A DNA stretch of 64,000 bases from Bacteriovoracaceae bacterium (GTDB lineage Bacteria; Bdellovibrionota; Bacteriovoracia; Bacteriovoracales; Bacteriovoracaceae). Both the position numbers and the translations under genes were made by a program. Where the stretch lies: the NCBI GenBank assembly GCA_018649885.1, contig JABIHA010000035.1, positions 1 through 64,000 on the forward strand, given 5' to 3'. The notes under the pieces were generated by a model. It was not told the origin of the DNA. It ran no database searches and saw nothing but the letters and a program-made list of their open reading frames with translations. Shown here one piece after another: positions 1 through 64,000 of this stretch. Numbering within the stretch: the stretch's first letter is position 1; the number at the start of each line of letters is the position of its first letter.

Positions 1-42
1 AACACTTTTTAATAATTTATCATCACTCATTTTCTCAATCAT
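1..42 (-). CDS. 5' end of a gene running off the window (MIEKMSDDKLLKSV...), possibly HNH/DUF222-like family
   Basis: GGAGG RBS (52-56, minus strand) 9 nt before ATG at 42; 14 open codons to the edge; family guess rests only on the N-terminal pattern. Confidence 0.35.
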   Translation of the reverse strand, partial: MIEKMSDDKLLKSV

Positions 43-698
43 CACTTCTAACCTCCAAGCGCTCCAGCAGCTTACCACGTTTTTACCGCCCAAATACTGC
101 ACCCATAAAGTACTGCTAGGGCCACTGCACTTTAAATTTAATTAGGGATGCTGAATAATTTTAGTGAAGTACCACCAAGGCTATTCTAAGGAGTATAGCA
201 CCCCCTAAAAAGAATCTCATTTCCATTTCCCCCTCTCAAAATAGAAAGGGAAATCATCTCTCAAGCACTTTTTTCAAATAAAACCTATCACCAAAGTCAG
301 CATTTCCAGAATTGAAATTCCTCCCCCAACCCTTTCCATAAAAGCAATCCACAAAACCAGATAGCAACTACAAAATACCCACATCACAAAACTCATCAAA
401 ACAACTCTAAACAATATCGTGATAAAAGGGCCGCCACCCAACTAAACCTGAAACTCAACCTCCCCACGGGCCGTGATTCCGATTTTTTTTAATATATGTA
501 CAAATATTTGACAATATTTCTAATAAGTACCAATAGGTGAAAGCACTATTCTTATCGTACTCTAAAATTTTTCAATCATTAGTTAACTACCAAAAACATA
601 GCACTGACCAACATTGTTCAAAATGGGCCATAGATCTTTTTCAAGGCCACTTATGTAGATTCTCGATTTCCATTACGATTGGAGAGCACAATTAATTC

Positions 699-836
699 TC
701 AAGGAGTTTCTAATGAAAAAAGTTGTAATTTTATTTCTTGTAAAAGCTCTCTACTTGTAGCTTCTTCAAGGCACTGATTTGCAAATGACTGTATGGAAAA
801 TATTCCCAGTATTATTATCAATAAAATTTTATTCAT
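699..836 (-). CDS. small secreted hypothetical protein, possibly a truncated remnant
   Basis: AAGGAG RBS, signal peptide MNKILLIIILGIFSIQSFA, only 45 aa. Confidence 0.4.
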   Translation of the reverse strand: MNKILLIIILGIFSIQSFANQCLEEATSRELLQEIKLQLFSLETP

Positions 837-1325
837 ACTTTCTCCTTTTTTAACTGTTATTAAGTTAGTAGCAAAACTCACTAACTTCCTCGTTATCGTT
901 GAAAATAGAAAGACATATTTAATAGTATTTTAGTGTTTGGTAACAATTCTAAAGAGTATTGAGAATACACAGTTAGACTTTTGGAACATGGAAATGTTCT
1001 AATTTCCATGAAGATCGTGGTCCGCCAGCAGAGGAAATTGCTGAAAATTTTGAATATGATTTTGATCAAATTTATTGGTAGGGTAGAGGTGCATCCATTT
1101 TTGAAATAACCCCCTCTGATTTTCGCTAGCTTGCAGTAAACCTACATTTTTAGGCGCCATGAAATGGGGACCTTGGGCGCCCGGGGAGGGTCCAAATTGA
1201 GATGGCCTTTTTGAGGCCGTCGATAATTAAGGAGGTATTTTACCTTCTCTTTGGTTAAAATTATTAATAATTCATGTACAAACTAGGGAGATACCTTCAA
1301 AATATATTTTGGTATGGAGGTATTT

Positions 1326-1736
1326 GTGAAATTATTTTTGACGACTTTGATGATTACATTCTCAGCATCTTTATTTGCAGCTTCGGGATATGACCTGACA
1401 ATGGAAATATCCGTCGATGGGAAAGTTGTTTCAACAGCAATGATCAAAGTTTTAGAGGGGCAGAAGGCGACAATGACCAAGAAAACTATGGAAGAGGACA
1501 GTCGAACTGAGAAGTTAACGGAGATTACTGTTGTCGCCAGAGAGGGACAGATGAGTGATCATAAAGGCATTTTGCTTGATATTGAAATTGGTCACACCAA
1601 TGGTCAGGCAAGGTCAATTGTATCTAAACCACAGATTCTTGTACAAAATGGAAAAGAAACTCTTTTTGAAACACATGAAGATGGTGGAAAGAATAAGCTT
1701 TCCCTAAAGATTGTAGCTACCAGAACGACTATCTAA
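1326..1736 (+). CDS. secreted hypothetical protein
   Basis: GGAGG RBS before GTG 1326; signal peptide ending SASLFA; beta-rich mature region. Confidence 0.75.
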   Translation: MKLFLTTLMITFSASLFAASGYDLTMEISVDGKVVSTAMIKVLEGQKATMTKKTMEEDSRTEKLTEITVVAREGQMSDHKGILLDIEIGHTNGQARSIVSKPQILVQNGKETLFETHEDGGKNKLSLKIVATRTTI

Positions 1737-1875
1737 AACTGGTACCACTTAACTTTTTACGCAATTCCCAATACCCCTTTCTAGGCCTTATGTCCGATAC
1801 TGCGATTTTGAATCCCTAGTGAAATTAAGTGAGGATTTTTATGCATTTGATCGTAAAAAGTGACGTACCAGTTTT
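1735..1875. repeat. 141-bp intergenic element bounded by imperfect inverted repeats (dispersed repeat family)
   Basis: AAAACTGGTACCACTTAACTTTTTACG (1735-1761) versus CGTAAAAAGTGACGTACCAGTTTT (1852-1875). Confidence 0.7.
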
Positions 1876-1913
1876 CTAAAAGGTCCTCTTCTCTGGACCT
1901 CGTATCACGCACA

Positions 1914-2852
1914 TTATTCCACTTTTCCAATTTTTATAATTTCGACCAATTCTGAAAAATAACTTACAGAATTCCCTGGCTCATTTATCGTAATTTTATT
2001 TGAAAATAAATTTGTATTATTCTCTGGGTTAAATCTCACATAAAGATTGAAATGAGTTTGATTAAATGAACCGGCCAGGGTTTTTAAGGCCAAAGTATAA
2101 GTAAATTTATCGCTCGAATAACGACACTTAAACAGAGTGATTGTTGAATATTGAGAGATTTTTTCACCGCTGTATTTTTTGGGGAACCGATTTTTTTGAG
2201 CAGCCGGATAAAAATCCTTTTTATCATAACTAATCGCTTGATATTTTCCCAAACAAACCTGAAACCCCATGGATCCAATATCATTGGCGAATTCCTTTTT
2301 CACAGGTTTTGTTGGCTCTAGAACTATTGATGATGTAGCAATAATTTCACTAAATTTATCTGGGTTATAACTTTCTATGCTAAGTTCAATTCTTTTTACA
2401 TTTAAGCTTGTTGCTTTCGCTTGTTTATTTTGCAAACTAAACTCTCTGTCTGCGTTGTCATAAATGGATTTATAGCGACTATAATATCCCAGGCCAGCAC
2501 TTTCTATTTTATTTTTGAAATCAACCTCAATTTTATATCCATAACATTCTGGAACCGGTGAGGAATAAATGTCATAAAAACAACCTCTATAAAATACGAT
2601 AGATTCATTTAATTTCCAGCTCGAAAGACCCTTTTTTGAATTTATTTCTGTTTTCAGTTTGAGCCAATTCCAAGTTGGATAGCCAGAACCTGTATGATCT
2701 TGAAAACGATAAGATAGATGCCCATCTTTTAAACCTAAATTCAATTTTTTATCACCTTCAACTTTGGTGTTAAAACTTAGATCAAATTGACTAGCGTGAG
2801 CCGTTTGATAAAGCATAGATATTAAAACAAAATTGATCATAGAAATTTTCAT
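1914..2852 (-). CDS. secreted hypothetical protein
   Basis: AGGAGA RBS, signal peptide ending QTAHA, 312-aa ORF. Confidence 0.75.
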   Translation of the reverse strand: MKISMINFVLISMLYQTAHASQFDLSFNTKVEGDKKLNLGLKDGHLSYRFQDHTGSGYPTWNWLKLKTEINSKKGLSSWKLNESIVFYRGCFYDIYSSPVPECYGYKIEVDFKNKIESAGLGYYSRYKSIYDNADREFSLQNKQAKATSLNVKRIELSIESYNPDKFSEIIATSSIVLEPTKPVKKEFANDIGSMGFQVCLGKYQAISYDKKDFYPAAQKNRFPKKYSGEKISQYSTITLFKCRYSSDKFTYTLALKTLAGSFNQTHFNLYVRFNPENNTNLFSNKITINEPGNSVSYFSELVEIIKIGKVE

Positions 2853-3082
2853 CTTATCTCCTGACATTGGAAAATCATTATTTGGTTTAGTACAATAATT
2901 TAATCAATTTGCAATCATAATAAAATGAATGGACTCAATACGAGACCAAATAGTAATTAAAAATGCGTTCAACTTTAATCATACTTTAATGATAGTTGTT
3001 TTAACTAGGTTTCGACTTGAAAATATTGAATTACTACAAGCTAGTTAAATTTTTAACAGAGTTTCGGAAAGAGATACCAGCC

Positions 3083-4879
3083 TTAAGCTGCCAATCCTTT
3101 TTTTATTAGAAGTGCCATGCAGTCTTTATATTTTCTCTTTTTTGCATACCAAAGTGCACTTCTTCCTTTTTGATCTTTGGCATGAATATTAAAGCCTTTG
3201 TTAATAATGAGATCCAGGATTTCTAAATTTCCAGTTCCCGCTGCATACATCACTGGAGTTATACCTTTATTATCTACAAAATTAACTCGGTCAACCTTAT
3301 CCAGAAGGTATTGGCAGATCTCAATATTAGCAGTGCGTATGGCAATCACGAGAGGAGGGTTACCCTCCTCATCAACTTCTTTTAAACTAAATTTTTTTTC
3401 TTCAAAGAGTTTAAAAATGTCAAGTGACCCTCCTGCAGCCACATAATGAGCTATGGAGCGGCCATCTTTGCTTCTAAAGGTTAGGTTACAAAATTTATCA
3501 AGTTGTTTTTTGACTTCCTCAATATCGAGTTCTAAGGCAGCTAACATAATACAGGTCTGTCCTAATTTATTTTTGCGATCGAGAATATCTCGTTTTAATT
3601 TTTCAAGCTCTGTTTTTTTGACATATTTGGGAGTTTTATTTTTCGACTCCTGCGAAAGATCAGCTGGAGGGAGATCGTCATTAGAGCTTTCGACGGGAAT
3701 TTTCTCGTTCTTTGGAGGAAGGGATTTAATCTTCAAAATTTCATTGGGGTCATGGCCCTCAATTTTGCCTTTGACTCGTTGTAATGATTCTTTTACTGCA
3801 GCAGAGCTGAGGCGTTGAATAGCATCATCACTATAATTTTCCCCCTTGATGATTTCTGCAGCACACTGTTTAAAATAATCCTCTAGTCCTTTAATTTCGG
3901 TGATAATTTCCCCCCTGTCTTCTAAGCAGCTGATGTGACTAATTTTCTCTTCTATCTTTTTCTTTATTGCACTAATTATTTGTGGACTGAGTTCATCAAT
4001 AAGAGATTCTAAATTATGTAGGGGGCCCTCATCTTCTAGCTGACTTCCAGATACAGTGGTGCTCTGCTCATCCTCTTCACCACCACCAGATGCAGTGGTG
4101 CTCTGCTCATTCTCATCACCACCACCAGATACAGTGGTGCTCTGCTCATCCTCTTCACCACCACCAGATACAGTGGTGCTCTGCTCATCCTCTTCACCAC
4201 CACCAGATGCAGTGGTGCTCTGCTCATCCTCATCACCACCAGATACAGTGCTCTTTTCTTCTTGGCCAGATTCACCCAGTGATTTTATTAGAGCTGATTC
4301 CTCTTCAACTACATCACCCATTTTCGAGAAAACATCTCCCCGTTTTTCTTTGATTCCCGCCAAGGCATTTCTAATTTCTTCGAAGGCGTGATTAATTTGC
4401 GGCGTATTCATCGCTTTTATTTTTTCATCACAATACTTTTCAAAATCAATCATATTGGTGTTGGGAAAGTCGCGATTAATAATTATTTCTAAATTGTTGA
4501 CCATTTCTTTGAATTCGACTTTTTTTAATGTATTGAAGAGAAATAACTGAAATTCGTCATTGGAAATAGGTTTTTTCTTTACCCCCCAAAAGAAAAGAGA
4601 CATTTTTTTCTTATACTTCTCATCCATTTTCTCATTCATAATGGCCACAGGAATGGGAATCCCCGCTTTTGTCACATGCTCAACAAAAGTGAAACCATGC
4701 TTGCCCTTAATAACAATATCGATCACAGAAAAAATGCAATTCGCTTGTTCAGCGTGAGTAATGCCCTCTTCAATGCTTTCTTTTAATACAATGGGGTAAT
4801 TGTATATTTTTCCAATGGAGCCAATGTACTCCTTTATAGCGGGGTCTGAATCAACGATAAGAATTTCTCTTTCTGTCAT
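3083..4879 (-). CDS. atypical receiver domain + acidic repeat linker + C-terminal ankyrin repeat protein
   Basis: N-terminal ILIVDSD...VIDIV...KKP receiver pattern; C-terminal GQTCIMLAA, GRSIAHYVAA, GNPPLVIAI, GITPVMYAA, GRSALWYA ankyrin repeats. Confidence 0.85.
   Translation of the reverse strand: MTEREILIVDSDPAIKEYIGSIGKIYNYPIVLKESIEEGITHAEQANCIFSVIDIVIKGKHGFTFVEHVTKAGIPIPVAIMNEKMDEKYKKKMSLFFWGVKKKPISNDEFQLFLFNTLKKVEFKEMVNNLEIIINRDFPNTNMIDFEKYCDEKIKAMNTPQINHAFEEIRNALAGIKEKRGDVFSKMGDVVEEESALIKSLGESGQEEKSTVSGGDEDEQSTTASGGGEEDEQSTTVSGGGEEDEQSTTVSGGGDENEQSTTASGGGEEDEQSTTVSGSQLEDEGPLHNLESLIDELSPQIISAIKKKIEEKISHISCLEDRGEIITEIKGLEDYFKQCAAEIIKGENYSDDAIQRLSSAAVKESLQRVKGKIEGHDPNEILKIKSLPPKNEKIPVESSNDDLPPADLSQESKNKTPKYVKKTELEKLKRDILDRKNKLGQTCIMLAALELDIEEVKKQLDKFCNLTFRSKDGRSIAHYVAAGGSLDIFKLFEEKKFSLKEVDEEGNPPLVIAIRTANIEICQYLLDKVDRVNFVDNKGITPVMYAAGTGNLEILDLIINKGFNIHAKDQKGRSALWYAKKRKYKDCMALLIKKGLAA
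4047..4253. repeat. 39-bp coding tandem repeat, about 5.4 copies (SGGGEEDEQSTT[V/A])
   Basis: CCAGAT[A/G]CAGTGGTGCTCTGCTCAT[C/T]CTC[T/A]TCACCACCA units starting at 4047, 4086, 4125, 4164 and 4203 (last unit 36 bp). Confidence 0.95.
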
Positions 4880-4946
4880 TTTTTCCTATTTATTTGCAAC
4901 TCAATAAAATGGCTTTAAGTTAAATAGATATTGTTATACTCAATAA

Positions 4947-4974
4947 CTTTCGTCGAAAGTACTAAGGATCTTTA
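4947..4974 (-). promoter_or_regulatory. sigma28/FliA-like promoter for the receiver-ankyrin gene
   Basis: minus strand TAAAG-N15-GACGAAAG. Confidence 0.5.
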
Positions 4975-5195
4975 AGAAAATAGCAGAAATATTGGGATTT
5001 ACAGGAAAAGAAAAATATTTTTGCCAACAGGTGCTAGGTAGGTCCTCGAGCAATATTTCTGCAGGTGGAAGACATCATTTCGCTCAATTAAAATCAGGAC
5101 GTAACAAATGCTGGGGGAATAAATTACCATGGGTAATCCATTGAATTTATAGTAAAACCACCAAAAAACATATCAATTGGTGTATACTGTCGTGT

Positions 5196-6050
5196 ATGGC
5201 AAAAAGATGTGAAGTATCGACACTAGCGCTATTGTTCTTATTCCTCTTTTTGAGCTCATGTTCTCTTTTGAGAATAGAGTTAACAGAAAGAGAAATACTA
5301 ACTTCTTTTGGGCAACCTCAGCAACACCAACTTGAAAAAGAGTTCTCTATTTTAGTTTGGAATGTTTACAAGGAACAAAAAGAAAACTGGCAAACTGAAT
5401 ATAGAAAATTAAAAGGGAATTATGATATTCATATTTTTCAAGAAGCAATGTGTTGCCAGACAAAACCAGAGCGAGGTTATCAGCAAGTATTTGCCAAGTC
5501 TTTCATATATACAAATACAGGTGTTGCTACTGGTGTCTCCACTTCATCACGAGTTGGAGCAGTCTTCTCCCAATACTTGAGAAGCATAGGAAGAGAACCT
5601 ATAGTTGCAACCCCCAAAATGGCATTAATCACCAAATACTCCCTGCCTTACGGAGAGAAATTATTGGTGGCCAACATTCACTCCCTAAATTTCGTTTCAA
5701 ATAAAGAATGGGCCATGCAGCTAACTGGACTTTTGAGCAAGCTCTCTCAACACAAAGGTCCTTTACTGATTGCCGGTGACTTCAATACTTGGAATGAAGA
5801 ACGGGTGGCGACCATGCTCAAGTCAACTAATAAGTTAAGGCTTAACTCGGTTAGCTTCAATAATTCGGATACAAGACTTCGAATTTTGGGGTACCCTTTA
5901 GATCATATTTTTTATCGTGGTCTCACGGTAAAAAACGCTAACGTCATCAAGAGTAATGGCTCAGATCATCAACCTATGAGCGTTCAATTCAAAGTTAAAG
6001 CTCCAGGGCCAAGGTACGCGGGTACAAATGGCAAAAAATGTCAGATGTGA
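5196..6050 (+). CDS. endonuclease/exonuclease/phosphatase (EEP) family lipoprotein, YafD-like
   Basis: WNVYK, FQEA, AGDFN, LDHIFYRGL, SDHQP motifs; LSSC lipobox. Confidence 0.9.
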   Translation: MAKRCEVSTLALLFLFLFLSSCSLLRIELTEREILTSFGQPQQHQLEKEFSILVWNVYKEQKENWQTEYRKLKGNYDIHIFQEAMCCQTKPERGYQQVFAKSFIYTNTGVATGVSTSSRVGAVFSQYLRSIGREPIVATPKMALITKYSLPYGEKLLVANIHSLNFVSNKEWAMQLTGLLSKLSQHKGPLLIAGDFNTWNEERVATMLKSTNKLRLNSVSFNNSDTRLRILGYPLDHIFYRGLTVKNANVIKSNGSDHQPMSVQFKVKAPGPRYAGTNGKKCQM

Positions 6051-6316
6051 GCAAACATTACTTTGCCAGCAGTTCATCTCTATATCAAGTAACCACCATT
6101 GCAGTTTGGCCAGTAACTATGATAATCGTCTCAACCGATTGTTGGTGGTCTTCCGTCCAGCGTAGAGATCGGAAAGTAGTAGATTGTGAGCTAGAGCAAT
6201 TATTAGGCAAGAGCATGCAGAGAAAGAAAGTAAAAAAGTAAAAAAGAAAAGCAGATCAAATGTAGTGGACTAAAAGTGAATACCTCCCTGGTGCGGTACC
6301 TGAATAATAGCGTATT

Positions 6317-6338
6317 ACTGGTACCACTTAACTTTTTA
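6317..6338 (+). repeat. dispersed repeat family copy
   Basis: ACTGGTACCACTTAACTTTTTA, identical to 1738-1759. Confidence 0.8.
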
Positions 6339-6409
6339 TGAAGCGCATAGCAGTAACTCTCAAGTGCTTAAAAAAATCTCTTGACCATCCAAGACGAGAA
6401 TGAGAAACA

Positions 6410-6440
6410 CTAAGTCAGAACTCAGTGAGTGGGGACTTAG
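6410..6440. promoter_or_regulatory. putative TetR operator (palindrome)
   Basis: CTAAGTCAGAACTCA-G-TGAGTGGGGACTTAG, 12/15 inverted match, directly before tetR ATG 6446. Confidence 0.6.
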
Positions 6441-6445
6441 CCAAA

Positions 6446-7030
6446 ATGGCGCTAACCAGACAACAGCAAAAAGAGAAAACTAAAACCTTACTGGTATCAG
6501 CAGGTTTAGAAATATTTGCTAAAAATGGAATCCAATCCACTAAAACATTAGATATTGCAAAGAAGGTAGGCGTCTCTCACGGCACTGTATTTGTCCATTT
6601 CCCAACCAAGAAGGACTTGCTAATTGAAATAATAGATGGTTTTGGGAGAAGTATATCTGAAGAGTTTAAAAAACTATCTGCTGATGCACACAATCTGAGA
6701 AAAATTTTAAAAATACATTTAAAAGTTATTGAAAAACATGAAAATTTTTATGCAAGGCTTTTAATCGAAAATGCCTTACTCCCAGGTGAAGTTAGGGGAA
6801 CTCTTATTAACCTCCAAACCGGAATTGCCTATTTCATCAACTCTGCTGCCAGAAATGAAATGAAAGCAGGTGACATCCAAACAATGCCAAGCCACCTCTT
6901 GTTTAATACTTGGATGGGACTAATTTCTTACTACCTATTAAACAAAGATATATTTGCAGGTGAAAAGTCTGTCATTAAAACCAAGGGAAATGAAATATTA
7001 AATCATTTCTTGAAACTAATTAAGCTCTAA
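6446..7030 (+). CDS. TetR/AcrR family transcriptional regulator
   Basis: TRQQQKEKTK...DIAKKVGVSHGTVFVHFPTKKDL helix-turn-helix. Confidence 0.95.
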   Translation: MALTRQQQKEKTKTLLVSAGLEIFAKNGIQSTKTLDIAKKVGVSHGTVFVHFPTKKDLLIEIIDGFGRSISEEFKKLSADAHNLRKILKIHLKVIEKHENFYARLLIENALLPGEVRGTLINLQTGIAYFINSAARNEMKAGDIQTMPSHLLFNTWMGLISYYLLNKDIFAGEKSVIKTKGNEILNHFLKLIKL

Positions 7031-7044
7031 CAAGGAGATTACAA

Positions 7045-7296
7045 ATGGATATGAAATGCCCAAGCTGTGGTTCATGTGGAATGCCAATGGAAAAACCAGA
7101 ACATTTTGGAGGAGGTGAAGCAAGTAATACTCATTGTGTTCACTGCACCAATGAGCAGGGAGTTCTACTCCCATATGAGGTTATCTTAAAGGGAAATGCT
7201 GAATACTACCAGAAAGAACAAGGTCTTGATCAAGAAGCCGCCTTAAAATATGCAACTGATTTCTTGGGTTCATTACCTACCTGGAAAAACAGTTAG
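7045..7296 (+). CDS. zinc ribbon domain protein (Zn_ribbon_2-like)
   Basis: CGSCGMPM...HCVHC, LPTWK C-terminus; AAGGAG RBS; follows tetR. Confidence 0.85.
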   Translation: MDMKCPSCGSCGMPMEKPEHFGGGEASNTHCVHCTNEQGVLLPYEVILKGNAEYYQKEQGLDQEAALKYATDFLGSLPTWKNS

Positions 7297-7603
7297 AATA
7301 ATATCTCTAATCATAAAGGGTTTCCTTTTATGGATTCCCTTTAAGATATTTTGAGAACATCTTCTCATTTTTCTTCAATGATCTCAATAGGGCACCTATC
7401 TTTAAATGCTGCGCTTAAACCACCGGGACTTGTGAGTATTGAAGACTTTTAAGTTACTAAATGGTATTTCTGAAGTCTATGGTTACACTTTTGTAACCGT
7501 TAATTGCTCTATTTCCCATGTAAGAAATTCAGAAAGTAAAAGTATTTTTTTACTCCATGGTAAATATTGGTCAGCACAAAAATTATCTACCCCGGAGGTT
7601 ACC

Positions 7604-8095
7604 ATGACTAAGTTTCTAGTTTTGATTGCTTTATTTATTCAATACTCACTACCTGCATTTGCCAATCAAACAACTCAGTTAAGTGATGAAGAAAAACTGC
7701 TCACTATTCGCGAAATTAAGGCCGAGTACAGTGAGCTCGACAAAGATCAAAGAGCTGAGTTTGCAAAATCCATTTTTGTAGATTTTCTTTTCCAACAAGA
7801 AGATGGATATATCTATAAAAGGGATATCAAATTCATTGAAGATTCTCTTGAAAGAGGTGCTGTAACGGACCAAACATTTGATAAATCTTGGGATCAATTG
7901 GATCGAAAAGAGAAAAAATTTATCAGATTATTAGGAAAAGGTAGAGTTTTAAGTCGAGCAAATATTCGAGACAATAGTGGTGAAATTATTTCCGGAACAA
8001 TTATTGCCATTATGGCAACACTTGTAATTATCAGTGCCAAACACACAAATTTAAATGGTATAGGTTTTGATTTCTCAGGAACAAATACATTTTAG
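7604..8095 (+). CDS. secreted/membrane hypothetical protein
   Basis: GGAGG RBS at 7594-7598, signal peptide ending LPAFA, C-terminal hydrophobic helix. Confidence 0.75.
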   Translation: MTKFLVLIALFIQYSLPAFANQTTQLSDEEKLLTIREIKAEYSELDKDQRAEFAKSIFVDFLFQQEDGYIYKRDIKFIEDSLERGAVTDQTFDKSWDQLDRKEKKFIRLLGKGRVLSRANIRDNSGEIISGTIIAIMATLVIISAKHTNLNGIGFDFSGTNTF

Positions 8096-8109
8096 AAGAT
8101 ATAATTAAA

Positions 8110-8135
8110 ACTGCTCACAAACTCTTGTGAGCAGT
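8110..8135. terminator. hairpin, probable intrinsic terminator between convergent genes
   Basis: ACTGCTCACAA-ACTC-TTGTGAGCAGT, perfect 11-bp stem. Confidence 0.7.
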
Positions 8136-8163
8136 CCCTGCAAAAAAATTGGTACCAGTTTGA

Positions 8164-8748
8164 CTAGGGGCCAGCTCGGTCTATACTCAGTGGGATATCT
8201 CTACTGATTGGTTCTTGGAAAATTATATTATATTTATCTCTAAAGAGCTCAACTTCGGCTTCAAACTCAGAAAACTCAAAATACTTTTGACCAAAATAGG
8301 CAACCCTCAAGCCCTGTCCCTTGTAGTTACATGTAAAACTTAAGCTTTGAGAGCACTCATTAACACATTTGATAGCATCTAATTGATCTCGTCGATCCAT
8401 TTCTTTTTGATAAATCCTTTCCGCTTTTTTCAATTTTCTTGAAGAACTCTATGTAAGTAATAAATTAGCAAGCTCCTCTCCAAAATGCTTGGCTATATAA
8501 TCAAATTTATACATTGAGTACATTTCTTTAATATCTAACTTGATAACTTTTTGATGTGCTATCTGTCCTTGTACAAAAAATTCCCAGGCAGCACTACAGT
8601 GAAGCAAATTATTTTGGTAACTCTGTTCCACCAATGCCAATACCTCTGCTTCGATTAACTCTGGACAAGCAGATATTGCAAGTGAAGAAAACCATGACAA
8701 GTAAATAGCGAATAGACTTTTAGTAAACCACACTACTTTAATCGGCAA
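8164..8748 (-). pseudogene. secreted hypothetical gene interrupted by an in-frame TAG
   Basis: ORFs 8449-8748 and 8164-8433 share a frame, joined by ...ANLLLT*SSSRKLKKAER. Confidence 0.6.
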
Positions 8749-8789
8749 ATGAGCAAAAAAGTAAACCTATTTAGGCTGATACGGAAATA

Positions 8790-8856
8790 TTCTTAGTAAA
8801 ATCAAGCATGGATTTTTGCGTATTCGATCGTAAAAGATGACATGGTACCAGTTTTT
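8790..8856 (-). repeat. dispersed repeat family copy (homologous to 1812-1875)
   Basis: TAGTAAAATCAAGCATGGATTTTTGCGTATTCGATCGTAAAAGATGACATGGTACCAGTTTT aligns with TAGTGAAATTAAGTGAGGATTTTTATGCATTTGATCGTAAAAAGTGACGTACCAGTTTT. Confidence 0.75.
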
Positions 8857-8999
8857 ACTGCCAATTATGGATGGCTATATAATTTTTGTTTTCAAGTGAT
8901 AACTATCTGAGTTTATATGACACCTCTTCAATTTTGGAGTGGAAATATTCCTGAGTTATAATTCACACCTTAGCTTTCTTTAACCACGGGATGTAGGAA

Positions 9000-10934
9000 A
9001 TGAAGTTCAAGCAGCAAATCATCAAGTTTTGCCTTGTGGGCATATTGTTAATAATCTCTGTTGTGTATTTCAATGGGTCTCTTAGAGAAGATTTGGCCTC
9101 TTCAGAAAGTTTGACATCTCTTTCGGGATCAATTTCTGGATCAGTAAGTGAGCAGGGTGCTAGCTTGTCGACAAAACCCTTTGAAGTTAATGGCTCACCT
9201 GAAACAGGTCGATTAAAACTTAACCTCAACGGTGATGGTAGAGGATTAACTGAGGTCGTCATACCGCGAGTTATAAATAGCTTAATTTCACCACAAGAAC
9301 TTAGCCCTGGGGCACTGTTGGCCTCTGGAACCCTAGATGAAATTTTAAACCCAGAAGATGAAGTTGATGAAGATGATAAGCCTTTACTTGATTGGTTTAT
9401 TAATCGCATGGCCAACTGTCATCAAGATAAACCCTGGCATCTGTACTTAACGAGATTGGATTTAGATTCATTCTACATGGGTAATGAAGACATCCAAATG
9501 GATTTCACTGAAAACGAAGACAAAGATGTAATTAAGTTCAATGCCAATGTCCAAAATTTTAAAATAGGTGCAGCTGTAAAATTCGTCTGGGGAGAAGACA
9601 CGAGTGGTGTTATGGATACCTTACAGTGTCATGGTGAAGATTGGGAAATCAGCTTAGATGTTACTTTGCAAGGTGCTGAGTTAAGTATGAATGTCAATTT
9701 AGAGTTAGATCAAGAAAGCAACCGATTAAAAGTAAAAAATATTCAGCAATTTAGTATTGGTATGAGTGAGCTTATCATTAATGATGTTCAAGAAAACTTG
9801 GGAATCTGGGACGAATTTAAAGTAAGAACTGCTGTGAAAAGTGTTTGTGGTGTGAAATTTCTAACTAGTATTACCAATGTTGAAACAAGCACCTTCCTTG
9901 AATGTATAGAAGGTTTAGCTTTTACTGATGACGACAAAAATGGATTAATGACCCAAATTCAAGAAGGCATCAATCAATCTCTTGGTGATGCATCTGCTAT
10001 AACGGGTACAGGCACTAATGGATTGAATTATGACATAGATTTAGCTGCATTCGAGTTAGATGAAAGCAATGATCGTCTCAAAACTGACTGGAACCTTGGA
10101 TTAAGTTCAAGCAATAGTAATAGTTGCGCAGACGGCTTGAGTGAGGTGAATTTAAATAGTTATTCTATGGGTAGTACAAGTAGTGATCTATCTATTGCCG
10201 TTCCTTACTCTACTTTTAATCTTGTCGCCTACTTGGTGGCCCAGGATGGAAATTTCTGTAAGAGATTCAACTATGATGTATCAGGCGAAACGCTTCAATT
10301 TCAAATTCAACCACAAGGTAAAATTCAGTCCTATAGTGAGGGAGGATATCTTCACCTTGAAATACCTATATCAATGGAAGGTAGTGCTAGATCAATAACG
10401 GCTAGCTACACTGGAACTCTTCATTTGCGCTCCCATATAGGGTTAAATTGCAACTCAGGGTTGAGCCTAGAGCTTGAAGATATTGAACTTGATAATCTTG
10501 ATGGATCAATCACTGTTGCTGGAGTCGCAGTCAGTTCCACTGGACTTAATTCCGCCGCAAATAATGCAATCGATGACATTCTAGACGATTTAAATAGCAC
10601 TATAACAATTTCAGGGAAAGTGATAAACGGTGGTGAATTATTTGGAATAGAAATTAATGAAACAGTACAAAGTACTTCGGCACTTACCGTTGGCCTTAAC
10701 TTTATCAATAACCCAAATTCATGTGAATCTGAGGAATCATCAACAACAAGTGGTATAATTGCCACTCCAATGAATGATGATATCTCTGATATTTTAGAAG
10801 ACCACCCATTACAAGAAGCCGAGACAAATGGCTCACTTGTAAATCAACATAACCAGATTGATGAAGACTCAGCTGTTGGTGGTATCGCAATCGGTAATGA
10901 AAATGACCTTATTCTTGATCGGGTAGACCCTTAG
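9000..10934 (+). CDS. large acidic membrane-anchored/exported protein, possible BPI/LBP-like (TULIP) fold
   Basis: 644 aa, N-terminal TM/signal, long amphipathic beta strands, paired Cys; fold is inference. Confidence 0.7.
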   Translation: MKFKQQIIKFCLVGILLIISVVYFNGSLREDLASSESLTSLSGSISGSVSEQGASLSTKPFEVNGSPETGRLKLNLNGDGRGLTEVVIPRVINSLISPQELSPGALLASGTLDEILNPEDEVDEDDKPLLDWFINRMANCHQDKPWHLYLTRLDLDSFYMGNEDIQMDFTENEDKDVIKFNANVQNFKIGAAVKFVWGEDTSGVMDTLQCHGEDWEISLDVTLQGAELSMNVNLELDQESNRLKVKNIQQFSIGMSELIINDVQENLGIWDEFKVRTAVKSVCGVKFLTSITNVETSTFLECIEGLAFTDDDKNGLMTQIQEGINQSLGDASAITGTGTNGLNYDIDLAAFELDESNDRLKTDWNLGLSSSNSNSCADGLSEVNLNSYSMGSTSSDLSIAVPYSTFNLVAYLVAQDGNFCKRFNYDVSGETLQFQIQPQGKIQSYSEGGYLHLEIPISMEGSARSITASYTGTLHLRSHIGLNCNSGLSLELEDIELDNLDGSITVAGVAVSSTGLNSAANNAIDDILDDLNSTITISGKVINGGELFGIEINETVQSTSALTVGLNFINNPNSCESEESSTTSGIIATPMNDDISDILEDHPLQEAETNGSLVNQHNQIDEDSAVGGIAIGNENDLILDRVDP

Positions 10935-11003
10935 CCTCGTTGGTGTGATAGATATAATGACACTAATATAAATTTAATTTGAGTAGGGTATCAGTTTTCA
11001 GTT

Positions 11004-11669
11004 TTAGCACCATGATGCGTATTCTTTGGGTTTTTCGTTTAAGAGCTCTTCTATGTTGGCACGGATTAGTCTGTAGCCCACATTGCCAAAAAGAGTTTGC
11101 CTTCCACCGTTGAGAACGTAGCTTGGGCTGCCTTTCAGTTTGTATTTTTCTGAGAGTTTTCGGTCTAGGACTATTTGGGCCATGGCCTCACCTGAGTTGA
11201 GAAGAGCTTGAATACTTTTTTCTTTTATCCCGTGAGCTTTCGTGTGCTCAAAGAGCACTCCTAGGTTGGATATGTCTCTCAGCTCTCCAAAGTAGGCCTT
11301 TCTGATTTCACTGCAAAAAGAGGGGACAATATTTTCTACTTCACCTCTTTCAATAAGGATTTGGAGCGCCTTAATAAAGAGGTGGCAGTTGGTTGAAGAT
11401 GTAGGCATGTTTTTGAGGAAAAAATCTTTGTGCACGCTCATGTGTTCGAAGTCAGCAGCGACTTCTCTTACGTGAGCATTAAATTTTTGGGGACTTCCCT
11501 CGAAAGAGTTTTTGATTTTGTCTTCGACGTTGCCAAAAACAGAGAGGAAATGGCGATGGATTGCAACCCTATCGCCATACTCTTGTTTGACTTCAAAAAC
11601 GCGAGCTTCATCCACGTAGGCCCAAATACAAAATACATCTGTGAAATACTCTATATTAATAGGCAACAT
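11004..11669 (-). CDS. DsbA/FrnE-like thioredoxin-fold protein (DSBA family)
   Basis: IEYFTDVFCIWAY (single Cys) and LKGSPSYVLNG cis-Pro loop. Confidence 0.85.
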   Translation of the reverse strand: MLPINIEYFTDVFCIWAYVDEARVFEVKQEYGDRVAIHRHFLSVFGNVEDKIKNSFEGSPQKFNAHVREVAADFEHMSVHKDFFLKNMPTSSTNCHLFIKALQILIERGEVENIVPSFCSEIRKAYFGELRDISNLGVLFEHTKAHGIKEKSIQALLNSGEAMAQIVLDRKLSEKYKLKGSPSYVLNGGRQTLFGNVGYRLIRANIEELLNEKPKEYASWC

Positions 11670-11672
11670 GTC

Positions 11673-12275
11673 TTACTCGCAGCTTCTCATTAATGCCATT
11701 GCATTAAAATAGGTTAGCATCTTTTCTATATCTTCATCACTAAGAGCAGCTGCAAACCTATTCATGATGGGAGCCACTCTTGTTTTTGTTTTGAATGCGG
11801 CCATAGTCTTTTTTAGGTAGCTTAGCTTTTGACCATAAAGTTTAGGTGCAAAGTGATGGAAGGTTCCATGGCAGTGCATACAACTATTTTTTTGAACTAA
11901 GGCCTTTCCTTCCCGAAACTCTTTTTTAAAATCAGCTCTTTTATAATCAATTTTGAGATCAAAATCACATGGGTTACTTGAGGCCAAAAATGTTGAAACA
12001 TTTTCGATTTCTTTATCACTAAGTTTACTAGCAATTCCATTCATCATTTTAAGAATGTGATCAGTACGCGAACCTGATTTAAAGGCCTGTAGAGATCTCT
12101 TTATATAGACTGCTTCCTGGCCAAAGAGTACGGGGACATCTCCAAAGTTTACTGATGGATCGTGGCACTTCGAGCAGGTATTCATGAAAATTTCAGCACC
12201 ACTAAGCTCAGCAGCAGTCGCATAGTTTGAGGTGAAGAACATAAAAAGGGGGATCAAAATTTTAATGAGTTTCAC
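11673..12275 (-). CDS. periplasmic diheme cytochrome c (c4-like)
   Basis: signal peptide; CSKCH and CMHCH; P-x-L-x-GQ motifs and distal Met in each half. Confidence 0.9.
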   Translation of the reverse strand: MKLIKILIPLFMFFTSNYATAAELSGAEIFMNTCSKCHDPSVNFGDVPVLFGQEAVYIKRSLQAFKSGSRTDHILKMMNGIASKLSDKEIENVSTFLASSNPCDFDLKIDYKRADFKKEFREGKALVQKNSCMHCHGTFHHFAPKLYGQKLSYLKKTMAAFKTKTRVAPIMNRFAAALSDEDIEKMLTYFNAMALMRSCE

Positions 12276-12457
12276 GGCAGTGTATTCCTTTTTTATAATA
12301 GACCAATTTGCTTTGAATCAAGAGTGTACGTAGCGTGCAGCTAAAGTCATGGAGTCAGGCGGCGTCCTCAAAGTATGATTTTGCTTAGCTTTATGTTGTG
12401 TGGCGCAAAAACAAGTAGTTACAGTAGGTTAAGCTTACATTGAATTGTCCCGATCAT

Positions 12458-12498
12458 TGACTTGAAATCAGTGACAATGTATCACTGACTTTAAGTCA
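12458..12498. promoter_or_regulatory. TetR operator overlapping the sigma70 promoter of the GRE operon
   Basis: TGACTTGAAATCAGTGA-N7-TCACTGACTTTAAGTCA (15/17 inverted); TTGACT-17-TATCAC overlaps it. Confidence 0.75.
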
Positions 12499-12532
12499 TT
12501 AAAGTTGAAGTGCCCACGGAGCTTGAAAAACC

Positions 12533-13123
12533 ATGACCAGACAAGAAAAGAAATTACTGACCAAAGAAAGTATTAAAAAGGCGGCAGTCCACTGTTTTGA
12601 GAAAATGGACGTCGATAAAACTTTGGTGGGACAAATAAGTAAAGAGGCCGGTGTCGCCCACGGCACATTTTATGTTCACTTTAAAGATAAAGGTGAACTT
12701 CTTGATGCTCTTCTCGATGACTTTAACGAAGGGCTATTAAAAAAATGCAGACCCCTATTTGAAGGAGTGAGTTTATCTCCTGAAAGTACATATATTTTAA
12801 TTCCAAAGCTTTGTGATCTGATTCTGACTCACATGGAGCAAAATAAATCTTTTGTCAGCATCTATGTTCTGCGCATGACAAAGGGAGCTTCGGTTAAAGA
12901 ATTGAGAGAGGGGATCAACCCAAAAGTAGTGGGATTTTTTAGTGAAATCATGGGTTCAGTTTTTAAGTTAGAAAAGTTTGAAGGGATAGTGTTAATTCAA
13001 GGGATTTTAGCACTTTGGATGAGAGTTATTCTTCAATACTTTGACGGAGGCCCTCTCAGCAGAGAGAGAACTCTCGAAATACTACAAAAATCAACAATTG
13101 GTGTTTTATCAAATTTTAGCTAG
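12533..13123 (+). CDS. TetR/AcrR family transcriptional regulator
   Basis: QISKEAGVAHGTFYVHFKDKGEL helix-turn-helix. Confidence 0.95.
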   Translation: MTRQEKKLLTKESIKKAAVHCFEKMDVDKTLVGQISKEAGVAHGTFYVHFKDKGELLDALLDDFNEGLLKKCRPLFEGVSLSPESTYILIPKLCDLILTHMEQNKSFVSIYVLRMTKGASVKELREGINPKVVGFFSEIMGSVFKLEKFEGIVLIQGILALWMRVILQYFDGGPLSRERTLEILQKSTIGVLSNFS

Positions 13124-13133
13124 AGGAATGACC

Positions 13134-13928
13134 ATGAAAAATTCTATAGCAGACCTAAAAACGAAAGTTGTCATTATCACTGGAGCTTCTTCTGGCATTG
13201 GTAGAGAGATGGCCTTATCTCTTGGCAAGGCCGGCGGAAGAGTTGTTGCTGTTGCAAGGAGAATTGAGAAGTTAAATGAGCTCAAAGAAATAGCAGGTGA
13301 GACAATGCTGACTATCGCTGCTGATGTCGCAGTAGAGGCAGATTGCCAAAAAGTTATTGAGCAAACAGTTGAAAAATTTGGAAGAATTGATGTGCTGGTA
13401 AATAATGCGGGAATATCAATGAATGCTAAGTTTGAAGAGACAGATATCAGCGTTTTTAAAAACCTTATGGATGTTAATTACTTTGGCTCCCTTTATTTAT
13501 CAAAATTTTCTTACCCTCATTTATTAGAAACAGCTGGAAGTGTCTTTTTTATTTCCAGTGTTGTTGGAAAAAGAGGGTTTCCCACAAGAAGTGGATATTC
13601 AGCAGCTAAATTTGCAGTTCAGGGATTATTTGAGTCCCTCAGGGCCGAGTGGGTTCCACAGGGGATTCACGTTGGAATAATCTCTCCCGGTTTTACTGAT
13701 ACCTCAATTAGGTCCAAGGCCTTTAATGCTGATGGATCACTCAGAGGGGCCGATGGAAAAACTGCTGGGAAAATCATGTCTGCCGGTGATGCCGCTGGGT
13801 ATATTTTAGATGCAGTCTCGGCCAAAAAACGTGAAGTGATACTAACAGGTGCAGGAAAATTTATTGTGGGTGTGAACAAATTTTTTCCAAAACTAACAGA
13901 TACAATCGTAAATAAAACTCTAGGATAA
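13134..13928 (+). CDS. classical short-chain dehydrogenase/reductase (DHRS7-like)
   Basis: TGASSGIG, VARR (NADP-type), NNAG, YSAAK; GAGGA RBS before ATG 13134. Confidence 0.95.
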   Translation: MKNSIADLKTKVVIITGASSGIGREMALSLGKAGGRVVAVARRIEKLNELKEIAGETMLTIAADVAVEADCQKVIEQTVEKFGRIDVLVNNAGISMNAKFEETDISVFKNLMDVNYFGSLYLSKFSYPHLLETAGSVFFISSVVGKRGFPTRSGYSAAKFAVQGLFESLRAEWVPQGIHVGIISPGFTDTSIRSKAFNADGSLRGADGKTAGKIMSAGDAAGYILDAVSAKKREVILTGAGKFIVGVNKFFPKLTDTIVNKTLG

Positions 13929-13932
13929 AAAG

Positions 13933-14910
13933 ATGAATATTTTTATAACAGGTGCAACCGGATTTGTCGGAAGAAGTATTATGAAAGGGCTCAAAGCTTG
14001 CGGGCACAATGTTGCTATTCTTGCACTGCCTAATGAAAAAGTCACTGGTCTAAATGATATTGAAATCCATAGAGGTGATATCACTAAAAAAGAAACTCTA
14101 ATCGGAGTTATGACAGGGCAAGATGTTGTGATTCATCTTGCGGGTGCAGTTGGCTATGGTCAGGAAATGGATCTTTGCCGAAAAATCAATGTGGACGGCA
14201 CTGTTAATATGGCCTTAGAAGCACATAATTGTGGAGTCAAAAGATTTATTCACATGAGTAGTGTTGCTGTTTATGGCAGGCAAAACAAAGGTGCTATTAG
14301 TGAGAATACTCCTTTTCTCAAAATTGGAGATCCTTATGGTGATACCAAAATTGATGCTGAAGTTGAGCTCAATTCTATTGAAAAGAGAACTAAAATGAAT
14401 GTCACATATGTAAGACCAACAGTTATTTTTGGTCCAGGCGATGACAAATTTTTACCCAAGCTTTTAGAGAATATACAAAGTGGCAATGCAAAAATCATTG
14501 GGGATGGGAAAAATCGAGTAGATCTAATTCATATTGATGATGTGGTTAGATTCTTTGTTGCCATTCTAGAAAACCCAAAAAGTTACGGCCAGGCCTACAA
14601 TTTAACTAATTCGGAAAATGGCAACTGGGATCAGTTCTTAGAAACTATGGGGCAGGAGTTGAAATTAAACTCCAATGTGGGACATATTCCGTATCCTGTT
14701 GCCTACGCTGTTGCAGGAGTAATGGAGCTTGTTTCTCATTTTACAAAAAAAGCACCTAAACTTACTCGTTACGCTGTTCGAGTTGTAGGAAAGCACTATA
14801 ACTTCCGCACCGATAAGGCCCAGAAAGATCTTGGCTTTATGGCAAAAATTGGCATTAAAGAGGGAATTGTTCCACTAATTGCAAAGTATCAAAGAGGTAT
14901 CCAATGTTAA
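13933..14910 (+). CDS. extended SDR, NAD-dependent epimerase/dehydratase (3-beta-HSD/OleD-like)
   Basis: TGATGFVG, HLAG, HMSSVAVYG, YGDTK, RPTVIFGPGD; LTRYAV...KAQKDLG tail. Confidence 0.9.
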   Translation: MNIFITGATGFVGRSIMKGLKACGHNVAILALPNEKVTGLNDIEIHRGDITKKETLIGVMTGQDVVIHLAGAVGYGQEMDLCRKINVDGTVNMALEAHNCGVKRFIHMSSVAVYGRQNKGAISENTPFLKIGDPYGDTKIDAEVELNSIEKRTKMNVTYVRPTVIFGPGDDKFLPKLLENIQSGNAKIIGDGKNRVDLIHIDDVVRFFVAILENPKSYGQAYNLTNSENGNWDQFLETMGQELKLNSNVGHIPYPVAYAVAGVMELVSHFTKKAPKLTRYAVRVVGKHYNFRTDKAQKDLGFMAKIGIKEGIVPLIAKYQRGIQC

Positions 14911-17468
14911 TGAAAGTAAGACCAATCCTTGGGGTTAAATCTAGTCGGCTTAAAAGTCTTAGACGTCAACTACTTGATGCTCCTTATGAGTTGTGCACTC
15001 AAAAATCATACTGGATTACAGATTATTTCAAAAGCAATACACATCTATTTCAAAAGAAATCTGTAATAAGGGATATTGTCGAAAAAGTTCATTACAGGTC
15101 TTATAAGAAATCATTATTCTCTCTGGCAAAAGGGCAGGAGTTAGATCAAAAAAAGATTGCTATCAATCACAAACTTGGACAGTTTTATGCCAAAAACTAC
15201 CATGAACATTTGACTAGCTCGCTGCAAGTTACATACGCCAAGGCCTTGGCCCATACATTAGAAAATATGGAGCTTAAAGTTTATCCAGATGAGTTAATTG
15301 TGGGGAATTGTTCTTCTAAAAGAATTGGGGCACCTGTTCACACTGATTTGTCGGGAGTTCTTTTAGTGCCCGAGCTAGCAGACTTAACAACAAGGAAAGT
15401 AAACCCTATTGAGATGTCTAGTCAGCAAAAAGAACAATTAGAAGATGAAATTTTTCCATTTTGGTTTAATAAGTCAGTTCTATTTCATACTTCACAAACT
15501 TTTGATGATCCAGCACTGCTAAACGATATGCTTAGTGGTGGATATTTTATACTTACCCAAATTGCTGGGATTTCTCACTTAACACCCAACTACCAAAAAG
15601 TTATTGAGGTAGGTTTTTTAGGGATTAAACAGGAAATTAAAACAGAAATCGAAAAGCTGAAAAAGCTTGAACAAAGTGATGAGAACGTTACTAAATTACA
15701 ATTTTTAAAGTCGTTAGTGATTTCAACTGACGCTGCAATTGATTACGGTGTGAGGTGGAGCAAGAAATTGTCAGAGCTTGCAATGGTAGAAAAAGATGAA
15801 AAAAGAAAAAAAGAATTGTGCGAATTGGCCGAAATGTTTAAAACCATTCCTGCTAAACCTGCAGAGTCTTTTCATCAGGCCTTGCAATCCATGATGATTA
15901 CTCATGTGATAGTACATCAAGAAAGTTTTCAACATGGAGTATCTTTTGGTCGTTTGGATCAATTCCTTTATTCTTACTATAAAAAAGATATTGAGAGTGG
16001 AAAAATAGATGATGAAAAAGTTGTAGAGCTTATTGGTTGTTTTCTAGGCAAAGCAGCTGAGCTTTTACCTCTCTTTTTTGAAAGGGCGACAGAATATTTT
16101 AGTGGGCTTTCATCAGCTTCTGGCATAACTCTTGGGGGCAGCACTCCTGATAGTGATGATGCCGTCAATGAGCTGTCTTATCTGATTTTAAGTGCCTATG
16201 ACCAAATGAGATTAAGACAGCCCAATATTCATGTCAGAGTCAATGAGAACACATCTCGTGATTTTTTGAATTACTCATTTGAAATTTTAAAAAAAGGAGG
16301 AGGAATACCGGCCTTTTTTAATGATCCCAAAATTATCACATCCCTGATAAATCAAAATTACTCTAGTGAGGACGCTCATGCTTACTCAGTTGTTGGTTGT
16401 AGTGAATGGGGAGTTCCCAGTAAAAGTTTTCCGGCAGCAGGAGCTGGTTTCATTAATTTGGCCTTTGCCTTAAATATGACCCTTGGAACCTATCGTGGAG
16501 ATTTTCTACAAGATCGCCGGGGAAATAAGATTTCTGATAGCACAAAATCCATTGAGGATGTGCTCCAGCTTTTCGAACTAAACCTCAAAGAGCTCTTAGA
16601 TGTGGCGGTCACTGGAAATAACTGTATTGAAAGTGTACATGCAAATTATCGTCCCACTCCTTTTTTGTCAGCGATTGTTGAAGGTCCTATTCAAAAGGCA
16701 AAAGATCTCAATGCTGGTGGCAGTATCTATAATAGTTCAGGTTTTCAAGCGGTGGGACTGGCCGATGTGGCCAATTCGCTGATGGCAATACAGCAAGTTG
16801 TATTTACCCAAAAGAAATTAACACTTTCAGAGTTTGTAGCGGTTATTGATTCCAATTTCAAAGACTATGACTCTTTGAGATCTTATATATTAAATAGAGT
16901 TCCCAAATACGGACAAGACAATCTAGAAGTAGATCAATTTTCACAAAAAGTGAGTGAGATTTATAGCAGACTTGTAAGTGAGCTGACTCATCAAAGGGGA
17001 GGGCGCTACCTTCCTGGGTTTTGGACAATGACAACACATCAAGGTTTTGGGAAGAGAACTGCTGCCCTACCATCAGGCCGCTTGCATGGTGAGTGTTTAT
17101 CCAATGGGATTTCACCTACTCTTGGAAGTGAGAAATATGGGCCTACTGCTGCGCTTAATTCGGCCAGTAATGTGGACTCTGATTTGGCCGGAAATGGCAT
17201 GATACTCAATCAAAAAGTAGACAAGCAAAATATTTCAGGTGAGCGCGGTAATGTGATTTTAGAAGGACTTTTAAGAGGTCATTTTAATGGTGGAGGGATA
17301 CAAGTACAATTTAATATCCTTGACCAGGATACGCTACTTAAGGCCCGCAAAAATCCAGATCTCTACAAAGACTTAGTTGTGAGAATTTCAGGTTACTCTG
17401 CTTATTTCAATGATCTAACAGAAGATATGAAAGATGAGCTGATTTTGAGGAATACTCATCATGTCTAG
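14904..17468 (+). CDS. glycyl radical enzyme of unknown substrate (PFL2/eliminase-like superfamily)
   Basis: VVRISGYSAYF glycyl motif (Gly830), single-Cys loop VVGCSEWG (Cys499), SFGRLDQFLY, RLRQPN. Confidence 0.95.
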   Translation: MLMKVRPILGVKSSRLKSLRRQLLDAPYELCTQKSYWITDYFKSNTHLFQKKSVIRDIVEKVHYRSYKKSLFSLAKGQELDQKKIAINHKLGQFYAKNYHEHLTSSLQVTYAKALAHTLENMELKVYPDELIVGNCSSKRIGAPVHTDLSGVLLVPELADLTTRKVNPIEMSSQQKEQLEDEIFPFWFNKSVLFHTSQTFDDPALLNDMLSGGYFILTQIAGISHLTPNYQKVIEVGFLGIKQEIKTEIEKLKKLEQSDENVTKLQFLKSLVISTDAAIDYGVRWSKKLSELAMVEKDEKRKKELCELAEMFKTIPAKPAESFHQALQSMMITHVIVHQESFQHGVSFGRLDQFLYSYYKKDIESGKIDDEKVVELIGCFLGKAAELLPLFFERATEYFSGLSSASGITLGGSTPDSDDAVNELSYLILSAYDQMRLRQPNIHVRVNENTSRDFLNYSFEILKKGGGIPAFFNDPKIITSLINQNYSSEDAHAYSVVGCSEWGVPSKSFPAAGAGFINLAFALNMTLGTYRGDFLQDRRGNKISDSTKSIEDVLQLFELNLKELLDVAVTGNNCIESVHANYRPTPFLSAIVEGPIQKAKDLNAGGSIYNSSGFQAVGLADVANSLMAIQQVVFTQKKLTLSEFVAVIDSNFKDYDSLRSYILNRVPKYGQDNLEVDQFSQKVSEIYSRLVSELTHQRGGRYLPGFWTMTTHQGFGKRTAALPSGRLHGECLSNGISPTLGSEKYGPTAALNSASNVDSDLAGNGMILNQKVDKQNISGERGNVILEGLLRGHFNGGGIQVQFNILDQDTLLKARKNPDLYKDLVVRISGYSAYFNDLTEDMKDELILRNTHHV

Positions 17469-18354
17469 AACTCTCGCGAACATTTTTGATATTCAAAGGT
17501 TTTCTATTCACGATGGGCAGGGAATACGAACAACTGTATTTTTTAAAGGTTGTAGTTTGAATTGTCAGTGGTGCCAAAATCCAGAGTCTAAGGCGCCAAA
17601 AAGTCAGCTCTACTTTGACCAAGCTAAGTGCCAGGATTGTAAAAGTTGTATTGGTTCTTGCCCTAGTGGTGCTATTTCAAATGGTGCCGGAAAAAGTGAT
17701 GTTGATTTTAATATGTGTAATGATTGCGGACAATGCGTAGAAAGTTGTCCCAATCTAGCTTTTGAGCTCTTGGGAAAAAGCTATACTGAAGATGAGCTAC
17801 TTGATAGTTGCCTCAAAGACCAAAGCTTTTATGAAAGCTCTGGTGGAGGAGTTACTCTCTCTGGTGGTGAAGCGGTTCTCCAGTCTGAATTTCTTCAAGG
17901 ATTTCTTCCTAAGTTAAAAGAAGCAGGAGTTCACATTTTACTTGAAACTGCTGGGAATTATCCCTTTCGCCTGCTTTCTCCATTACTGCCTTATATCTCA
18001 CATATATACATTGATATGAAATTTTATAGTGAAGACAAGCATTTAAAATACACTGGAAGTAGCAATCAGCTGATACTTGAAAATTTGGGAAAGCTAGTTG
18101 AGATGGACTTTCCTTTGACAGTGAGAGTACCGGGAATAAACGGGATTAATACTGACATAGATGAAAACGAAAAAATAGCAAGTCATTTAAACTCTCTGGG
18201 AATATCAGAGGTTGAACTTTTAAAATACAATTCACTTTGGGAATCAAAAATATCACGGATTGATACGGCTCAAAAACAATTAAATATTTCTAACAATGAG
18301 GACTATCTCCATGAACTTAAAAAGTGCTACAGCAAATATGACATTCGGGCCTAG
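17461..18354 (+). CDS. glycyl radical activating enzyme (radical SAM) with 2x[4Fe-4S] ferredoxin insert
   Basis: HDGQGIRTTVFFKGCSLNCQWCQNPE; CQDCKSCIGSCP and CNDCGQCVESCP; GVTLSGGE. Confidence 0.95.
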   Translation: MSRTLANIFDIQRFSIHDGQGIRTTVFFKGCSLNCQWCQNPESKAPKSQLYFDQAKCQDCKSCIGSCPSGAISNGAGKSDVDFNMCNDCGQCVESCPNLAFELLGKSYTEDELLDSCLKDQSFYESSGGGVTLSGGEAVLQSEFLQGFLPKLKEAGVHILLETAGNYPFRLLSPLLPYISHIYIDMKFYSEDKHLKYTGSSNQLILENLGKLVEMDFPLTVRVPGINGINTDIDENEKIASHLNSLGISEVELLKYNSLWESKISRIDTAQKQLNISNNEDYLHELKKCYSKYDIRA

Positions 18355-19618
18355 TCGTGCCGATTCATCTCTAGTAGAAAGTGAGAAGAGCTCATTTTTT
18401 TGGAGTAAACTATCTAGCTATCAAAAAAAGCTACTACTCTTTTTAAGTGTGGCCACTTTTTTTGAAGGTTATGATCTACTGGCCTTAACCCAAATTTTGC
18501 CTGAAATTAGGACTCATTTTGGTCTCACTCCTGCTTATGGTGGGATTATGGTGGGAGTTATCAATGTGGGAACCATATTATCTTATTTATTAGTAAGAAA
18601 GGCCGATATTTGGGGAAGAAAAAAAGTGATGATGCTTACTATTTTGGGGTACACACTTTTCTCATTTCTATCCGGAATCTCAACTACAGTTTATATGTTT
18701 GCAGGTTTTCAGTTGATGGCGCGAATTTTTCTCATTGCAGAGTGGGCCATTAGTAATATCTATGCCGCTGAAGAATTTCCTGCCGAAATGAGAGGGACGA
18801 TTTTGGGTATTATTCAAGGGTTTTCTTGTCTTGGTGCCATTGCTTGTGCAGCAGTAGTGCCACTTCTACTTGAAACGGGATACGGTTGGAGAACGATTTA
18901 TTTTGTGGGCACCCTGCCACTAATCATCTTGGCCTTTTCTAGAAGAAATCTAAAAGAGACAGCAAGGTTTACTAAGGCCCGCGCGGAAAGGGCCACTCTT
19001 TCGACCTCAATGACTGCAATCTTTAAAACAGATTATGTTAAAAGATTGGTCCTTGTCTCATCTATTTGGGCCCTAACCTATACCTGTACTCAAAATGCCA
19101 TAACCTTTTGGAAGGAATTTGCAACTGCCGAACGAGGTTTAACTAACGGTCAAATAGGTATATCTGTGGGAGTTGCTGCCATACTATCTATGCCTCTCGT
19201 GTTCTTTGTTGGTAAAGTCATTGATTCCCTTGGGAGAAAGAAAGGGGCACTACTTATATATGGAGTGGGACTTACTGGCATCTATGGCGCCTATACGCTC
19301 AATTCTTGGTGGGCCTTAACTGCGTCTCTTGTTTTCGCTATTTTTGGTGCTAGTTCTGTGATTCCTGTACTCAACGCATTTACTACTGAGCTCTTTCCTA
19401 CTCATTTGAGAGCAGATGCTTTTGCCTGGACTAATAATATATTCGGACGAGTTGGTTATGTCCTGGCACCTGTATTTATCGGAAGTTTTGCAGGCACTCT
19501 TGGTTGGGGCTTCACTAGTAAGTTGACCATTATTTTTCCTGTGATCGCTCTCATCATTATTTTAAAATATCTGCCAGAAACAAGCGGGGTAGAACTCGAA
19601 AAGAGTTCTTCAATTTAG
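18338..19618 (+). CDS. MFS transporter (SV2/aromatic acid:H+ symporter-like)
   Basis: about 12 TM; FFEGYD, ADIWGRK, EEFPAEMRG, IDSLGRK, ELFPTHLR, LPET motifs; start codon uncertain (18296/18311/18338). Confidence 0.9.
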   Translation: MTFGPSRADSSLVESEKSSFFWSKLSSYQKKLLLFLSVATFFEGYDLLALTQILPEIRTHFGLTPAYGGIMVGVINVGTILSYLLVRKADIWGRKKVMMLTILGYTLFSFLSGISTTVYMFAGFQLMARIFLIAEWAISNIYAAEEFPAEMRGTILGIIQGFSCLGAIACAAVVPLLLETGYGWRTIYFVGTLPLIILAFSRRNLKETARFTKARAERATLSTSMTAIFKTDYVKRLVLVSSIWALTYTCTQNAITFWKEFATAERGLTNGQIGISVGVAAILSMPLVFFVGKVIDSLGRKKGALLIYGVGLTGIYGAYTLNSWWALTASLVFAIFGASSVIPVLNAFTTELFPTHLRADAFAWTNNIFGRVGYVLAPVFIGSFAGTLGWGFTSKLTIIFPVIALIIILKYLPETSGVELEKSSSI

Positions 19619-20170
19619 ATTTTGAAAATACCTTTGTCTGTTTTTGTAGAGGTACTGAAAAATCCCTTTGCCGAAAACAAAATAAGACACAACTAGTGGC
19701 GCCAGAAGCCATCTTAAGGGTGAGGGAGAATATTTCATTATCAGTGAGCACATGACGATCTCACTTATCTGGCCTATGGGATAGAGGATGATAAAAAGGT
19801 TGTAGCGGAAAAACCCTAGAAGTCTCCCCCCAAAGAAGTAATACCCTGATCTCAGAGAATCGGCCAGTGACCAGACAAAAATTAAGGCCACTACAAATCT
19901 GGGATCACCTTGATTTTGGAGATAGGCATAGAAGATCACCCAGGCGTATAGGTTTCTCGCTAGAACTTGAATAATAGTAAAGCTGAGAGAGGATTTGACC
20001 CATTTTTTGTAGCAATGAAAGATCTCAAGCAGTGAAACCAGGTGGGTTATTCTGACAAGAGTCAGAGGTGTAAAAAACTCACTTTCAAATCCTAAAAGAG
20101 CATATATTGAAGAGCCGAGAGTCAGAAGCCATAGCACCATCATGGAAAAATTGTAGGTTTTCAAATACAT
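19610..20170 (-). CDS. PTPLA / HACD (PHS1)-like 3-hydroxyacyl-CoA dehydratase
   Basis: YLKTYN, LLEIFH...VKS...TIIQVLAR, WSLADSLR.GYY, RYNLFIILYPIGQISE, YLYKNR. Confidence 0.8.
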   Translation of the reverse strand: MYLKTYNFSMMVLWLLTLGSSIYALLGFESEFFTPLTLVRITHLVSLLEIFHCYKKWVKSSLSFTIIQVLARNLYAWVIFYAYLQNQGDPRFVVALIFVWSLADSLRSGYYFFGGRLLGFFRYNLFIILYPIGQISEIVMCSLIMKYSPSPLRWLLAPLVVSYFVFGKGIFQYLYKNRQRYFQNLN

Positions 20171-20178
20171 AGGTGGTT

Positions 20179-20207
20179 ATTATATAGGGCAATTCCCAGA
20201 GTTTCAA
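20179..20207 (-). promoter_or_regulatory. sigma70 promoter giving a near-leaderless HACD-like transcript
   Basis: TTGAAA-17-TATAAT, ATG 8 nt downstream, no SD. Confidence 0.65.
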
Positions 20208-20295
20208 TATTTGGCATTTTTACAGTGCTGATGAATAATAGATTCATTTTGAGTCTTTTATTCTATGATTCGCGCTCACTAAATTGAGAAACTAA

Positions 20296-21213
20296 ATGAG
20301 CACTGTTAAGGCTATGATTTTTATCTGTCTGATGGCCCACGGCTTGGGGTTAAAGGCGTCTAGTTCCTGCTTTAGCGCTAGAAGGCTTCTCGAAATAGTA
20401 AATCAGCGGTTTTCAGATGCAATGAGCACTGGGGATATGGTGAAGCTCAGATCTCTTGATGGAAGTACTTACACTACCCACTTTCTAGGAGAGGTTTTCG
20501 ACACAAAAACAAAGAAATTGTATTCTCTATTTTTTGATCCAGAAAATCTTGAAGTTCACTACCTCTTATCAGATCGGATTTCGTACCTAAAGGGTGGCTC
20601 CCTTAGAACCATTATAGATAATTCCCCACTTCCCCCGCTTGTAAAACAAGTAGGAGATTCATGTGCGGTCTATGCCATGCGTGGTTGTTTATCACAACTG
20701 TCTTTAATACATGGAAACCTGATTCTTCCATCGGGAAAAAGCCTATTTTCAGACCTTGATGGAGTGACTCAACAGTTATTTAAAAGATTGATCCACGAAA
20801 ACTCAGCAAGTGGTGCTGAGCAGATTCAAAAAATGCGAAGTCTTTTGAATGAATTTGGCATTGGTCATCGTATTGATTTTTCAAATTCTGGAGTGACCCC
20901 CAGTGCTGTACTGGCCCACCTCGAAAAAGGAAAACCTACAATTGTGATGTTTCCCCAAGCAACTGTTAAAGGCACTATCTCTGTCGCCTCTGATTCCGCC
21001 GTTACTATCACGCATGGGCTTCGTTCTGGTATTTCCTCTTCAAATGAGGCCATTTACCATGCCGTTGTGATGACAAGTACATTTACCGATAATAAAGGCC
21101 TTCGCTACTATGTATTTTATGATTCAGGAACCGGGGGAATTCACCTCTGGAGTGAAGCCGAAATTCTAAATTCTTCCGGCTCTAAAATTTTATACTTACT
21201 CGTTGATTTATAG
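20296..21213 (+). CDS. secreted papain-fold cysteine peptidase (C39-like)
   Basis: KQVGDSCAVYA (Q...C), YHAVVM (H), YVFYDSG (D); N-terminal signal peptide. Confidence 0.65.
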   Translation: MSTVKAMIFICLMAHGLGLKASSSCFSARRLLEIVNQRFSDAMSTGDMVKLRSLDGSTYTTHFLGEVFDTKTKKLYSLFFDPENLEVHYLLSDRISYLKGGSLRTIIDNSPLPPLVKQVGDSCAVYAMRGCLSQLSLIHGNLILPSGKSLFSDLDGVTQQLFKRLIHENSASGAEQIQKMRSLLNEFGIGHRIDFSNSGVTPSAVLAHLEKGKPTIVMFPQATVKGTISVASDSAVTITHGLRSGISSSNEAIYHAVVMTSTFTDNKGLRYYVFYDSGTGGIHLWSEAEILNSSGSKILYLLVDL

Positions 21214-22053
21214 AAGAAAAATATAATCAGCGATGGGCCCAAATTCTTTAGATGGGTTGGTCAGTTCACCAATTTCTTTTTTCCCCATTCCGATTGTATC
21301 AATGAGTTTGATCGTTATTACAGGTAGTGATTTATCACGCTTTAGTTGGGCCACAGTTCCTGAAAAATAATCAGTGTGAAAAGATCCAGCTACGACAAAT
21401 TGTAGATCAAAAGTTGAATTCGTGATTAAGGCCTGTGACATCACGCTGTCAGTAAAACACTGAGCAAGGAAGTAGCCATCTAGTTTTTCTCTTGGAACAT
21501 GAGAGCCCATGACTGTGTTAAATCGCTTGCGGTAGTTTTTATCGCCAAGCTGAAAATCAGCGGGAACATACTTTGGGTCTACTGCTTTGATTCCACCAGT
21601 GATGAGTTTTTTCTTTACAGATCTTTCAATATTTAAACCCAGGAGCTGACCACCGAGATCTTTTACAGCTTTCAAAATGGGTGCATAAACAAGATTGTTT
21701 TTTGAAACCGAGAGGCCTTGGAAAAATTTGGCAAGATCAATTTTATCATCAGAGAACATCTCAAAATTGTGATCAATTTCTGATTGCGCTGTATAATTTA
21801 AAAACTCCCAACCAACAGTGAAGCTATTTTCAGAGTATGTGGCCTTGACCACGTCTTTTATAATTTGGGCCTGGGCACCTTGGATTAGATGATTGTAATG
21901 ATATTCGCCTAGAATCACTCTGGCATTTGCTGGGATTTCTTTTAAAAATTGCTCATTAGTTACGAATTTTGAGCTTCCAGATTTATAGATGGAGGTAGCT
22001 GAAAATGTATTGAGGGATAAAATTGTCAGGGCCAAAGCAAGCATTGCTTTCAT
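21208..22053 (-). CDS. ChaN/PhuW-like (EreA/ChaN fold) exported protein
   Basis: VILGEYHYNHLIQGAQ, VGWEF, AQCFTDSVM, VAGSFH; GGAG RBS before ATG 22053. Confidence 0.85.
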   Translation of the reverse strand: MKAMLALALTILSLNTFSATSIYKSGSSKFVTNEQFLKEIPANARVILGEYHYNHLIQGAQAQIIKDVVKATYSENSFTVGWEFLNYTAQSEIDHNFEMFSDDKIDLAKFFQGLSVSKNNLVYAPILKAVKDLGGQLLGLNIERSVKKKLITGGIKAVDPKYVPADFQLGDKNYRKRFNTVMGSHVPREKLDGYFLAQCFTDSVMSQALITNSTFDLQFVVAGSFHTDYFSGTVAQLKRDKSLPVITIKLIDTIGMGKKEIGELTNPSKEFGPIADYIFLL

Positions 22054-22261
22054 TGATATTCTCCAGGATTTAATTGTCAAGACACGTATGTGGCCAATGG
22101 TATTCAAAGTGAGCTGTGTTGACAATGTTAATCGTAATTTCAGCCAGTTATGGCCGTCTGAAGTTTTGACATCCCTGTATTTGCTTCTATCCAGCTATCG
22201 CTGAGTGGCCTTCTCTTGATAATGTGGAGCGAACTGCTATAAAGGCTCCCAGGAAGGATTT

Positions 22262-23041
22262 ATGAATACTAGAGATATGCTCATTCCCTATTTTTCTTTT
22301 CCCATATTAGACGGACTTGGCCGTAGACATACGGGCCCAGAGATAATGGATGTAGCGACACTTCCTTTTTCCACTACCCAAAAAGTTTATAAGAATTTGA
22401 GCATGGTTAATTCGATCCTAGGTGTTGATGGTCCTAGCCTCCTTTTTGTTAAAAAATTTATTGAAGATCATCCAAACCAGAAGAGTCTTCGAATTCTTGA
22501 TATTGGATGTGGTCAAGGTGATAAGCTTAGAAAGATTCAGGCCCTCTTATTAAAAAAAGGCGTAGAAGCACAGCTCGTTGGAGTGGATCTTAACGAGGAT
22601 GTTGTAAAATCGGCCACAAAAAGTTCAGGGCCAAATTGTGATATACAGTTTCTTGCTAAAAATGTTTATGATTTTGATGAGACAGTCAAATTTGATATTG
22701 TCTTGTGTACTAATGTTCTACATCACTTAAGTGATGAGGATATTTTAAAACTAATCAAGTGGTCCGAACACAGAAGCGAGGCATTCTTTTTTATAGATCT
22801 CTACAGGTCTGCTCTGACATTCATAGGCTGGTGGACCCTGTGTCACACACTTTTATCTTTTTTTGGAGCGATCATCAGGACCGATGGATTTCTTTCCATT
22901 AAAAAATCATTTAGAGAAGCTGACTTTGTAAACTATGTTCACAAACTTAGTTTTAATACAGGTAAAACAATAATTAAAAAGCAAGGCCTCTTCTTTTTAT
23001 CCATGACTCATTATTCACATTGCACTGAAGTTAATTTGTAA
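22262..23041 (+). CDS. class I SAM-dependent methyltransferase
   Basis: ILDIGCGQGD, VGVDLN, FDIVLCTNVLHHL, EIMD N-terminal motif. Confidence 0.9.
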   Translation: MNTRDMLIPYFSFPILDGLGRRHTGPEIMDVATLPFSTTQKVYKNLSMVNSILGVDGPSLLFVKKFIEDHPNQKSLRILDIGCGQGDKLRKIQALLLKKGVEAQLVGVDLNEDVVKSATKSSGPNCDIQFLAKNVYDFDETVKFDIVLCTNVLHHLSDEDILKLIKWSEHRSEAFFFIDLYRSALTFIGWWTLCHTLLSFFGAIIRTDGFLSIKKSFREADFVNYVHKLSFNTGKTIIKKQGLFFLSMTHYSHCTEVNL

Positions 23042-24219
23042 TCCAGCTTAAGTGTCGCATGAGGATTGGGATGTATTTCCCAACGAATCGGCTCTTCACT
23101 TTGAATTAACTTAATTTTAGAAATTGAAAGTCCATATCTCCTGACAAATTGTCCAAGGGCCAGGTTTCCAACATGGGGAAATGAGAGCTTGTAGGGATCT
23201 CCTGTATAAGGATTGTCATAAGAGAGAATATGCCTTGATGCTCCATCACTCGTCATTGAAGAAAAATCCATAAAATATTGAATTTCTCCATCACCCAGGT
23301 CCTCGTATGAACCTGCTATATTTTGATAGGGCCCAACTCCAGGATTAGAAACGCCTATAATTCTCCCCGAGTAGTCATTTCGATATGAGTTGTTTGATAG
23401 TGAAACATTGATCTCTCCTGATTTATCAATAACGGAAATATTCCACTTCCCACTATACGACCAGGAGAAGCTTCCTGCAGGAGCTGGCAAATTTGCTTTA
23501 TGGGAGTAGGAATAATTGAGTCTCCCAAAGAGATATTTTACTGAGTCAGAACAAGATTCAGCGTAAGCAGATTTAATGGGGTTTAATTTATGGAGTAGCT
23601 TTTGGAATAGACCTGCACTAGGTGCACTTAATTCTATAACCTCATCAGCATAATCCGATAGATCACTTAGCTCTTGGTCAATATTTTGCTGCCACTCAGT
23701 TTGCTTGTCCGGGAGTGAGCCGTGCTCGGTTTCTTTGTCGTAGTGGCAACTTGCTGTCACACAGGGATTAGATTCACCGTAGTATTGATCCCACATTCCG
23801 TCCCACAAATCTCTGAAAGCATTTTCAATACCGGTGTTATTACAGCTAAGCAGATTGGCCTCTAATTCTGAGGATTCTTTGAGTGCCTTTTTCAATTTTC
23901 GAAGCCAAAGCTCATTCAGCTTCAGGTGATAGGATTCATGGGTTTTAAGTTGGTCATCGAGTGGTATTTTTCTCCAGGACAAATCAGGATCAATTCCACT
24001 TTTTAATCCAATCTTCAATTTTTTAGTGCTGGGGTTATGGCACCATGATGTAATATCCCAAGTACCCCATGTAAGTGCATCGTGTGGGGAGTTGGCGTCT
24101 GCTCCACCTCGGTAGAATCCATCTTCAACCACCATTGTAGGAGTCCATACAATATCTTCAGCGAAGCTGGAAATCGGTAGAGTGAACAAAATTGTGAATG
24201 CGAGTAGTCTAAGATTCAT
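23011..24219 (-). CDS. secreted hypothetical protein
   Basis: signal peptide ending SSFA; several Cys; internal IKSAYAE motif. Confidence 0.75.
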   Translation of the reverse strand: MNLRLLAFTILFTLPISSFAEDIVWTPTMVVEDGFYRGGADANSPHDALTWGTWDITSWCHNPSTKKLKIGLKSGIDPDLSWRKIPLDDQLKTHESYHLKLNELWLRKLKKALKESSELEANLLSCNNTGIENAFRDLWDGMWDQYYGESNPCVTASCHYDKETEHGSLPDKQTEWQQNIDQELSDLSDYADEVIELSAPSAGLFQKLLHKLNPIKSAYAESCSDSVKYLFGRLNYSYSHKANLPAPAGSFSWSYSGKWNISVIDKSGEINVSLSNNSYRNDYSGRIIGVSNPGVGPYQNIAGSYEDLGDGEIQYFMDFSSMTSDGASRHILSYDNPYTGDPYKLSFPHVGNLALGQFVRRYGLSISKIKLIQSEEPIRWEIHPNPHATLKLDYKLTSVQCE

Positions 24220-24303
24220 AAGTGGTCCCTTATCAAAAGCTGCCCACAATCTAACACTACTTGTACAAGCATGTTACTAATTCTTAATAAAGTAAGATAA
24301 TTG

Positions 24304-25260
24304 CTATTTAACTAGTCTTTTAAAGGTCGAATTGGCCCCAAAATCATAGTTTTTCACACTAGAGTTAATGAATAATTTATTAATACCTTGGAAGGTTATT
24401 TTGTGATGACTTTTTTTGACCATCTGGTCGTCTGTGTAAAGAGTGAATGAGTTCCCCTCTACGTCATAGCTGGCCTTCAATTTTGTTTCATCTCCTTTTG
24501 TAATTTCAACGACGCCGTCAGAGAACACTTTAAAACTTTTAACAAGAGTCAGTTCATCAACATTTTTCCATTCGCCAATAAGTGATTTTTCGGTAAGTGA
24601 GATTAACCCTTCAAAATCTATTTGCTGGTAGATGCAAGCCTGTGTGAGAGATAATTTTTCTATGCTAGTGGTGTTTAGCAGAGATGGATTCTTATGAATG
24701 GCGGTCGTGATGTACTTTGTGGAGAGTGAATCAAACCTAGAAGTGATTCTCTGCCAATGGTCATTAGCGGCTTTCCCATTAACCGAGAAGCTCAATGTTT
24801 TTAGGGCCCCATTTTCTAGGTTAAGAGATTTTTCAATTTGACTTTTTTGAACCTTTTCAGTTTGATCACTTTTTTTGAGAAAGATATCTTCAACTTCAAC
24901 TACCATTTTTATGGTAGTGGAATCTATTCGAGTAAATTTTTGTGTGCTCTTTGAATGGTAGTTGTAGGAGTTTGATTCTGAGTGATTAAAAGTTGCCTCT
25001 TTCTGAGTAATCAGTATATTTTTTGAAGGGATGTAATTTTGAGTTATTACCCCATTTGTTACATATTCAATGGCCCTGGTTTTTTTGGACTTTAGGTCTC
25101 TTTGAATATGTTTGCTACTACATGAATACTGGTACTTTCTAAAAGCTGGGGCCTTTTCAATCTCTAAGTAATCTTCAATATTGTTAAGTGGGTGGTGAAA
25201 AACAAAATTGTTACTAGCAAGGCAGAGAGAGGGAAGAAAAACCAAGATCCAATATTTCAT
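24304..25260 (-). CDS. secreted hypothetical protein with C-terminal lipocalin-like segment
   Basis: AGGAG RBS, signal peptide; LIGEWKN...FKVFSDG pattern. Confidence 0.75.
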   Translation of the reverse strand: MKYWILVFLPSLCLASNNFVFHHPLNNIEDYLEIEKAPAFRKYQYSCSSKHIQRDLKSKKTRAIEYVTNGVITQNYIPSKNILITQKEATFNHSESNSYNYHSKSTQKFTRIDSTTIKMVVEVEDIFLKKSDQTEKVQKSQIEKSLNLENGALKTLSFSVNGKAANDHWQRITSRFDSLSTKYITTAIHKNPSLLNTTSIEKLSLTQACIYQQIDFEGLISLTEKSLIGEWKNVDELTLVKSFKVFSDGVVEITKGDETKLKASYDVEGNSFTLYTDDQMVKKSHHKITFQGINKLFINSSVKNYDFGANSTFKRLVK

Positions 25261-25493
25261 AGAGACTCCTAAAATTTACAATATATTAGATTTAACATCG
25301 CGGATCGGGGAGTGCCAAGTTTTCCAACTTGCTGCTGCTGTGCTCTTACACTACATGCTGTGCTTTTAGACAGTTTGTGTCGCTCTAGACACTTTCTGGG
25401 AGGGGGCTTCGAGATTTTGAGAAGTTATCTCAAAAGCTGTGGCACCGCTCTTGCTCTTTAAAAGAGAGAAAAGAGGACTCAAGGAGGAGACCC

Positions 25494-26039
25494 ATGAACA
25501 AAATTTCTTTACCCCTATTTCTAATTTTACTCTCTCAAATTTGTTTAGTTTCATGTAATCAGGCCGTCACAGAGTCTCTTGCTGAAAATGGAGTCGATGT
25601 TGATTCTGAGCCACAGTCTCTTCTTGGTAAAGTTATCATTAGTGAGGTTTATCCCAATGAGCCTCTGGAAGATACTGGCTGGGAGTGGATTGAATTATTG
25701 AATACTGATCTTATTCACTGGGATCTATCTGGTTTTAAAATGACTGATAACGATGGAAGGATCTATTTTACTTTTCCAGAGGGAACTATCGTAAGGGCCG
25801 GGCACATGCTTCAAGTGGGAGCAGAAAAAAGTCTGGCCTCTCATATTCAAATTCAAGGGCTTCGGCTCCCTAACGACAAAGGAGTGTTAAAGTTAGTTTC
25901 ACCTCACGGTGAACTCATTGACCGAGTTTATTGGGGATACTCTTTTGAATTATTAACTTATTCACGGGCCGAAGATGGGGTGATGTGCAGAACACAACCG
26001 ACTCCCAAGTTGCCTAATAGTTTTTGTCTCAGAGAATAG
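25494..26039 (+). CDS. lamin tail domain (LTD) lipoprotein
   Basis: LVSC lipobox; VIISEVYPN...EWIELLN...DLSGFKMTD...FTFPEGT. Confidence 0.85.
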   Translation: MNKISLPLFLILLSQICLVSCNQAVTESLAENGVDVDSEPQSLLGKVIISEVYPNEPLEDTGWEWIELLNTDLIHWDLSGFKMTDNDGRIYFTFPEGTIVRAGHMLQVGAEKSLASHIQIQGLRLPNDKGVLKLVSPHGELIDRVYWGYSFELLTYSRAEDGVMCRTQPTPKLPNSFCLRE

Positions 26040-26093
26040 GTGAGGCTTAATATTTCGAGAACAATTTTTTAATTTTGATAGATATTTTTTAAA

Positions 26094-26118
26094 AAAAGGT
26101 GCCAGGCTGGCACCTTTT
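26094..26118. terminator. bidirectional terminator-like palindrome
   Basis: AAAAGGTGCCAG-G-CTGGCACCTTTT between convergent genes. Confidence 0.7.
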
Positions 26119-26121
26119 CTC

Positions 26122-26601
26122 TCAGTAGTACGAACCAAGATCATCATAGTCATCTTTATTGTACAAAACAAGTGCTGGGTTATCTACTAAATCATCAAGG
26201 TGAAGTAAAACCGTATCCCAAATTGATTTATGTTCAAGCATTGTCATGTTATTAGGAAAGATTTCATGTGAAACTTGCAAGTTCGTTCTATTATCTGAAA
26301 GACTTGTAAAGTCCAATTTGACTGTAGAATTTCTAACGTCGGAATCATTCCAGGAATATTCAATATGACGATCTTGCTCAATTTCAAGATATGTACCCAT
26401 CCATGAAAATTTTGTACCATCTTTTAAAAATGTTTCCACAGAATATGTCCCACCTTCAGTAAAATCACTCGTTATTTTTGTCCTTAAATAGTCATGTAGA
26501 TAAAACCATTTTTTCAACTTACTGATGTCTTCAAATTCGGAAAAAAGTTTTTTTACATTAGTATAAAAAATATGAGATCTTTGATAAATCTTTTTCATCA
26601 C
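26122..26601 (-). CDS. SRPBCC/AHSA1 domain protein
   Basis: LKKWF, DFTEGGTY, GTYLEIEQDRHIEYSW, HKSIWDTVLLHL. Confidence 0.85.
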   Translation of the reverse strand: MMKKIYQRSHIFYTNVKKLFSEFEDISKLKKWFYLHDYLRTKITSDFTEGGTYSVETFLKDGTKFSWMGTYLEIEQDRHIEYSWNDSDVRNSTVKLDFTSLSDNRTNLQVSHEIFPNNMTMLEHKSIWDTVLLHLDDLVDNPALVLYNKDDYDDLGSYY

Positions 26602-26727
26602 CTACCCCCGGGTTAGAAATAGCTATAGTAACAATAGGATAGAAAAATAAAACGGTATCCAACATGGTAATAACTGTTTTTAGTCAATTCTGTACTAGGG
26701 AGGTGATTAAAAGCATATATGGGAAGT

Positions 26728-26753
26728 CTGGTGCCACGTCGCTTTTTACGATC
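26728..26753 (+). repeat. dispersed repeat family copy
   Basis: CTGGTGCCACGTCGCTTTTTACGATC matches the reverse complement of the 1849-1875 and 8826-8856 ends. Confidence 0.7.
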
Positions 26754-26968
26754 CGAAGAGGCACGCGTGGGAATGAATAAAATCGAAGTTATTTAAAGGG
26801 GATTAAAGCAGAGGTTTTCGAGCGATACTTATTGACGATAGGAATGGTGCGTTAAATTATCCTTTAGATATTCAATTAACTGCTGATTATTTTTCATAAC
26901 ATCATCTAAAGGAGAAGGACCAAGCCTATTTTAGTTATCATAGCAAATTGTAGAATTAATTTTCCTTA

Positions 26969-27289
26969 CTAGTGCACCATCAAATATTTTGTGTTTTGAT
27001 CATAAACTGCGCGAGGGCCTTTGGTTATTAACTCTAAGCTAAACATTTGATGTGCGACAGCTCTTACTCTGGAGATATCACCATACAAGGATTTTATTAT
27101 ATCTATCATTTGAGAGCTTTTTAGCTTCGATTTTTTCGTCAGAGAGTATCGCCAGGGATTGTCAGAAAAACGATATTCCACTTCATAAACTACCCCAGGG
27201 ACTTGCGGTGAGCTATAACATGTCCACATTTCGGCTTGGGCCAAACCCGAAAACCAGCACAGAAAAAAAGCTAATTTGGTAATGCTCAT
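26969..27289 (-). CDS. secreted hypothetical protein
   Basis: signal peptide ending LAQA. Confidence 0.55.
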   Translation of the reverse strand: MSITKLAFFLCWFSGLAQAEMWTCYSSPQVPGVVYEVEYRFSDNPWRYSLTKKSKLKSSQMIDIIKSLYGDISRVRAVAHQMFSLELITKGPRAVYDQNTKYLMVH

Positions 27290-27665
27290 ATTTTCTCTCT
27301 CAAAGATTTGTATTGGTCATAACACATACGCTACAAAAAGTTGCATAGCTAAAAAATCAAGAAATATTTCTTCTATTGTCCTTAAAATGAATGGATATGT
27401 GAACGGTAACGCGTTTTTGTACTGGCAATGTGAATCTGGCCTGGAACCTAACATGCTACGCTCTATTGAAAAAAATTCACATCATTTAATTTGTTCTTAA
27501 GTACTAAAGTCTCTCACCTTCACAATTCAGTAATCTTTACTCAAAGAAGGCACAAAATCTACTTTTTTGATAAAAGTAGGAAAAGGTGTAAAGCAGGAAG
27601 GTCATCTTTAAAAAAATAATTTATTTTCATAGCAGCCTCGGAATTTCGTAGCAAAGGAAAAGGAA

Positions 27666-28658
27666 GTGAAGTTTTCTCTAATTCTAACAATTCTCTGTTT
27701 CAATATATCATCTTCAATTCATGCATCAGAGCTTCTAGCTGAGCTAAATATTATTAAAGAAAGAGCTCCTTTCCCAGGTTATCTCTATCGCCCAAACGAT
27801 GAAAAACAACACCCTGCAATTATCTTGCTTCATGGGAGTGAAGGTGGCAATGGAGACTTTTGGTATAGGCCAGGCCAAGCACCTACGCGTGTGGGAGAAA
27901 ATGCAACTCTACCCTTTATTGCCCGATATTTTGCAACACTTGGATATGTAACATATGCTTTTTGTTACTTTGATTGTGAGCACCACCAAGGCTATGAGAA
28001 ATACCCACCAAATGAATTAAAAGAAGTGGACTTACTACACACAACATACAAGGCCATAGAATGGTTAAAGTCATCCACTTTTGTCCAAGGAAAAAAACTA
28101 GCTCTGTGGGGAGGATCTAGAGGAGCTGAACAGGCCATTTTTCTTGCCTCCCAATTAGCTGAACACAAATCAAAGGGAGTAGACCTAATTATTCCTGATA
28201 CAGTGATAGCGCTTTCGCCATACCAAGTTGTTGCCCCTTCCTTTACCCTGGAAGCAGCACGAGCATATATTAATGGTACAACCCCACCTATGATGACTTT
28301 TAGTGCTCCCTGGATTTTTGGCAAGGCACACTATCCGGGGAAAACGATTGAAATTGAGCACTACAAAGGTCCACTACTTGTCAGTTATTTCACCGAGGAT
28401 ACTGTTTGGGGGCCTGGAGCTGATATTCGATCACTTTTTGGTAGATACCTTGAAAGTGAGTATCGATACATCTCCATAAATAATCAATCTGCCTCAGAGT
28501 CGCTTTTTAATAGCATTGATTTTAAGAAAAATGACCGTTATTTTATTGAATTTGAGGCTTCGGGACATGTTTTCCCTCCACAAGGAATGCCAACAAATTA
28601 CTTTTACAATCAAATGACCGTGAATTTTTTGAAATATTTTTTAGGAGGCACACTATGA
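27666..28658 (+). CDS. secreted alpha/beta hydrolase (acyl-CoA thioesterase/BAAT-like)
   Basis: ILLHGSEGG, WGGSRGAE nucleophile elbow, EASGHVF. Confidence 0.85.
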   Translation: MKFSLILTILCFNISSSIHASELLAELNIIKERAPFPGYLYRPNDEKQHPAIILLHGSEGGNGDFWYRPGQAPTRVGENATLPFIARYFATLGYVTYAFCYFDCEHHQGYEKYPPNELKEVDLLHTTYKAIEWLKSSTFVQGKKLALWGGSRGAEQAIFLASQLAEHKSKGVDLIIPDTVIALSPYQVVAPSFTLEAARAYINGTTPPMMTFSAPWIFGKAHYPGKTIEIEHYKGPLLVSYFTEDTVWGPGADIRSLFGRYLESEYRYISINNQSASESLFNSIDFKKNDRYFIEFEASGHVFPPQGMPTNYFYNQMTVNFLKYFLGGTL

Positions 28659-29137
28659 ATTCAATTGCTAAAAAAATATATCTTACATTGCTTCTGCTGA
28701 ATATTCCATTTCTCTATCTAAGAGTTCACCATTACCTTTTTCCTGACTATAATATCCCTGTACATTTTGAAAGAGAGCGAATCTATATCATGCTTGTTTC
28801 TGGAGTAGCATTATTTCTAATGTTAATATCAATTCTTCTCTATAAACTTAGCTGGAGAGTTAGCAAAAATGTAAATAAAGGAAGTCTCAATTTTGTAGTT
28901 CCAAAAATATTGGTACTTAATTTACTGGGATTTTCATGTTCGCTTTCAATTTTTATTTTTGGAAATATTTGTTTAAATGTTCTTGTTCAATACCATTTCC
29001 TTTCATATATTTTGATGGCGATTTCTTTGATCTTGGCTTTTGTACAATTCCCTCGGAAAAGTAAAATAGATTCGTATTTTGATGAATTTATTTCTGAACC
29101 TTCTCTTGGCCGGCTTAAAGTACCTGGGACTAATTAA
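28655..29137 (+). CDS. 4-TM membrane hypothetical protein
   Basis: ATGA overlap with the hydrolase, GGAGG RBS, four hydrophobic segments. Confidence 0.7.
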   Translation: MNSIAKKIYLTLLLLNIPFLYLRVHHYLFPDYNIPVHFERERIYIMLVSGVALFLMLISILLYKLSWRVSKNVNKGSLNFVVPKILVLNLLGFSCSLSIFIFGNICLNVLVQYHFLSYILMAISLILAFVQFPRKSKIDSYFDEFISEPSLGRLKVPGTN

Positions 29138-29160
29138 AAGAGAAAAAGAAAGAGAGTGAC

Positions 29161-29628
29161 TTATTTAAAAGTACAGCCAGTCAAAGTATCAATCACTTTA
29201 CCTTGCCTATTAAAGCCATCTTGATCTCCAAGAATACCATTAAGGCCGTGTTCAAAGCGGTAGAACATTGTACCGTTTCCAGTAAGCTTATTAATATTGA
29301 TCACGATCTTATTGAATCCACCCGGACTACAGCAATAGATTTTTTTATAATTGAGATGAAAGCTCTCTTCGTTGTTAATATAGTTACCCAGCCTTGTGAG
29401 CTTGGCCTCTCGGTGAGACTTCTCAAGACGGTGGTATTCACCCTTGTTATTAAATTTAACAGGAACGTATCTGTGCTTGTCTTTGACAACTATTAGCTTT
29501 CTGCCAAAACCGTCACTTTTGTTGAAATCACAACTGAGAATTTCAGGTTTGTCTGTGAGGTCGTACTTTGCCTCAGCTAGAGTTGGGAGGATTAAGCTCG
29601 CAATTAAACATAGCTTTAAGTTTTTCAT
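29161..29628 (-). CDS. secreted hypothetical protein
   Basis: AGGAG RBS, signal peptide ending AEA. Confidence 0.75.
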   Translation of the reverse strand: MKNLKLCLIASLILPTLAEAKYDLTDKPEILSCDFNKSDGFGRKLIVVKDKHRYVPVKFNNKGEYHRLEKSHREAKLTRLGNYINNEESFHLNYKKIYCCSPGGFNKIVININKLTGNGTMFYRFEHGLNGILGDQDGFNRQGKVIDTLTGCTFK

Positions 29629-29695
29629 GACTGACTCCTAGAAGTCGTCAATATAGCATTTTTCTAGATTTTGTAACACGGACTGTGTAGTAATT

Positions 29696-30481
29696 TCACT
29701 CATTTAACTTTGAGGCGTGGCCTAAGTATCCGACAAGTAGTGAAGGCGTTAGTGAGAAGCTAAACTTTTCATGGAGCTTTCTTTTGACGATGCTAATCAA
29801 GCAAGCCATGGTGAAAAGCCTAGGTCTGATACCAGTCATCTCCACATTTTTGAGCCCAACACTTTTACAAGTATCAGCAAGCTCATCAGGCCGAATAAAG
29901 AGCCTATATATATGCATATTTTTAGGAGTGTTGGGACAAAACCATTCTAATAGTTTTATCGCTACAATATAGCTTAGAGGGTTTCGATTAAAAGTGTGGA
30001 AGAAAAAAGCTCCATTTTTACCAATCACTCGAGTGGCCTCTTTAATGACTACACTAGGGTTTTCCACATGCTCAAGTACATCCATGGCAAAGGCCACATC
30101 GAATTCTTCGTCATTGAAGGGAAGGTTAGTGGCATTTCCTAGCATGTAATTAACATTTTTAGTGCTGTCATAGGCCCTGGCAGTCTCAAGGCTTGATGGT
30201 GAGAGATCGAGGCCTATAACCTGGTGGCCTAGCTCTGAGAGATAGTTACTGAGAAATCCACCTCCGCAACCAATATCTAAAATTTTGAGTTTTTTATCGC
30301 CAAATTTTTCTTCGAGAGTTTTTCTGACCCATTCATTTTTAAGCTTTGATTCAGACCTTAGAATGGCCACAGGATCATCGTCTGCTTCATACCACTTTTC
30401 GCCGTACTCCTCGTAACAGTCATTGTTGACTTCAAGGACTTGTCTTTTAAAAAATGGCGCGCGCATGGTTTTGGTCAGCAC
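29696..30481 (-). CDS. UbiG-like SAM-dependent O-methyltransferase
   Basis: ILDIGCGGGFLS, MDVLEHV, FHTFNRN, H...FIRPDEL. Confidence 0.85.
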   Translation of the reverse strand: MLTKTMRAPFFKRQVLEVNNDCYEEYGEKWYEADDDPVAILRSESKLKNEWVRKTLEEKFGDKKLKILDIGCGGGFLSNYLSELGHQVIGLDLSPSSLETARAYDSTKNVNYMLGNATNLPFNDEEFDVAFAMDVLEHVENPSVVIKEATRVIGKNGAFFFHTFNRNPLSYIVAIKLLEWFCPNTPKNMHIYRLFIRPDELADTCKSVGLKNVEMTGIRPRLFTMACLISIVKRKLHEKFSFSLTPSLLVGYLGHASKLNE

Positions 30482-30669
30482 TTAATATCCCCCGAGTTCA
30501 GAGCTTTTATGTATAGAATGTGATCAACATCATAAAAATAGACTAGTACAGGAAAGAAATCAAGTATTTCCCTGATAGACTGTCAAATATACACAGTTAA
30601 CTAGCTAAAATTTTAGCAAAGGAGCGGTTTTTTGAGAAAACACTCATGGTTTAAATTTAGAGTACGATA

Positions 30670-30701
30670 TATAATGTAACCACAATCAAGCGTTACGTAA
30701 C
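30670..30701 (+). promoter_or_regulatory. -10 box plus palindromic operator upstream of the KfrA-FliG gene
   Basis: TATAAT 30670-30675, GTAAC half-site 30676-30680, perfect palindrome GTTACGTAAC 30692-30701. Confidence 0.6.
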
Positions 30702-30712
30702 AGGGGGGGCTT

Positions 30713-31231
30713 ATGGCAAGAAGAGGAATTGAATACTCCGAGGTTGAAACGGCTTGCAGTCAAATTTGGGAAACCGGTGGCACACCATCGGCCAAAAAAG
30801 TGCGCGAGCATTTGGGGAGAGGCTCTCTTACAACCATTTCAAAATATCTAAATATGTGGAAAAAGAGAAATGATTCGGGCAGTGACCAGGCCCAGTCCAT
30901 AGACCAATTAATAGAAAATTGTAACAGCGTTGATCTTAGGGTTTTGTCTGATTTTGTAGACCGCGAAACTCCTCAAGTGGCCGCTATTTTACTTTCTAAG
31001 TTAGCTGAGTTGCAGTCAGTAGCAGTTCTGAAGAAAATGGATCTGCCTAAGAGAGAAGATGTTCTCAGTCGCATTGAAAACTTGGGCTTTGTCTCTCCTT
31101 CAATATTAAAAATTGTGTTTCAGATACTAGACAGTGAATTGGCCGGATTTTCTCAGGTTAGTGAAGATGCCCACAAGATTGCTTCAAGGGCGAAGAGTTT
31201 GAGAGAGAAATTAAAACAAGGGGGGGAGTAG
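30713..31231 (+). CDS. KfrA_N DNA-binding domain fused to a FliG middle domain
   Basis: MARRGIEYSEVETAC...PSAKKVREHLGRGSLTTISKYLNMW (KfrA_N pattern); VLSDFVDRETPQVAAILLSKL...DVLSRIENLGFVSPSIL (FliG-M, EHPQ to ETPQ). Confidence 0.85.
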   Translation: MARRGIEYSEVETACSQIWETGGTPSAKKVREHLGRGSLTTISKYLNMWKKRNDSGSDQAQSIDQLIENCNSVDLRVLSDFVDRETPQVAAILLSKLAELQSVAVLKKMDLPKREDVLSRIENLGFVSPSILKIVFQILDSELAGFSQVSEDAHKIASRAKSLREKLKQGGE

Positions 31232-31857
31232 TGAGCGTTCATAATTTTGAATACTACAAACAAAAGGGAAAGTCCTTAGATGAAATAAATTTCTATTTGA
31301 TGGATATTAAAGATCTTTCATTAACTGAGCTTATTGAAGAAAGATTTATTAGGCTTTTTAGAGTCAGTATATCAAATCTTTTGAGAAATGTTGTGGATCT
31401 CAAGGTTAGCTCAAAATCAAAAACCTCCCTTGAAGAGTTCAAACAAAATTCTAGTGGCACTCATTTCTATCTCATCGGAAAAAGTGAAGTTCTGAAAGGA
31501 CCCATGATATTTCAATTTGAAACGAGCTTGGGACGAGGGATCATCCACCACCTTCTCGGTGGTGAGAATATTACTTTCAAAGAGTGTGATACTGAATTTA
31601 CTCAAATTGAACTTAGTGTGATGAAAGTTGTTTATGAAAAACTACTAGTAGATTTTAATGAGGCTTGGTCTCCCATCAAAAAATTAGATGTTGGCCACCT
31701 TCGGTTTGAAATTAATTCCAAGTTTATAGGTATCGTCAGTGATGATGAGCCTTGCCTAGAACTGGAAATTGAACTCAATTTTTGTCAAAGCAGCGGTAAA
31801 ATGCGAATCCTGATTCCATTTCAAACTCTATATCCTATCAGAGAGCGATTGTTTTAG
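31231..31857 (+). CDS. stand-alone FliM middle (CheC-like) domain protein, no SpoA domain
   Basis: ERFIRLFRVSISNLLR, HLLGG, EFTQIEL, EAWSPI, RFEINSKFIGIV, GKMRILIPFQTLYPIRERL; TAGTG overlap with upstream gene. Confidence 0.85.
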   Translation: MSVHNFEYYKQKGKSLDEINFYLMDIKDLSLTELIEERFIRLFRVSISNLLRNVVDLKVSSKSKTSLEEFKQNSSGTHFYLIGKSEVLKGPMIFQFETSLGRGIIHHLLGGENITFKECDTEFTQIELSVMKVVYEKLLVDFNEAWSPIKKLDVGHLRFEINSKFIGIVSDDEPCLELEIELNFCQSSGKMRILIPFQTLYPIRERLF

Positions 31858-31868
31858 TGAAAATGCTT

Positions 31869-34550
31869 TTACTGAGTGACGGTTTGTCGGTCGAGTTTTT
31901 GCATCACTTTTTTGCGAATATAATCACTTCCCCAGATCAGTGGAATTCCAAGCCATGCCAAGGCGTACATAGAGTAGGGCACTCGACCAGTGCCCAGTAC
32001 TCGTTGTAATGGCGGCCAGTAGAGAACGGCCCATGAAAAAACTATTTGAATGATGATTCCAGTGAGCAGAAGTTTATTTTTGAATAGGCCCATATCAAGG
32101 CCTGATTTGTAATGAAACCTTCGACCGATTAAATTGCCAATTTGCATCAGTAAAATTGTTGTCAAGGCCATGCCGGTTGCTGAATGGTATAGTGGGCTGT
32201 CTCCGGTTAAGCGCATTCCCCACTGCCATCCACCTGCTTTTAAGATCATAAAAAAGAGAGTGAAAGACCATAGACCTTCAAGTAAACCTAAGAATAAATA
32301 GCTATGAACCACCAGCCTTAAACTAAGTAGCCCTTCCTTAGAACTGCGAGGCGGTTTCTTCATCTCACCCGGGTCTGGCGGCTCTTGGCCCAAGGCCATT
32401 GATGGAATAATATCTGTCCCCAAATCAATTGATAAGATTTGAATGACAGTTAGTGCTAGGGGAATAGGAAAAAGAATATAGAGTAGGTAGGGGAGAATTT
32501 CAGGGCCATTACTGACAAGTACATAGTTAGTAAATTTTTTGATATTGGCAAAAACTGTTCTTCCCTCTTCTATGCCGGCCACAATTGAGGCCAAGTTGTC
32601 ATCTAGCAAGATAATTTGGGCCGACTCCCTGGCGACATCGGTTCCATCTTTGCCCATGGCAATACCTACATCGGCTGCTTTTAAGGCCGGAGCATCATTG
32701 ACTCCGTCACCGGTCATGGCCACAACCTTATCTAGTATTTTTAGAGCAGAAATAATTTTCATCTTCTGTTCAGGAGTACTCCTGGCAAAAACTCGAACTC
32801 CTGATTTCAGATTTTCAATTAATTGGACTTCACTCATAGTATCAAGTTGATGACCCGTTAGAATAAGTGAATCTCCACAATCAGAATCTAAAATCCCACA
32901 TTTTTTTGCAACAGCTACCGCTGTATCGGGGTGATCACCAGTAATGAGGATAAAGTCAATTCCAGCAACCTTGGCCTGAGCAATGGATTTCTCAACTCCA
33001 TCACGTAATGGATCTTCAAGGCCCATGAATCCAAGAAAGATTAAATCTTTTTCCATTTGATCTTGATTATTAAAGTCATCTTTAGCGCTGCATTCACGGT
33101 AGGCAAAACTGATAACTCTCATTCCCTGCTTTGCTGTTTCTTTAAGTATTTTATCAAATATTTGATAATCACTTTCACTAAGCTCAGATAACTGTCCTGC
33201 ACAATTTTTGTATTTTAGAAGTGGGCGAACATCTTCCCAAGCACCTTTGACAGAAAAATAAGTCTTTCCCCTGATTTTTCCAATTCCAGCAGCTCTTCTT
33301 TTTTCAGTATCAAAAGGAAAAATTTTGATAGAGGGAAAAGGGGCATCCTTTGAGCTTTCTTGAAGACTTTGCCACTTTTTATTTAAGGCCACATCTAAGG
33401 GGTCACCTGTGATTTTTTGTCCACCATCTTGGAGGTGAACATCACAAGACAGTAGTGCCATTTCAAGCACTTCATTTTGATCAATGCCCTCAATACTGTT
33501 TCCACTGTGGTCAAGAATTTGGGCCACTCTTAGTTTGTTTTGAGTTATTGTTCCCGTTTTATCGGTACATATGACCTCAACACTTCCAAGGGCCTCGACG
33601 GCCTCCATTCCTTTTACTAGAACTTGTCGCTTGGCCATACGTTTAGCACCCATGGCCAAGGCCAGGGTAAATGTGGGAAGTAGCCCTTCTGGTACATTGG
33701 CAACAATAATGCCCATCATAAATACTAAGTTCACCCATAAGGGGCGGCCGGTGAACATGCCATAGATGAAAAAAACAAGTCCCATACTCACTGCAATGGC
33801 CGTTAAAATGCGAACCATGTGTGCTGTTTCTTTTTCAAGAGGTGATGGGGGTCTTGTCATGGTTTGCGATAGCTGAGCAATTTTTCCAAATTCGGTGCGC
33901 AGGCCTGTGGCAAAAACTACTGCTTTACCACTTCCTTTGAGAATACTACAACCTGCAAAGATTATATTATTTGAATCTTGTAGTCGCTTTGAGCAGGGGG
34001 CAGAAATGGCCCTAATAGCAAGAGATTCGCCGGTAAGTGAGGCGTTATTTAAAACCAAATCATTACTCTGTATTATGCGCGCATCGGCTGGTACCCTGAG
34101 ACCTTCACTTACTTGCAGGATATCTCCGGGAACGATTTCTTCAACATCGATTTCACTCTCAATACCTTCTCGAATGACATTGACTGTTAGAGGAATAAAT
34201 TTTTCTAAGACCTCCATCATTTGTTCCGCCCGGTATTCTTGAAAAAAGGCGAAAAGAGCATTGAGAATACTAACACCAAATAGGGCGTACCCTAATATAT
34301 CCATGCCCTCATCACTTTTAATTGAATGGGCAAAAAAACAGATTCCTCCTGAAACAAATAATAAGATAGTGAAAAAATTAGTAAATTGTTTAAAAAGAAC
34401 CTTAAGCATCACATATTTATTTTTTACTTTTAATGTATTTTTTCCCACTTCCCTTAGACGTTCGCTGACTTCACCAGAGCTGAGTCCATCCGGTCTGCTC
34501 CCTAAGGACCTGTAGACAAGAGGTATTTGGACTCCTTGAATTTGTTTCAT
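31869..34550 (-). CDS. cation-transporting P-type ATPase, P2C (Na,K/H,K)-like
   Basis: LTGES, VANVPEGL, DKTGT, TGDGVND, SNGPEI, ILSIDLGTD. Confidence 0.95.
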   Translation of the reverse strand: MKQIQGVQIPLVYRSLGSRPDGLSSGEVSERLREVGKNTLKVKNKYVMLKVLFKQFTNFFTILLFVSGGICFFAHSIKSDEGMDILGYALFGVSILNALFAFFQEYRAEQMMEVLEKFIPLTVNVIREGIESEIDVEEIVPGDILQVSEGLRVPADARIIQSNDLVLNNASLTGESLAIRAISAPCSKRLQDSNNIIFAGCSILKGSGKAVVFATGLRTEFGKIAQLSQTMTRPPSPLEKETAHMVRILTAIAVSMGLVFFIYGMFTGRPLWVNLVFMMGIIVANVPEGLLPTFTLALAMGAKRMAKRQVLVKGMEAVEALGSVEVICTDKTGTITQNKLRVAQILDHSGNSIEGIDQNEVLEMALLSCDVHLQDGGQKITGDPLDVALNKKWQSLQESSKDAPFPSIKIFPFDTEKRRAAGIGKIRGKTYFSVKGAWEDVRPLLKYKNCAGQLSELSESDYQIFDKILKETAKQGMRVISFAYRECSAKDDFNNQDQMEKDLIFLGFMGLEDPLRDGVEKSIAQAKVAGIDFILITGDHPDTAVAVAKKCGILDSDCGDSLILTGHQLDTMSEVQLIENLKSGVRVFARSTPEQKMKIISALKILDKVVAMTGDGVNDAPALKAADVGIAMGKDGTDVARESAQIILLDDNLASIVAGIEEGRTVFANIKKFTNYVLVSNGPEILPYLLYILFPIPLALTVIQILSIDLGTDIIPSMALGQEPPDPGEMKKPPRSSKEGLLSLRLVVHSYLFLGLLEGLWSFTLFFMILKAGGWQWGMRLTGDSPLYHSATGMALTTILLMQIGNLIGRRFHYKSGLDMGLFKNKLLLTGIIIQIVFSWAVLYWPPLQRVLGTGRVPYSMYALAWLGIPLIWGSDYIRKKVMQKLDRQTVTQ

Positions 34551-35392
34551 TTATCACTCGTATGATATAAGGCCACATCACAATTACTTCGTCTCAAAAT
34601 TTGCTCAAAAAGATTACCGAAAAAAGAATGGCGGTTTAGATAAGAGTCAGGAGCTCCCATGAAAATTAAATCAGAATGCCATTTATTAGCAAAGAGAATA
34701 ACTTCTTTTGATAAGCTATTTGACAGCTGAGCATGAGTTTTTATTTGATGATCCCCTAAATCTAAGGAAGCTTTCATAAAACTAGACACCTCTTCTAAAT
34801 CTTGAAGAGACTTTTTCCTAAAACGTTCGGCCCTTTTAGGTGATAAATTTCGAAAAAAAAGAGAAAATAATTTTTTTATGTGAAGTAATCTCAGCTCACT
34901 AATGCCAGGGGCAAATCCTTTCAAAATAGAAGATGCTTGTTGCAAGTGCAGGTGATTTTTGGCAGTAGGGATTAAGATATTTTTGGCCACGCCCAGAAGA
35001 CCTGGACGTGTTACACGGAAAATAATTGTGGAAAAGGACTTGTTTTTGATCAACAGCTTTTCAGCAATAGAGCCAGATAAAAAGCCTTTTAAATGACCAT
35101 GAGATCTGGCTCCGGCGATTAAAAAGCATTGAGAATTTTGTGGGAGATGGTTGATAATAGAGCTGCTGACATTGCCTTTAAGAGGAAGAATGCTTACAAA
35201 TGGTTCAAGATTTCGCTGTTCAACTTCATCCACAAGTGCTTTTAGTTTTTCATCAAATTTTGAGCGCGACATTTTCCCGTCTTCTACATAGAGAATGTGA
35301 AGTTCTTTAACACCAATATTTGTGGCCATATTCATAGCATAGCGGGCAACCCAGTCACTGTGGAGTGAGCCATCGTAGGCCAAATAAATCAT
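34547..35392 (-). CDS. tandem universal stress protein (USP)
   Basis: IYLAYDGS, GFLSGSIAEKLL, SDLIFMG...FFGNLFEQILRRSNCDV; overlaps the ATPase start. Confidence 0.85.
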   Translation of the reverse strand: MIYLAYDGSLHSDWVARYAMNMATNIGVKELHILYVEDGKMSRSKFDEKLKALVDEVEQRNLEPFVSILPLKGNVSSSIINHLPQNSQCFLIAGARSHGHLKGFLSGSIAEKLLIKNKSFSTIIFRVTRPGLLGVAKNILIPTAKNHLHLQQASSILKGFAPGISELRLLHIKKLFSLFFRNLSPKRAERFRKKSLQDLEEVSSFMKASLDLGDHQIKTHAQLSNSLSKEVILFANKWHSDLIFMGAPDSYLNRHSFFGNLFEQILRRSNCDVALYHTSDK

Positions 35393-35583
35393 TTGAAACA
35401 TACCTCCTAAGGTTTGCTCATATTCATTTTTCATCGCTTTGTATGGAGAATTATAACATTTTTGGTATAAGAGAGTTTTAAATTTTGTTAAGGAAATATA
35501 AGCTGGGCACCATCATCTTTTTTTAGTTGAGTCTAAAACTTTAGTACTTTAGTACTTTAGAAGGAACACTGCAGGGGAGTAAA

Positions 35584-36438
35584 TTAGAAAATTTGTCTGA
35601 TTTTTGTGACTTCCACACCGCCACAACTTTTGGGACTGCACATGGTCTCAACAAGACACGCTCGCTTTTTAGGAGAGTAAAAGCTCGGCATGCCATTTCC
35701 TCTGACCAGGATACCTTCTACAAGTCCTGATATTTTGTTGATAACAGGAGAGCCAGAACTCCCTCCAAGGGCATCAAGGTTGGCGGTAAAAAATTCGGGG
35801 TGAGCTGATTTCATCACATGGGCAACATTTATAATTTTAAGAGGGAGTCCTCCCAGATGAGTGGTCATAAATAGTGGGTCACCACTTTTTAGGTCATCAG
35901 AATAATTGAGCTCAAGGGGATCACGATCAGTGACCACTCTTTCTAACTGAGCGATGGCATAGTCATGGGATTTTGATTTATCGTACTGTCTTTTTACAAT
36001 TTTTCTACAGCGGTAAATCTGTCGGTAGTTAAAAGAAATGGAATCTTTTGTGTTTGATTTGTAGTGGTAGTCAAAGAGCCAAAAATTATTTCGGCAATCC
36101 ATAGTGCTACCAAGACAGTGTCCTGCTGTTAGAATTAAGTCCCGGTCAATTAGAAAACCTGTACAGAGTCCACTCGCTGGCTCAGCTGCAAAAGGGTGAT
36201 CAGAGCAGACTTTGAAACGTGACTCGAAGTTTAGATCATTTAAATAAAAATAGTCGCCCTTCATGGAGTAGTTGAGATGACTCTGGTAGACCATGACTGC
36301 TGTGGCAGAGATCGCTTTTTTGTAAATGCCAGATTTTAGGTCATAGGGTTGCATTCTATTATCCGGTGGATAAATAACTTGCTGTCCAAAAACAGCACCA
36401 AACTGAAAAATGGTAGCGATCAAAAAAGTCACTGGCAT
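35584..36438 (-). CDS. secreted trypsin-like serine protease (S1)
   Basis: CTGFLI, LTAGHC, HDYAI, GGSSGSPV. Confidence 0.9.
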   Translation of the reverse strand: MPVTFLIATIFQFGAVFGQQVIYPPDNRMQPYDLKSGIYKKAISATAVMVYQSHLNYSMKGDYFYLNDLNFESRFKVCSDHPFAAEPASGLCTGFLIDRDLILTAGHCLGSTMDCRNNFWLFDYHYKSNTKDSISFNYRQIYRCRKIVKRQYDKSKSHDYAIAQLERVVTDRDPLELNYSDDLKSGDPLFMTTHLGGLPLKIINVAHVMKSAHPEFFTANLDALGGSSGSPVINKISGLVEGILVRGNGMPSFYSPKKRACLVETMCSPKSCGGVEVTKIRQIF

Positions 36439-36477
36439 CCTTTTGCCTGATTATAAAAGCTTTGCTACATTTTGCCC

Positions 36478-37335
36478 ATGAAATTGGCCTTCCTTATATG
36501 TAGCGATTTATCTGGGTTTTTCGTCGATGATAACCTAGCGATAACACTTCTCAAAGAACGTGGCATCGCGGTGGATCCTGTGGTTTGGGATGCTCCTGAC
36601 ACCAATTGGGGCAATTACGATGCGGTGATCATTCGTTCTACATGGGATTACACCAAAAAGATTCATGAGTTTATTAAAGTGCTAAAGACCATTCATAACA
36701 GTGGGGTGAAACTGTTAAATGAGCTGGAAACTGTTGCATGGAATTACGATAAGAACTATCTGAGTGAACTAGGAGAAAAGGGGGTCTCTGTTATCCCTAC
36801 AAGATTTGATCTAACTCTTGATCGTCTTGGTGAGGCCTTTGATATATTTGAGTGTCAAAAAATTATTGTCAAACCTACTATTGGGGCAGGAAGTGATAAG
36901 ACCTATCCCCTTGAAGTGGCCCAAGTTGAACAGATGATGCCACAAATGGCCTTTGACTTTGAAAATACTCCCTTTATGGTCCAGCCTTTTATTGAAGAGG
37001 TCATTACTGTCGGTGAGTACTCTGCCCATTTTTTTGATTGCAATTTTTCACACGCCATAACAAAAACTCCTAAAAAAGGTGATTACCGGGTTCAAGAAGA
37101 GCATGGTGGAATACTCGAAGCAGTTGTTGCCACTAAGGAGCTTACCCAACTTTCAAAAAAGGCCATTGAGTGCGCACCTGGTAGTCCTTTATACGCAAGG
37201 GTGGATTGGTTATACAAAAATGATCAGTGGCTTTTAATGGAGCTTGAACTGATTGAGCCAGCACTGTACCTTAGTCTTCATCCTGAAGCTCCAGCTAACT
37301 TTGTGCAGGCCCTTTTAAAGAGAGTAAAGCTCTAA
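36478..37335 (+). CDS. ATP-grasp ligase (RimK/DcsG-like)
   Basis: IRSTWDY, WNYDKNYL, VKPTIGAGS, DYRVQEEHGG, YARVD, MELELIEP. Confidence 0.85.
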   Translation: MKLAFLICSDLSGFFVDDNLAITLLKERGIAVDPVVWDAPDTNWGNYDAVIIRSTWDYTKKIHEFIKVLKTIHNSGVKLLNELETVAWNYDKNYLSELGEKGVSVIPTRFDLTLDRLGEAFDIFECQKIIVKPTIGAGSDKTYPLEVAQVEQMMPQMAFDFENTPFMVQPFIEEVITVGEYSAHFFDCNFSHAITKTPKKGDYRVQEEHGGILEAVVATKELTQLSKKAIECAPGSPLYARVDWLYKNDQWLLMELELIEPALYLSLHPEAPANFVQALLKRVKL

Positions 37336-37475
37336 GAAAATTAAGGGCAGATACTTCAGTGGCCGTTTCATCACTGACGTTTCCTCCGAGGTAGGTAATT
37401 GTAAAAACTACCAATAAAATCCTTAAAGCTTTGGTTTGTTTTACAAAATATTGCACCTTGGATAGTGTGTAAACC

Positions 37476-38699
37476 ATGCTTAAAAAAATAACATTACTTT
37501 TTATTTTTGTTTCTTCTATGAATTTATTCTCTCATGAAGTTAAACTTGGAATCGATCGTCTACAAAACCCTGAGATTTTAAAAAGTTTAGAAGGTAAGCG
37601 AATTGGAATGCTGATTCACAGGGCCTCAATCAACTCTGAAGGGAAACACTTGATTGATCTAGTTAGCGAAAGTGAATTACTAAAGGGCTCTTTAATATTT
37701 ACTCCTGAACACGGACTTCGTGGCGAGGGAGATGATTTTATGGAAGATGGTGTAGATCAAAAATCAAAGCTTCCTTATTACTCGCTTTATACAAAAAAAA
37801 GAAAGGGACCTTTAAAAGAGCATTTAGATAAAATTGATGTATTACTTGTAGACCTTCAAGATGTGGGGGTGAGATATTATACCTACGTTTCAACTCTCTC
37901 ACTAGTTCTTGAAAAGATAAGCTCCTTCAAATCAAAGGTGAAAGTCATTGTACTCGATAGACCCAATCCCATTGGAGGAGAAGTTGTATCAGGTCCAATA
38001 CTAAGTGAATCCCTCATAGGTCCATTAATGGCCTATCTTCCAATTCCTTTTCAGCATGGAATGACTATTGGAGAGCTAGGAGAGTATATAGTTCAATTAA
38101 AAAAATTAGAGGTTGATTATTCAGTGGTAAAAATGAAAGGGTGGCACAGACAGATGAAATGGTCTGATACCTCACTACTATGGACAGCCTCATCTCCTGC
38201 ACTTCCCTCTATATTGCAAGTGGAACTCTATTCATTATTTGGTCTGTTTGAGTCCTTTAATTTAGCAGTAGGCAGGGGAGTCACCAATGGAATGGCCTTT
38301 AAAATCTATGGAGCTCCTTGGATTGAAGGCCATCAAGCGAGTGCACTCGTAGAGAAATTGAATTCTCTCAATCTTTTTGGACTTAAGTTTTTTTCTGTTT
38401 CTTGGATTCCTACCAGAAGAGAATATCTAGGGCAAAATTGTCATGGCCTTAGAGTTGAGTATGATTCCACCATTCATTTATCAAATCCTTTCAAAATTAC
38501 TTGGGAAGTTGCCAGCACCTTGATTCAATTTTTTGGAGATAAGCTCCGCTTTAAAAGAACAACTCCACTTATGATAGGAGATGATCTTGTTTTTAGAGCG
38601 CTAGGGACTCAGAGTTTCTCATTTGCTAGGAGTTTATATGGTGATCAGTTATCTAAATTTAAAAGCGAGCGGCAGCGGTTTTTAATTTACCCAAATTAA
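37476..38699 (+). CDS. namZ: exo-beta-N-acetylmuramidase NamZ family (DUF1343)
   Basis: FTPEHGL, YSLY, DLQDVGVRYYTY, LDRPNPIGG, HGMTIGEL, VGRG. Confidence 0.9.
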   Translation: MLKKITLLFIFVSSMNLFSHEVKLGIDRLQNPEILKSLEGKRIGMLIHRASINSEGKHLIDLVSESELLKGSLIFTPEHGLRGEGDDFMEDGVDQKSKLPYYSLYTKKRKGPLKEHLDKIDVLLVDLQDVGVRYYTYVSTLSLVLEKISSFKSKVKVIVLDRPNPIGGEVVSGPILSESLIGPLMAYLPIPFQHGMTIGELGEYIVQLKKLEVDYSVVKMKGWHRQMKWSDTSLLWTASSPALPSILQVELYSLFGLFESFNLAVGRGVTNGMAFKIYGAPWIEGHQASALVEKLNSLNLFGLKFFSVSWIPTRREYLGQNCHGLRVEYDSTIHLSNPFKITWEVASTLIQFFGDKLRFKRTTPLMIGDDLVFRALGTQSFSFARSLYGDQLSKFKSERQRFLIYPN

Positions 38700-38709
38700 G
38701 TAGAACTTG

Positions 38710-39552
38710 TCAGTGCGAACTAACCCACTGATTAATTTGTTCTACAACTTTTTCGGAGGATTTAATCCAACCAAAGTGGGCGGAACCCTGAAGCTCGGCA
38801 ATCATTAAATTATTATGGGTAGAATTTTTTGAACCTATTTTTGATATGAGAAGATCTACAGCTTTTGGTGGAGCGAAGATATCTCCTTTAATAGATATGG
38901 CCAAAATGGGGATGTCTAGATCTTTTAAACTTTGATCGTAATCTATCCCACAACCACTGAGTTTGTATCTCCCAGTTCTTCCATTAAATGACCAATCTCT
39001 CATGACAGAAACGGCTTCTTGTCCCCCAAAGCCTAATTTCCTTCCAGGGAAATGACCTACGATTTTTGAAATTTGGTAGGCCAAATGCGTTCCACCTAAT
39101 ATCGCTAGGTTTTTGGGGAAACTCCATCCTTTATAGTGAACTAGGCATGCTGCCACTAGGATTAGTCCCTTGGCACTCTTGGGATGTTGAGAGAGATAGA
39201 GCGCGCTGAGCTGACCGCCAAGGCTGTGGCCACATAGATACAGCGGAAGACCATCAAAAGTTGAACCAGCAAGCTCGACATACGCCGGCAGGTCATATTT
39301 TAGGAAGTGGGCGTAGCCGAAGTCCACATTTCTCCCGGGCCTAATACTACTTGAGTCGATTCCTCTAAGCTCGAAATTGATTACATGAAATCCTGCTTCT
39401 GACAATTTCTGGGCAAATGGACGGTATAGCTTTCTAGGAACTCCCATGGCCGGAAGGCAAACAATGACACCTTTTGGGTTTTCACAAGACGAGCGGAAAA
39501 TCTCAGCAATTGAGCTGGCACCATCGTGAGATACTACTTTGACTTCTTCCAT
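38710..39552 (-). CDS. alpha/beta hydrolase (COG4757-like)
   Basis: PAMGVPRKLY, GHSLGGQ, AHFGW. Confidence 0.9.
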   Translation of the reverse strand: MEEVKVVSHDGASSIAEIFRSSCENPKGVIVCLPAMGVPRKLYRPFAQKLSEAGFHVINFELRGIDSSSIRPGRNVDFGYAHFLKYDLPAYVELAGSTFDGLPLYLCGHSLGGQLSALYLSQHPKSAKGLILVAACLVHYKGWSFPKNLAILGGTHLAYQISKIVGHFPGRKLGFGGQEAVSVMRDWSFNGRTGRYKLSGCGIDYDQSLKDLDIPILAISIKGDIFAPPKAVDLLISKIGSKNSTHNNLMIAELQGSAHFGWIKSSEKVVEQINQWVSSH

Positions 39553-39577
39553 AACTTCTCCTGAAAAGAGTTTACCT

Positions 39578-40339
39578 TTAATCAGAGAAAAATTGAACTA
39601 CAGAATTGGTAATGGCGGTTGCAAGGAGCTTTAATCTAAGAGATCGTTTTATGGGGTCAACTAGGTTTTTAACTTCCTGTGCCTGGTTGTAATAGAATCC
39701 CTCAACAAGAGCGTGGGTGGTATCAGGAAAGTTCTTTGTTAGGTACAACTCGCGCCCATAAACACCGTCCTCATGGAGATCACTATCCCACCACCAACCT
39801 GGTCTTTCATCAATCCCGATTTCGAGTTTACTCGATATTTCATTTGTAATGCTTTGGCCTAGCTCTTTTGAGTTTTCAAAGGATAAGGCATTTTCGTCTT
39901 TTGTGATAAATACTTTTGCACTTTGAGTGATGCTATCATTGGGATAATGGGCCCGGTCTTTTTTGTAAATTGTGTCAAAATGCAGCGATAAAAATAATTG
40001 AGGTTTTTTTGAAATGCTGTAATCATATCTTGCCTTTAAATCCCCACTCAATCCATCTTCTGGTTTTATATCTGCTACTGGAAGAAGCTTCGATCTAGTT
40101 AGAAATACTTCAGCTCCTAATTCTTTTAAAAGAGGAGAAAGTACCAGGGCCAATTCCAGTGTTAGCTCTCCTTCTGTAATCATTTGATCCTCATCTGTTA
40201 GGATATATTTTTTGGAGACTAAGGCCCACTCACTAGTCCCAATATGTCCTGGGTCGATGACAATAGTCTTACCAGAAAGGACTTCAGCTCTTAGCTGAAA
40301 ACAAAGCAATATAAAAAAGATACTGATAGAGATCTTCAT
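39578..40339 (-). CDS. exported N-acetylmuramoyl-L-alanine amidase (Amidase_3)
   Basis: IVIDPGH, EGELTL, VFLTR, FLSLH, LVEG; signal peptide. Confidence 0.85.
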   Translation of the reverse strand: MKISISIFFILLCFQLRAEVLSGKTIVIDPGHIGTSEWALVSKKYILTDEDQMITEGELTLELALVLSPLLKELGAEVFLTRSKLLPVADIKPEDGLSGDLKARYDYSISKKPQLFLSLHFDTIYKKDRAHYPNDSITQSAKVFITKDENALSFENSKELGQSITNEISSKLEIGIDERPGWWWDSDLHEDGVYGRELYLTKNFPDTTHALVEGFYYNQAQEVKNLVDPIKRSLRLKLLATAITNSVVQFFSD

Positions 40340-40413
40340 AGAATGAATTTGGCAATTTGGTCGCCGTTAGAAAAGACGCTGCGCTTCTTCAGCAATGGTG
40401 AAATATGTAAAAA

Positions 40414-41448
40414 CTATCTTATTGGTAAGGCAAACTGTTGTATGTTCCCGTCATCAGGATGCTGAATTTCTAAAATCACATTTCTATCTTTCATGTGGGG
40501 GTGATTAATCGCATCTTCAAGGGATAGCACTGGGGTAAAACAAGCATCAATATCACAGAAAATTTGCTCCCATTCACTTTGAGTTTTCTGGGCGATTTTG
40601 GATTTAATTTGCTGGTGCTGTTTTTCATCAACGCATAGATGATGTTCTGTCAGTTCAGGTAAGTCAATTCCCATGCAGAAACGATCCCAGAATTTTTGTT
40701 CAACAGCACCTAGTGCCATGTAGAGTTGGTCTTTTGTTTTATAGACGCAGTAGTTTGGATTTTTGCCTCCCAAAATATCGTATAATCCAGATTTTGGCGC
40801 TTGGAGATCTGCTAGTGCAAGAGGGGAGAGAAAAAGCATTCCCTCTAGCATTGAGACATCAAAGTAGCATGATTGTTTTTTTACTTTAGAAGAGAAAAGT
40901 CCTGTTAGTACTGCGATCACTGCCCAGAGAGATCCACCTGCAATATCTGCAAGCTGAGATTTTGGCACTGTTGGTCTGTTGTCTTCATCTAAAATTTGAC
41001 CAAGAAGACCTGAAAGCGCCAAGTAATTTATGTCGTGGCCTGCTTTTTTTGAAAGAGGACCAGTTTGCCCATACCCACTTATTGAGCAGTAAACAAGTTG
41101 GGGGTTTAACTCTTTTAATGTTTCGAAGTCAATCCCAAGACTCTTCACTACTCCGGGTCTAAAGCCTTCAATGACCACGTCTGATGATTTGACCAAATCG
41201 TAAAATACTTCAAGATCACCTCGGTCTTTGAGGTTGAGAGCTCGGTAGTTCTTATTGCGATTGAGAGTAAGAAAGCTATAGGAATTCTTATTTTTGATCG
41301 GAGGAATATGTCTGATGTAATCACCACTTTCTCTATCTTCAATTTTAATAATCTCTGCACCCAGATCACTTAAAATCGTTGTAGCGTAGGGTCCTGGCAG
41401 AAGTCTTGTAAGATCTAATACCTTGATGCCCTCTAGTATTTTATTCAT
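40414..41448 (-). CDS. CaiB/BaiF family CoA transferase / alpha-methylacyl-CoA racemase
   Basis: LDLTRLLPGP, LNRNK, EGFRPGV, GHDINY, ADIAGG. Confidence 0.92.
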   Translation of the reverse strand: MNKILEGIKVLDLTRLLPGPYATTILSDLGAEIIKIEDRESGDYIRHIPPIKNKNSYSFLTLNRNKNYRALNLKDRGDLEVFYDLVKSSDVVIEGFRPGVVKSLGIDFETLKELNPQLVYCSISGYGQTGPLSKKAGHDINYLALSGLLGQILDEDNRPTVPKSQLADIAGGSLWAVIAVLTGLFSSKVKKQSCYFDVSMLEGMLFLSPLALADLQAPKSGLYDILGGKNPNYCVYKTKDQLYMALGAVEQKFWDRFCMGIDLPELTEHHLCVDEKQHQQIKSKIAQKTQSEWEQIFCDIDACFTPVLSLEDAINHPHMKDRNVILEIQHPDDGNIQQFALPIR

Positions 41449-43529
41449 CTGATAAAACCCGTTTTCCCTTCATCAATTAATTTCGTTAAAAGGGTAGGTG
41501 GTGAGAATCGATCTCCAAATTGTGTGGCGAGATTAGCACATCTATTTTTAAATACGACAAGACCCTCGCTTTCAACATATCTGAGAGTGCCTCCTTTGCA
41601 GGCAGGAAATCCCCAACCAAGGATTGAGCCAACATCTCCGTCAGTAGCATTTTCCAAAATACCTTCTTCCAGACATTTAATGGATTCAATACATTGAATG
41701 GCCATGAGACGCTGTTTTAAAAGATCTTCATCGACTGGATTTTTACCACCAAAATGCTCAACTAGAAGGGGCGAGAGAATATTTTTACCATCACTTTGAT
41801 AATCGTAGAATCCACTAGATGATTTACGGCCTACTCTTTTTAATTCTTCTACAAAGAGTTTTATCGCCTCAAAGCAATTTTTATCAACAGATGCTTCACC
41901 TAGATCTTTAATCGTTTGGTTGTAAATATGGTGAATTAAATCTAGCCCAACTTCATCCGCTATTTTTAAGGGGCCAACAGGCATTCCAGACAATACTCCG
42001 GCCTTCTCAATATGCTCCGCTGGAACTCCTTCATGAAGTGCTCTGATTCCTTCGTTAATATAAGTGGTGAAAACTCTTGAAGTATAAAATCCTCTGCCAT
42101 CATTAACTACTATGGGAGTTTTTTTAATTTTCTTGACGTAGGCCAGGCAATAGTTAAGGGCGTGTTCACTACTTTTTTCTCCTTTAATGATTTCCACTAA
42201 TGGCATTTTATCTACGGGTGAGAAAAAGTGAAGGCCAATAAAATTATCTGGTCTCATTGATGCGGTTGCCAGCCCTGTGATAGGGAGAGTTGAAGTGTTA
42301 GAGGCAAATATTCCGGTTGAATCCATTACCGCTTCAGATTCTTTTGTGACAAGCGCTTTAAGTTCTCTATTTTCAATAACAGCTTCGATTACAAGGTCGC
42401 AACCGGCCATGATATTAGGATCTCCACTGGGAGTGATTAATGCTAATACCTTTTCTTTCTTAGATGGATCAAGTTTTTTTTGCTTTACGGCCTTTTCGAG
42501 GATTTTCTCTACTACCAATTTTCCTTTTTCAGCAGATTCTAAGTCACGGTCTTTGAGCATGCACTCTATTCCCGCCATCGCCGTGGCATGGGCAACTCCC
42601 GCACCCATCATGCCTGCTCCTAGTATGCCAACCTTTTTTGGAAGATTTTTGTACTCGGGTGATATTTTTCTTTTATTACAAAAGCCTATACCAAAAAATA
42701 GTGTGGTGATCATATTTTTGGCCTCTTTAGATAAGGCAAGTTCTGCAAAAGCATTTGCTTCAATTTTTATGGCCTCTTTCATTGTTGTTTTGAGGCCTCG
42801 TTCCAAGCAGTCTATAATTTTCAAGGGAGCAGGGTAGAGCCCGTGGGTTTTCTCCATCACCATTTTTCTGGTGACACATAGGGTGCTGTCAAGATTAGGA
42901 AATGAGCTTTTGTAGTTTTTGTCTACATTACCACTTAATAATAATTTTTTCGCGCTCTCTATCATGTGATCCATTGAGGGGCACAACTCAGTTATCAGGC
43001 CTAATTGGAGGGCCTTTTTTGGACCAATTTTTTTTCCTTCTAAAAGAAGTGGCAGTGAGGCTTCAAGCCCGATAATCCTTGGCAGTCTTTGAGTTCCTCC
43101 AGCTCCTGGTAAAAGGCCTAGAGTAACTTCTGGAAGACCTAATCGTAATTTGGGATGATCTACGGCAATCCGAACGTGACAGGCTAGTGCAACTTCAAGT
43201 CCTCCTCCAAGTGCCGTGCCATTAATGGCCGCAATGGAGGGAGTGCTGCTAGTTTCGATTTGTTCAAAAATGCAGTGAAGTCTCCACGAAATATTGTGGG
43301 TCTTTTCATAGTCATCTGCTTTTAAAATCATGGCCAGGTCGGCACCAGCAATAAACTCAGGCCTTCTTGAAGTGAAAATCACGCCTTTAGTTGTATCATC
43401 GCTATATATTTGGGGGATGGTTTTTTCAAGCTCGGTGAGTAGACCTTCGTGGATGACATTCATGGGCCTATCAGAAACATCAAATTCAACAATCACAATT
43501 CCATCATTTTCACGGGTAATATTAAGCAT
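41445..43529 (-). CDS. fadJ: fatty acid oxidation complex alpha subunit (enoyl-CoA hydratase/3-hydroxyacyl-CoA dehydrogenase)
   Basis: FIAGADL, LGGGLE, LPEVTLGLLPGAGG, GAGMMG, ASNTSTLPI, HFFSPV. Confidence 0.9.
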   Translation of the reverse strand: MLNITRENDGIVIVEFDVSDRPMNVIHEGLLTELEKTIPQIYSDDTTKGVIFTSRRPEFIAGADLAMILKADDYEKTHNISWRLHCIFEQIETSSTPSIAAINGTALGGGLEVALACHVRIAVDHPKLRLGLPEVTLGLLPGAGGTQRLPRIIGLEASLPLLLEGKKIGPKKALQLGLITELCPSMDHMIESAKKLLLSGNVDKNYKSSFPNLDSTLCVTRKMVMEKTHGLYPAPLKIIDCLERGLKTTMKEAIKIEANAFAELALSKEAKNMITTLFFGIGFCNKRKISPEYKNLPKKVGILGAGMMGAGVAHATAMAGIECMLKDRDLESAEKGKLVVEKILEKAVKQKKLDPSKKEKVLALITPSGDPNIMAGCDLVIEAVIENRELKALVTKESEAVMDSTGIFASNTSTLPITGLATASMRPDNFIGLHFFSPVDKMPLVEIIKGEKSSEHALNYCLAYVKKIKKTPIVVNDGRGFYTSRVFTTYINEGIRALHEGVPAEHIEKAGVLSGMPVGPLKIADEVGLDLIHHIYNQTIKDLGEASVDKNCFEAIKLFVEELKRVGRKSSSGFYDYQSDGKNILSPLLVEHFGGKNPVDEDLLKQRLMAIQCIESIKCLEEGILENATDGDVGSILGWGFPACKGGTLRYVESEGLVVFKNRCANLATQFGDRFSPPTLLTKLIDEGKTGFIR

Positions 43530-43535
43530 ACTGAC

Positions 43536-43574
43536 TCCAAGACTTTTTGATTAATTTAACCAAATAGTCTTGGA
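43536..43574. promoter_or_regulatory. 18-bp inverted repeat overlapping the SD of fadJ
   Basis: TCCAAGACTTTTTGATTA-ATT-TAACCAAATAGTCTTGGA (16/18); GGAG SD at 43535-43538 on minus strand. Confidence 0.6.
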
Positions 43575-43653
43575 AGTGGATATAGAGAAATGGCTGCGGT
43601 AAAGTTAGCTAAGGTGCCTCAGGTTTTATAGTACCCGAGTACGGAGCTCTGAA

Positions 43654-45576
43654 TTAGTCGTCTTTTTTAACGATAGTCAAAAGAGCTGGGGAGGCATCGT
43701 TCATGGTGCCACTGGACGCTTCACGTTTTACTAAAAAGGTAATAATATCTGCAGCATTAAGATTTAATAAAGGAAACACCAGGGAGCAAGTAGTCTCAAG
43801 TGAGCCTTGAGAATTTCTTTGATAATGAGTTTTACACTGGCCACCTGTGACGTCCCCTCCATTGACCTGGATATTAACAATGGGATTATTTCTACTCGAA
43901 CTTCCTAGTATTAAATGATCATTGTAGATCACCAGAAAATCTCCACCGGTAACGACAGTGATTTGATGGTTGGAAGCCGCTATATTGTGGGTGAACTCAG
44001 CTGCATCTTTATAGTAAGAAGTGTCCCACTGAACTTCTGAGCCAGCAATTGATGAGTTCCAATTGGTAGAGGCAACAGTTCTGACTCCACTTAGCGAGAT
44101 AATATCAGTAGGTGTTGCGTTGTCTATTTCTTCAATAAATAGTGAGCCCGTAGTACTAGTGGGAACATTCACATCATCAAAATCCGTTCCCTCGGCGAGG
44201 GCGCTAACTCTCATCACATTCCCGGTACTGATTCCTCTTGCTAAGGCACTAAAGTGAAGACTGGATTGGTCGTGACTGGCAGTACATCTGATATAGCCTT
44301 GAGAGGCATAGCCTCCGGTTATAGTTGCGGCATCGACTTGAAGTTGAAGCTGGGGTGCTCTTCTGTCATTTCCATCGGCTCCTGTACATCCAGCTCCTCC
44401 ATCAAGTGGCATATTGATAAATGTTAGATAGTCTTTAGTTGTGGAGTTTGTAATGGTAATTTCATCTGGAGCTGATGCATCATCATGGGCAAAAGGAGTA
44501 TCTTCAATAACTTCTGTCCACTCTACAACATCTGGTACGGCCAAATTTATTCCAAGGCCGCCGGCCGTGTTATCTCCCGTAGCATAAAAAATATTTCGGT
44601 CTTTTTTGATGTATTCTACATAAAGAGTGGCCGCAGTCGTAGTAACGGTTCCAGCTTGGTCCTTCAGTTGGACATAAACTTCAATATAATCCCCGGCCAC
44701 AATACCGGGAAGAACTATCGCCAAATGAAGTGAAGCCTCAGCGTGACCAGAGCTTTGTCTGATATACGATGGAGCAGTGAAGGCTTCAGTGATGGCAGTG
44801 CCATTTTTAAAAATAGTTCCTATAACAGATCTTCTTATTGCATCCACATCAGCAAGTGTTAGAGGCACAGTGAGTGAGACAAAATAATCTCCTGCATAAG
44901 TAAAGTTGAGCCTTTCTGGATTGGCCCCTCCTGTATCATTAGAAAAGTGGCAAGAGTCAACAGTTGAAGCTGACCATTTTATTTGATAAGCCGTGGCCTG
45001 ATTAAAATTTGTGGGATTTGCGGGAGCTAGAGTTTCAGTGGCCGTTAAATGGGCAATAGGGTGATCTGTGGGAATTTGCCAAGCTGCTGAGGCCACAGTA
45101 TTTGAAGCATTCCCGGCGTGATCAATGGCCTTAACAAGAGTGTAGTAATCTGTATTAGCGGATAGATTTTTAACTCCGCTTCCTGTCCACTGTACTGTAT
45201 TTGTGGCCGGGGCTTCTGTCACCACACCTTTAGTAAAGCTAAATCCTGAAATGATTCCGGCCTCTGTATTTGTGGTACTGAGGGCGGCTTCATAGCGATT
45301 GATACCAATACCAGCATCAGTTGATGAATCAAAAGTCGTTTTTTCTGACCTGTAAAGACAGGCCTCACTTTGGTGGGCCAGATTTGATGGATCAGTTGGA
45401 GCAGTTGTATCAGTTATAGTGGGAACTGCATTTGAAGCAGGAGAACCAGGAGCGGTCTGCCCAGCATCGCCACCAGCAGCGCCGCCACCTCCACCTGCAT
45501 TACAGGCATACAAAACCATTAGAAGACCTAAACACAATATATTGTGAATATAGTTTCTAACTATCAATGATTTCAC
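43654..45576 (-). CDS. surface lipoprotein: FN3-like domain + three tandem C1q/TNF-like beta domains
   Basis: LYAC lipobox, Gly linker, DTTAPTDP...YYTLVKAIDHAGN; three repeats of W-x(7-9)-F-x-[H/N]...I-x-[F/I/V]...DY/DF...SY[I/Q]R...S-L. Confidence 0.75.
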   Translation of the reverse strand: MKSLIVRNYIHNILCLGLLMVLYACNAGGGGGAAGGDAGQTAPGSPASNAVPTITDTTAPTDPSNLAHQSEACLYRSEKTTFDSSTDAGIGINRYEAALSTTNTEAGIISGFSFTKGVVTEAPATNTVQWTGSGVKNLSANTDYYTLVKAIDHAGNASNTVASAAWQIPTDHPIAHLTATETLAPANPTNFNQATAYQIKWSASTVDSCHFSNDTGGANPERLNFTYAGDYFVSLTVPLTLADVDAIRRSVIGTIFKNGTAITEAFTAPSYIRQSSGHAEASLHLAIVLPGIVAGDYIEVYVQLKDQAGTVTTTAATLYVEYIKKDRNIFYATGDNTAGGLGINLAVPDVVEWTEVIEDTPFAHDDASAPDEITITNSTTKDYLTFINMPLDGGAGCTGADGNDRRAPQLQLQVDAATITGGYASQGYIRCTASHDQSSLHFSALARGISTGNVMRVSALAEGTDFDDVNVPTSTTGSLFIEEIDNATPTDIISLSGVRTVASTNWNSSIAGSEVQWDTSYYKDAAEFTHNIAASNHQITVVTGGDFLVIYNDHLILGSSSRNNPIVNIQVNGGDVTGGQCKTHYQRNSQGSLETTCSLVFPLLNLNAADIITFLVKREASSGTMNDASPALLTIVKKDD

Positions 45577-45822
45577 TTGTCCTAAAAATTCAATAAGCGC
45601 TCTCCCATTGATAAAGCACCATTTTATCTCAACAACTATTTTAAAATGCTTCTGGTTTTAGACCATCCAGATTTTCAAACTTTACAGTAATCATCTTTTG
45701 TTTCATGCCTCTAAGTCCCCAATTCGCAGCTCAGGCCTAAGGGCCCCTAGCCACTAAAAAGAGGCATATTTGGTAAATTACTCTTAACTTGGGTTTAAGG
45801 TAATTCCCCCTCTGCTTAATTA

Positions 45823-45850
45823 ATATCGGCTTGAAGGTTAATTTTCTTTG
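45823..45850 (-). promoter_or_regulatory. sigma28/FliA-like promoter for the C1q-like lipoprotein
   Basis: minus strand CAAAG-N15-GCCGATAT. Confidence 0.55.
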
Positions 45851-45944
45851 TACTCTCTTTATTATTAGGAGGATTTTGCCTGTGGGAAGTGCTTGAAATT
45901 AAGGGGAGCTAAAATAGAGTAAAGCATAGATTTGGAGGAATATT

Positions 45945-47228
45945 TTGAACAAACTGTTTAAAAACCTGACCTTTTGGGTTCTGGTCTTTGGTATTTTTGG
46001 TTACGTACTAGCTTCTTTTATTGGAGACCCCGCTTGGGCCAAAGGTGCTGCTGATAGTGAGATCTATAATTTTATTCTCTTTTTAAAAACAGTGTTTCTC
46101 TCGCTTTTAAAAATGCTGATTGCTCCTATGATTTTCTTATCTCTAATGGGAGGGCTCCTCAATATTGGTGGCAAAGAAAAGCTTAAAACTATGGGGAAAT
46201 CTGTCATCATATATTACCTCTCAACTACTGCCATCGCGATTGTAATAGGGCTTGGGTGTGTGTTTTTTATTCACCCATGGGAGTCTGGAAGTTTAAAAAA
46301 TATGCAAGGTAGGGAGCAGACTAGTGTGATGGGTGGAAAGTATGTGAAGCCCAAAAAATATATTAGTGAAGGCTCGGATTCAATAATCTTGATCCTCAAA
46401 AAACTTGCTGAGCGGGCCTTTCAAAATCCTTTTGAGGCCCTGACAAATAATAATATTTTAGGAATCGCCACCATGAGCTTTCTCTTCGGGCTAGCGATGG
46501 TATTGACTCTCAAAAATGGCAGCTCCATTCCAGGTATGATTGAAGAGGCCAATCTGTTGATTCACACTATTTTAGGATGGGTGATAAAGACCACTCCTAT
46601 AGGAGTCTTTGCTATTGCATTTGATTTTCAGCTCAAGGCCACTGGATCGATTTTAACGGAGCTTCTCTCCTTTTTCCTTCTTGTGGTTGGGGCCACGCTT
46701 TTTCATGGCATAGTGGTACTGCCAACTATCGCTTATTTTTTTGGAGGGGTGGCACCTCTTACTTTTTTCAAGAAGGCCGCAAGGCCTTTACTAGTTGCAC
46801 TCTCAACTTCCTCATCGTCGGCCACACTGCCAGTAAGTATGTCCACTTGTGAGGAGGAGTTTGGGGTTAGCTCAGGTGTTTCGGGATTTGTTTTTCCACT
46901 AGGCGCTACTATGAATATGGATGGGACAGCGCTATTTGAGGGAATCGCTGCGATCTTTTTGGCGAATCTCTATGGAGTAGATCTCTCTGGCTTTTCAATC
47001 TTTATTATTTTCTTTATGTCGATGATTTCAAGTATTGGTGCTCCTGGGATGCCTTCTGGTTCAATGGCCGGTATGCAAATGGTGCTTTTGGGTGCGGGTA
47101 TTCCGCTTGAGGGAATAGGAATTCTTTTAGTGGTAGAAAGACCGCTTGATGCCATTAGAACTGCTGTCAACGTAGAAGGGGATATGATAGGCGCCTTGAT
47201 AGCACAGAAGCAATTAAAAGAAGTTTAA
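45945..47228 (+). CDS. dicarboxylate/amino acid:cation symporter (DAACS)
   Basis: LKMLIAP, STSSSSATLP, PLGATMNMDG, DAIRTAVNVEGD. Confidence 0.95.
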   Translation: MNKLFKNLTFWVLVFGIFGYVLASFIGDPAWAKGAADSEIYNFILFLKTVFLSLLKMLIAPMIFLSLMGGLLNIGGKEKLKTMGKSVIIYYLSTTAIAIVIGLGCVFFIHPWESGSLKNMQGREQTSVMGGKYVKPKKYISEGSDSIILILKKLAERAFQNPFEALTNNNILGIATMSFLFGLAMVLTLKNGSSIPGMIEEANLLIHTILGWVIKTTPIGVFAIAFDFQLKATGSILTELLSFFLLVVGATLFHGIVVLPTIAYFFGGVAPLTFFKKAARPLLVALSTSSSSATLPVSMSTCEEEFGVSSGVSGFVFPLGATMNMDGTALFEGIAAIFLANLYGVDLSGFSIFIIFFMSMISSIGAPGMPSGSMAGMQMVLLGAGIPLEGIGILLVVERPLDAIRTAVNVEGDMIGALIAQKQLKEV

Positions 47229-47239
47229 AGTACATTAAC

Positions 47240-47938
47240 TCAATTCGACTTTGATGATTTGTGTTGGGGAATGTGCTTGTCTTTTCTGTTGTTGAGGTCA
47301 TTCATTACTTTGTGCTTAAAGTCTTTCCCCTCGCTTTTTTTCATTTCTGCTTTATAGAGATTGATGTCGAGAATTTCCAAATTCACTCGAAGTTTTCTAA
47401 AAATATGAATGGTCTTTTCACCGGGGGCCTGGACATGGTGGAGACCACCACTGTAGGCAATTAAAATTTTACCACCATCAAGTTTCTCTAAAATATCTGA
47501 AACTCCCCCTCTGACTTTCATCGGGTTTCCATCTTTATCTAGTCCAGATCGTCTCATCATCCTTCCCTCTGGTGCCATCACAATGATGGATTCTGGATGG
47601 ATGCTGTGTAAAAAATCAAACCAGGTGTCATCTCTTTTTCTGGTGATTGTGGCAATTTGGGGGAATAGGATTTTGTAGGCCCTGCCGACAATGGGTCTGT
47701 TAAGTGTAATATCAGCGCCGGGGACCACCGAGAATTTCGCCAGACGCCAAATATAGTTATAGGGAATCACTCCCAGAAATAGCGGCTCAAATAAAGATGT
47801 GTGATTGAGAAAGAGCAGCAGTTTGACGTTTTTGAGGTCTTTTTCATCGCCACTCAGCCAAGTGGTTTCAAAACGATAAAATATTCGAGACAATATTTTT
47901 ACCATCAAAAATAAAAGGGCACTGAAGAGGTAGCGCAT
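47240..47938 (-). CDS. lysophospholipid acyltransferase (PlsC-like)
   Basis: NHTSLFE (HX4E variant), MAPEGRM. Confidence 0.8.
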   Translation of the reverse strand: MRYLFSALLFLMVKILSRIFYRFETTWLSGDEKDLKNVKLLLFLNHTSLFEPLFLGVIPYNYIWRLAKFSVVPGADITLNRPIVGRAYKILFPQIATITRKRDDTWFDFLHSIHPESIIVMAPEGRMMRRSGLDKDGNPMKVRGGVSDILEKLDGGKILIAYSGGLHHVQAPGEKTIHIFRKLRVNLEILDINLYKAEMKKSEGKDFKHKVMNDLNNRKDKHIPQHKSSKSN

Positions 47939-47996
47939 AGAGCTTCATGGTAAGATAAATTGAAGCATTTGAATTGACCCAGTGAGGCTTAGGGTT

Positions 47997-49844
47997 TTAT
48001 ATACTCCAAAACATAAAAAGCTGAACAGCTTTGTTGGATTCTTTTAATAGTCTAAGATTTAGCTCATATAAAGCAATTAGATCATGGTGACCCAGTGACG
48101 CCTGGCCTGAATTGATGGCCACATTGATAGTTTTTTTGCAATTTCCCCAAATATCGTAAACAGTACTTAGCTGTTTGATCAGCTCTGGGTCATGGGTTCC
48201 AGGAAGACCTTGATCACTATCGCCCTTTAGCAGTCCATTTAAAGATCTTTCAAAAAGAGTCATTGAGTTAGCTAGCATCCTGCGATTGTTTTCTGGTTCA
48301 ATTCCGCCTGTGATTAATAATAGCTCTTTGGTTATTTTCTGGCTCAGCATTCGTTGGCGACCTGAGATATTTAGGATATTGGCCCCATCACTTTTTTCAC
48401 CGTTTCCGACACATTTGTTTGAATAGTCTTGAATTAAATTAACGGCCTTATTCATATTATCTAGGATCAGTGGGTTTTGGCGGGCCAGCTCTCGAAGTAG
48501 AGTAGAGTTTATTTGACCTTTCTCTGCACCGTTAATGAGTGGAAGAAATTCACGCCAAAGTCTTTTGACATATCTAAGCTGCTCTGTGATTGCTGGCTCT
48601 TTGATTTTAGTTAATCTAAGTTCCTTACTTCCATACAAAAGACCATCTAAAACCTGGCCAAACTCCTGTTTCGAGATCTTGAGATCACTCAGGGCATCTT
48701 CTTTGTTCACATTGCAGGATATAAATAAAACATCTTTGGAGATTTTCTGGATTAGCATTCGCTGTCTGCCCGCTAAATCAATAATAGATTTTACTTCGTG
48801 CCTAAATGATCGCCCTCGACTAGTGACACTAAACTGCCTAATATCTTCGTCAATCGCTTTGCACGACTGGGCCAACTGTTTTGAGTTTTCAGCACCAGAA
48901 AGAGAAATACTGCAGTTTTCGTGAATGCTTTTATCTAGTTGACCTATGGCCTTCATAACCTCACTTATACCAATTTGCTGTTCTTTTGAAGAAGCGGCAA
49001 TGCTATTGATATTGCCGTATACTTTTTGAATATTTTCAACGATAAAACCGAAGACCCCTTGTGCGTGGAGTGCTTTTTCGTGTCCATCATCAATTTTGAC
49101 TTTAGTTTCGCTAATAATTTCTTGAATCTTATTTTGGCCATTTTTAATATGAGCATCTATGTCTTTTGCTGCCTTGGATGTATTGTCAGCAAGTGCGTTC
49201 ATCTCTTTTGATACTACAGAAAATGACTTTCCAAACTCCCCAGCTCTTTCAGCTTCAATATTGGCGTTACATGCCAATATTTTGGATTCAAAAGCAATCT
49301 TGCTTATAATCTCCGAGTTATTTGATATATTGGCAATGACTTCTAATATTTGCTCAAGTGCTTCATTGGAATTTTGGATCACTTTCATGGAATCCATCAG
49401 CTCTTCCATCATCTTTTGACCTTCAATGGTCTTTTCATTGACTTGTTTAGTAAGAGACTCGGAGCTTTGGGTGAATTCAGCATTTTTACTAACAGTTTGG
49501 GTAATTTGTTCCATGGCATTTACACAACTAAGAGAGGCCTCTTGTTGCTGTTCAGAGCTTTGGAGAATGCCGAAGTTAAGATCAGATAGATCCTTTGCAA
49601 TATGCATTAGCCCTTTCATTCCATTACCTAGTTTACTTGAAACAAGACTTAAATAGTTTGATAGTTTTTTCACTGAAAAAATCACCGGAAGAATGAATAT
49701 AAAATAAACTGCCAAAATGGCCAAGTGGGGAACTTTGTACCAATTGCTGTCAAAATGTACTCCCTCACTTTGAAGGCTCAATTGAAGCAAAATAAAAATA
49801 GCTGGGAAAGCAGTGAAAAAAATAATTTTTTTGTCAAATCTCAT
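47997..49844 (-). CDS. methyl-accepting chemotaxis protein with two C-terminal NarX/PilJ-type sensor domains
   Basis: 2 N-terminal TM; LACNANIEAERAGEFGKSFSVV tip; IDLAGRQRMLIQKISK and LNISGRQRMLSQKITK. Confidence 0.9.
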   Translation of the reverse strand: MRFDKKIIFFTAFPAIFILLQLSLQSEGVHFDSNWYKVPHLAILAVYFIFILPVIFSVKKLSNYLSLVSSKLGNGMKGLMHIAKDLSDLNFGILQSSEQQQEASLSCVNAMEQITQTVSKNAEFTQSSESLTKQVNEKTIEGQKMMEELMDSMKVIQNSNEALEQILEVIANISNNSEIISKIAFESKILACNANIEAERAGEFGKSFSVVSKEMNALADNTSKAAKDIDAHIKNGQNKIQEIISETKVKIDDGHEKALHAQGVFGFIVENIQKVYGNINSIAASSKEQQIGISEVMKAIGQLDKSIHENCSISLSGAENSKQLAQSCKAIDEDIRQFSVTSRGRSFRHEVKSIIDLAGRQRMLIQKISKDVLFISCNVNKEDALSDLKISKQEFGQVLDGLLYGSKELRLTKIKEPAITEQLRYVKRLWREFLPLINGAEKGQINSTLLRELARQNPLILDNMNKAVNLIQDYSNKCVGNGEKSDGANILNISGRQRMLSQKITKELLLITGGIEPENNRRMLANSMTLFERSLNGLLKGDSDQGLPGTHDPELIKQLSTVYDIWGNCKKTINVAINSGQASLGHHDLIALYELNLRLLKESNKAVQLFMFWSI

Positions 49845-50073
49845 TTGGCCAACTTCAAAATAAACTAATGTAAAAATGATTTGTATCTTTAAACAATGAT
49901 AGCAGCATACAAGTATTATTTACAAGTAAATGAAATACCTTGTATTTTGTGGACAAATATTTTGCTTTGTTTTTTAAATATCAATACATTTTATTTCATC
50001 TAGGGTGGGAGTGTGATCTAGGTCATAAAAAATTGTTGTGCACCATTTTTAACTCATTACACTGAAACTCCCT

Positions 50074-50100
50074 TAATAGTTTCAGCAAAATAGCCGAAAA
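50074..50100 (+). promoter_or_regulatory. sigma28/FliA-like promoter of the che operon
   Basis: TAATAGTT-N11-GCCGAAAA, 25 nt before cheA. Confidence 0.5.
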
Positions 50101-50125
50101 TAAGTCAGAGAAGAAGGAGTAGGGA

Positions 50126-52036
50126 TTGAGTACTGACGATGAATTTTTAAAAGAAATTCAAGAAGATTTTATCAGTGAGGCCAAGGATCTTGTAGAGAGA
50201 ACTGAATCTTGCTTTCTCAACTTTGAGAAAAATCCCACAGACCAAAATTTAATGTCTGAAATTCTGAGACTTTTTCATAACCTTAAAGGCTCAAGTAAGG
50301 CTGTTGGCTTTGACCATCTTGCGAATTTTTCTCATCAGGCCGAGGATTTTCTCGTTGCTGTGAGAGATGGTGGTATTGAAAGTGGTTCAAGTGTTGCGGA
50401 TATTTTACTGAAGATAAATGACACTTTAGGAAGTTCTGTGCAAATGCTTGAAGAAGGGGAAGATCCTTCAGATATATTTGTGCCAGTCCTTGCTGATATT
50501 GCTAAGGTTAATTCAGGTGAGATTGAAGAGAATGAAACACAAAAAGAATCAACTCTTGTTTTTCATACACCAAAAAGTGAAGACTTTGACGAAGAGATCT
50601 CTTGGGATGAGGGCGCAAGTGTAAGTGATGAAATCCCACAGGTGAAAGAGGATACTCCTTCAATGAGTGATGATGAAGCCCTGGCCCTATTGCAAGAAAT
50701 GCAGCAAGAATCAACTGAAACAGTAGAGTCAATTGGCTCAATCAATTTTGAGAGTGAGGATCCAAAAATGGACGAACTACCTCCGGCCCAGGCTTCCATT
50801 GCAAATGATATCGTAAGAGAAGTTAAGCCAGTAGAGACAGAGAAAAAGGCTGCTCCTAAAGCGGCGGAACCAATAAAAGTTGGACTTGATAAAATTGATA
50901 AGATTCTCAATTCATTTGGAGAACAAGTTATTTTGCAGTCAAAATTGGCCCATTTAGTTAAAGGGGTTAGTGATGTAATCCCCAGTGAAATTTTGAGTGT
51001 TATGTCACAACTTGAAAAAATCACATCAGATCTCCAGGCCACTTCAATGAATTTGAGAATGGTATGTATTAAAACTGTTTTTAACAGAATGGAGCGAGTA
51101 GCAAGAGAAACTGCAAAGGCCACAGGTAAAAAAATTGTCTTTACTCAAGTTGGTGCTGATTCAGAGTTGGATAAAACCATAGTTGATTCACTAATTGACC
51201 CATTGACTCACATGGTTCGAAATGCCATTGATCATGGAATTGAAACTTCAGAAGAGAGAATTAAAGCAGGAAAAAATGAAGAAGGTGAAGTTATTCTTGG
51301 TGCTAGAAGGCAGGGAGGATTTTTCGTTATAGAGGTTAAGGATAACGGTAAGGGTCTTAGTCGAGAGCTTATTGCAAAGAAGGCCATAGAAAAAGGTCTC
51401 ATTGCCAGTGATGAAGGAATGGATGATAGTGAAATATATAATTTAATTTTTAAAAATGGATTTTCAACAAAAGATGTTGCCACAGATGTTTCAGGTAGAG
51501 GTGTGGGAATGGATGTTGTACGAGAGATGTTCAAGAAACTTAAAGGTACCTGTGAGATTCAATCAATTCTTGGAGAGGGCAGTGTCTTTACTGTAAAACT
51601 TCCTCTTTCGCTCGCTTTATTTCAAGGAACAGTAATTGAAATTAATGGTGAGAAATATATTATACCTAATTCAGATTTTAAAGAGACAGGTGTGGTCGAT
51701 TCTGATGGACTCGAGCAAACTTCTTCTGGTGACAATGTTCTTAAATATAAAGATAGATTGATGCCTGCTATTAGTTTGAATTCCTATTTCCCAATTAAGG
51801 GAGGAGAAAAAAAAGAAGGCACTTCTTCAATGGTTGCTGTGGTAAATGTGGCCAGGAAAGAATATGCCTTGATTTTTGATGAGATATTATCTCAAGAAAG
51901 AGTAGTGCTTAAGAAACTCGATGTTGATGTTGAACAGGTCAAAGGAGTTTCTGGGGGAACGATATTAGGTGACGGTAAAGTCGCTTTGATTTTAGAATTG
52001 AGTGAAATTGTTGGACAATTTTACGAAACGGGTTAG
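50126..52036 (+). CDS. cheA: chemotaxis histidine kinase CheA
   Basis: FHNLKGSS Hpt, HMVRNAIDHG, DNGKG, SGRGVGMDVV, CheW-like tail. Confidence 0.97.
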   Translation: MSTDDEFLKEIQEDFISEAKDLVERTESCFLNFEKNPTDQNLMSEILRLFHNLKGSSKAVGFDHLANFSHQAEDFLVAVRDGGIESGSSVADILLKINDTLGSSVQMLEEGEDPSDIFVPVLADIAKVNSGEIEENETQKESTLVFHTPKSEDFDEEISWDEGASVSDEIPQVKEDTPSMSDDEALALLQEMQQESTETVESIGSINFESEDPKMDELPPAQASIANDIVREVKPVETEKKAAPKAAEPIKVGLDKIDKILNSFGEQVILQSKLAHLVKGVSDVIPSEILSVMSQLEKITSDLQATSMNLRMVCIKTVFNRMERVARETAKATGKKIVFTQVGADSELDKTIVDSLIDPLTHMVRNAIDHGIETSEERIKAGKNEEGEVILGARRQGGFFVIEVKDNGKGLSRELIAKKAIEKGLIASDEGMDDSEIYNLIFKNGFSTKDVATDVSGRGVGMDVVREMFKKLKGTCEIQSILGEGSVFTVKLPLSLALFQGTVIEINGEKYIIPNSDFKETGVVDSDGLEQTSSGDNVLKYKDRLMPAISLNSYFPIKGGEKKEGTSSMVAVVNVARKEYALIFDEILSQERVVLKKLDVDVEQVKGVSGGTILGDGKVALILELSEIVGQFYETG

Positions 52037-52043
52037 GTGAGAA

Positions 52044-52538
52044 ATGATTGAAGATGAGAAATCACAGGAGAAAGGTTTAGGGAAGAAATACCTCAACTTT
52101 TCAATTGGCGAGAGAGTCTATGCTGTACCTCTTCTAAAAGTAAAAGAAGTTGTCTCAGATTTTGAAATTACTCCAGTACCAAAAGTTCCATCTTGGTTTA
52201 GGGGATTAATCAATCTAAGAGGAGGAATCCTCTCAATTATAGATCTCAACACCAAATTAAATCAAAAAGAAACTGATCTCAGCGTGAAAGAAACGTGTGT
52301 GGTCATTTTTGAAATAGAAGAAGTCGTTATAGGCGTACTTGTTGATGAGGTGATTAAAGTATCAAATTATTTTCCAGATCAACTTTCTTCTGGAGATGTG
52401 ATTAAGAGTTCTAATAGCAATAAATTTATAGAAAGTGTGATTAAAGAAGAAGATGGAAGCCTAACCTTTTTATTAGAGGTTGAAAGTGCTTTGGGAATAG
52501 AAGAACTACAAATATTAAAAGAAAAATTGGCCAGCTAG
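52044..52538 (+). CDS. cheW: chemotaxis coupling protein CheW
   Basis: ITPVPKVP..FRGLINLRG, GVLVDEV. Confidence 0.95.
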   Translation: MIEDEKSQEKGLGKKYLNFSIGERVYAVPLLKVKEVVSDFEITPVPKVPSWFRGLINLRGGILSIIDLNTKLNQKETDLSVKETCVVIFEIEEVVIGVLVDEVIKVSNYFPDQLSSGDVIKSSNSNKFIESVIKEEDGSLTFLLEVESALGIEELQILKEKLAS

Positions 52539-52547
52539 GAGATAATA

Positions 52548-54654
52548 ATGAAAACGAGTTTTTCACTAGGAAGTAAAATCTATGCATTTATACTTCTTTT
52601 AACAACAGCTTTAGCAATTTCAGCTTATCTTTTGATTAGCTCGACTTTGAAAAACATTGAGGGAGATAAATTATCTTCTCTGTCAAATCAACTTTCAGAT
52701 CGGCTGATAGAATCAACTGGCTTTAATGCCATTGTAAAGAGGAATAAGTGCCACAATACTTTCTGCCTCTCCTGAAAAAGCTGCAATACTACATCAAAAA
52801 GTTTTGGGTCTTCGTAAAAAAGGTGATGAGAAATTTAATCAGGCAACCGCTTTTACGGAAAAATATCTGGCACTCAATGATCACAATATTTCATTTGCAG
52901 AAAATCATAGAAAATTGCAAAGAATAAGGTCAGAATTTGAAGAAAATAGAGCAACGATTGATAGATATGTCAGGGGAGAAAAAGTAGGATTAACTCCTAA
53001 GGCCTGGATTGCTCAGTCAACAGCATATATTTTTGCACAAACTGATCTTAGAAATGCAGGATTTCACTCAGATCTTGCAAGTGCTAATTCAGCTTTTCTC
53101 AATGTCACTCTAAAACAGAGGATATGGGAAGCTGGAGAATATTCAGGTCGAATAAGGGCCATTATGGGTGGGCATATTTCTGGAGGCAAAAGACTTAATC
53201 AAGCGACATTAAGTAAAGTGGAGCAGTATTGGTATCTCAGTGTCAATAATTTAAATGAAGTGATGAAGGTTAAAACTCAAAAAAGTATTGACCCTAAGTT
53301 AATTGAAAGCATTGAGGTAATGGAGAATAAATTTCTAGTAAATTTCAGTAAACTGAAATCCCAGGTATTTAAAGAAGGCTTTGAGTGGGAAAATAGTGGG
53401 TACTCATTAAGCGCAGGGGACTGGATTAAAAAGTCTACAGAAGCGATTAATTCCATACTAGCTGTGTCAAATGCAGCATCTCTCAAACCTGCTCATGAGT
53501 TAAATACTCAGCTTGCTGGAAATGATAAAAAAGTAAAAGTTTTGTGGGCCACAGTTGGATTTATGGCCATCCTTATCGTTTTTGCGCTTGTTTATTTCAG
53601 AAAATGGGTTTTGGGGCCTTTGAATAATTCAATGGAGCTTTTATCAAATGTGGCTTCAGAAGTGACTGTTTCATCTAGCTCCTCCTCAGAGTCATCAAAT
53701 AGTCTTTCCGAAACGGCCACAGAACAGGCCACGTCTTTGGAAGAGACTGCTTCATCACTGGAAGAGCTTTCCGCCATGGTAAAAAATAATGTGGGACAAG
53801 CTGAAAGTTCAAGAGATTTGGCCACACAGATGAAAGAAGTTTCTGATTCTGCTAAATTTACTGTTGAGTCTCTTGTGGGATCTATGAGCAAAATTAATCA
53901 AAGTAATAATGATATTCAGACTCTTGTTAAGGTCATTGAAGAAATTGGTGATAAGACAAAAATTATCGATGACATTGTTTTTCAAACAAAAATCCTCTCA
54001 TTTAATGCTTCGGTGGAAGCTGAAAGAGCTGGGGAGCATGGAAGAGGTTTCTCAGTGGTGGCCCAAGAAGTAAGTAATCTGGCACAAGTAAGTGGAAAGG
54101 CCGCTGGAGAGATTTCTGCGATGGTTAAAGAGAGTGTTAAAAAGGTTGAAGAAATTTCAGCATCAAATAAAGATAGAGTTGAAGAGGGGAATGGAAAGGT
54201 TTCTGATCTATCCACAGTACTTGACGATATTTCAGATAAATCGGGGACAATCCTTGAAAGTAGCGACAAAATTGTTGTTGCCTCAAAGGATCAGTCCACT
54301 GGTATTTCACAGGTCAATGAGGCCATCTCTCAACTTGATCAAGCGACTCAGATGACGGCTGAGCTTGCCAGGTCAGCTTCAAACCAAGGGCACGAACTTG
54401 ATCAGCAAGCAGGTAATTTGAGAGGTCTGATGGCGAATTTGTCCACAATTATCTTCGGTGGAAGGCATTCTCAAGTAGCTGTGCAGTCTCAACCTGTGAG
54501 CCAAGTACAAAATAATGTTGTTCACCTAGATTTAAAGCGACCAGAAGAAAAGCACCAACATGATGGTATAAAAGTAGTCGGTGGAAGTTCTCTAAATCTT
54601 GATGGCGGTAAAAGTGAGAGCACAGGCCAGGATGATGAATGGGAAAAGCTCTAG
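52548..54654 (+). pseudogene. NIT-domain methyl-accepting chemotaxis protein with a +1 frameshift
   Basis: removing T at 52735 gives [12 protein letters not shown] and joins ORFs 52548-52775 and 52804-54654; [25 protein letters not shown]; ends DEWEKL. Confidence 0.85.
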
Positions 54655-55511
54655 TAAAACCCTCTAAAGATATTCCCCCAATTTTAGAAAGGGAATTTAG
54701 AGATCTATCCAAATATATCGTTGAAATAACGGGCGTAAAGCTTGTGACCGGCAAGGAGAATTTGTTGGAGTCGAGGCTTTCCAGGAGGCTTGGCCAACTT
54801 GGTCTTAATAGTTGGAGGGAGTATATAAGCTATCTTGAAAGTGGCATCGATGAAAATGAAAAGCAAGTTTTAATTAATTTAATCACCACCAATAAAACTC
54901 ATTTCTTCAGAGAATTGCCTCATTTTGATTATTTAAAAAAAGAATATATCCCAGAAAGATTCAAAGATTTCCACGATAAGGAAAAAACAGTTTTCATTTG
55001 GTCCGCAGCTTCATCTCGTGGGCATGAGGCCTATAGTATGGCAATGCTCCTTGATGATGAAATTTGTAAAAGAAGCTTACAGCACAATTTAAATTACAAA
55101 ATTCTGGGAACAGACATCAATACCAATGTGATAAACCATTCACAAAGAGGAGTTTATCCCGGCATTGAAGTTGAAGGGGAAGTTCCTACCGAGATGGTTC
55201 AAAGGTATTTTTTAAAAGGCGAGGGATCAAATGCGGGGAAGTACTTAATCTCAAAGAATTTAGCGAGTAATATTAAATTTAGGTACCACAACCTTGTGGA
55301 CCCTCATTCTATGCTCAATGTAGAGTTTGATGTCATTTTAGTCAGAAATGTTCTGATTTACTTTGATCGTAAGACTATTGATATTGTAATTAAAAAAGTG
55401 TGTGCTCATTTAAAAAGTGGAGGCCTTCTTATTCTTGGCCATTCAGAGCATCTAGAAAGTGTTCCTAAGGAATTAACCTATATGGGATCATCAATTTATA
55501 AAAAGACATGA
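54639..55511 (+). CDS. cheR: chemotaxis methyltransferase CheR
   Basis: [40 protein letters not shown]. Confidence 0.95.
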
Positions 55512-57013
55512 GTGATTTATTAAAAGAAATCTATTTAAAAGAAAATGAATTCTACTTTAGTAGTGAGGAGATCTATATATACACAAGTGTTTCTTCATGT
55601 GTGGTAGTTTCAATTTTTGACACTGAAAAAAAATATGGAGGGATATGCCATATCTCACTTGGCAGCTCAAGTGCTGAGAAGGATCATAAAACGGCAGAGT
55701 TTTTGATTAAGGCCCTTCTTAGAGAATTTAAAGATGGTGGGTCAAGACCTGAAGCTCTTGAAGCAAAAATTGTAGGAGGGTGTGACTCCCTTCGATTTAC
55801 AGAGTTTCACCCTTCACAAGATAATATCAATTCAACAATTGAGGTTTTAAAGCGTTACAATCTGAAAGTTGTCGCCAACTCAACAGGGGGAAGTTGCAGC
55901 GTTGATATAAAGTTTTATCCAACAACAGGTGAAATAAGAACTAGGGAAAAAAAGGAAAAGGCGAGGGCCAAAACGAAGGTTCTTATTGTCGATGATTCAA
56001 GAACTATTCAAAAGTTACTGAAAAAGATAATTAGTGAGGACCCTCGCTTAGAAGTTTCCGGTGTGGCCTGTGATGCGGCCATGGCCGAAATAGAGATTGG
56101 TAAAAATCGGCCAGATGTTATTACTCTCGACATTCAAATGCCGGGATTAAATGGTGTTGAATTTTTAGAGCAAGTCATTGTTCCCAAGTACAAAATTCCA
56201 ACAATTATGGTCTCTTCACTTAAAAAGAGTGAAAGTGAGCTTGTTTTAAAATCACTTGAATTGGGTGCGTTTAGTTATTATGAGAAACCTTCCTTTGATA
56301 AGATTAACCAAGTTAAGGAAGAGCTGACTGAGCTTTTATATACGGCCGGAAAGAGTGAGGTGAAACTTGCCAATATTCCGAAAAAAGGGCACAGACATTT
56401 TGCCGAAAGTGGACAAATTGATCTAAAAAATTCATTAATACTGATAGGTGCTTCCACCGGAGGGACAATTGCTTTAACTGAGTTAATTTGCTCTTTTCCT
56501 CCCAATATTCCTCCTACACTTATGGTGCTCCATATTCCTGAAGGGTTCTCAACATCTTTTGCTGAGAGGCTCAATCAGCAAACACCCTTTTTAGTGAAAG
56601 AGGCATGTGGAGGTGAAGAGTTATTACCCAACCAAGTACTACTAGCACCAGGCGGAAAGCAGATGAAAGTTGTCGAAAAGAGAAGAAAATTTATCATTGA
56701 AATTAATGATGATGCTGAGGTAAATAGGCACAAACCATCTGTGGATTATCTCTTTTTTTCGATTACCCAAAAAGTCAGAAAGAGGATGGCCGGCTGTATC
56801 CTTACTGGCATGGGGGCCGATGGTGCTAAAGGGCTTCTCCACCTAAAAAATTTGGGAGTCTACACTATTGCTCAAGATAAGGACAGTTGTGTTGTTTTTG
56901 GAATGCCTAAAGAGGCCATTAAGCTAGGAGCAGCTGAGAAGGTGCTCCCACTTAGTAAAATATCAGGCGAGTTATTTTTTCAACTGTCTAAGCGCAAGAA
57001 GAAATCTGCTTAG
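55508..57013 (+). CDS. cheB: CheD-CheB fusion (deamidase + receiver + methylesterase)
   Basis: TSVSSCV...GGICH, AKIVGG (CheD); VDDS, LDIQMP (REC); GASTGG, HIP, LTGMGADG (CheB). Confidence 0.92.
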   Translation: MSDLLKEIYLKENEFYFSSEEIYIYTSVSSCVVVSIFDTEKKYGGICHISLGSSSAEKDHKTAEFLIKALLREFKDGGSRPEALEAKIVGGCDSLRFTEFHPSQDNINSTIEVLKRYNLKVVANSTGGSCSVDIKFYPTTGEIRTREKKEKARAKTKVLIVDDSRTIQKLLKKIISEDPRLEVSGVACDAAMAEIEIGKNRPDVITLDIQMPGLNGVEFLEQVIVPKYKIPTIMVSSLKKSESELVLKSLELGAFSYYEKPSFDKINQVKEELTELLYTAGKSEVKLANIPKKGHRHFAESGQIDLKNSLILIGASTGGTIALTELICSFPPNIPPTLMVLHIPEGFSTSFAERLNQQTPFLVKEACGGEELLPNQVLLAPGGKQMKVVEKRRKFIIEINDDAEVNRHKPSVDYLFFSITQKVRKRMAGCILTGMGADGAKGLLHLKNLGVYTIAQDKDSCVVFGMPKEAIKLGAAEKVLPLSKISGELFFQLSKRKKKSA

Positions 57014-57059
57014 TTTAAATTATATTGACTGAGTGGATGGAATATCTAACTATTTATCT

Positions 57060-57404
57060 ATGGAAGAAAATGAAAGAAAAAAATTCAAAATCCTCATTGA
57101 AAAGTCTATTGAGGATGAGCACGACAATATCGAATCTTTGAAAAAGAACACTCAGCCTGTTTCACCCGATAATGCCATTGGTAGACTCTCTCGAATGGAG
57201 GCCATTTCAGAAAAAAGTGTATTTGATGCTTCACTCAGAAAGGCAGAATTGAGACTTCGCTCTCTTGAAGGTGCTCTAAATCGAGTCGAGTTGGAAGATT
57301 TTGGAATATGTTCTGAGTGCGCTGAGCCAATTCCTATGAAGAGGCTCCGCGCAGTACCTTATAGTAGTAGTTGCATTTCTTGTCTGGAAAGTCATGATGG
57401 ATAG
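57060..57404 (+). CDS. TraR/DksA C4-type zinc finger protein
   Basis: PDNAIGRLSRMEAI; FGICSECAEPIPMKRLRAVPYSSSCISC. Confidence 0.9.
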   Translation: MEENERKKFKILIEKSIEDEHDNIESLKKNTQPVSPDNAIGRLSRMEAISEKSVFDASLRKAELRLRSLEGALNRVELEDFGICSECAEPIPMKRLRAVPYSSSCISCLESHDG

Positions 57405-57410
57405 ATTTAG

Positions 57411-58199
57411 TTATCTATTAAGCACAATCTTTTGATCATTCTTTGCTGTTTTGCTCTTAGCTTTTTTGATATCTTCCATTCCTACAACAATTGTGTCAAT
57501 CGCCAGAGAGGTTCCACTGGCCATAGAGCTATAGACTTGGCCAACAGCGATATCTTTGTTGAGTAGAAAGTGATCTGTTTTTGAAAGGTAAACATAATTA
57601 ACCAGTGTTTCTCCAGGAGCTATTTCAGTTAAAGTATATGTTCCTGTAATAAAGTCAAAAGGCTCATTATTATCAGCTGGGTTATCTATATATTTCTTAG
57701 CTTCTTCTTCTGGAATCATAATGTGTTTGATTTCAACTGTTTTTTGTTTCTTAGCATTTTCAAATCTTTTAATTGTTAAAAGGTCATTGTGAACATAGGT
57801 TCCTCTTTTATAAACCCTTCTTTTAATAACCCATCTATCAGTTTCATATTTTTCTGCTTTATAGACCTTTTTAATATCTCTTATAACAAATGATTCAACT
57901 AGGTTTTGATTTTTATAGGGACATTCAAATTTTCTGTCGAGATCCTTTCTTCTTCTTTTATATTTGTTATTACATTTTTCTTCAAAATTTGTGATCTTTG
58001 TCATGACCTCACTCATGGGGCCTTCTATTTCTTTGTTGATTTCAGCGCGATAAATTCTGACGTCGCCTTTTTTACCACTTTCTAGAACCACACCTTTTTC
58101 AGTTTTCTTATCACCAAGTTTGATTCCATCGACGACAGTTTCCGAAAGTGCAGCACTGATGATGAGCAAACAACTAAATGTAACAACTAAAGCTTTCAT
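57411..58199 (-). CDS. secreted hypothetical protein, possible START/SRPBCC-like fold
   Basis: signal peptide; GTYTLTEIAPGETLVNYVY pattern. Confidence 0.7.
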   Translation of the reverse strand: MKALVVTFSCLLIISAALSETVVDGIKLGDKKTEKGVVLESGKKGDVRIYRAEINKEIEGPMSEVMTKITNFEEKCNNKYKRRRKDLDRKFECPYKNQNLVESFVIRDIKKVYKAEKYETDRWVIKRRVYKRGTYVHNDLLTIKRFENAKKQKTVEIKHIMIPEEEAKKYIDNPADNNEPFDFITGTYTLTEIAPGETLVNYVYLSKTDHFLLNKDIAVGQVYSSMASGTSLAIDTIVVGMEDIKKAKSKTAKNDQKIVLNR

Positions 58200-58442
58200 A
58201 ATTTCATCCCTATATATTTTGATCAGTTCAGCTAAAATCATTATAGTTCCTTTATGCTAAGTTGAAAGGCCGGCCGATGTGGCTATGAGAGCGCCTTTCT
58301 CAGGTATTTTAATAGTAACCTAAATCTAGCCAAAAACCACGCAGTGCGCCATTAAATGATGCCAAATTGTAAAATTTCCATTTCATGTGTTTCTTCTCTG
58401 CCGCCTAGACCTCGGCATCAAGTCACCACATAATAGATAGTT

Positions 58443-60182
58443 ATGAAACTACCTATCAAATTTACGACATCGATCATTTTTATTGGCTCTCTATTATTGG
58501 CACTTTGGGTGGGAATGACCCAAGATCCAGTCTTCCGGGTGGAGAAAATCTCTTTGGATGTAAAAGAGGATTCTAGAGGTCTCCATTATACCTATAAGGG
58601 GGAGCCCAGCTATTTTACGGCCATGGAACAGAAGCTTTCGAGCTTAAACCCAGACAGCTTTAGTCAATCTGTTGGAAAAATTCTTCAGGAAAAGAATGTT
58701 AAAGAGGAATTCATTTATATCCAAAATGATGAGGGAAAAAGCTATTTTAAATTAGCGTTAAAAAAGCATTTTAATTTCTTCTCCCTTCTTCCTGCTCTTG
58801 TGGCAGTTTTGCTTTGCTGGCTTACAAAGGAGCCGGTGGTTTCCCTTCTCGGTGGTATCTTCTCGGGCGCATTTATGTTGGGTCTATACGATATTACTGA
58901 AGAAGTTTTTATTCCTACATTCATGACCAAGGGAGCAGCCTCAATCCTTCTTTTGTACCTAATACTCCTCGGTGGAATTATGGGAGTATGGGCAAAAACG
59001 GGAGCCGCTAAGGCCTTTGCTGAATTTATGACTGTTCACTTCGTTAAGGGTCCAAGATCTGCAAAGCTGGTCGCCTGGGCCTTAGGAATTATCTTTTTTC
59101 AAGGGGGAACTGTATCAACTGTTTTGGTTGGCACAACCGTTAAGCCCATTGCTGACAAAGAGAGAATTAGTCACGAAGAGCTCGCCTATATTGTAGACTC
59201 AACAGCTTCTCCCATTGCTTCTCAATTGGCATTCAACGCATGGCCTGGCTACATTCAAAGTTTTATTTTTGTTTCAGGAGTAGCATGGCTTTCAACTGAA
59301 GCAGATCGTTTAACATTTTTCTTCAAAAGCGTTCCTTTTTGTTTTTACGCAATCTTTGCTGTGCTTGGGACTTTTTTATTAAGTATCGATAAGGCACCTT
59401 TTCTGGGTAAACAAATGAAAGAGGCCATAAAAAGAGCGCGAACAACTGGCCTTCTTGACCACCCCGATGCGGAGCCACTAAGTGCAAAAGAATTAGAAAC
59501 TGAGAGTATCCCTGACCACTACAAGCCTCATATCATCGATTTCTTTTTGCCACTTTTAGTTTTGATAGCTGTGGCCATAGGTACTTTTATTAAAAGTGGA
59601 TCACCTCAGGTTAGGTGGGCCTTTGGACTTAGTTTAAGCTGTGGATTTGTTCTCGCTTTGATTCGAGGCATGGGCATCAAAGATCTAGTTGATGGTGTGA
59701 TTGATGGAATCAAAGGGGTGAGCCTTGGGGCGGTGATTCTTCTTTTGGCCATTACCTTAGGCTCTATTTCAAAGCAAACTGGGGGAGGAGACTACCTGGT
59801 TGAGATGTTGGGCCCAACCCTTCCTTACTGGTCCCTTCCTGTTATTTTACAAATTCTCACCATAATCATTGCTTTCTCTACCGGGACCAGCTGGGGGACT
59901 TATGCCATGGCCTTCCCGCTGGCAATGCCATTATCTTGGGCCATTGCAAACTCACAAGGGCTTGCGCATCCAGAGTTTTATATGACAATTTGCTTTGCTG
60001 CTGTCATGGACGGCTCTGTTTTTGGGGATCAATGCTCCCCCATTTCGGATACCACAGTACTGTCTTCCATGTGCTGTGGGTGTGATTTGATGGATCATGT
60101 GAAGACCCAAATCCCTCAGGCAACAGTGGCAGCTGTTCTGGCAGCGGTTTTATGGACTGGAGCTGTCATAGTATTCGCATGA
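58443..60182 (+). CDS. Na+/H+ antiporter NhaC-family transporter
   Basis: SLLPALVAV, ISHEELAYIVDSTASP, AFSTGTSWGT, GDQCSPISDTT, DHVKTQ. Confidence 0.92.
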   Translation: MKLPIKFTTSIIFIGSLLLALWVGMTQDPVFRVEKISLDVKEDSRGLHYTYKGEPSYFTAMEQKLSSLNPDSFSQSVGKILQEKNVKEEFIYIQNDEGKSYFKLALKKHFNFFSLLPALVAVLLCWLTKEPVVSLLGGIFSGAFMLGLYDITEEVFIPTFMTKGAASILLLYLILLGGIMGVWAKTGAAKAFAEFMTVHFVKGPRSAKLVAWALGIIFFQGGTVSTVLVGTTVKPIADKERISHEELAYIVDSTASPIASQLAFNAWPGYIQSFIFVSGVAWLSTEADRLTFFFKSVPFCFYAIFAVLGTFLLSIDKAPFLGKQMKEAIKRARTTGLLDHPDAEPLSAKELETESIPDHYKPHIIDFFLPLLVLIAVAIGTFIKSGSPQVRWAFGLSLSCGFVLALIRGMGIKDLVDGVIDGIKGVSLGAVILLLAITLGSISKQTGGGDYLVEMLGPTLPYWSLPVILQILTIIIAFSTGTSWGTYAMAFPLAMPLSWAIANSQGLAHPEFYMTICFAAVMDGSVFGDQCSPISDTTVLSSMCCGCDLMDHVKTQIPQATVAAVLAAVLWTGAVIVFA

Positions 60183-60293
60183 GTGTTTCAAAAGTGTTGA
60201 AATTTTAAAGATCTAGCACCTGGTAAACTTTTCTAGAAATTTAGCTGAGCTTTGTTTAGGGCCTATACTGCCACCGCACCAACGGAGGAAATT

Positions 60294-60509
60294 ATGCCCA
60301 AACATTACAGACGACAAGGCCGAAGCTTTTATAAAAGATGTGATTCATGGACAATCGGAAAACAAGTTGCGGGAAGCGAATCGGCCAGTGAAGGGGAGGC
60401 GCAAGTAGTTCAAAAGTTATCAGAGCAAACTGCACCTACTGAGATTAAAATAACTTTAAACTGGCCCCTACATTTTTGGCTTAGAGCTACTAGTATCTCG
60501 AGGTTCTAG
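60294..60509 (+). CDS. small hypothetical protein (frame uncertain)
   Basis: TATACT -10 at 60264-60269, GGAGGA RBS, ATG 60294. Confidence 0.4.
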   Translation: MPKHYRRQGRSFYKRCDSWTIGKQVAGSESASEGEAQVVQKLSEQTAPTEIKITLNWPLHFWLRATSISRF

Positions 60510-60714
60510 AGTTCTTTTTGATAGTTTTGATTCTTCTTTTTTCAGCTTGCTCAAGCTTTTCTTTTTTTCTAACGCTTGGCTTTTTGTAGTCTTTTCTTTT
60601 TTTGTATTCTTTTAGGACCCCAAAGTTTTCACACTTTCTTTTAAACTTTCTGAGGGCCTTTTCTGCTGGAAAATCGCCGCTAATTTCTATTAACACATTC
60701 ATGCGTTTATTCAA
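60490..60714 (-). CDS. rpsU: 30S ribosomal protein S21
   Basis: EKALRKFKRKC...GVLKEYKKRKDYKKPSVRKK; AAGGAG RBS, TTG start. Confidence 0.92.
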   Translation of the reverse strand: MNKRMNVLIEISGDFPAEKALRKFKRKCENFGVLKEYKKRKDYKKPSVRKKEKLEQAEKRRIKTIKKNSRTSRY

Positions 60715-60932
60715 AATAAGACTCCTTATGATTTATAGATGGGCGGTATAGTAGCACCATCTTGTATTAACAATCAAATTAGCGGCATGCTCACTGTGAC
60801 CTTGGGGGAGCCGAGCTTTTTGTCCATATTGACGCTTGGGGTCATTATCATTTTTTCAAAAACCCGTCTTTTTTAAAAAATCACAACGCGCGCGTGTTAG
60901 AAATTTTCGCAGACGACAATGAGGGATTAATA

Positions 60933-61946
60933 ATGAGATATTGCATACTTGCCACTACAATTTGGGTTTTAGCTTTTTCTAGTTATGCGAAAAATCCCTG
61001 TCATGTCACTCGTGCCGCCATTGATGTGGGTTCTGGGACTACTAAATTTGCACAGGCCATTGTTGATAAATGCAATGGACGGATTGTTAAAATTCAAAAA
61101 TTTGAAAAAAAACGTGTTCCCCACGCTGACTCACTGGCAAAAAATAATAACTTCTTTGATGAAGAGGTCCAAAAAATGGGAATTAAGACCCTCAAAGAAT
61201 TTTTAAGTAAGCTTGATAATGGTGTTCCTGTTGTGGCCATTGCAACCTCTGCTTTTAGAACAGCTATAAATAGTGACGAATATGTCGAAAAAATTATCAG
61301 TGAAACCTCTCTCAAATTTCATGTTATCTCTCAAGAGCAAGAGGCAGCTTTTGGTCTAAAAGCGGCCAGCTCCCTTGCCGGCGGAAGGCCTTCTGACTTT
61401 CTTGTTTGGGATATTGGCGGAGGCTCAATGCAAATAAGTAGCGCAAACTCAGATGGAGCACAAGGCCCTCAGCTTTCTACTTATTTGGGACATTTGGCAT
61501 CAGTGCCTATGAAAAATTTAATGACTACTCAGGTGCAGAAAAAAGGCAGTTCAAATTCACCCAATCCTGTATCTAAAAAAGAATATAGCGTGGCACTTGG
61601 TAAGGTTGTGGATCTGGCAAAGAGAAGTGTTCAAAAAAGTATTCAAAAAAGTGTGGCCCAAAAAAAGGTTTTGGGGATAGGCGGTGTGATTTACTACAAT
61701 ACCTGCAGCAATATTCCTGGAAAGAAAAAAGGATGCAGTTTTACGGCTGGGGAGCTAGAGCGCTCTATTGCCCGCAAGCTTGGCAAAAGTGATGAAGAGT
61801 TAGGCGGAGGTAAATTTGTTGATGAATCAGTTACTAATCCAATTTTAGTACTTGGCTTTATGAAAGCACTTGGTATTGAAAAAATGCAAACCCTTAAAGT
61901 TTCTATGGCGAATGGTGTTCTAATTGATGAGCTTTTTTGGAAATAG
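60933..61946 (+). CDS. exported Ppx/GppA-family phosphatase (ASKHA fold)
   Basis: signal peptide; AAIDVGSGTTK, ATSAFR, ISQEQEA, WDIGGGSMQ. Confidence 0.88.
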   Translation: MRYCILATTIWVLAFSSYAKNPCHVTRAAIDVGSGTTKFAQAIVDKCNGRIVKIQKFEKKRVPHADSLAKNNNFFDEEVQKMGIKTLKEFLSKLDNGVPVVAIATSAFRTAINSDEYVEKIISETSLKFHVISQEQEAAFGLKAASSLAGGRPSDFLVWDIGGGSMQISSANSDGAQGPQLSTYLGHLASVPMKNLMTTQVQKKGSSNSPNPVSKKEYSVALGKVVDLAKRSVQKSIQKSVAQKKVLGIGGVIYYNTCSNIPGKKKGCSFTAGELERSIARKLGKSDEELGGGKFVDESVTNPILVLGFMKALGIEKMQTLKVSMANGVLIDELFWK

Positions 61947-62034
61947 AGCTGGAAGCTATTAATACTGCGTATAAATACTTCAAAATACTACAACCCTGTC
62001 GGGCTTTGTTGTAAGTTCTCTCTTGAGAGAGACA

Positions 62035-62346
62035 ATGATGGACCAAACACTCAAAAATTATAGATATTTTAGATATTTAGCAATCTCGGTACTGATTGTG
62101 ATGACTCTTTTTCTTGTGGCCACTTCTAAGAATCCACAAGGTTTCTTTGGAATAAATTCCGCGCGTTCAATCCAAAATGAAAGTGTAAGTCTTGATGCCA
62201 CTATCTATTTGGCCTTTAGCTCCTATTTAAATGCCTGTGTTAAAGCAAATAAGGCACTGAGACCACATATTGAGGCTTTTCCGGCCTGTAAAAAACAAGC
62301 AAATGATTTCATTAATACTAATGTGCACGCTATTTTAAAGCAGTAA
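62035..62346 (+). CDS. membrane-anchored hypothetical protein
   Basis: N-terminal TM helix, Cys pair. Confidence 0.65.
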   Translation: MMDQTLKNYRYFRYLAISVLIVMTLFLVATSKNPQGFFGINSARSIQNESVSLDATIYLAFSSYLNACVKANKALRPHIEAFPACKKQANDFINTNVHAILKQ

Positions 62347-62459
62347 AAATATGAAAAATTTACAACCAGGACACTGGAATCCACGAGTGCGGGCCATATA
62401 GAGTAATATGGAATACGCGTGTAGAGCTTTTTTGGAACCTTTGTAAGGATCATGATTTG

Positions 62460-63482
62460 ATGATGAAATTTATTTTATTCACCATTTGTTTTCTACACAC
62501 GTATTCGCTACTGGCAATTCCCAAAAAACCTATAAAAGTATTTTCTCATCCCATTAGGCAAATTAGATTCTGGGATCTTCCCAGTCAACAAAGTGATCAA
62601 TTGGTAAGGCCTGCGGGCACGGCGATGATTGAATATCTTAACTCTTACTCAAGACTAAATGGACATACTGATAAAATTAAAAGCATTCCCATAAGCTCCC
62701 CTGGGTACAAATTGGTATTAAAGGCCTTTGAGCAGATCCCCACCAAGGTAAAAGACCTTGTAAGAGGAAAGTTTTTGGGCATTTTTTTAGTTAAGGGGCT
62801 CCAAACAACAGGATTTGCAGAATACGTCCAAAACGCCCGAGGAAGACCTATGGGCGGTTTTATTGTGCTTGATTGGAGTAAAATTGTAGGTAAATCGGCA
62901 AATGACTTCGCTAGTTGGAAAGAATCTCTACCCTTTGAAGACACTTTGGGAGAATATCGATTCAAAGTAAAGCTGGAAAAGGACCAAGACAATAATACTA
63001 CAAGTGCAATTCGCTACATCCTGATCCATGAACTTGGACACCTGATTTCTGTGGGGAGAGGATTTCACCCCTCTTGGTGGTCTCATCCCAAATACTTTAC
63101 TAACTCAACTACCAGCTTTCCATTTACTCGTTTGAGTTGGACTACGAATGTTGAAAAAGATCGATACCAGCTAAAAGATGAATTTCAAAAAGAGGCGAAT
63201 GTGGGTTTTTACCGTGGAAAAAAACTTTCTGCTAAACTTATTGAGGTGGTCTATAAATCCATGAAAGTCACTCCCTTTCCAACTCTTTATTCTATGCAAA
63301 ACCCATTCGAAGATTGGGCAGATGCCTTTGCTAATTACGTTCATACCCAAATTCTGAAAAGACCTTTTCGGGTGGAAATCTTCAAAAAAGGGAAGCTTAT
63401 CCATAGTGCCTCTCAGTGTTGGAATGAAACGCGCTGCTTTCCAAAAAAGAAAATGTTAGACCGCTTCCTTAAAACTATTTAA
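62460..63482 (+). CDS. secreted putative zinc metallopeptidase
   Basis: signal peptide; LIHELGH and FPTLYS..NPFEDWADAF. Confidence 0.8.
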   Translation: MMKFILFTICFLHTYSLLAIPKKPIKVFSHPIRQIRFWDLPSQQSDQLVRPAGTAMIEYLNSYSRLNGHTDKIKSIPISSPGYKLVLKAFEQIPTKVKDLVRGKFLGIFLVKGLQTTGFAEYVQNARGRPMGGFIVLDWSKIVGKSANDFASWKESLPFEDTLGEYRFKVKLEKDQDNNTTSAIRYILIHELGHLISVGRGFHPSWWSHPKYFTNSTTSFPFTRLSWTTNVEKDRYQLKDEFQKEANVGFYRGKKLSAKLIEVVYKSMKVTPFPTLYSMQNPFEDWADAFANYVHTQILKRPFRVEIFKKGKLIHSASQCWNETRCFPKKKMLDRFLKTI

Positions 63483-63491
63483 AATGGGTGG

Positions 63492-64000
63492 ATGATCAGG
63501 CCCTTATTACTCTTATTTTCCATTTTGACCACCATACTCATCTATTCATGCGCCAGCAATGTAGAGCAGAAATGTCAGCAGCTCTCCTGGAGGCATCTAG
63601 GGAATATGCACGGTGAAGAGGGAAGGGGAGCAGGTGCCTTTGAAAAATTTAAAGAGAAATGTGAAACCGTTGAAGTGGAAGCGGATAGCGGCGAATACTT
63701 CATTGGTCGTCAAAAAGGATTAAAAAAGTTTTGTACCTATGACAGCGGACTTCGCTACGGCAATAGTGGGCGCAAGTATTTTGGAGTTTGTCCCAAGGAA
63801 ACTGAGCAGGATTTTCTGAAAGGGTACCTTTTTGGCAGAAAAGAGCAAAAACTTAGAAAGAAGCAACGACAGCTTGAGGTGAGAGAGAGAAGGCTAAAGG
63901 CCAAAGAAATTGAACTCTATCGCAGGCTTCACACTAATAAATACAAAAAGGCCTGCACCTTTAACCATGAATGCACTATTAAAGATGATTGCTTTAAAGG
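63492..64000 (+). CDS. DUF2799-like lipoprotein, runs off the window
   Basis: MIRPLLLLFSILTTILIYSCAS...CQQLSWRHLG...GRQKGLKKFCT...GVCPKE; open to the edge. Confidence 0.75.
   Translation, partial: MIRPLLLLFSILTTILIYSCASNVEQKCQQLSWRHLGNMHGEEGRGAGAFEKFKEKCETVEVEADSGEYFIGRQKGLKKFCTYDSGLRYGNSGRKYFGVCPKETEQDFLKGYLFGRKEQKLRKKQRQLEVRERRLKAKEIELYRRLHTNKYKKACTFNHECTIKDDCFK

Follow-up and report, generated by a model that had tools for sequence, protein, structure and literature searches.

The gene cassette and its setting

The window (i.e. the whole stretch of 64,000 nucleotides that was analysed) contains a cassette of six open reading frames, all on the forward strand. The first encodes a TetR-family regulator (12533..13123; PF00440), and is followed by a classical SDR of the PRK06181 family (13134..13928; NF004825, 285 bits against a cut-off of 215), an extended SDR (eSDR) with the 3beta-HSD/epimerase fold (13933..14910), a glycyl radical enzyme (GRE) of 854 amino acids (14904..17468; PF02901 and PF01228), its activating radical SAM enzyme (17461..18354; TIGR02494, 283 bits against a cut-off of 174) and an MFS transporter (PF07690) that begins at 18296, or alternatively at the ATG at 18338, and ends at 19618. 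The spacing is 10 nt between tetR and the SDR gene and 4 nt between the two SDR genes, and the genes overlap at the final three junctions; the packed operon proposed in a sequence-only reading of this DNA is thus borne out. The activase carries a CxxxCxxC motif and two ferredoxin motifs. The classical SDR carries YxxxK, and the sequence ARR that follows its beta2 presumably indicates the use of NADP(H).

An inverted repeat lies on the 5′ side of tetR (12458..12498, without strand). Position 12458 is the first base of two 17 nt arms separated by 7 nt that are 88% complementary, and the repeat is likely to be the TetR operator. Its score was equalled in one of 150 random genome windows, and a similar sequence, TCACTGA-N7-TCACTGA, precedes a TetR paralogue on contig C120. 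A promoter scan gave no site at the repeat, promoter and terminator scans gave matches at chance level only, and there was no match to Rfam. The operator pattern was not matched in any of 188 loci, using a strict pattern that also missed the copy in the window. The regulator is of a host-type subfamily, with two paralogues in its own genome at 32%. Among 135 related loci it is matched only at L066, and the other GRE loci carry TetR regulators of different families.

The scan of 50 of the 53 window ORFs of at least 150 amino acids (the remaining three being antisense overlaps) gave no match to microcompartment, acetate kinase or aldehyde dehydrogenase families, in agreement with the absence of these genes claimed earlier. 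Microcompartment and acetate kinase genes were also not found in the genome as a whole, which is 92% complete; aldehyde dehydrogenase has 13 matches elsewhere in it.

The cassette could in principle be a misassembly, or a decaying relic that has no function in its host. Consistent with this, the GRE was found in none of 400 other genomes of the host phylum (so the cassette is not typical for this predatory phylum), and the host genome has no match to class III RNR. However, every gene is intact and retains its catalytic motifs, and there is a full-length homologue with 75% identity. Contigs of four marine runs from three studies give depth in 30 of 30 bins of 8000-24000, with similar depth within and outside the operon and without joints, no single piece covering the whole operon. 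Moreover, the regulator belongs to a host-type subfamily, and NarG and the anaerobic ring-cleavage enzyme Oah are encoded by the host, which resembles Bacteriovoracaceae. We therefore regard a misassembly or relic as extremely improbable. Since NarG and Oah are encoded, an anoxic phase is plausible for the host; this had been implied for a predatory lineage, and genes for anoxic respiration and anaerobic aromatic metabolism are indeed present. Five other carrier genomes (four Nannocystaceae and the genome of locus L001) gave no match to narG or NrdD.

The active site of the glycyl radical enzyme

The Cys loop of the GRE is G498-C499-S500-E501, with no second adjacent cysteine, and the Gly loop is RISG830Y; with an activase above the TIGR02494 cut-off, these place the protein in the (PFL-like) glycyl radical enzyme superfamily. 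The single active-site cysteine and the eliminase-type CxE noted earlier are therefore both present. CXE is tied to eliminases and isomerases (PMC13450708 sections 5.6-5.7). GCSE itself is a minor variant and not a signature. CxE is kept in all of the 120 homologues listed, where the loop is CVE in 88, CAE in 26, CSE in just three and CTE in three.

In alignment with glycerol dehydratase (GD), H164, H281, C433 and E435 correspond to H225, H344, C499 and E501 of the GRE (the model of which has a pLDDT of 91), while Y339, D447, S282, Y640 and S642 correspond to A405, G513, G345, W707 and M709. All nine residues are invariant in the 73 aligned sequences. We have assumed the role of His281 in GD, and the roles of Ser282, Tyr339/Phe, Asp447 and Tyr640 in the pockets of GD and propanediol dehydratase (PD). 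GD and PD differ at Y339/F and S642/V and their substrates differ only at C3, so these positions are likely to set the C3 substituent. Small residues occupy the pocket-filling positions of the GRE (Y339A, D447G and S282G in GD numbering), and judged by the alignment the pocket would be enlarged, with aromatic residues nearby. A number of His, Gln and Ser residues in it are invariant. The positions with which IslA binds sulfonate carry no conserved Arg, and Q219 and Q343 stand in place of Glu in A. fulgidus PFL2; together these suggest an uncharged substrate. The cap helix, which a review places between beta2 and beta3, corresponds here to residues 393-399 approximately. The hydrophobicity of the segment 386-406 exceeds that in GD, PD, YbiW and an IslA-like control, but not that in CutC or PflD.

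A cationic two-helix insert of about 53 residues is located by the alignment at approximately residues 46-103. Its mean net charge is +7.5 over 73 sequences. Its two helices came first of 18 on a lipid-binding discriminant, a rank that is driven by charge. The hydrophobic moment is ordinary (0.28-0.33, inside a control range of 0.16-0.42), and an atlas search with the insert gave, apart from generic helical matches, only fragments of GREs, these being under 0.9.

Comparison with characterised enzymes

The GRE hits 13 NCBIfam models, in each case with a score under the cut-off, and on its sequence it belongs to no characterised family, the outcome that the sequence-only reading had anticipated. 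The structural ranking places PFL2 first (Z = 49.4), followed by GD (48.4), PD (48.2), C-S lyases (40.9-42.4), BSS/MASS (36-39) and pyruvate formate-lyase (34).

A. fulgidus PFL2 (PflD; 2F3O) is the top match both in sequence (E = 1e-141) and in structure (rmsd 1.6 over 768, 34% identity), and shares the CxE, the beta1 His and M709. By contrast, its E, E, Q, N, D and Y are replaced by Q219, Q343, H344, A405, G513 and W707 in the GRE, and it has no counterpart of the insert; with six different pocket positions and the insert present, the GRE lies outside the PFL2 group. The assignment of PFL2 as a dehydratase or an alkylsuccinate synthase is debated (PMC13450708 section 7; PMC5992423), so that with PFL2 as the nearest structure the GRE might be a fumarate-adding hydroalkylase, as proposed for PFL2. 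However, the CxE and both histidines are kept, BSS/MASS lie some 10 Z units lower, and the small Cys-rich subunit is missing, there being no Met-started ORF of 36-131 amino acids with at least four cysteines in 12200-20300. A hydroalkylase is thus very improbable; the same ORF result led us to set aside HPAD.

The B12-independent GD (DhaB1, 1R8W) and PD (5I2G, 9RCO) are about 34% identical to the GRE with Z of about 47-48. Their catalytic Cys, Glu and two His residues are kept and the activase likewise contains ferredoxin motifs, but the pocket residues are not (i.e. Y339, D447, S282 and Y640 of GD have become A405, G513, G345 and W707). Moreover, the partners are SDRs, whereas those of GD and PD are an iron-containing alcohol dehydrogenase or a microcompartment. 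YbiW and PflD of E. coli are GRE isomerases that cleave the ring C-O bond of anhydro-sugar phosphates, and their CxE ketyl-radical chemistry provides a precedent for ether scission. YbiW keeps both histidines and, like the GRE here, has Gly at the D447 position. However, the identity is 30%, these isomerases fall outside the clade of the GRE in the tree, and there are no PTS or aldolase neighbours; the GRE is not one of them.

IslA, IseG and HpsG share the CxE eliminase fold (Z = 41-42; NF048011, 466 bits against a cut-off of 1000), but their sulfonate-binding Arg/Gln/Arg is absent. R189, Q193 and R678 of IslA correspond to A221, H225 and G705 when the structural register given in PMC8473560 is followed; in the sequence register they correspond to T218, G222 and G705. 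The IslA-like control L153 keeps both Arg, in a comparison made by alignment rather than coordinates. Other candidates fitted no better. Pyruvate formate-lyase is excluded by the single cysteine (TIGR01255, 120 bits against 994), and HpfG, the DHPS dehydratase, is made unlikely by the score (NF048009, 436 against 1000). In CutC the Asp216 on beta1 is replaced by His225 (TIGR04394, 430 against 1050). In HypD (NF043068, 492 against 1100) Arg156 is replaced by Ala221 and Asp278 by His344, while His160 is kept.

The GRE clade and its neighbourhoods

Related loci, obtained by an alignment scan, reveal a widespread and well-supported clade, with identities of 45-52% and members in Myxococcota, Desulfobacterota, Binatota and Dehalococcoidia. 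The tree, calculated by FastTree, has 104 rows and leaves aside incomplete GREs and the majority of the metagenome loci; long reference branches were flagged, and A. fulgidus PFL2 is absent from it. A locus scan with a single protein gave 99 pattern matches, none of which was confirmed. No paper describing the clade was found in the literature covered, which includes few subscription papers.

Both SDRs are conserved neighbours of the GRE; the sequence-only reading, which would have failed had they not been, survives this check. Among 35 non-dsr loci with full flanks, the eSDR is present in 19 and a classical SDR lies within 3 kb in 13. The eSDR occurs in six of 351 Myxococcota genomes, all six being among the eight that carry the GRE, and it is a dedicated partner of the clade. 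A search of 36 carrier genomes did not find it in 28, among them every one of the Dehalococcoidia as well as the cultured Nannocystaceae. The eSDR family is small and discrete (337-240 bits, then a drop to 181) and has conserved motifs of its own; an atlas search with the eSDR returned generic 3beta-HSD clusters. The earlier description of the reductases as steroid-type reflects family labels only, since the eSDR matches OleD, HpnA and SdmB, like every other NCBIfam model that it hits, far below cut-off. Its best match in both sequence and fold is Gox2253 (3WJ7; 25% identity, YxxxK and Ser kept), which we take to have medium-chain aldehyde reductase activity.

Neither the MFS transporter nor the convergent PTPLA gene has a homologue in any of the 135 related loci. 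The MFS gene is a local addition, and hence an imported substrate, as once suggested, is no general feature; no transporter is conserved across the clade. Some loci do have transporters (MFS, TauE, GltS-like or amino acid permease), and the MFS, the GltS-like gene and the permease stand in the operon position. L002 has an amino acid permease together with a beta-keto acid cleavage enzyme, and L101 also has the permease. These genes, and the invariant His, Gln and Ser residues in the pocket, would fit a polar imported small molecule (an amino-diol, hydroxy amino acid or polyol acid) that is epimerised by the SDRs, broadly as first envisaged. We consider this unlikely, given that no transporter is common to the clade, that the neighbours include no recurrent kinase, aldolase, iron-containing alcohol dehydrogenase or aldehyde dehydrogenase, and that acidic residues of PFL2 are replaced by Gln or Gly.

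The best match of the window MFS is an aromatic acid:H+ symporter (TIGR00895, 113 bits), and at six loci there is a divergent V4R activator of XylR/MobR type. With the aromatic residues near the enlarged pocket, and the Oah and HGD-D-family genes of the host, these would fit a GRE whose substrates are aryl-glycols, to be dehydrated, or aryl-glycerol ethers (lignin-type fragments), to be cleaved, the SDRs acting on the aryl ketone or aldehyde. However, the symporter match is far below its cut-off of 419 in a gene that is not conserved, V4R regulators occur in a single subclade only, and Oah was found in only four of 40 other carrier genomes, many of which are incomplete MAGs. An aryl substrate is accordingly improbable.

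Of the 40 Dehalococcoidia-type loci, 35 have the GRE back-to-back with dsrA in the dsr cluster, and in six Desulfobacterota-type loci TauE lies one or two genes downstream. PMC4959651 left open the source of sulfite in a marine Dehalococcoidia cell. The GRE might therefore cleave an organosulfonate or sulfonolipid (a capnine-type base or cysteinolic acid), bound in a manner unlike that in IslA, releasing sulfite directly or after deamination. Against this, the IslA residues are kept in neither register, the rows linked to dsr make up a single derived branch, and those loci of the tree that are linked to sulfur genes (dsrAB or TauE) all belong to the same subclade. The GRE is moreover absent from seven other genomes with dsrA (among 251 Chloroflexota), and the host lacks a NIR_SIR-family gene. 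There seems to be only a small chance that a sulfonate is the substrate.

A proposed function

Our leading suggestion, made tentatively and with somewhat less than an even chance of being right, is that the GRE is a 1,2-eliminase of diol-dehydratase type that acts on a bulky, uncharged and likely lipid-derived vicinal diol or glycerol ether, for example a 1-O-alkylglycerol or a long-chain 1,2-alkanediol. We favour a lipid diol because CxE is kept and PFL2, GD and PD head the structural ranking, because the insert is cationic, no transporter is conserved and the eSDR best matches lipid-acting families and Gox2253, and because Oah is rare in carriers and PFL2 is reported to be up-regulated on hexadecane (PMC5992423). 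Several observations weaken it. The transporters at some loci suggest a polar imported solute; the hydrophobic moment of the insert is ordinary, and the cap-helix segment is not more hydrophobic than that of CutC or PflD. Lipase-type neighbours are not conserved, occurring at only three loci (109 neighbour ORFs scanned), and the eSDR was not found in most of the carriers searched. Lastly, GRE active sites are highly malleable, according to PMC8473560. A new GRE chemistry had been proposed; the evidence points instead to the known 1,2-elimination acting on a new substrate.

By analogy with the chemistry of GREs, the activase would generate the radical on Gly830 in the absence of oxygen, and the thiyl radical of Cys499 would then abstract hydrogen from the carbinol carbon. 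Glu501 would deprotonate the carbinol, with His225 protonating the departing OH or alkoxide to leave an aldehyde or ketone. Less securely, Ala405, Gly513 and Gly345 could provide a space, bordered by Trp707 and Met709, for a tail, and the cationic hairpin might dock the GRE on an anionic membrane. The eSDR might reduce the carbonyl product, and the classical SDR might supply or epimerise the diol. In a nitrate-respiring host the cassette could perhaps allow lipids derived from prey or particles to be used in anoxic phases.

Extended to the whole clade, this would make the GRE a membrane-docked, O2-free cleaver or dehydratase of alkyl glycerol ether lipids. It would be the anaerobic equivalent of alkylglycerol monooxygenase, passed on by horizontal transfer between predatory bacteria and the sulfate and sulfite reducers of sediments, with nominal aerobes digesting prey lipids in anoxic micro-niches. 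So full a picture is rather a long shot. The words "membrane" and "lipid" are absent from the GRE review text outside its references.

A lipid or ether substrate, if true, would fill a gap among the enzymes that turn over lipids under anoxia, and a sulfonate would bear on the sulfite source of Dehalococcoidia; with either there would be an oxygen-labile enzyme in predators that are usually regarded as aerobes. The clade is directly testable: it lies near the PFL2-like group, its pocket is invariant and distinctive, its dedicated reductase could serve in a coupled assay, and some of its members are in culture. The cultured members are Plesiocystis pacifica SIR-1 and Enhygromyxa salina DSM 15201 and SWB005.

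The glycyl radical enzyme and its family

The operon comprises six genes on the + strand, with domain and family matches to TetR, a classical SDR, an extended SDR (eSDR), the glycyl radical enzyme (GRE; 854 aa, 14904..17468), a GRE activase and an MFS transporter. The junctions are gaps of 10 and 4 nt followed by three overlaps, in keeping with the tight packing described in a sequence-only reading. The region is evenly covered without joints by contigs of four marine runs from three studies, and the GRE is the single PF02901 match in the host genome. Its catalytic loops are C499-S-E501 (i.e. the Cys loop with Glu claimed earlier) and RISG830Y, and the activase carries CxxxCxxC and two ferredoxin motifs.

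Among 8000 scored candidates, 396 proteins are homologous at E<=1e-100. Identity to the GRE is 45-52% among the 120 homologues listed, except for the GRE itself and one protein at 75%. Each of five motif signatures is kept by 115-120 of them, and their Cys loops read CVE in 88, CAE in 26, CSE in 3 and CTE in 3. All 13 NCBIfam models that the GRE matches, HypD, HpsG, HpfG and CutC among them, score it under their cut-offs; for the PFL2-3 model it reaches 623 bits where 678 are required. In a FastTree phylogeny of 104 rows it belongs to an insert-bearing clade of 62 rows (support 100). The sister is a group of four insert-less rows, and the next group includes a PFL2-like sequence, the rows not including A. 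fulgidus PFL2 itself. Glycerol dehydratase DhaB1 (GD), propanediol dehydratase (PD), YbiW, PflD, HypD, CutC and an IslA-like control are all outside the clade, in a tree whose long reference branches were flagged. The sequence-only reading had proposed a phylogeny against characterized GREs, and the GRE clusters with none of the first six.

The nearest solved enzyme by sequence and model comparison is PFL2 (2F3O; Z 49.4), followed in model comparison by GD and PD (Z 48.4 and 48.2), C-S lyases (Z 41-42), BSS/MASS (Z 36-39) and PFL (Z 34); Foldseek reverses the first two, ranking GD top and PFL2 next. The literature searched, mainly open papers without supplements, yielded none that describes this clade.

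One genome of the same family has another GRE, placed with CutC in the tree (L137; G027:C18:42608-44845). A GRE and activase are also present on plasmids of Acinetobacter towneri and Moraxella osloensis (L145:7857-11232 and L146:7857-11232), which is unexpected in aerobes. They sit among Tn3/IS elements, on loci also carrying beta-propeller, carboxymuconolactone decarboxylase-like and molybdopterin genes, and the tree assigns these GREs to the neighbouring PFL2-like group.

The active site and the insert

Residues were mapped by sequence alignment to C. butyricum DhaB1. GD residues H164, H281, C433, E435 and G763 are kept as H225, H344, C499, E501 and G830, and S282, Y339, W445/H446/D447, Y640 and S642 are changed to G345, A405, A511/A512/G513, W707 and M709. 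In GD, H281, S282, D447, Y339 and Y640 have roles in the active site. None of the mapped residues varies among the 73 aligned clade members; GD and PD differ from each other at positions 339 and 642. We predict a diol-dehydratase site that would be opened on the C3 side.

According to a review, CXE is retained by eliminases and isomerases, the hydroxyl that leaves in GD is protonated by His164, and C-S lyases employ two Arg and one Gln (PMC13450708). IslA Gln193 is equivalent to CutC Asp216 and HypD His160 (PMC8473560). The GRE has no Arg at the positions of IslA 189 and 678 in either of two registers; the IslA-like control (L153) retains both. The predicted chemistry is quite probably that of an eliminase or isomerase.

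The insert has ~53 residues in two helices, with a mean net charge of +7.5. Its hydrophobic moment is ordinary, so membrane docking through it is a lead only.

The predicted substrate

The substrate is tentatively predicted to be a diol or glycerol ether that carries no charge and derives from lipid. This prediction draws on the pattern of pocket residues, the lack of charged anchors, the absence of any transporter shared across the loci, the positive charge of the insert, the lipid-type relatives of the SDRs, and the reported induction of PFL2 on hexadecane (PMC5992423, citing Khelifi 2014). Against this, the tests of amphipathicity and of hydrophobicity were equivocal, and solute transporters are present at several GRE loci. 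The transporters vary (TauE at six loci, GltS-like, amino acid permease, aquaporin Z, MFS, or none), and we consider it unlikely that the GRE acts on a polar solute. TauE has been shown in a sulfonate GRE cluster (PMC11489063), which keeps alive, at low probability, a reaction on a sulfonate. The host genome encodes Oah, for anaerobic ring cleavage, but this is found in only 4 of 40 carriers, which weakens the case for an aromatic substrate, as unlikely as the polar solute and the sulfonate.

Genomic neighbourhoods

We examined 135 loci, not dereplicated; a GRE of >=40% identity is present at 125, and flanks are complete at 54. At the 35 full-flank loci outside dsr clusters there is an activase in 29, an eSDR in 19, an SDR in 13, both SDRs in 12 and an MFS in none, with shuffled gene order; the SDRs thus recur as neighbours, a point that the earlier reading had made a test of its proposal. 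The eSDR forms a small discrete family whose nearest structure is Gox2253. Of 351 Myxococcota genomes, 8 have the GRE, and the eSDR was found in 6 of these 8 and in no other (top few candidates scored per genome; one of the 8 was the chosen centre, and kin are not independent). In five genomes the two genes are no more than 2 kb apart, and in the sixth the eSDR is at a contig end. Although dedicated to the GRE, the eSDR is not obligatory: a set of 36 carrier genomes, most of them picked because the locus lacked it, yielded it in 8.

At 35 of 40 Dehalococcoidia-type loci the GRE gene stands back-to-back with dsrA, and neither an activase nor an SDR adjoins it; an activase-like match exists somewhere in 36 of 36 carrier genomes searched. 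In the FastTree phylogeny the GREs so arranged form a single branch within Desulfobacterota sequences, and the GRE is absent from seven other dsrA-bearing genomes among 251 Chloroflexota. Five Dehalococcoidia genomes (G066, G072, G073, G077 and G078) have 4-7 GRE-family and 2-4 activase matches (matches, not copy numbers), which suggests that activases are shared among GREs there. The sulfite source of dsr-bearing Dehalococcoidia cells is left open in PMC4959651, from which the word 'glycyl' is absent; in PMC10591310 it occurs solely in a reference.

The host and the regulator

Ribosomal protein L2 has its nearest named matches in Bacteriovorax and Halobacteriovorax (76-78% identity), which supports a Bacteriovoracaceae-like Bdellovibrionota as the probable host. 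The window DNA is found in marine and seawater metagenomes. The host genome (92% complete) encodes NarG (1503 bits against a cut-off of 1084) and has three HGD-D-family matches. NrdD, NIR_SIR, BMC and acetate kinase were not found in it, extending genome-wide the earlier remark that microcompartment and acetate kinase genes are missing. The narGH genes have a transporter-like ORF beside them, and the host further has a formate dehydrogenase and two PhsA/DmsA-like molybdoenzymes. The anaerobic-metabolism genes lie on host contigs C3 (~30154-33736), C40 (4411-6711), C66 (1-8054), C4 (38458-42232) and C84 (1368-4177), and amount to a wide anaerobic repertoire for a cell of Bacteriovoracaceae type. 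The GRE and activase are also present in cultured Plesiocystis and Enhygromyxa, which are known as strict aerobes and in which narG and NrdD were not found.

The window TetR has two paralogues in its own genome (32% identity), and by sequence it is a member of a host subfamily. Both paralogues (C120 ~7098-8974, L186; C109 ~34069-36021, L187) lead a radical SAM gene of ~425 aa scoring below all NCBIfam cut-offs shown, and another TetR homologue (35%; L066:1335-3325) likewise adjoins a radical SAM gene. Upstream of tetR, positions 12458-12498 form an inverted repeat (17-7-17 nt) that is likely to be the TetR operator, because its score was equalled in only 1 of 150 random genome windows and a comparable half-site pair precedes the paralogue on C120. 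Searches of 400 other genomes of the phylum and of 60 relatives found no member of the GRE clade; given this and the host subfamily of the TetR, the simplest reading would be horizontal gain of the cassette, then capture under a local regulator.

A PTPLA/HACD-like gene (19610-20170, - strand), presumably of the eukaryote-type 3-hydroxyacyl-CoA dehydratase family, is convergent with the MFS gene, overlapping its stop by 9 nt, and was not seen at the 135 related loci. Divergent from the operon are a diheme cytochrome c and a DsbA-family gene (11004-12275, - strand), not conserved at related loci. An acidic, probably exported protein of 644 aa (9000-10934) has no Pfam or NCBIfam match. Immediately before fliM, one ORF (30713-31231) fuses a KfrA_N domain to a FliG middle domain.

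Follow-up and report, generated by a model that had tools for sequence, protein, structure and literature searches.

What do the two sides of the flagellar rotor joint do when they are found away from the rotor and next to a DNA-binding domain? The contact between the middle domains of FliG and FliM (FliG_M and FliM_M) is among the best-studied bacterial protein interfaces and is viewed as a structural joint of the rotor. In the 64,000-nucleotide stretch of DNA analysed here (the window), which comes from a marine bacterium of predatory type, both sides of this joint have been cut out of the motor and remain side by side as two translationally coupled genes, with a head of DNA-binding type and plasmid origin, and the hosts of the pair, a Bacteriovoracaceae-type lineage, have also kept their normal motor. 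Motor parts appear here to have been turned into a gene regulator of a new kind. An earlier sequence-only reading of this DNA did not recognise the architecture as a described one, and literature searches at the level of listings found no published description of it. The two genes, referred to here as A and B, are laid out as follows.

30713..31231, plus strand: gene A, 172 aa, with a KfrA_N-type HTH head, then a FliG middle domain, then a single long helix at the C-terminus (open reading frame, Pfam).
30734..30895 (aa 8-61), plus strand: KfrA_N domain of A, a tri-helical HTH (Pfam PF11740).
30941..31153 (aa 77-147), plus strand: FliG middle domain of A (Pfam PF14841), with ETPQ at nt 30965-30976 and R120.
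31231..31857, plus strand: gene B, 208 aa, a FliM middle domain alone, with an LLGGEN loop at aa 108-113 (nt 31552-31569) (open reading frame, Pfam).

Both domains that the sequence-only reading had assigned to A were recovered by Pfam above the respective cut-offs: KfrA_N (PF11740) over aa 8-61 (E 8.1e-13, 49.5 bits, cut-off 26.1) and FliG_M (PF14841) over aa 77-147 (E 2e-13, 50.8 bits, cut-off 25). The two are matched together in 27/27 members of the A family. The head is 35-40% identical to the heads of KfrA-like proteins of 210-450 aa from Methylococcales, one of them plasmid-borne. The AF2 model of A (pLDDT 86.4) has helices at residues 8-20, 27-34, 39-53, 55-72, 75-122 and 129-170; a fold search with the head returned weak matches (Z <= 6.1), mostly to HTH DNA-binding domains, and the modelled head is consistent with a generic HTH, the fold matches naming no family. 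On the FliG side, the A-family profile matches FliG 3hjl_A (E 3.1e-25), and the modelled domain matches 4fq0_D (Z 11.8, rmsd 1.3 over 80 residues) and 8umd_B (Z 11.8). A feature query of the ESM Atlas gave no usable match, the structural neighbours being ordinary FliG and KfrA_N clusters.

Compared with FliG of the flagellar C-ring, A lacks FliG_N and FliG_C and has the DNA-binding-type head in addition. Its alignment to the 344-aa FliG of the same genome is confined to about residues 113-200 and, together with Pfam, revealed in A neither the N-terminal FliF-binding domain nor the C-terminal torque-helix domain; a weak FliG_N match (22.7 bits) falls below the cut-off and overlaps the M domain. 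The uninterrupted coiled-coil tail of KfrA-type proteins, some 250-300 residues long, is also absent, and what follows the head is FliG_M and one helix of ~42 residues. The HTH residues are the best-conserved part of A, and the invariant columns of the family are those of the HTH and of the EHPQ/R positions; the head carries the invariant stretch G-x-G-S-L-T-T-I-S-K-Y, and R31, G37, S38 and T41 are invariant head positions. The EHPQ site reads EHPQ in 33/33 canonical FliG of the phylum and in 23/27 A-family members, where the position of H86 holds H (23 of 27), L (three) or T (one). The single T belongs to the window copy, in which ETPQ (aa 85-88) does replace EHPQ, as had been read from the sequence, while E85, P87, Q88 and R120 of the EHPQR signature are present.

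Gene B is a FliM middle domain only. Its match to Pfam FliM (PF02154) covers aa 30-207 and profile positions 15-192 of 192 (E 6.2e-32, 111.5 bits), FliM and nothing else is matched in 17/17 members of the B family, and neither B nor any of these 17 matches FliMN_C/SpoA (PF01052), which the canonical FliM matches carry. Relative to FliM of the C-ring, B is thus without the CheY-binding peptide and the FliN-like domain. Against the 335-aa FliM of its own genome, to which it is 34% identical and with which it has the stretch ERFIRLFRVS in common, it is missing about 100 residues at the C-terminus and, at the N-terminus, the LSQDEVDALL peptide, which is of the CheY-P-binding LSQxEIDALL type. The LLGG motif has been retained at aa 108-111, as previously read; within the GGxG loop G110 and G111 are invariant (17/17), and the third G is kept in 15/17 members and replaced by N in the window's B. 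Small stand-alone proteins with a FliM_M-like fold exist in CheC, CheX and FliY, relatives of the FliM middle domain, but the only match of B to the CheC/CheX/FliY models (CheX_Thtogales, E 0.064, 13.1 bits) lies far below the cut-off of 280, and no phosphatase role is indicated. The notion that KfrA_N and FliG/FliM profiles would find nothing in this pair is contradicted by matches that are all above the Pfam cut-offs.

The genes are also joined at their boundary. The TAGTG overlap reported earlier consists of 1 nt common to the stop of A and the GTG start of B, within GAGTAGTGAGC; a Shine-Dalgarno-like run, GGGGGGAG, precedes this GTG. D17, N20 and F21, which are encoded ahead of the first internal ATG, are conserved, and this supports GTG as the start. 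A terminator scan of the locus found none, and matches in a promoter scan were no commoner than in shuffles.

Canonical fliG and fliM are both found outside the A/B locus in the same genome, a draft of 151 contigs, with fliG on contig C99 between fliF and fliH. A/B, in contrast to the C-ring genes, stand outside the flagellar operon: inspection of the neighbours and the 64-kb window showed no fliF-fliH-type context for A, and the earlier statement that no flagellar genes are nearby was upheld, with no flagellar structural gene among the 13 ORFs within 6 kb or the 39 further ORFs of the window. The GC content of the cassette is that of its surroundings.

An assembly chimera, or a decaying duplicate of fliG and fliM, could in principle produce such a locus. 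The 151-contig draft would suit this explanation, as would the window copy being the most divergent of its family (ETPQ for EHPQ, GGEN for GGxG and a very long branch; the window's A also has no GG near its C-terminus). We reject it as scarcely credible, because pieces identical to the window occur in metagenomes and because the same architecture recurs at 10 loci and across about 22 clusters. The identical contig pieces come from four independent marine metagenome runs of four studies, each of which leaves some bins of the stretch uncovered; the fusion of head to FliG_M is bridged by X7 record 8, X8 record 11 and X5 record 1, and the A/B junction by X7 record 9. Decay is further opposed by two intact frames and by a dN of about 0.2 with saturated dS. 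Between loci L043 and L075, A has a dN of 0.20 and B one of 0.24, and dN/dS cannot be computed since dS is saturated.

The pair recurs in other genomes. A lies directly upstream of B in 10/10 distinct loci (the window, five genome loci found with A and four metagenome loci found starting from B), with a spacing of -14 to +10 nt, and an exhaustive search of 1.84 billion representatives recovered about 22 clusters. Exhaustive and profile searches were required to find relatives; word-seeded single-sequence searches gave one relative for A and only itself for B. The cassette was present in 1/24 and 2/100 of the same-family genomes sampled and in 0/300 genomes from the phylum's other families, almost all of them flagellated. 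Its named hosts are all Bacteriovoracaceae-type, the host genomes encountered are metagenome-assembled, canonical FliG is also present in 4/4 host genomes examined, and one cassette locus lies on a 3.72-Mb chromosome. The pair is a rare, conserved cassette and, judging from the sequences compared, it is maintained under selection. When the B family was placed in a tree with 53 canonical FliM, the latter formed one side of a branch (SH-aLRT 99). This tree has no root and very long branches lead to the B rows, so that neither origin nor timing can be read from it.

The patchy distribution would fit a mobile or selfish two-gene module, whether addiction-like, defence-like or a roaming accessory regulator, in which the flagellar ancestry is incidental. 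The chromosomal context differs in every locus (59 ORFs around six loci, no common family), the bicistronic layout is tight and apparently autoregulated, the head is of plasmid type, and evolution is fast, with B-family end branches measuring 1-10 where the median is 0.1 and both families evolving far faster than canonical FliM. We nevertheless hold such a module to be improbable: A/B have no match in PADLOC or PHROGs and no enzymatic or toxin-like domain, their GC content is like that of the surroundings, no integrase or transposase recurs beside them, and no full-length A was found on 72,556 plasmids, where 11 matches cover the head only and none extends over 80% or more of A. In one of the six loci a Phage_integrase-family ORF lies 2.3 kb from the cassette.

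How far do A and B still resemble the rotor joint from which their domains derive? The core contacts of A are those of canonical FliG (E85, P87, Q88, A91 and R120) and those of B are those of canonical FliM (G110, G111, R52, T124, I126 and E127), so that the EHPQ+R and GG cores are kept and the proposal that both interacting surfaces were retained is borne out. The pair has the same two folds, EHPQ plus Arg and GG loop as FliG_M-FliM_M in the C-ring (3SOH, 4FHR, 4FQ0; whole C-ring, 8UMD), and in a multimer model A and B were predicted to dock at an interface of FliG-FliM type using the same elements, residues 84-92 and 119-142 of A meeting residues 105-114 and 119-133 of B. The ipSAE of this model was 0.63 (runs 0.63, 0.62 and 0.66) compared with 0.01 for the best of three controls, a likeness that the predictor may have learned from related complexes already solved (3SOH, 4FHR, 4FQ0). 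That mark was reached by 116/157 solved complexes and 2/215 mismatched pairs. At least 86% of contacts were common between runs and partner pLDDT was at least 84, although the model adds little beyond residue conservation because complexes of relatives are solved and the alignments were unpaired.

Flanking the core, by contrast, contact positions differ systematically from those of canonical proteins of the same phylum, and do so on both sides. The residue before GG is F in 53/53 canonical FliM of the phylum but T, A, L, C or S in 17/17 B; position 89 is T in 33/33 canonical FliG but V or I in 23/27 of the A family; and position 119, L in 32/33 canonical FliG, is occupied by polar residues in the A family. 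From these comparisons, the A-B interface appears to have drifted from that of the host's canonical FliG-FliM pair. A charge swap between A134 and B133, suggested by the family consensus, found no support in the 10 cognate pairs and was rejected.

The retained core interface would permit contact with native FliM or FliG, and the cassette might accordingly be a motor-coupled regulator or checkpoint sensor, in which A's FliG_M or B also binds host FliM or FliG and in which free switch protein, or the assembly and shedding of the C-ring in the predatory cycle, sets how much A is available for DNA. Such a sensor would resemble in its logic FlgM with sigma-28 and FliX with FlbD, where a transcription factor is under a partner protein tied to the flagellum, although neither partner there is a domain of the switch complex, the factors controlled are a sigma factor in one case and an enhancer-binding protein in the other, and both pairs lie in flagellar regulons. 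The cores intact throughout the families, the canonical FliG present in all four host genomes examined and the resemblance of B to its own FliM, including the common ERFIRLFRVS, are in its favour; the diverged flanking contacts on both sides, the absence of flagellar genes next to the cassette (0/6 loci with neighbours inspected) and the rarity of the pair (1/24, 2/100 and 0/300 genomes), when a core checkpoint should be found more widely, lead us to consider it unlikely, while giving it real weight. Rather unlikely, in our estimation, is a read-out of the flagellar switch, in which A or A-B would swap partners with host FliM and FliG, so that assembly, remodelling or loss of the C-ring (e.g. 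when the predator stops swimming and enters its prey) leads to DNA binding by a FliG-domain transcription factor, with the EHPQR-GG interface serving as a signalling connector outside the motor.

The same surfaces could instead make A or B a modulator or decoy that competes with native FliG/FliM, thereby acting as a brake on the motor, biasing it or taking it apart, with a secondary role for the head that binds DNA. FliM is held on FliG by precisely these two domains, and the FliF-, stator-, CheY-P- and FliN-binding parts are missing from A and B, as they would be from a dominant-negative fragment. A decoy would need neither a cognate partner in the same operon nor promoter repeats, though, and the HTH head is the best-conserved part of A, present in 27/27 members; with the flanking interface positions diverged as well, we think this quite improbable.

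The region upstream of A suggests a target for the head. Its elements are listed here.

30663..30709, plus strand: candidate promoter and operator of the cassette, read from the sequence and presumed in function.
30663-30669, plus strand: TACGATA, element of the candidate promoter.
30670-30675, plus strand: TATAAT, -10-like hexamer, element of the candidate promoter.
30676-30680, plus strand: half-site GTAAC, element of the candidate operator.
30692-30701, plus strand: palindrome GTTACGTAAC, two half-sites, element of the candidate operator.
30703-30709, plus strand: G-run Shine-Dalgarno of A, a sequence reading.

The last 90 nt before A contain three GTAAY/RTTAC half-sites in the window and two to four in each other locus, giving 17 upstream of A in six loci compared with a control mean of 0.34 per region (61 regions); 0/100000 resamplings reached 17, for a motif that was chosen after the sequences had been viewed. 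Two loci fetched later, which are the only out-of-sample check, have three half-sites each in the same layout, so that half-sites lie upstream of A in 8/8 loci with upstream sequence. Support for the repeats comes from these counts against control regions and from the two later loci; when the presence of upstream 5- to 7-mers was compared, in an unbiased test, with mononucleotide shuffles, nothing significant emerged, and an inverted-repeat finder returned a perfect 14-nt repeat in L043 only. A site of L043 type has the form TGTAAT-N17-ATTACA. Across the genome the 10-nt palindrome GTTACGTAAC occurs twice, compared with about six expected from base composition, GTAAC-N8-18-GTTAC occurs 19 times and TGTAAY-N2-20-RTTACA 34 times; a scan with these three patterns yielded no usable regulon and identified no target genes beyond the cassette's own operon.

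The plasmid protein KfrA offers a precedent for such a layout. In the RA3 study, KfrA is a 345-aa autorepressor with its HTH at N29-R52 and a repeat-bearing tail, its operator consists of 9-nt TGTATTGTA repeats surrounding the -10, and the head alone (1-53) gives no repression without the helical tail (PMC7783346). KfrA is also described there, and in a second report, as forming complexes with a helical partner, KfrC, from the same plasmid (PMC7783346, PMC7821693). A has the KfrA_N HTH head, and by analogy with KfrA of broad-host-range plasmids (RA3, R751, RK2) and KfrC the autorepression layout matches the one that we propose for A. Unlike KfrA, A is chromosomal, is shorter (172 aa; 345 aa in RA3 KfrA), has no long coiled-coil tail and has a FliM domain rather than KfrC as its partner, and A/B have no link to partition genes of IncC/KorB type.

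KfrA is thought to help position plasmids, and a related role, with A on a chromosomal site and A-B on the polar C-ring so that DNA is anchored or positioned at the pole, would make use of both the head, with its origin in plasmid maintenance, and the motor-docking surfaces that have been kept. We regard a tether of this kind as very improbable, given the missing coiled-coil tail, an interface periphery diverged from the canonical one and, as the only enriched sites, those of the operon's own promoter; moreover, no ParA/ParB partition, replication or plasmid genes were found among the 59 neighbouring ORFs of six loci, and 0/11 plasmid matches extend beyond the head.

Among the three functions that the sequence-only reading had put forward, a regulator/partner pair fits best, since the HTH is the best-conserved part of A, half-sites lie in the promoter region of A in all loci and KfrA provides the paradigm; the DNA-to-motor tether and the decoy are weakened by the diverged flanking contacts, the rarity of the cassette and its never lying beside flagellar genes. 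We give about an even chance to A/B being an autoregulated HTH regulator with its cognate partner. The locus would then be a self-contained bicistronic operon, probably autoregulated, that encodes a small DNA-binding regulator, A, and a dedicated partner, B. The KfrA-type head of A would bind DNA, most likely at the GTAAY/RTTAC repeats that overlap the -10 region of its own promoter and extend just beyond it downstream, and the FliG middle domain with its one long helix may stand in for the long coiled-coil tail of KfrA. B would dock on A through C-ring-type surfaces, the EHPQ+R patch of A meeting the GG loop of B, and its binding may set the oligomeric state or availability of A, making B a co-repressor or anti-repressor. 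As the interface appears drifted from that of the host's canonical FliG-FliM, the module probably works mainly as a private pair.

A private regulator-partner pair would show cleanly, in nature, how the interface of a machine can be co-opted as a connector for regulation, and would amount to a natural experiment in the insulation of paralogous interfaces. Should the pair still communicate with the motor, flagellar state would be linked to gene expression in a new way. In both cases the hypothesis is open to a direct test using a 70-bp DNA fragment and two proteins that are small and soluble.

Elsewhere in the window, 16 kb downstream of A/B, lies a chemotaxis cluster that was absent from the sequence-only reading (MCP, CheA, CheW, MCP, CheR and CheD-REC-CheB, at 47997-57013).

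Two adjoining genes form the pair, an upstream gene, A, with a KfrA_N head and a FliG middle domain (FliG_M), and a downstream gene, B, with the FliM middle domain only:

30713-31231, forward strand: A, ORF of 172 aa
31231-31857, forward strand: B, ORF of 208 aa

The TAG stop of A and the GTG start of B share one base (TAGTG), and a GGGGGGAG run precedes the B start. The domains and overlap proposed in the sequence-only reading are borne out. Pfam places KfrA_N at residues 8-61 of A (49.5 bits) and FliG_M at residues 77-147 (50.8 bits), both over the curated cut-offs, and assigns FliM as the sole family in B (residues 30-207, profile positions 15-192 of 192, 111.5 bits). The NCBIfam fliG model was matched by A at positions 110-193 of 338 and fliM_switch by B at 47-226 of 320, in each case far below the full-length cut-off, as expected because both proteins are fragments. 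In the AlphaFold2 model of A, built from an alignment of 27 sequences (mean pLDDT 86.4), short helices at 8-20, 27-34 and 39-53 are followed by a linker helix, FliG_M helices at 75-122 and a single long helix at 129-170. Its residues 63-156 can be overlaid on FliG_M from the H. pylori FliG-FliM complex (4fq0_D; 80 residues at rmsd 1.3, Z 11.8) and likewise on the Salmonella C-ring (8umd_B; Z 11.8). The head modelled alone gave weak fold matches (Z ≤ 6.1), mostly to tri-helical DNA-binding domains (transposase, Myb-type, IdeR, TetR-type, sigma region 4).

Reading the pair as a chimera, a decaying duplicate or a pseudogene is contradicted by the physical evidence and by recurrence of the architecture across loci. 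At least 10 marine metagenome runs contain the stretch, each holding half or more of the sampled words, and contig pieces from four runs in four studies are identical to the window. Three of these pieces (30482-30978, 30631-30953 and 30851-31246) span the head-to-FliG_M fusion and one (31024-31331) spans the A/B junction. The GC content of the pair (0.35-0.41) is in line with the genome mean of 0.383.

As had been anticipated, the same genome carries ordinary switch genes on other contigs: a 344-aa FliG on C99, flanked by fliF and fliH, and a 335-aa FliM on C130 carrying a CheY-binding peptide (LSQDEVDALL) and, C-terminally, a FliN-like domain. The second half of A corresponds to roughly residues 113-200 of this FliG (31% identity), without FliG_N and FliG_C, and B to roughly residues 45-235 of this FliM (34% identity), with both ends absent. 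A third FliM-like gene of the genome (contig C124, L003:1202-1780, + strand) encodes a stand-alone FliM middle domain of 192 aa (PF02154, E 2.9e-10, above cut-off), in which the loop reads LLLGGKGAG. No A-like partner precedes this gene, and its end overlaps the beginning of a gene for a 301-aa multi-pass membrane protein; it matches the B profile weakly (7.5e-8; 23% identity to B) and groups with a B subclade in the tree, which may be a long-branch artefact.

An exhaustive phmmer search with A against 1.84 billion representatives returned 251 matches at E ≤ 1e-3, among them 22 full-length relatives (P0004-P0025; 163-205 aa, 28-37% identity) and one 64-aa fragment; the remainder matched the head alone (KfrA-like, ~300-350 aa) or FliG_M alone (canonical FliG). 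Both KfrA_N and FliG_M were matched in all 27 aligned A-family members, and FliM was the sole family in all 17 aligned members of the B family. The B-type profile search found 14 short proteins with FliM only (205-229 aa, 244-354 bits), separated by a score gap from canonical FliM with its FliN-like domain (≤ 204 bits). Full-length A was found in one of 24 genomes of the same family and, in a further search, in two of 100; 300 genomes from other families of the phylum yielded none and were matched only through canonical FliG. Six members (P0004, P0007, P0012, P0016, P0018 and P0024; 190-205 aa) are 20-35 residues longer, past the GG position, and weak FliG_C matches occur in 5 of the 27, only P0018 of the long sub-group being among them, so the point at which FliG is truncated varies within the A family. 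The nearest relatives of the A head are KfrA-like proteins of 210-452 aa (35-51% identity across ~60 residues), mostly from methanotroph genomes (loci L048-L074, Methylococcales and other MAGs, of which L062 is a Methylomicrobium lacus plasmid); a single MAG can hold several copies.

The expectation that the pair would recur elsewhere held, A lying directly 5' of B in all 10 distinct loci: six from genomes, and four more from metagenomes fetched by way of B, in two of which the contig stops within A. L077, a fifth locus from metagenomes, was left out of the count because it comes from the same organism as L043. Hosts of the genome loci outside the window are Bacteriovoracaceae (three), 'Bdellovibrio sp.' (one) and 'Oligoflexia bacterium' (one). 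A and B are spaced by -14 to +10 nt; wherever a gap separates them, an AGGAG-type site is present. Among 59 neighbouring ORFs at six loci, no family was common to the neighbours, and none was flagellar, as the sequence-only reading had noted for the window, or chemotactic, plasmid-like or phage-like, apart from one Phage_integrase-family ORF at one locus. Between loci L043 and L075, dN is 0.20 for A and 0.24 for B, with dS saturated; both genes are under purifying selection.

Across the A family the (near-)invariant columns are R31, G37, S38, T41, I42 and K44 of the helix-turn-helix and E85, P87, Q88, A91 and R120 of the FliG signature, called the 'EHPQR motif' in PMC6290876; B has R52, G110, G111, T124, I126 and E127 as in canonical FliM. 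When A(62-172) and B were modelled as a complex, ipSAE was 0.63 (runs 0.63, 0.62, 0.66), and the best of three controls scored 0.01; 116 of the 157 solved complexes reached that mark, as did 2 of the 215 mismatched pairs. Since complexes of this FliG_M-FliM_M kind are already solved (3SOH, 4FHR, 4FQ0), this score shows likeness only and may reflect structures that the model had learned, rather than showing that these copies bind. The runs had at least 86% of contacts in common (partner pLDDT ≥ 84), and the modelled contacts, A 84-92 and 119-142 with B 105-114 and 119-133, are those of the canonical EHPQR-to-GG-loop joint.

More informative than the score are the flanking contact positions predicted around the core; on both sides they depart from same-phylum canonical proteins. 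All 53 canonical FliM have F immediately before GG, where the 17 B have T, A, L, C or S; one residue earlier, F or Y stands in 50 of the 53 and L in 14 of the 17 B. On the other side, FliG T89 (33/33 canonical) gives way to V or I in 23 of the 27 A, L119 (32/33 canonical) is a polar residue in most A, and 17 of the 27 have I or V at the L131 position. From these modelled contacts we infer co-divergence of a private interface.

Upstream of A in the window, four elements occur in order:

directly 5' of TATAAT: TACGATA
30670-30675: TATAAT
30676-30680: GTAAC, followed by an 11-nt spacer
30692-30701: GTTACGTAAC, followed by a G-run and then ATG

At every locus that includes upstream sequence, GTAAY/RTTAC half-sites cluster in the last ~55 nt 5' of the A start codon. 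Over the final 90 nt they number 3, 2, 4, 2, 2 and 4 in the first six loci, a total of 17 that was reached in 0 of 100000 resamples from 61 control regions upstream of neighbouring ORFs (mean 0.34, maximum 2; genome background 0.29 per 90 nt). Because this motif was picked after looking at the sequences and an unbiased k-mer test of the upstream regions was not significant, two independent later loci were checked; both repeat this layout with 3 half-sites apiece, in the order CGATAAGAA-TGTAAT, 17-18 nt, AATTACA.

By analogy, the plasmid KfrA paradigm appears to fit the anatomy of the pair. In PMC7783346, KfrA of RA3 is reported to be an autorepressor with its helix-turn-helix at N29-R52; its operator, around the -10, is built of 9-nt TGTATTGTA repeats running in both orientations. 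[quoted passage not shown] According to PMC7821693, proteins of the KfrA type are autoregulators that also polymerise on their own operator. In A, unlike KfrA, the oligomerising tail is exchanged for FliG_M and the single long helix, and B, as the cognate FliM_M partner, would be made from the same transcript. In the simplest mechanism, A would repress its own operon at the repeats, B would dock on FliG_M of A and set its valency or availability, and the pair would be largely insulated from the motor; taken jointly, these steps stand, in our judgement, evenly poised. In the most interesting alternative, which we think improbable, native FliM or FliG would compete for the same surfaces and the cassette would sense C-ring state. 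The interpretation first proposed is supported in part: of its roles, a regulator with its partner is the best fit, and a tether from DNA to the motor or a decoy for native FliG and FliM is less likely, as is a selfish module.

The pair belongs to none of its parent families by their defining features: A lacks the tail and plasmid context of KfrA and the N and C domains of FliG, and B lacks the CheY peptide and FliN-like domain of FliM. It is a new architecture of one domain from each, built from known parts, rare yet conserved, with a putative function. No cluster of at least 50 members with the A architecture was among the ESM Atlas neighbours listed, and the literature covered yielded no paper on a KfrA-FliG/stand-alone FliM pair, although one may exist beyond it.

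Other genes in the window include a chemotaxis cluster (47997-57013), 16 kb 3' of the pair, comprising an MCP with PilJ-type N-terminal modules, CheA, CheW, a second MCP, CheR and a CheD-receiver-CheB fusion (501 aa); the five other scanned loci have no such cluster up to 6 kb from the pair. Two further groups are:

31869-35434, reverse strand: P-type cation ATPase (893 aa) and tandem universal-stress-protein gene (295 aa), 4-nt overlap
14904-18354, forward strand: glycyl-radical enzyme (PFL-like, 854 aa), radical-SAM activase and MFS transporter

The former genes converge on the B end, with 11 nt from the B stop to the ATPase stop, and the latter are preceded by a TetR regulator, a short-chain dehydrogenase and an epimerase.
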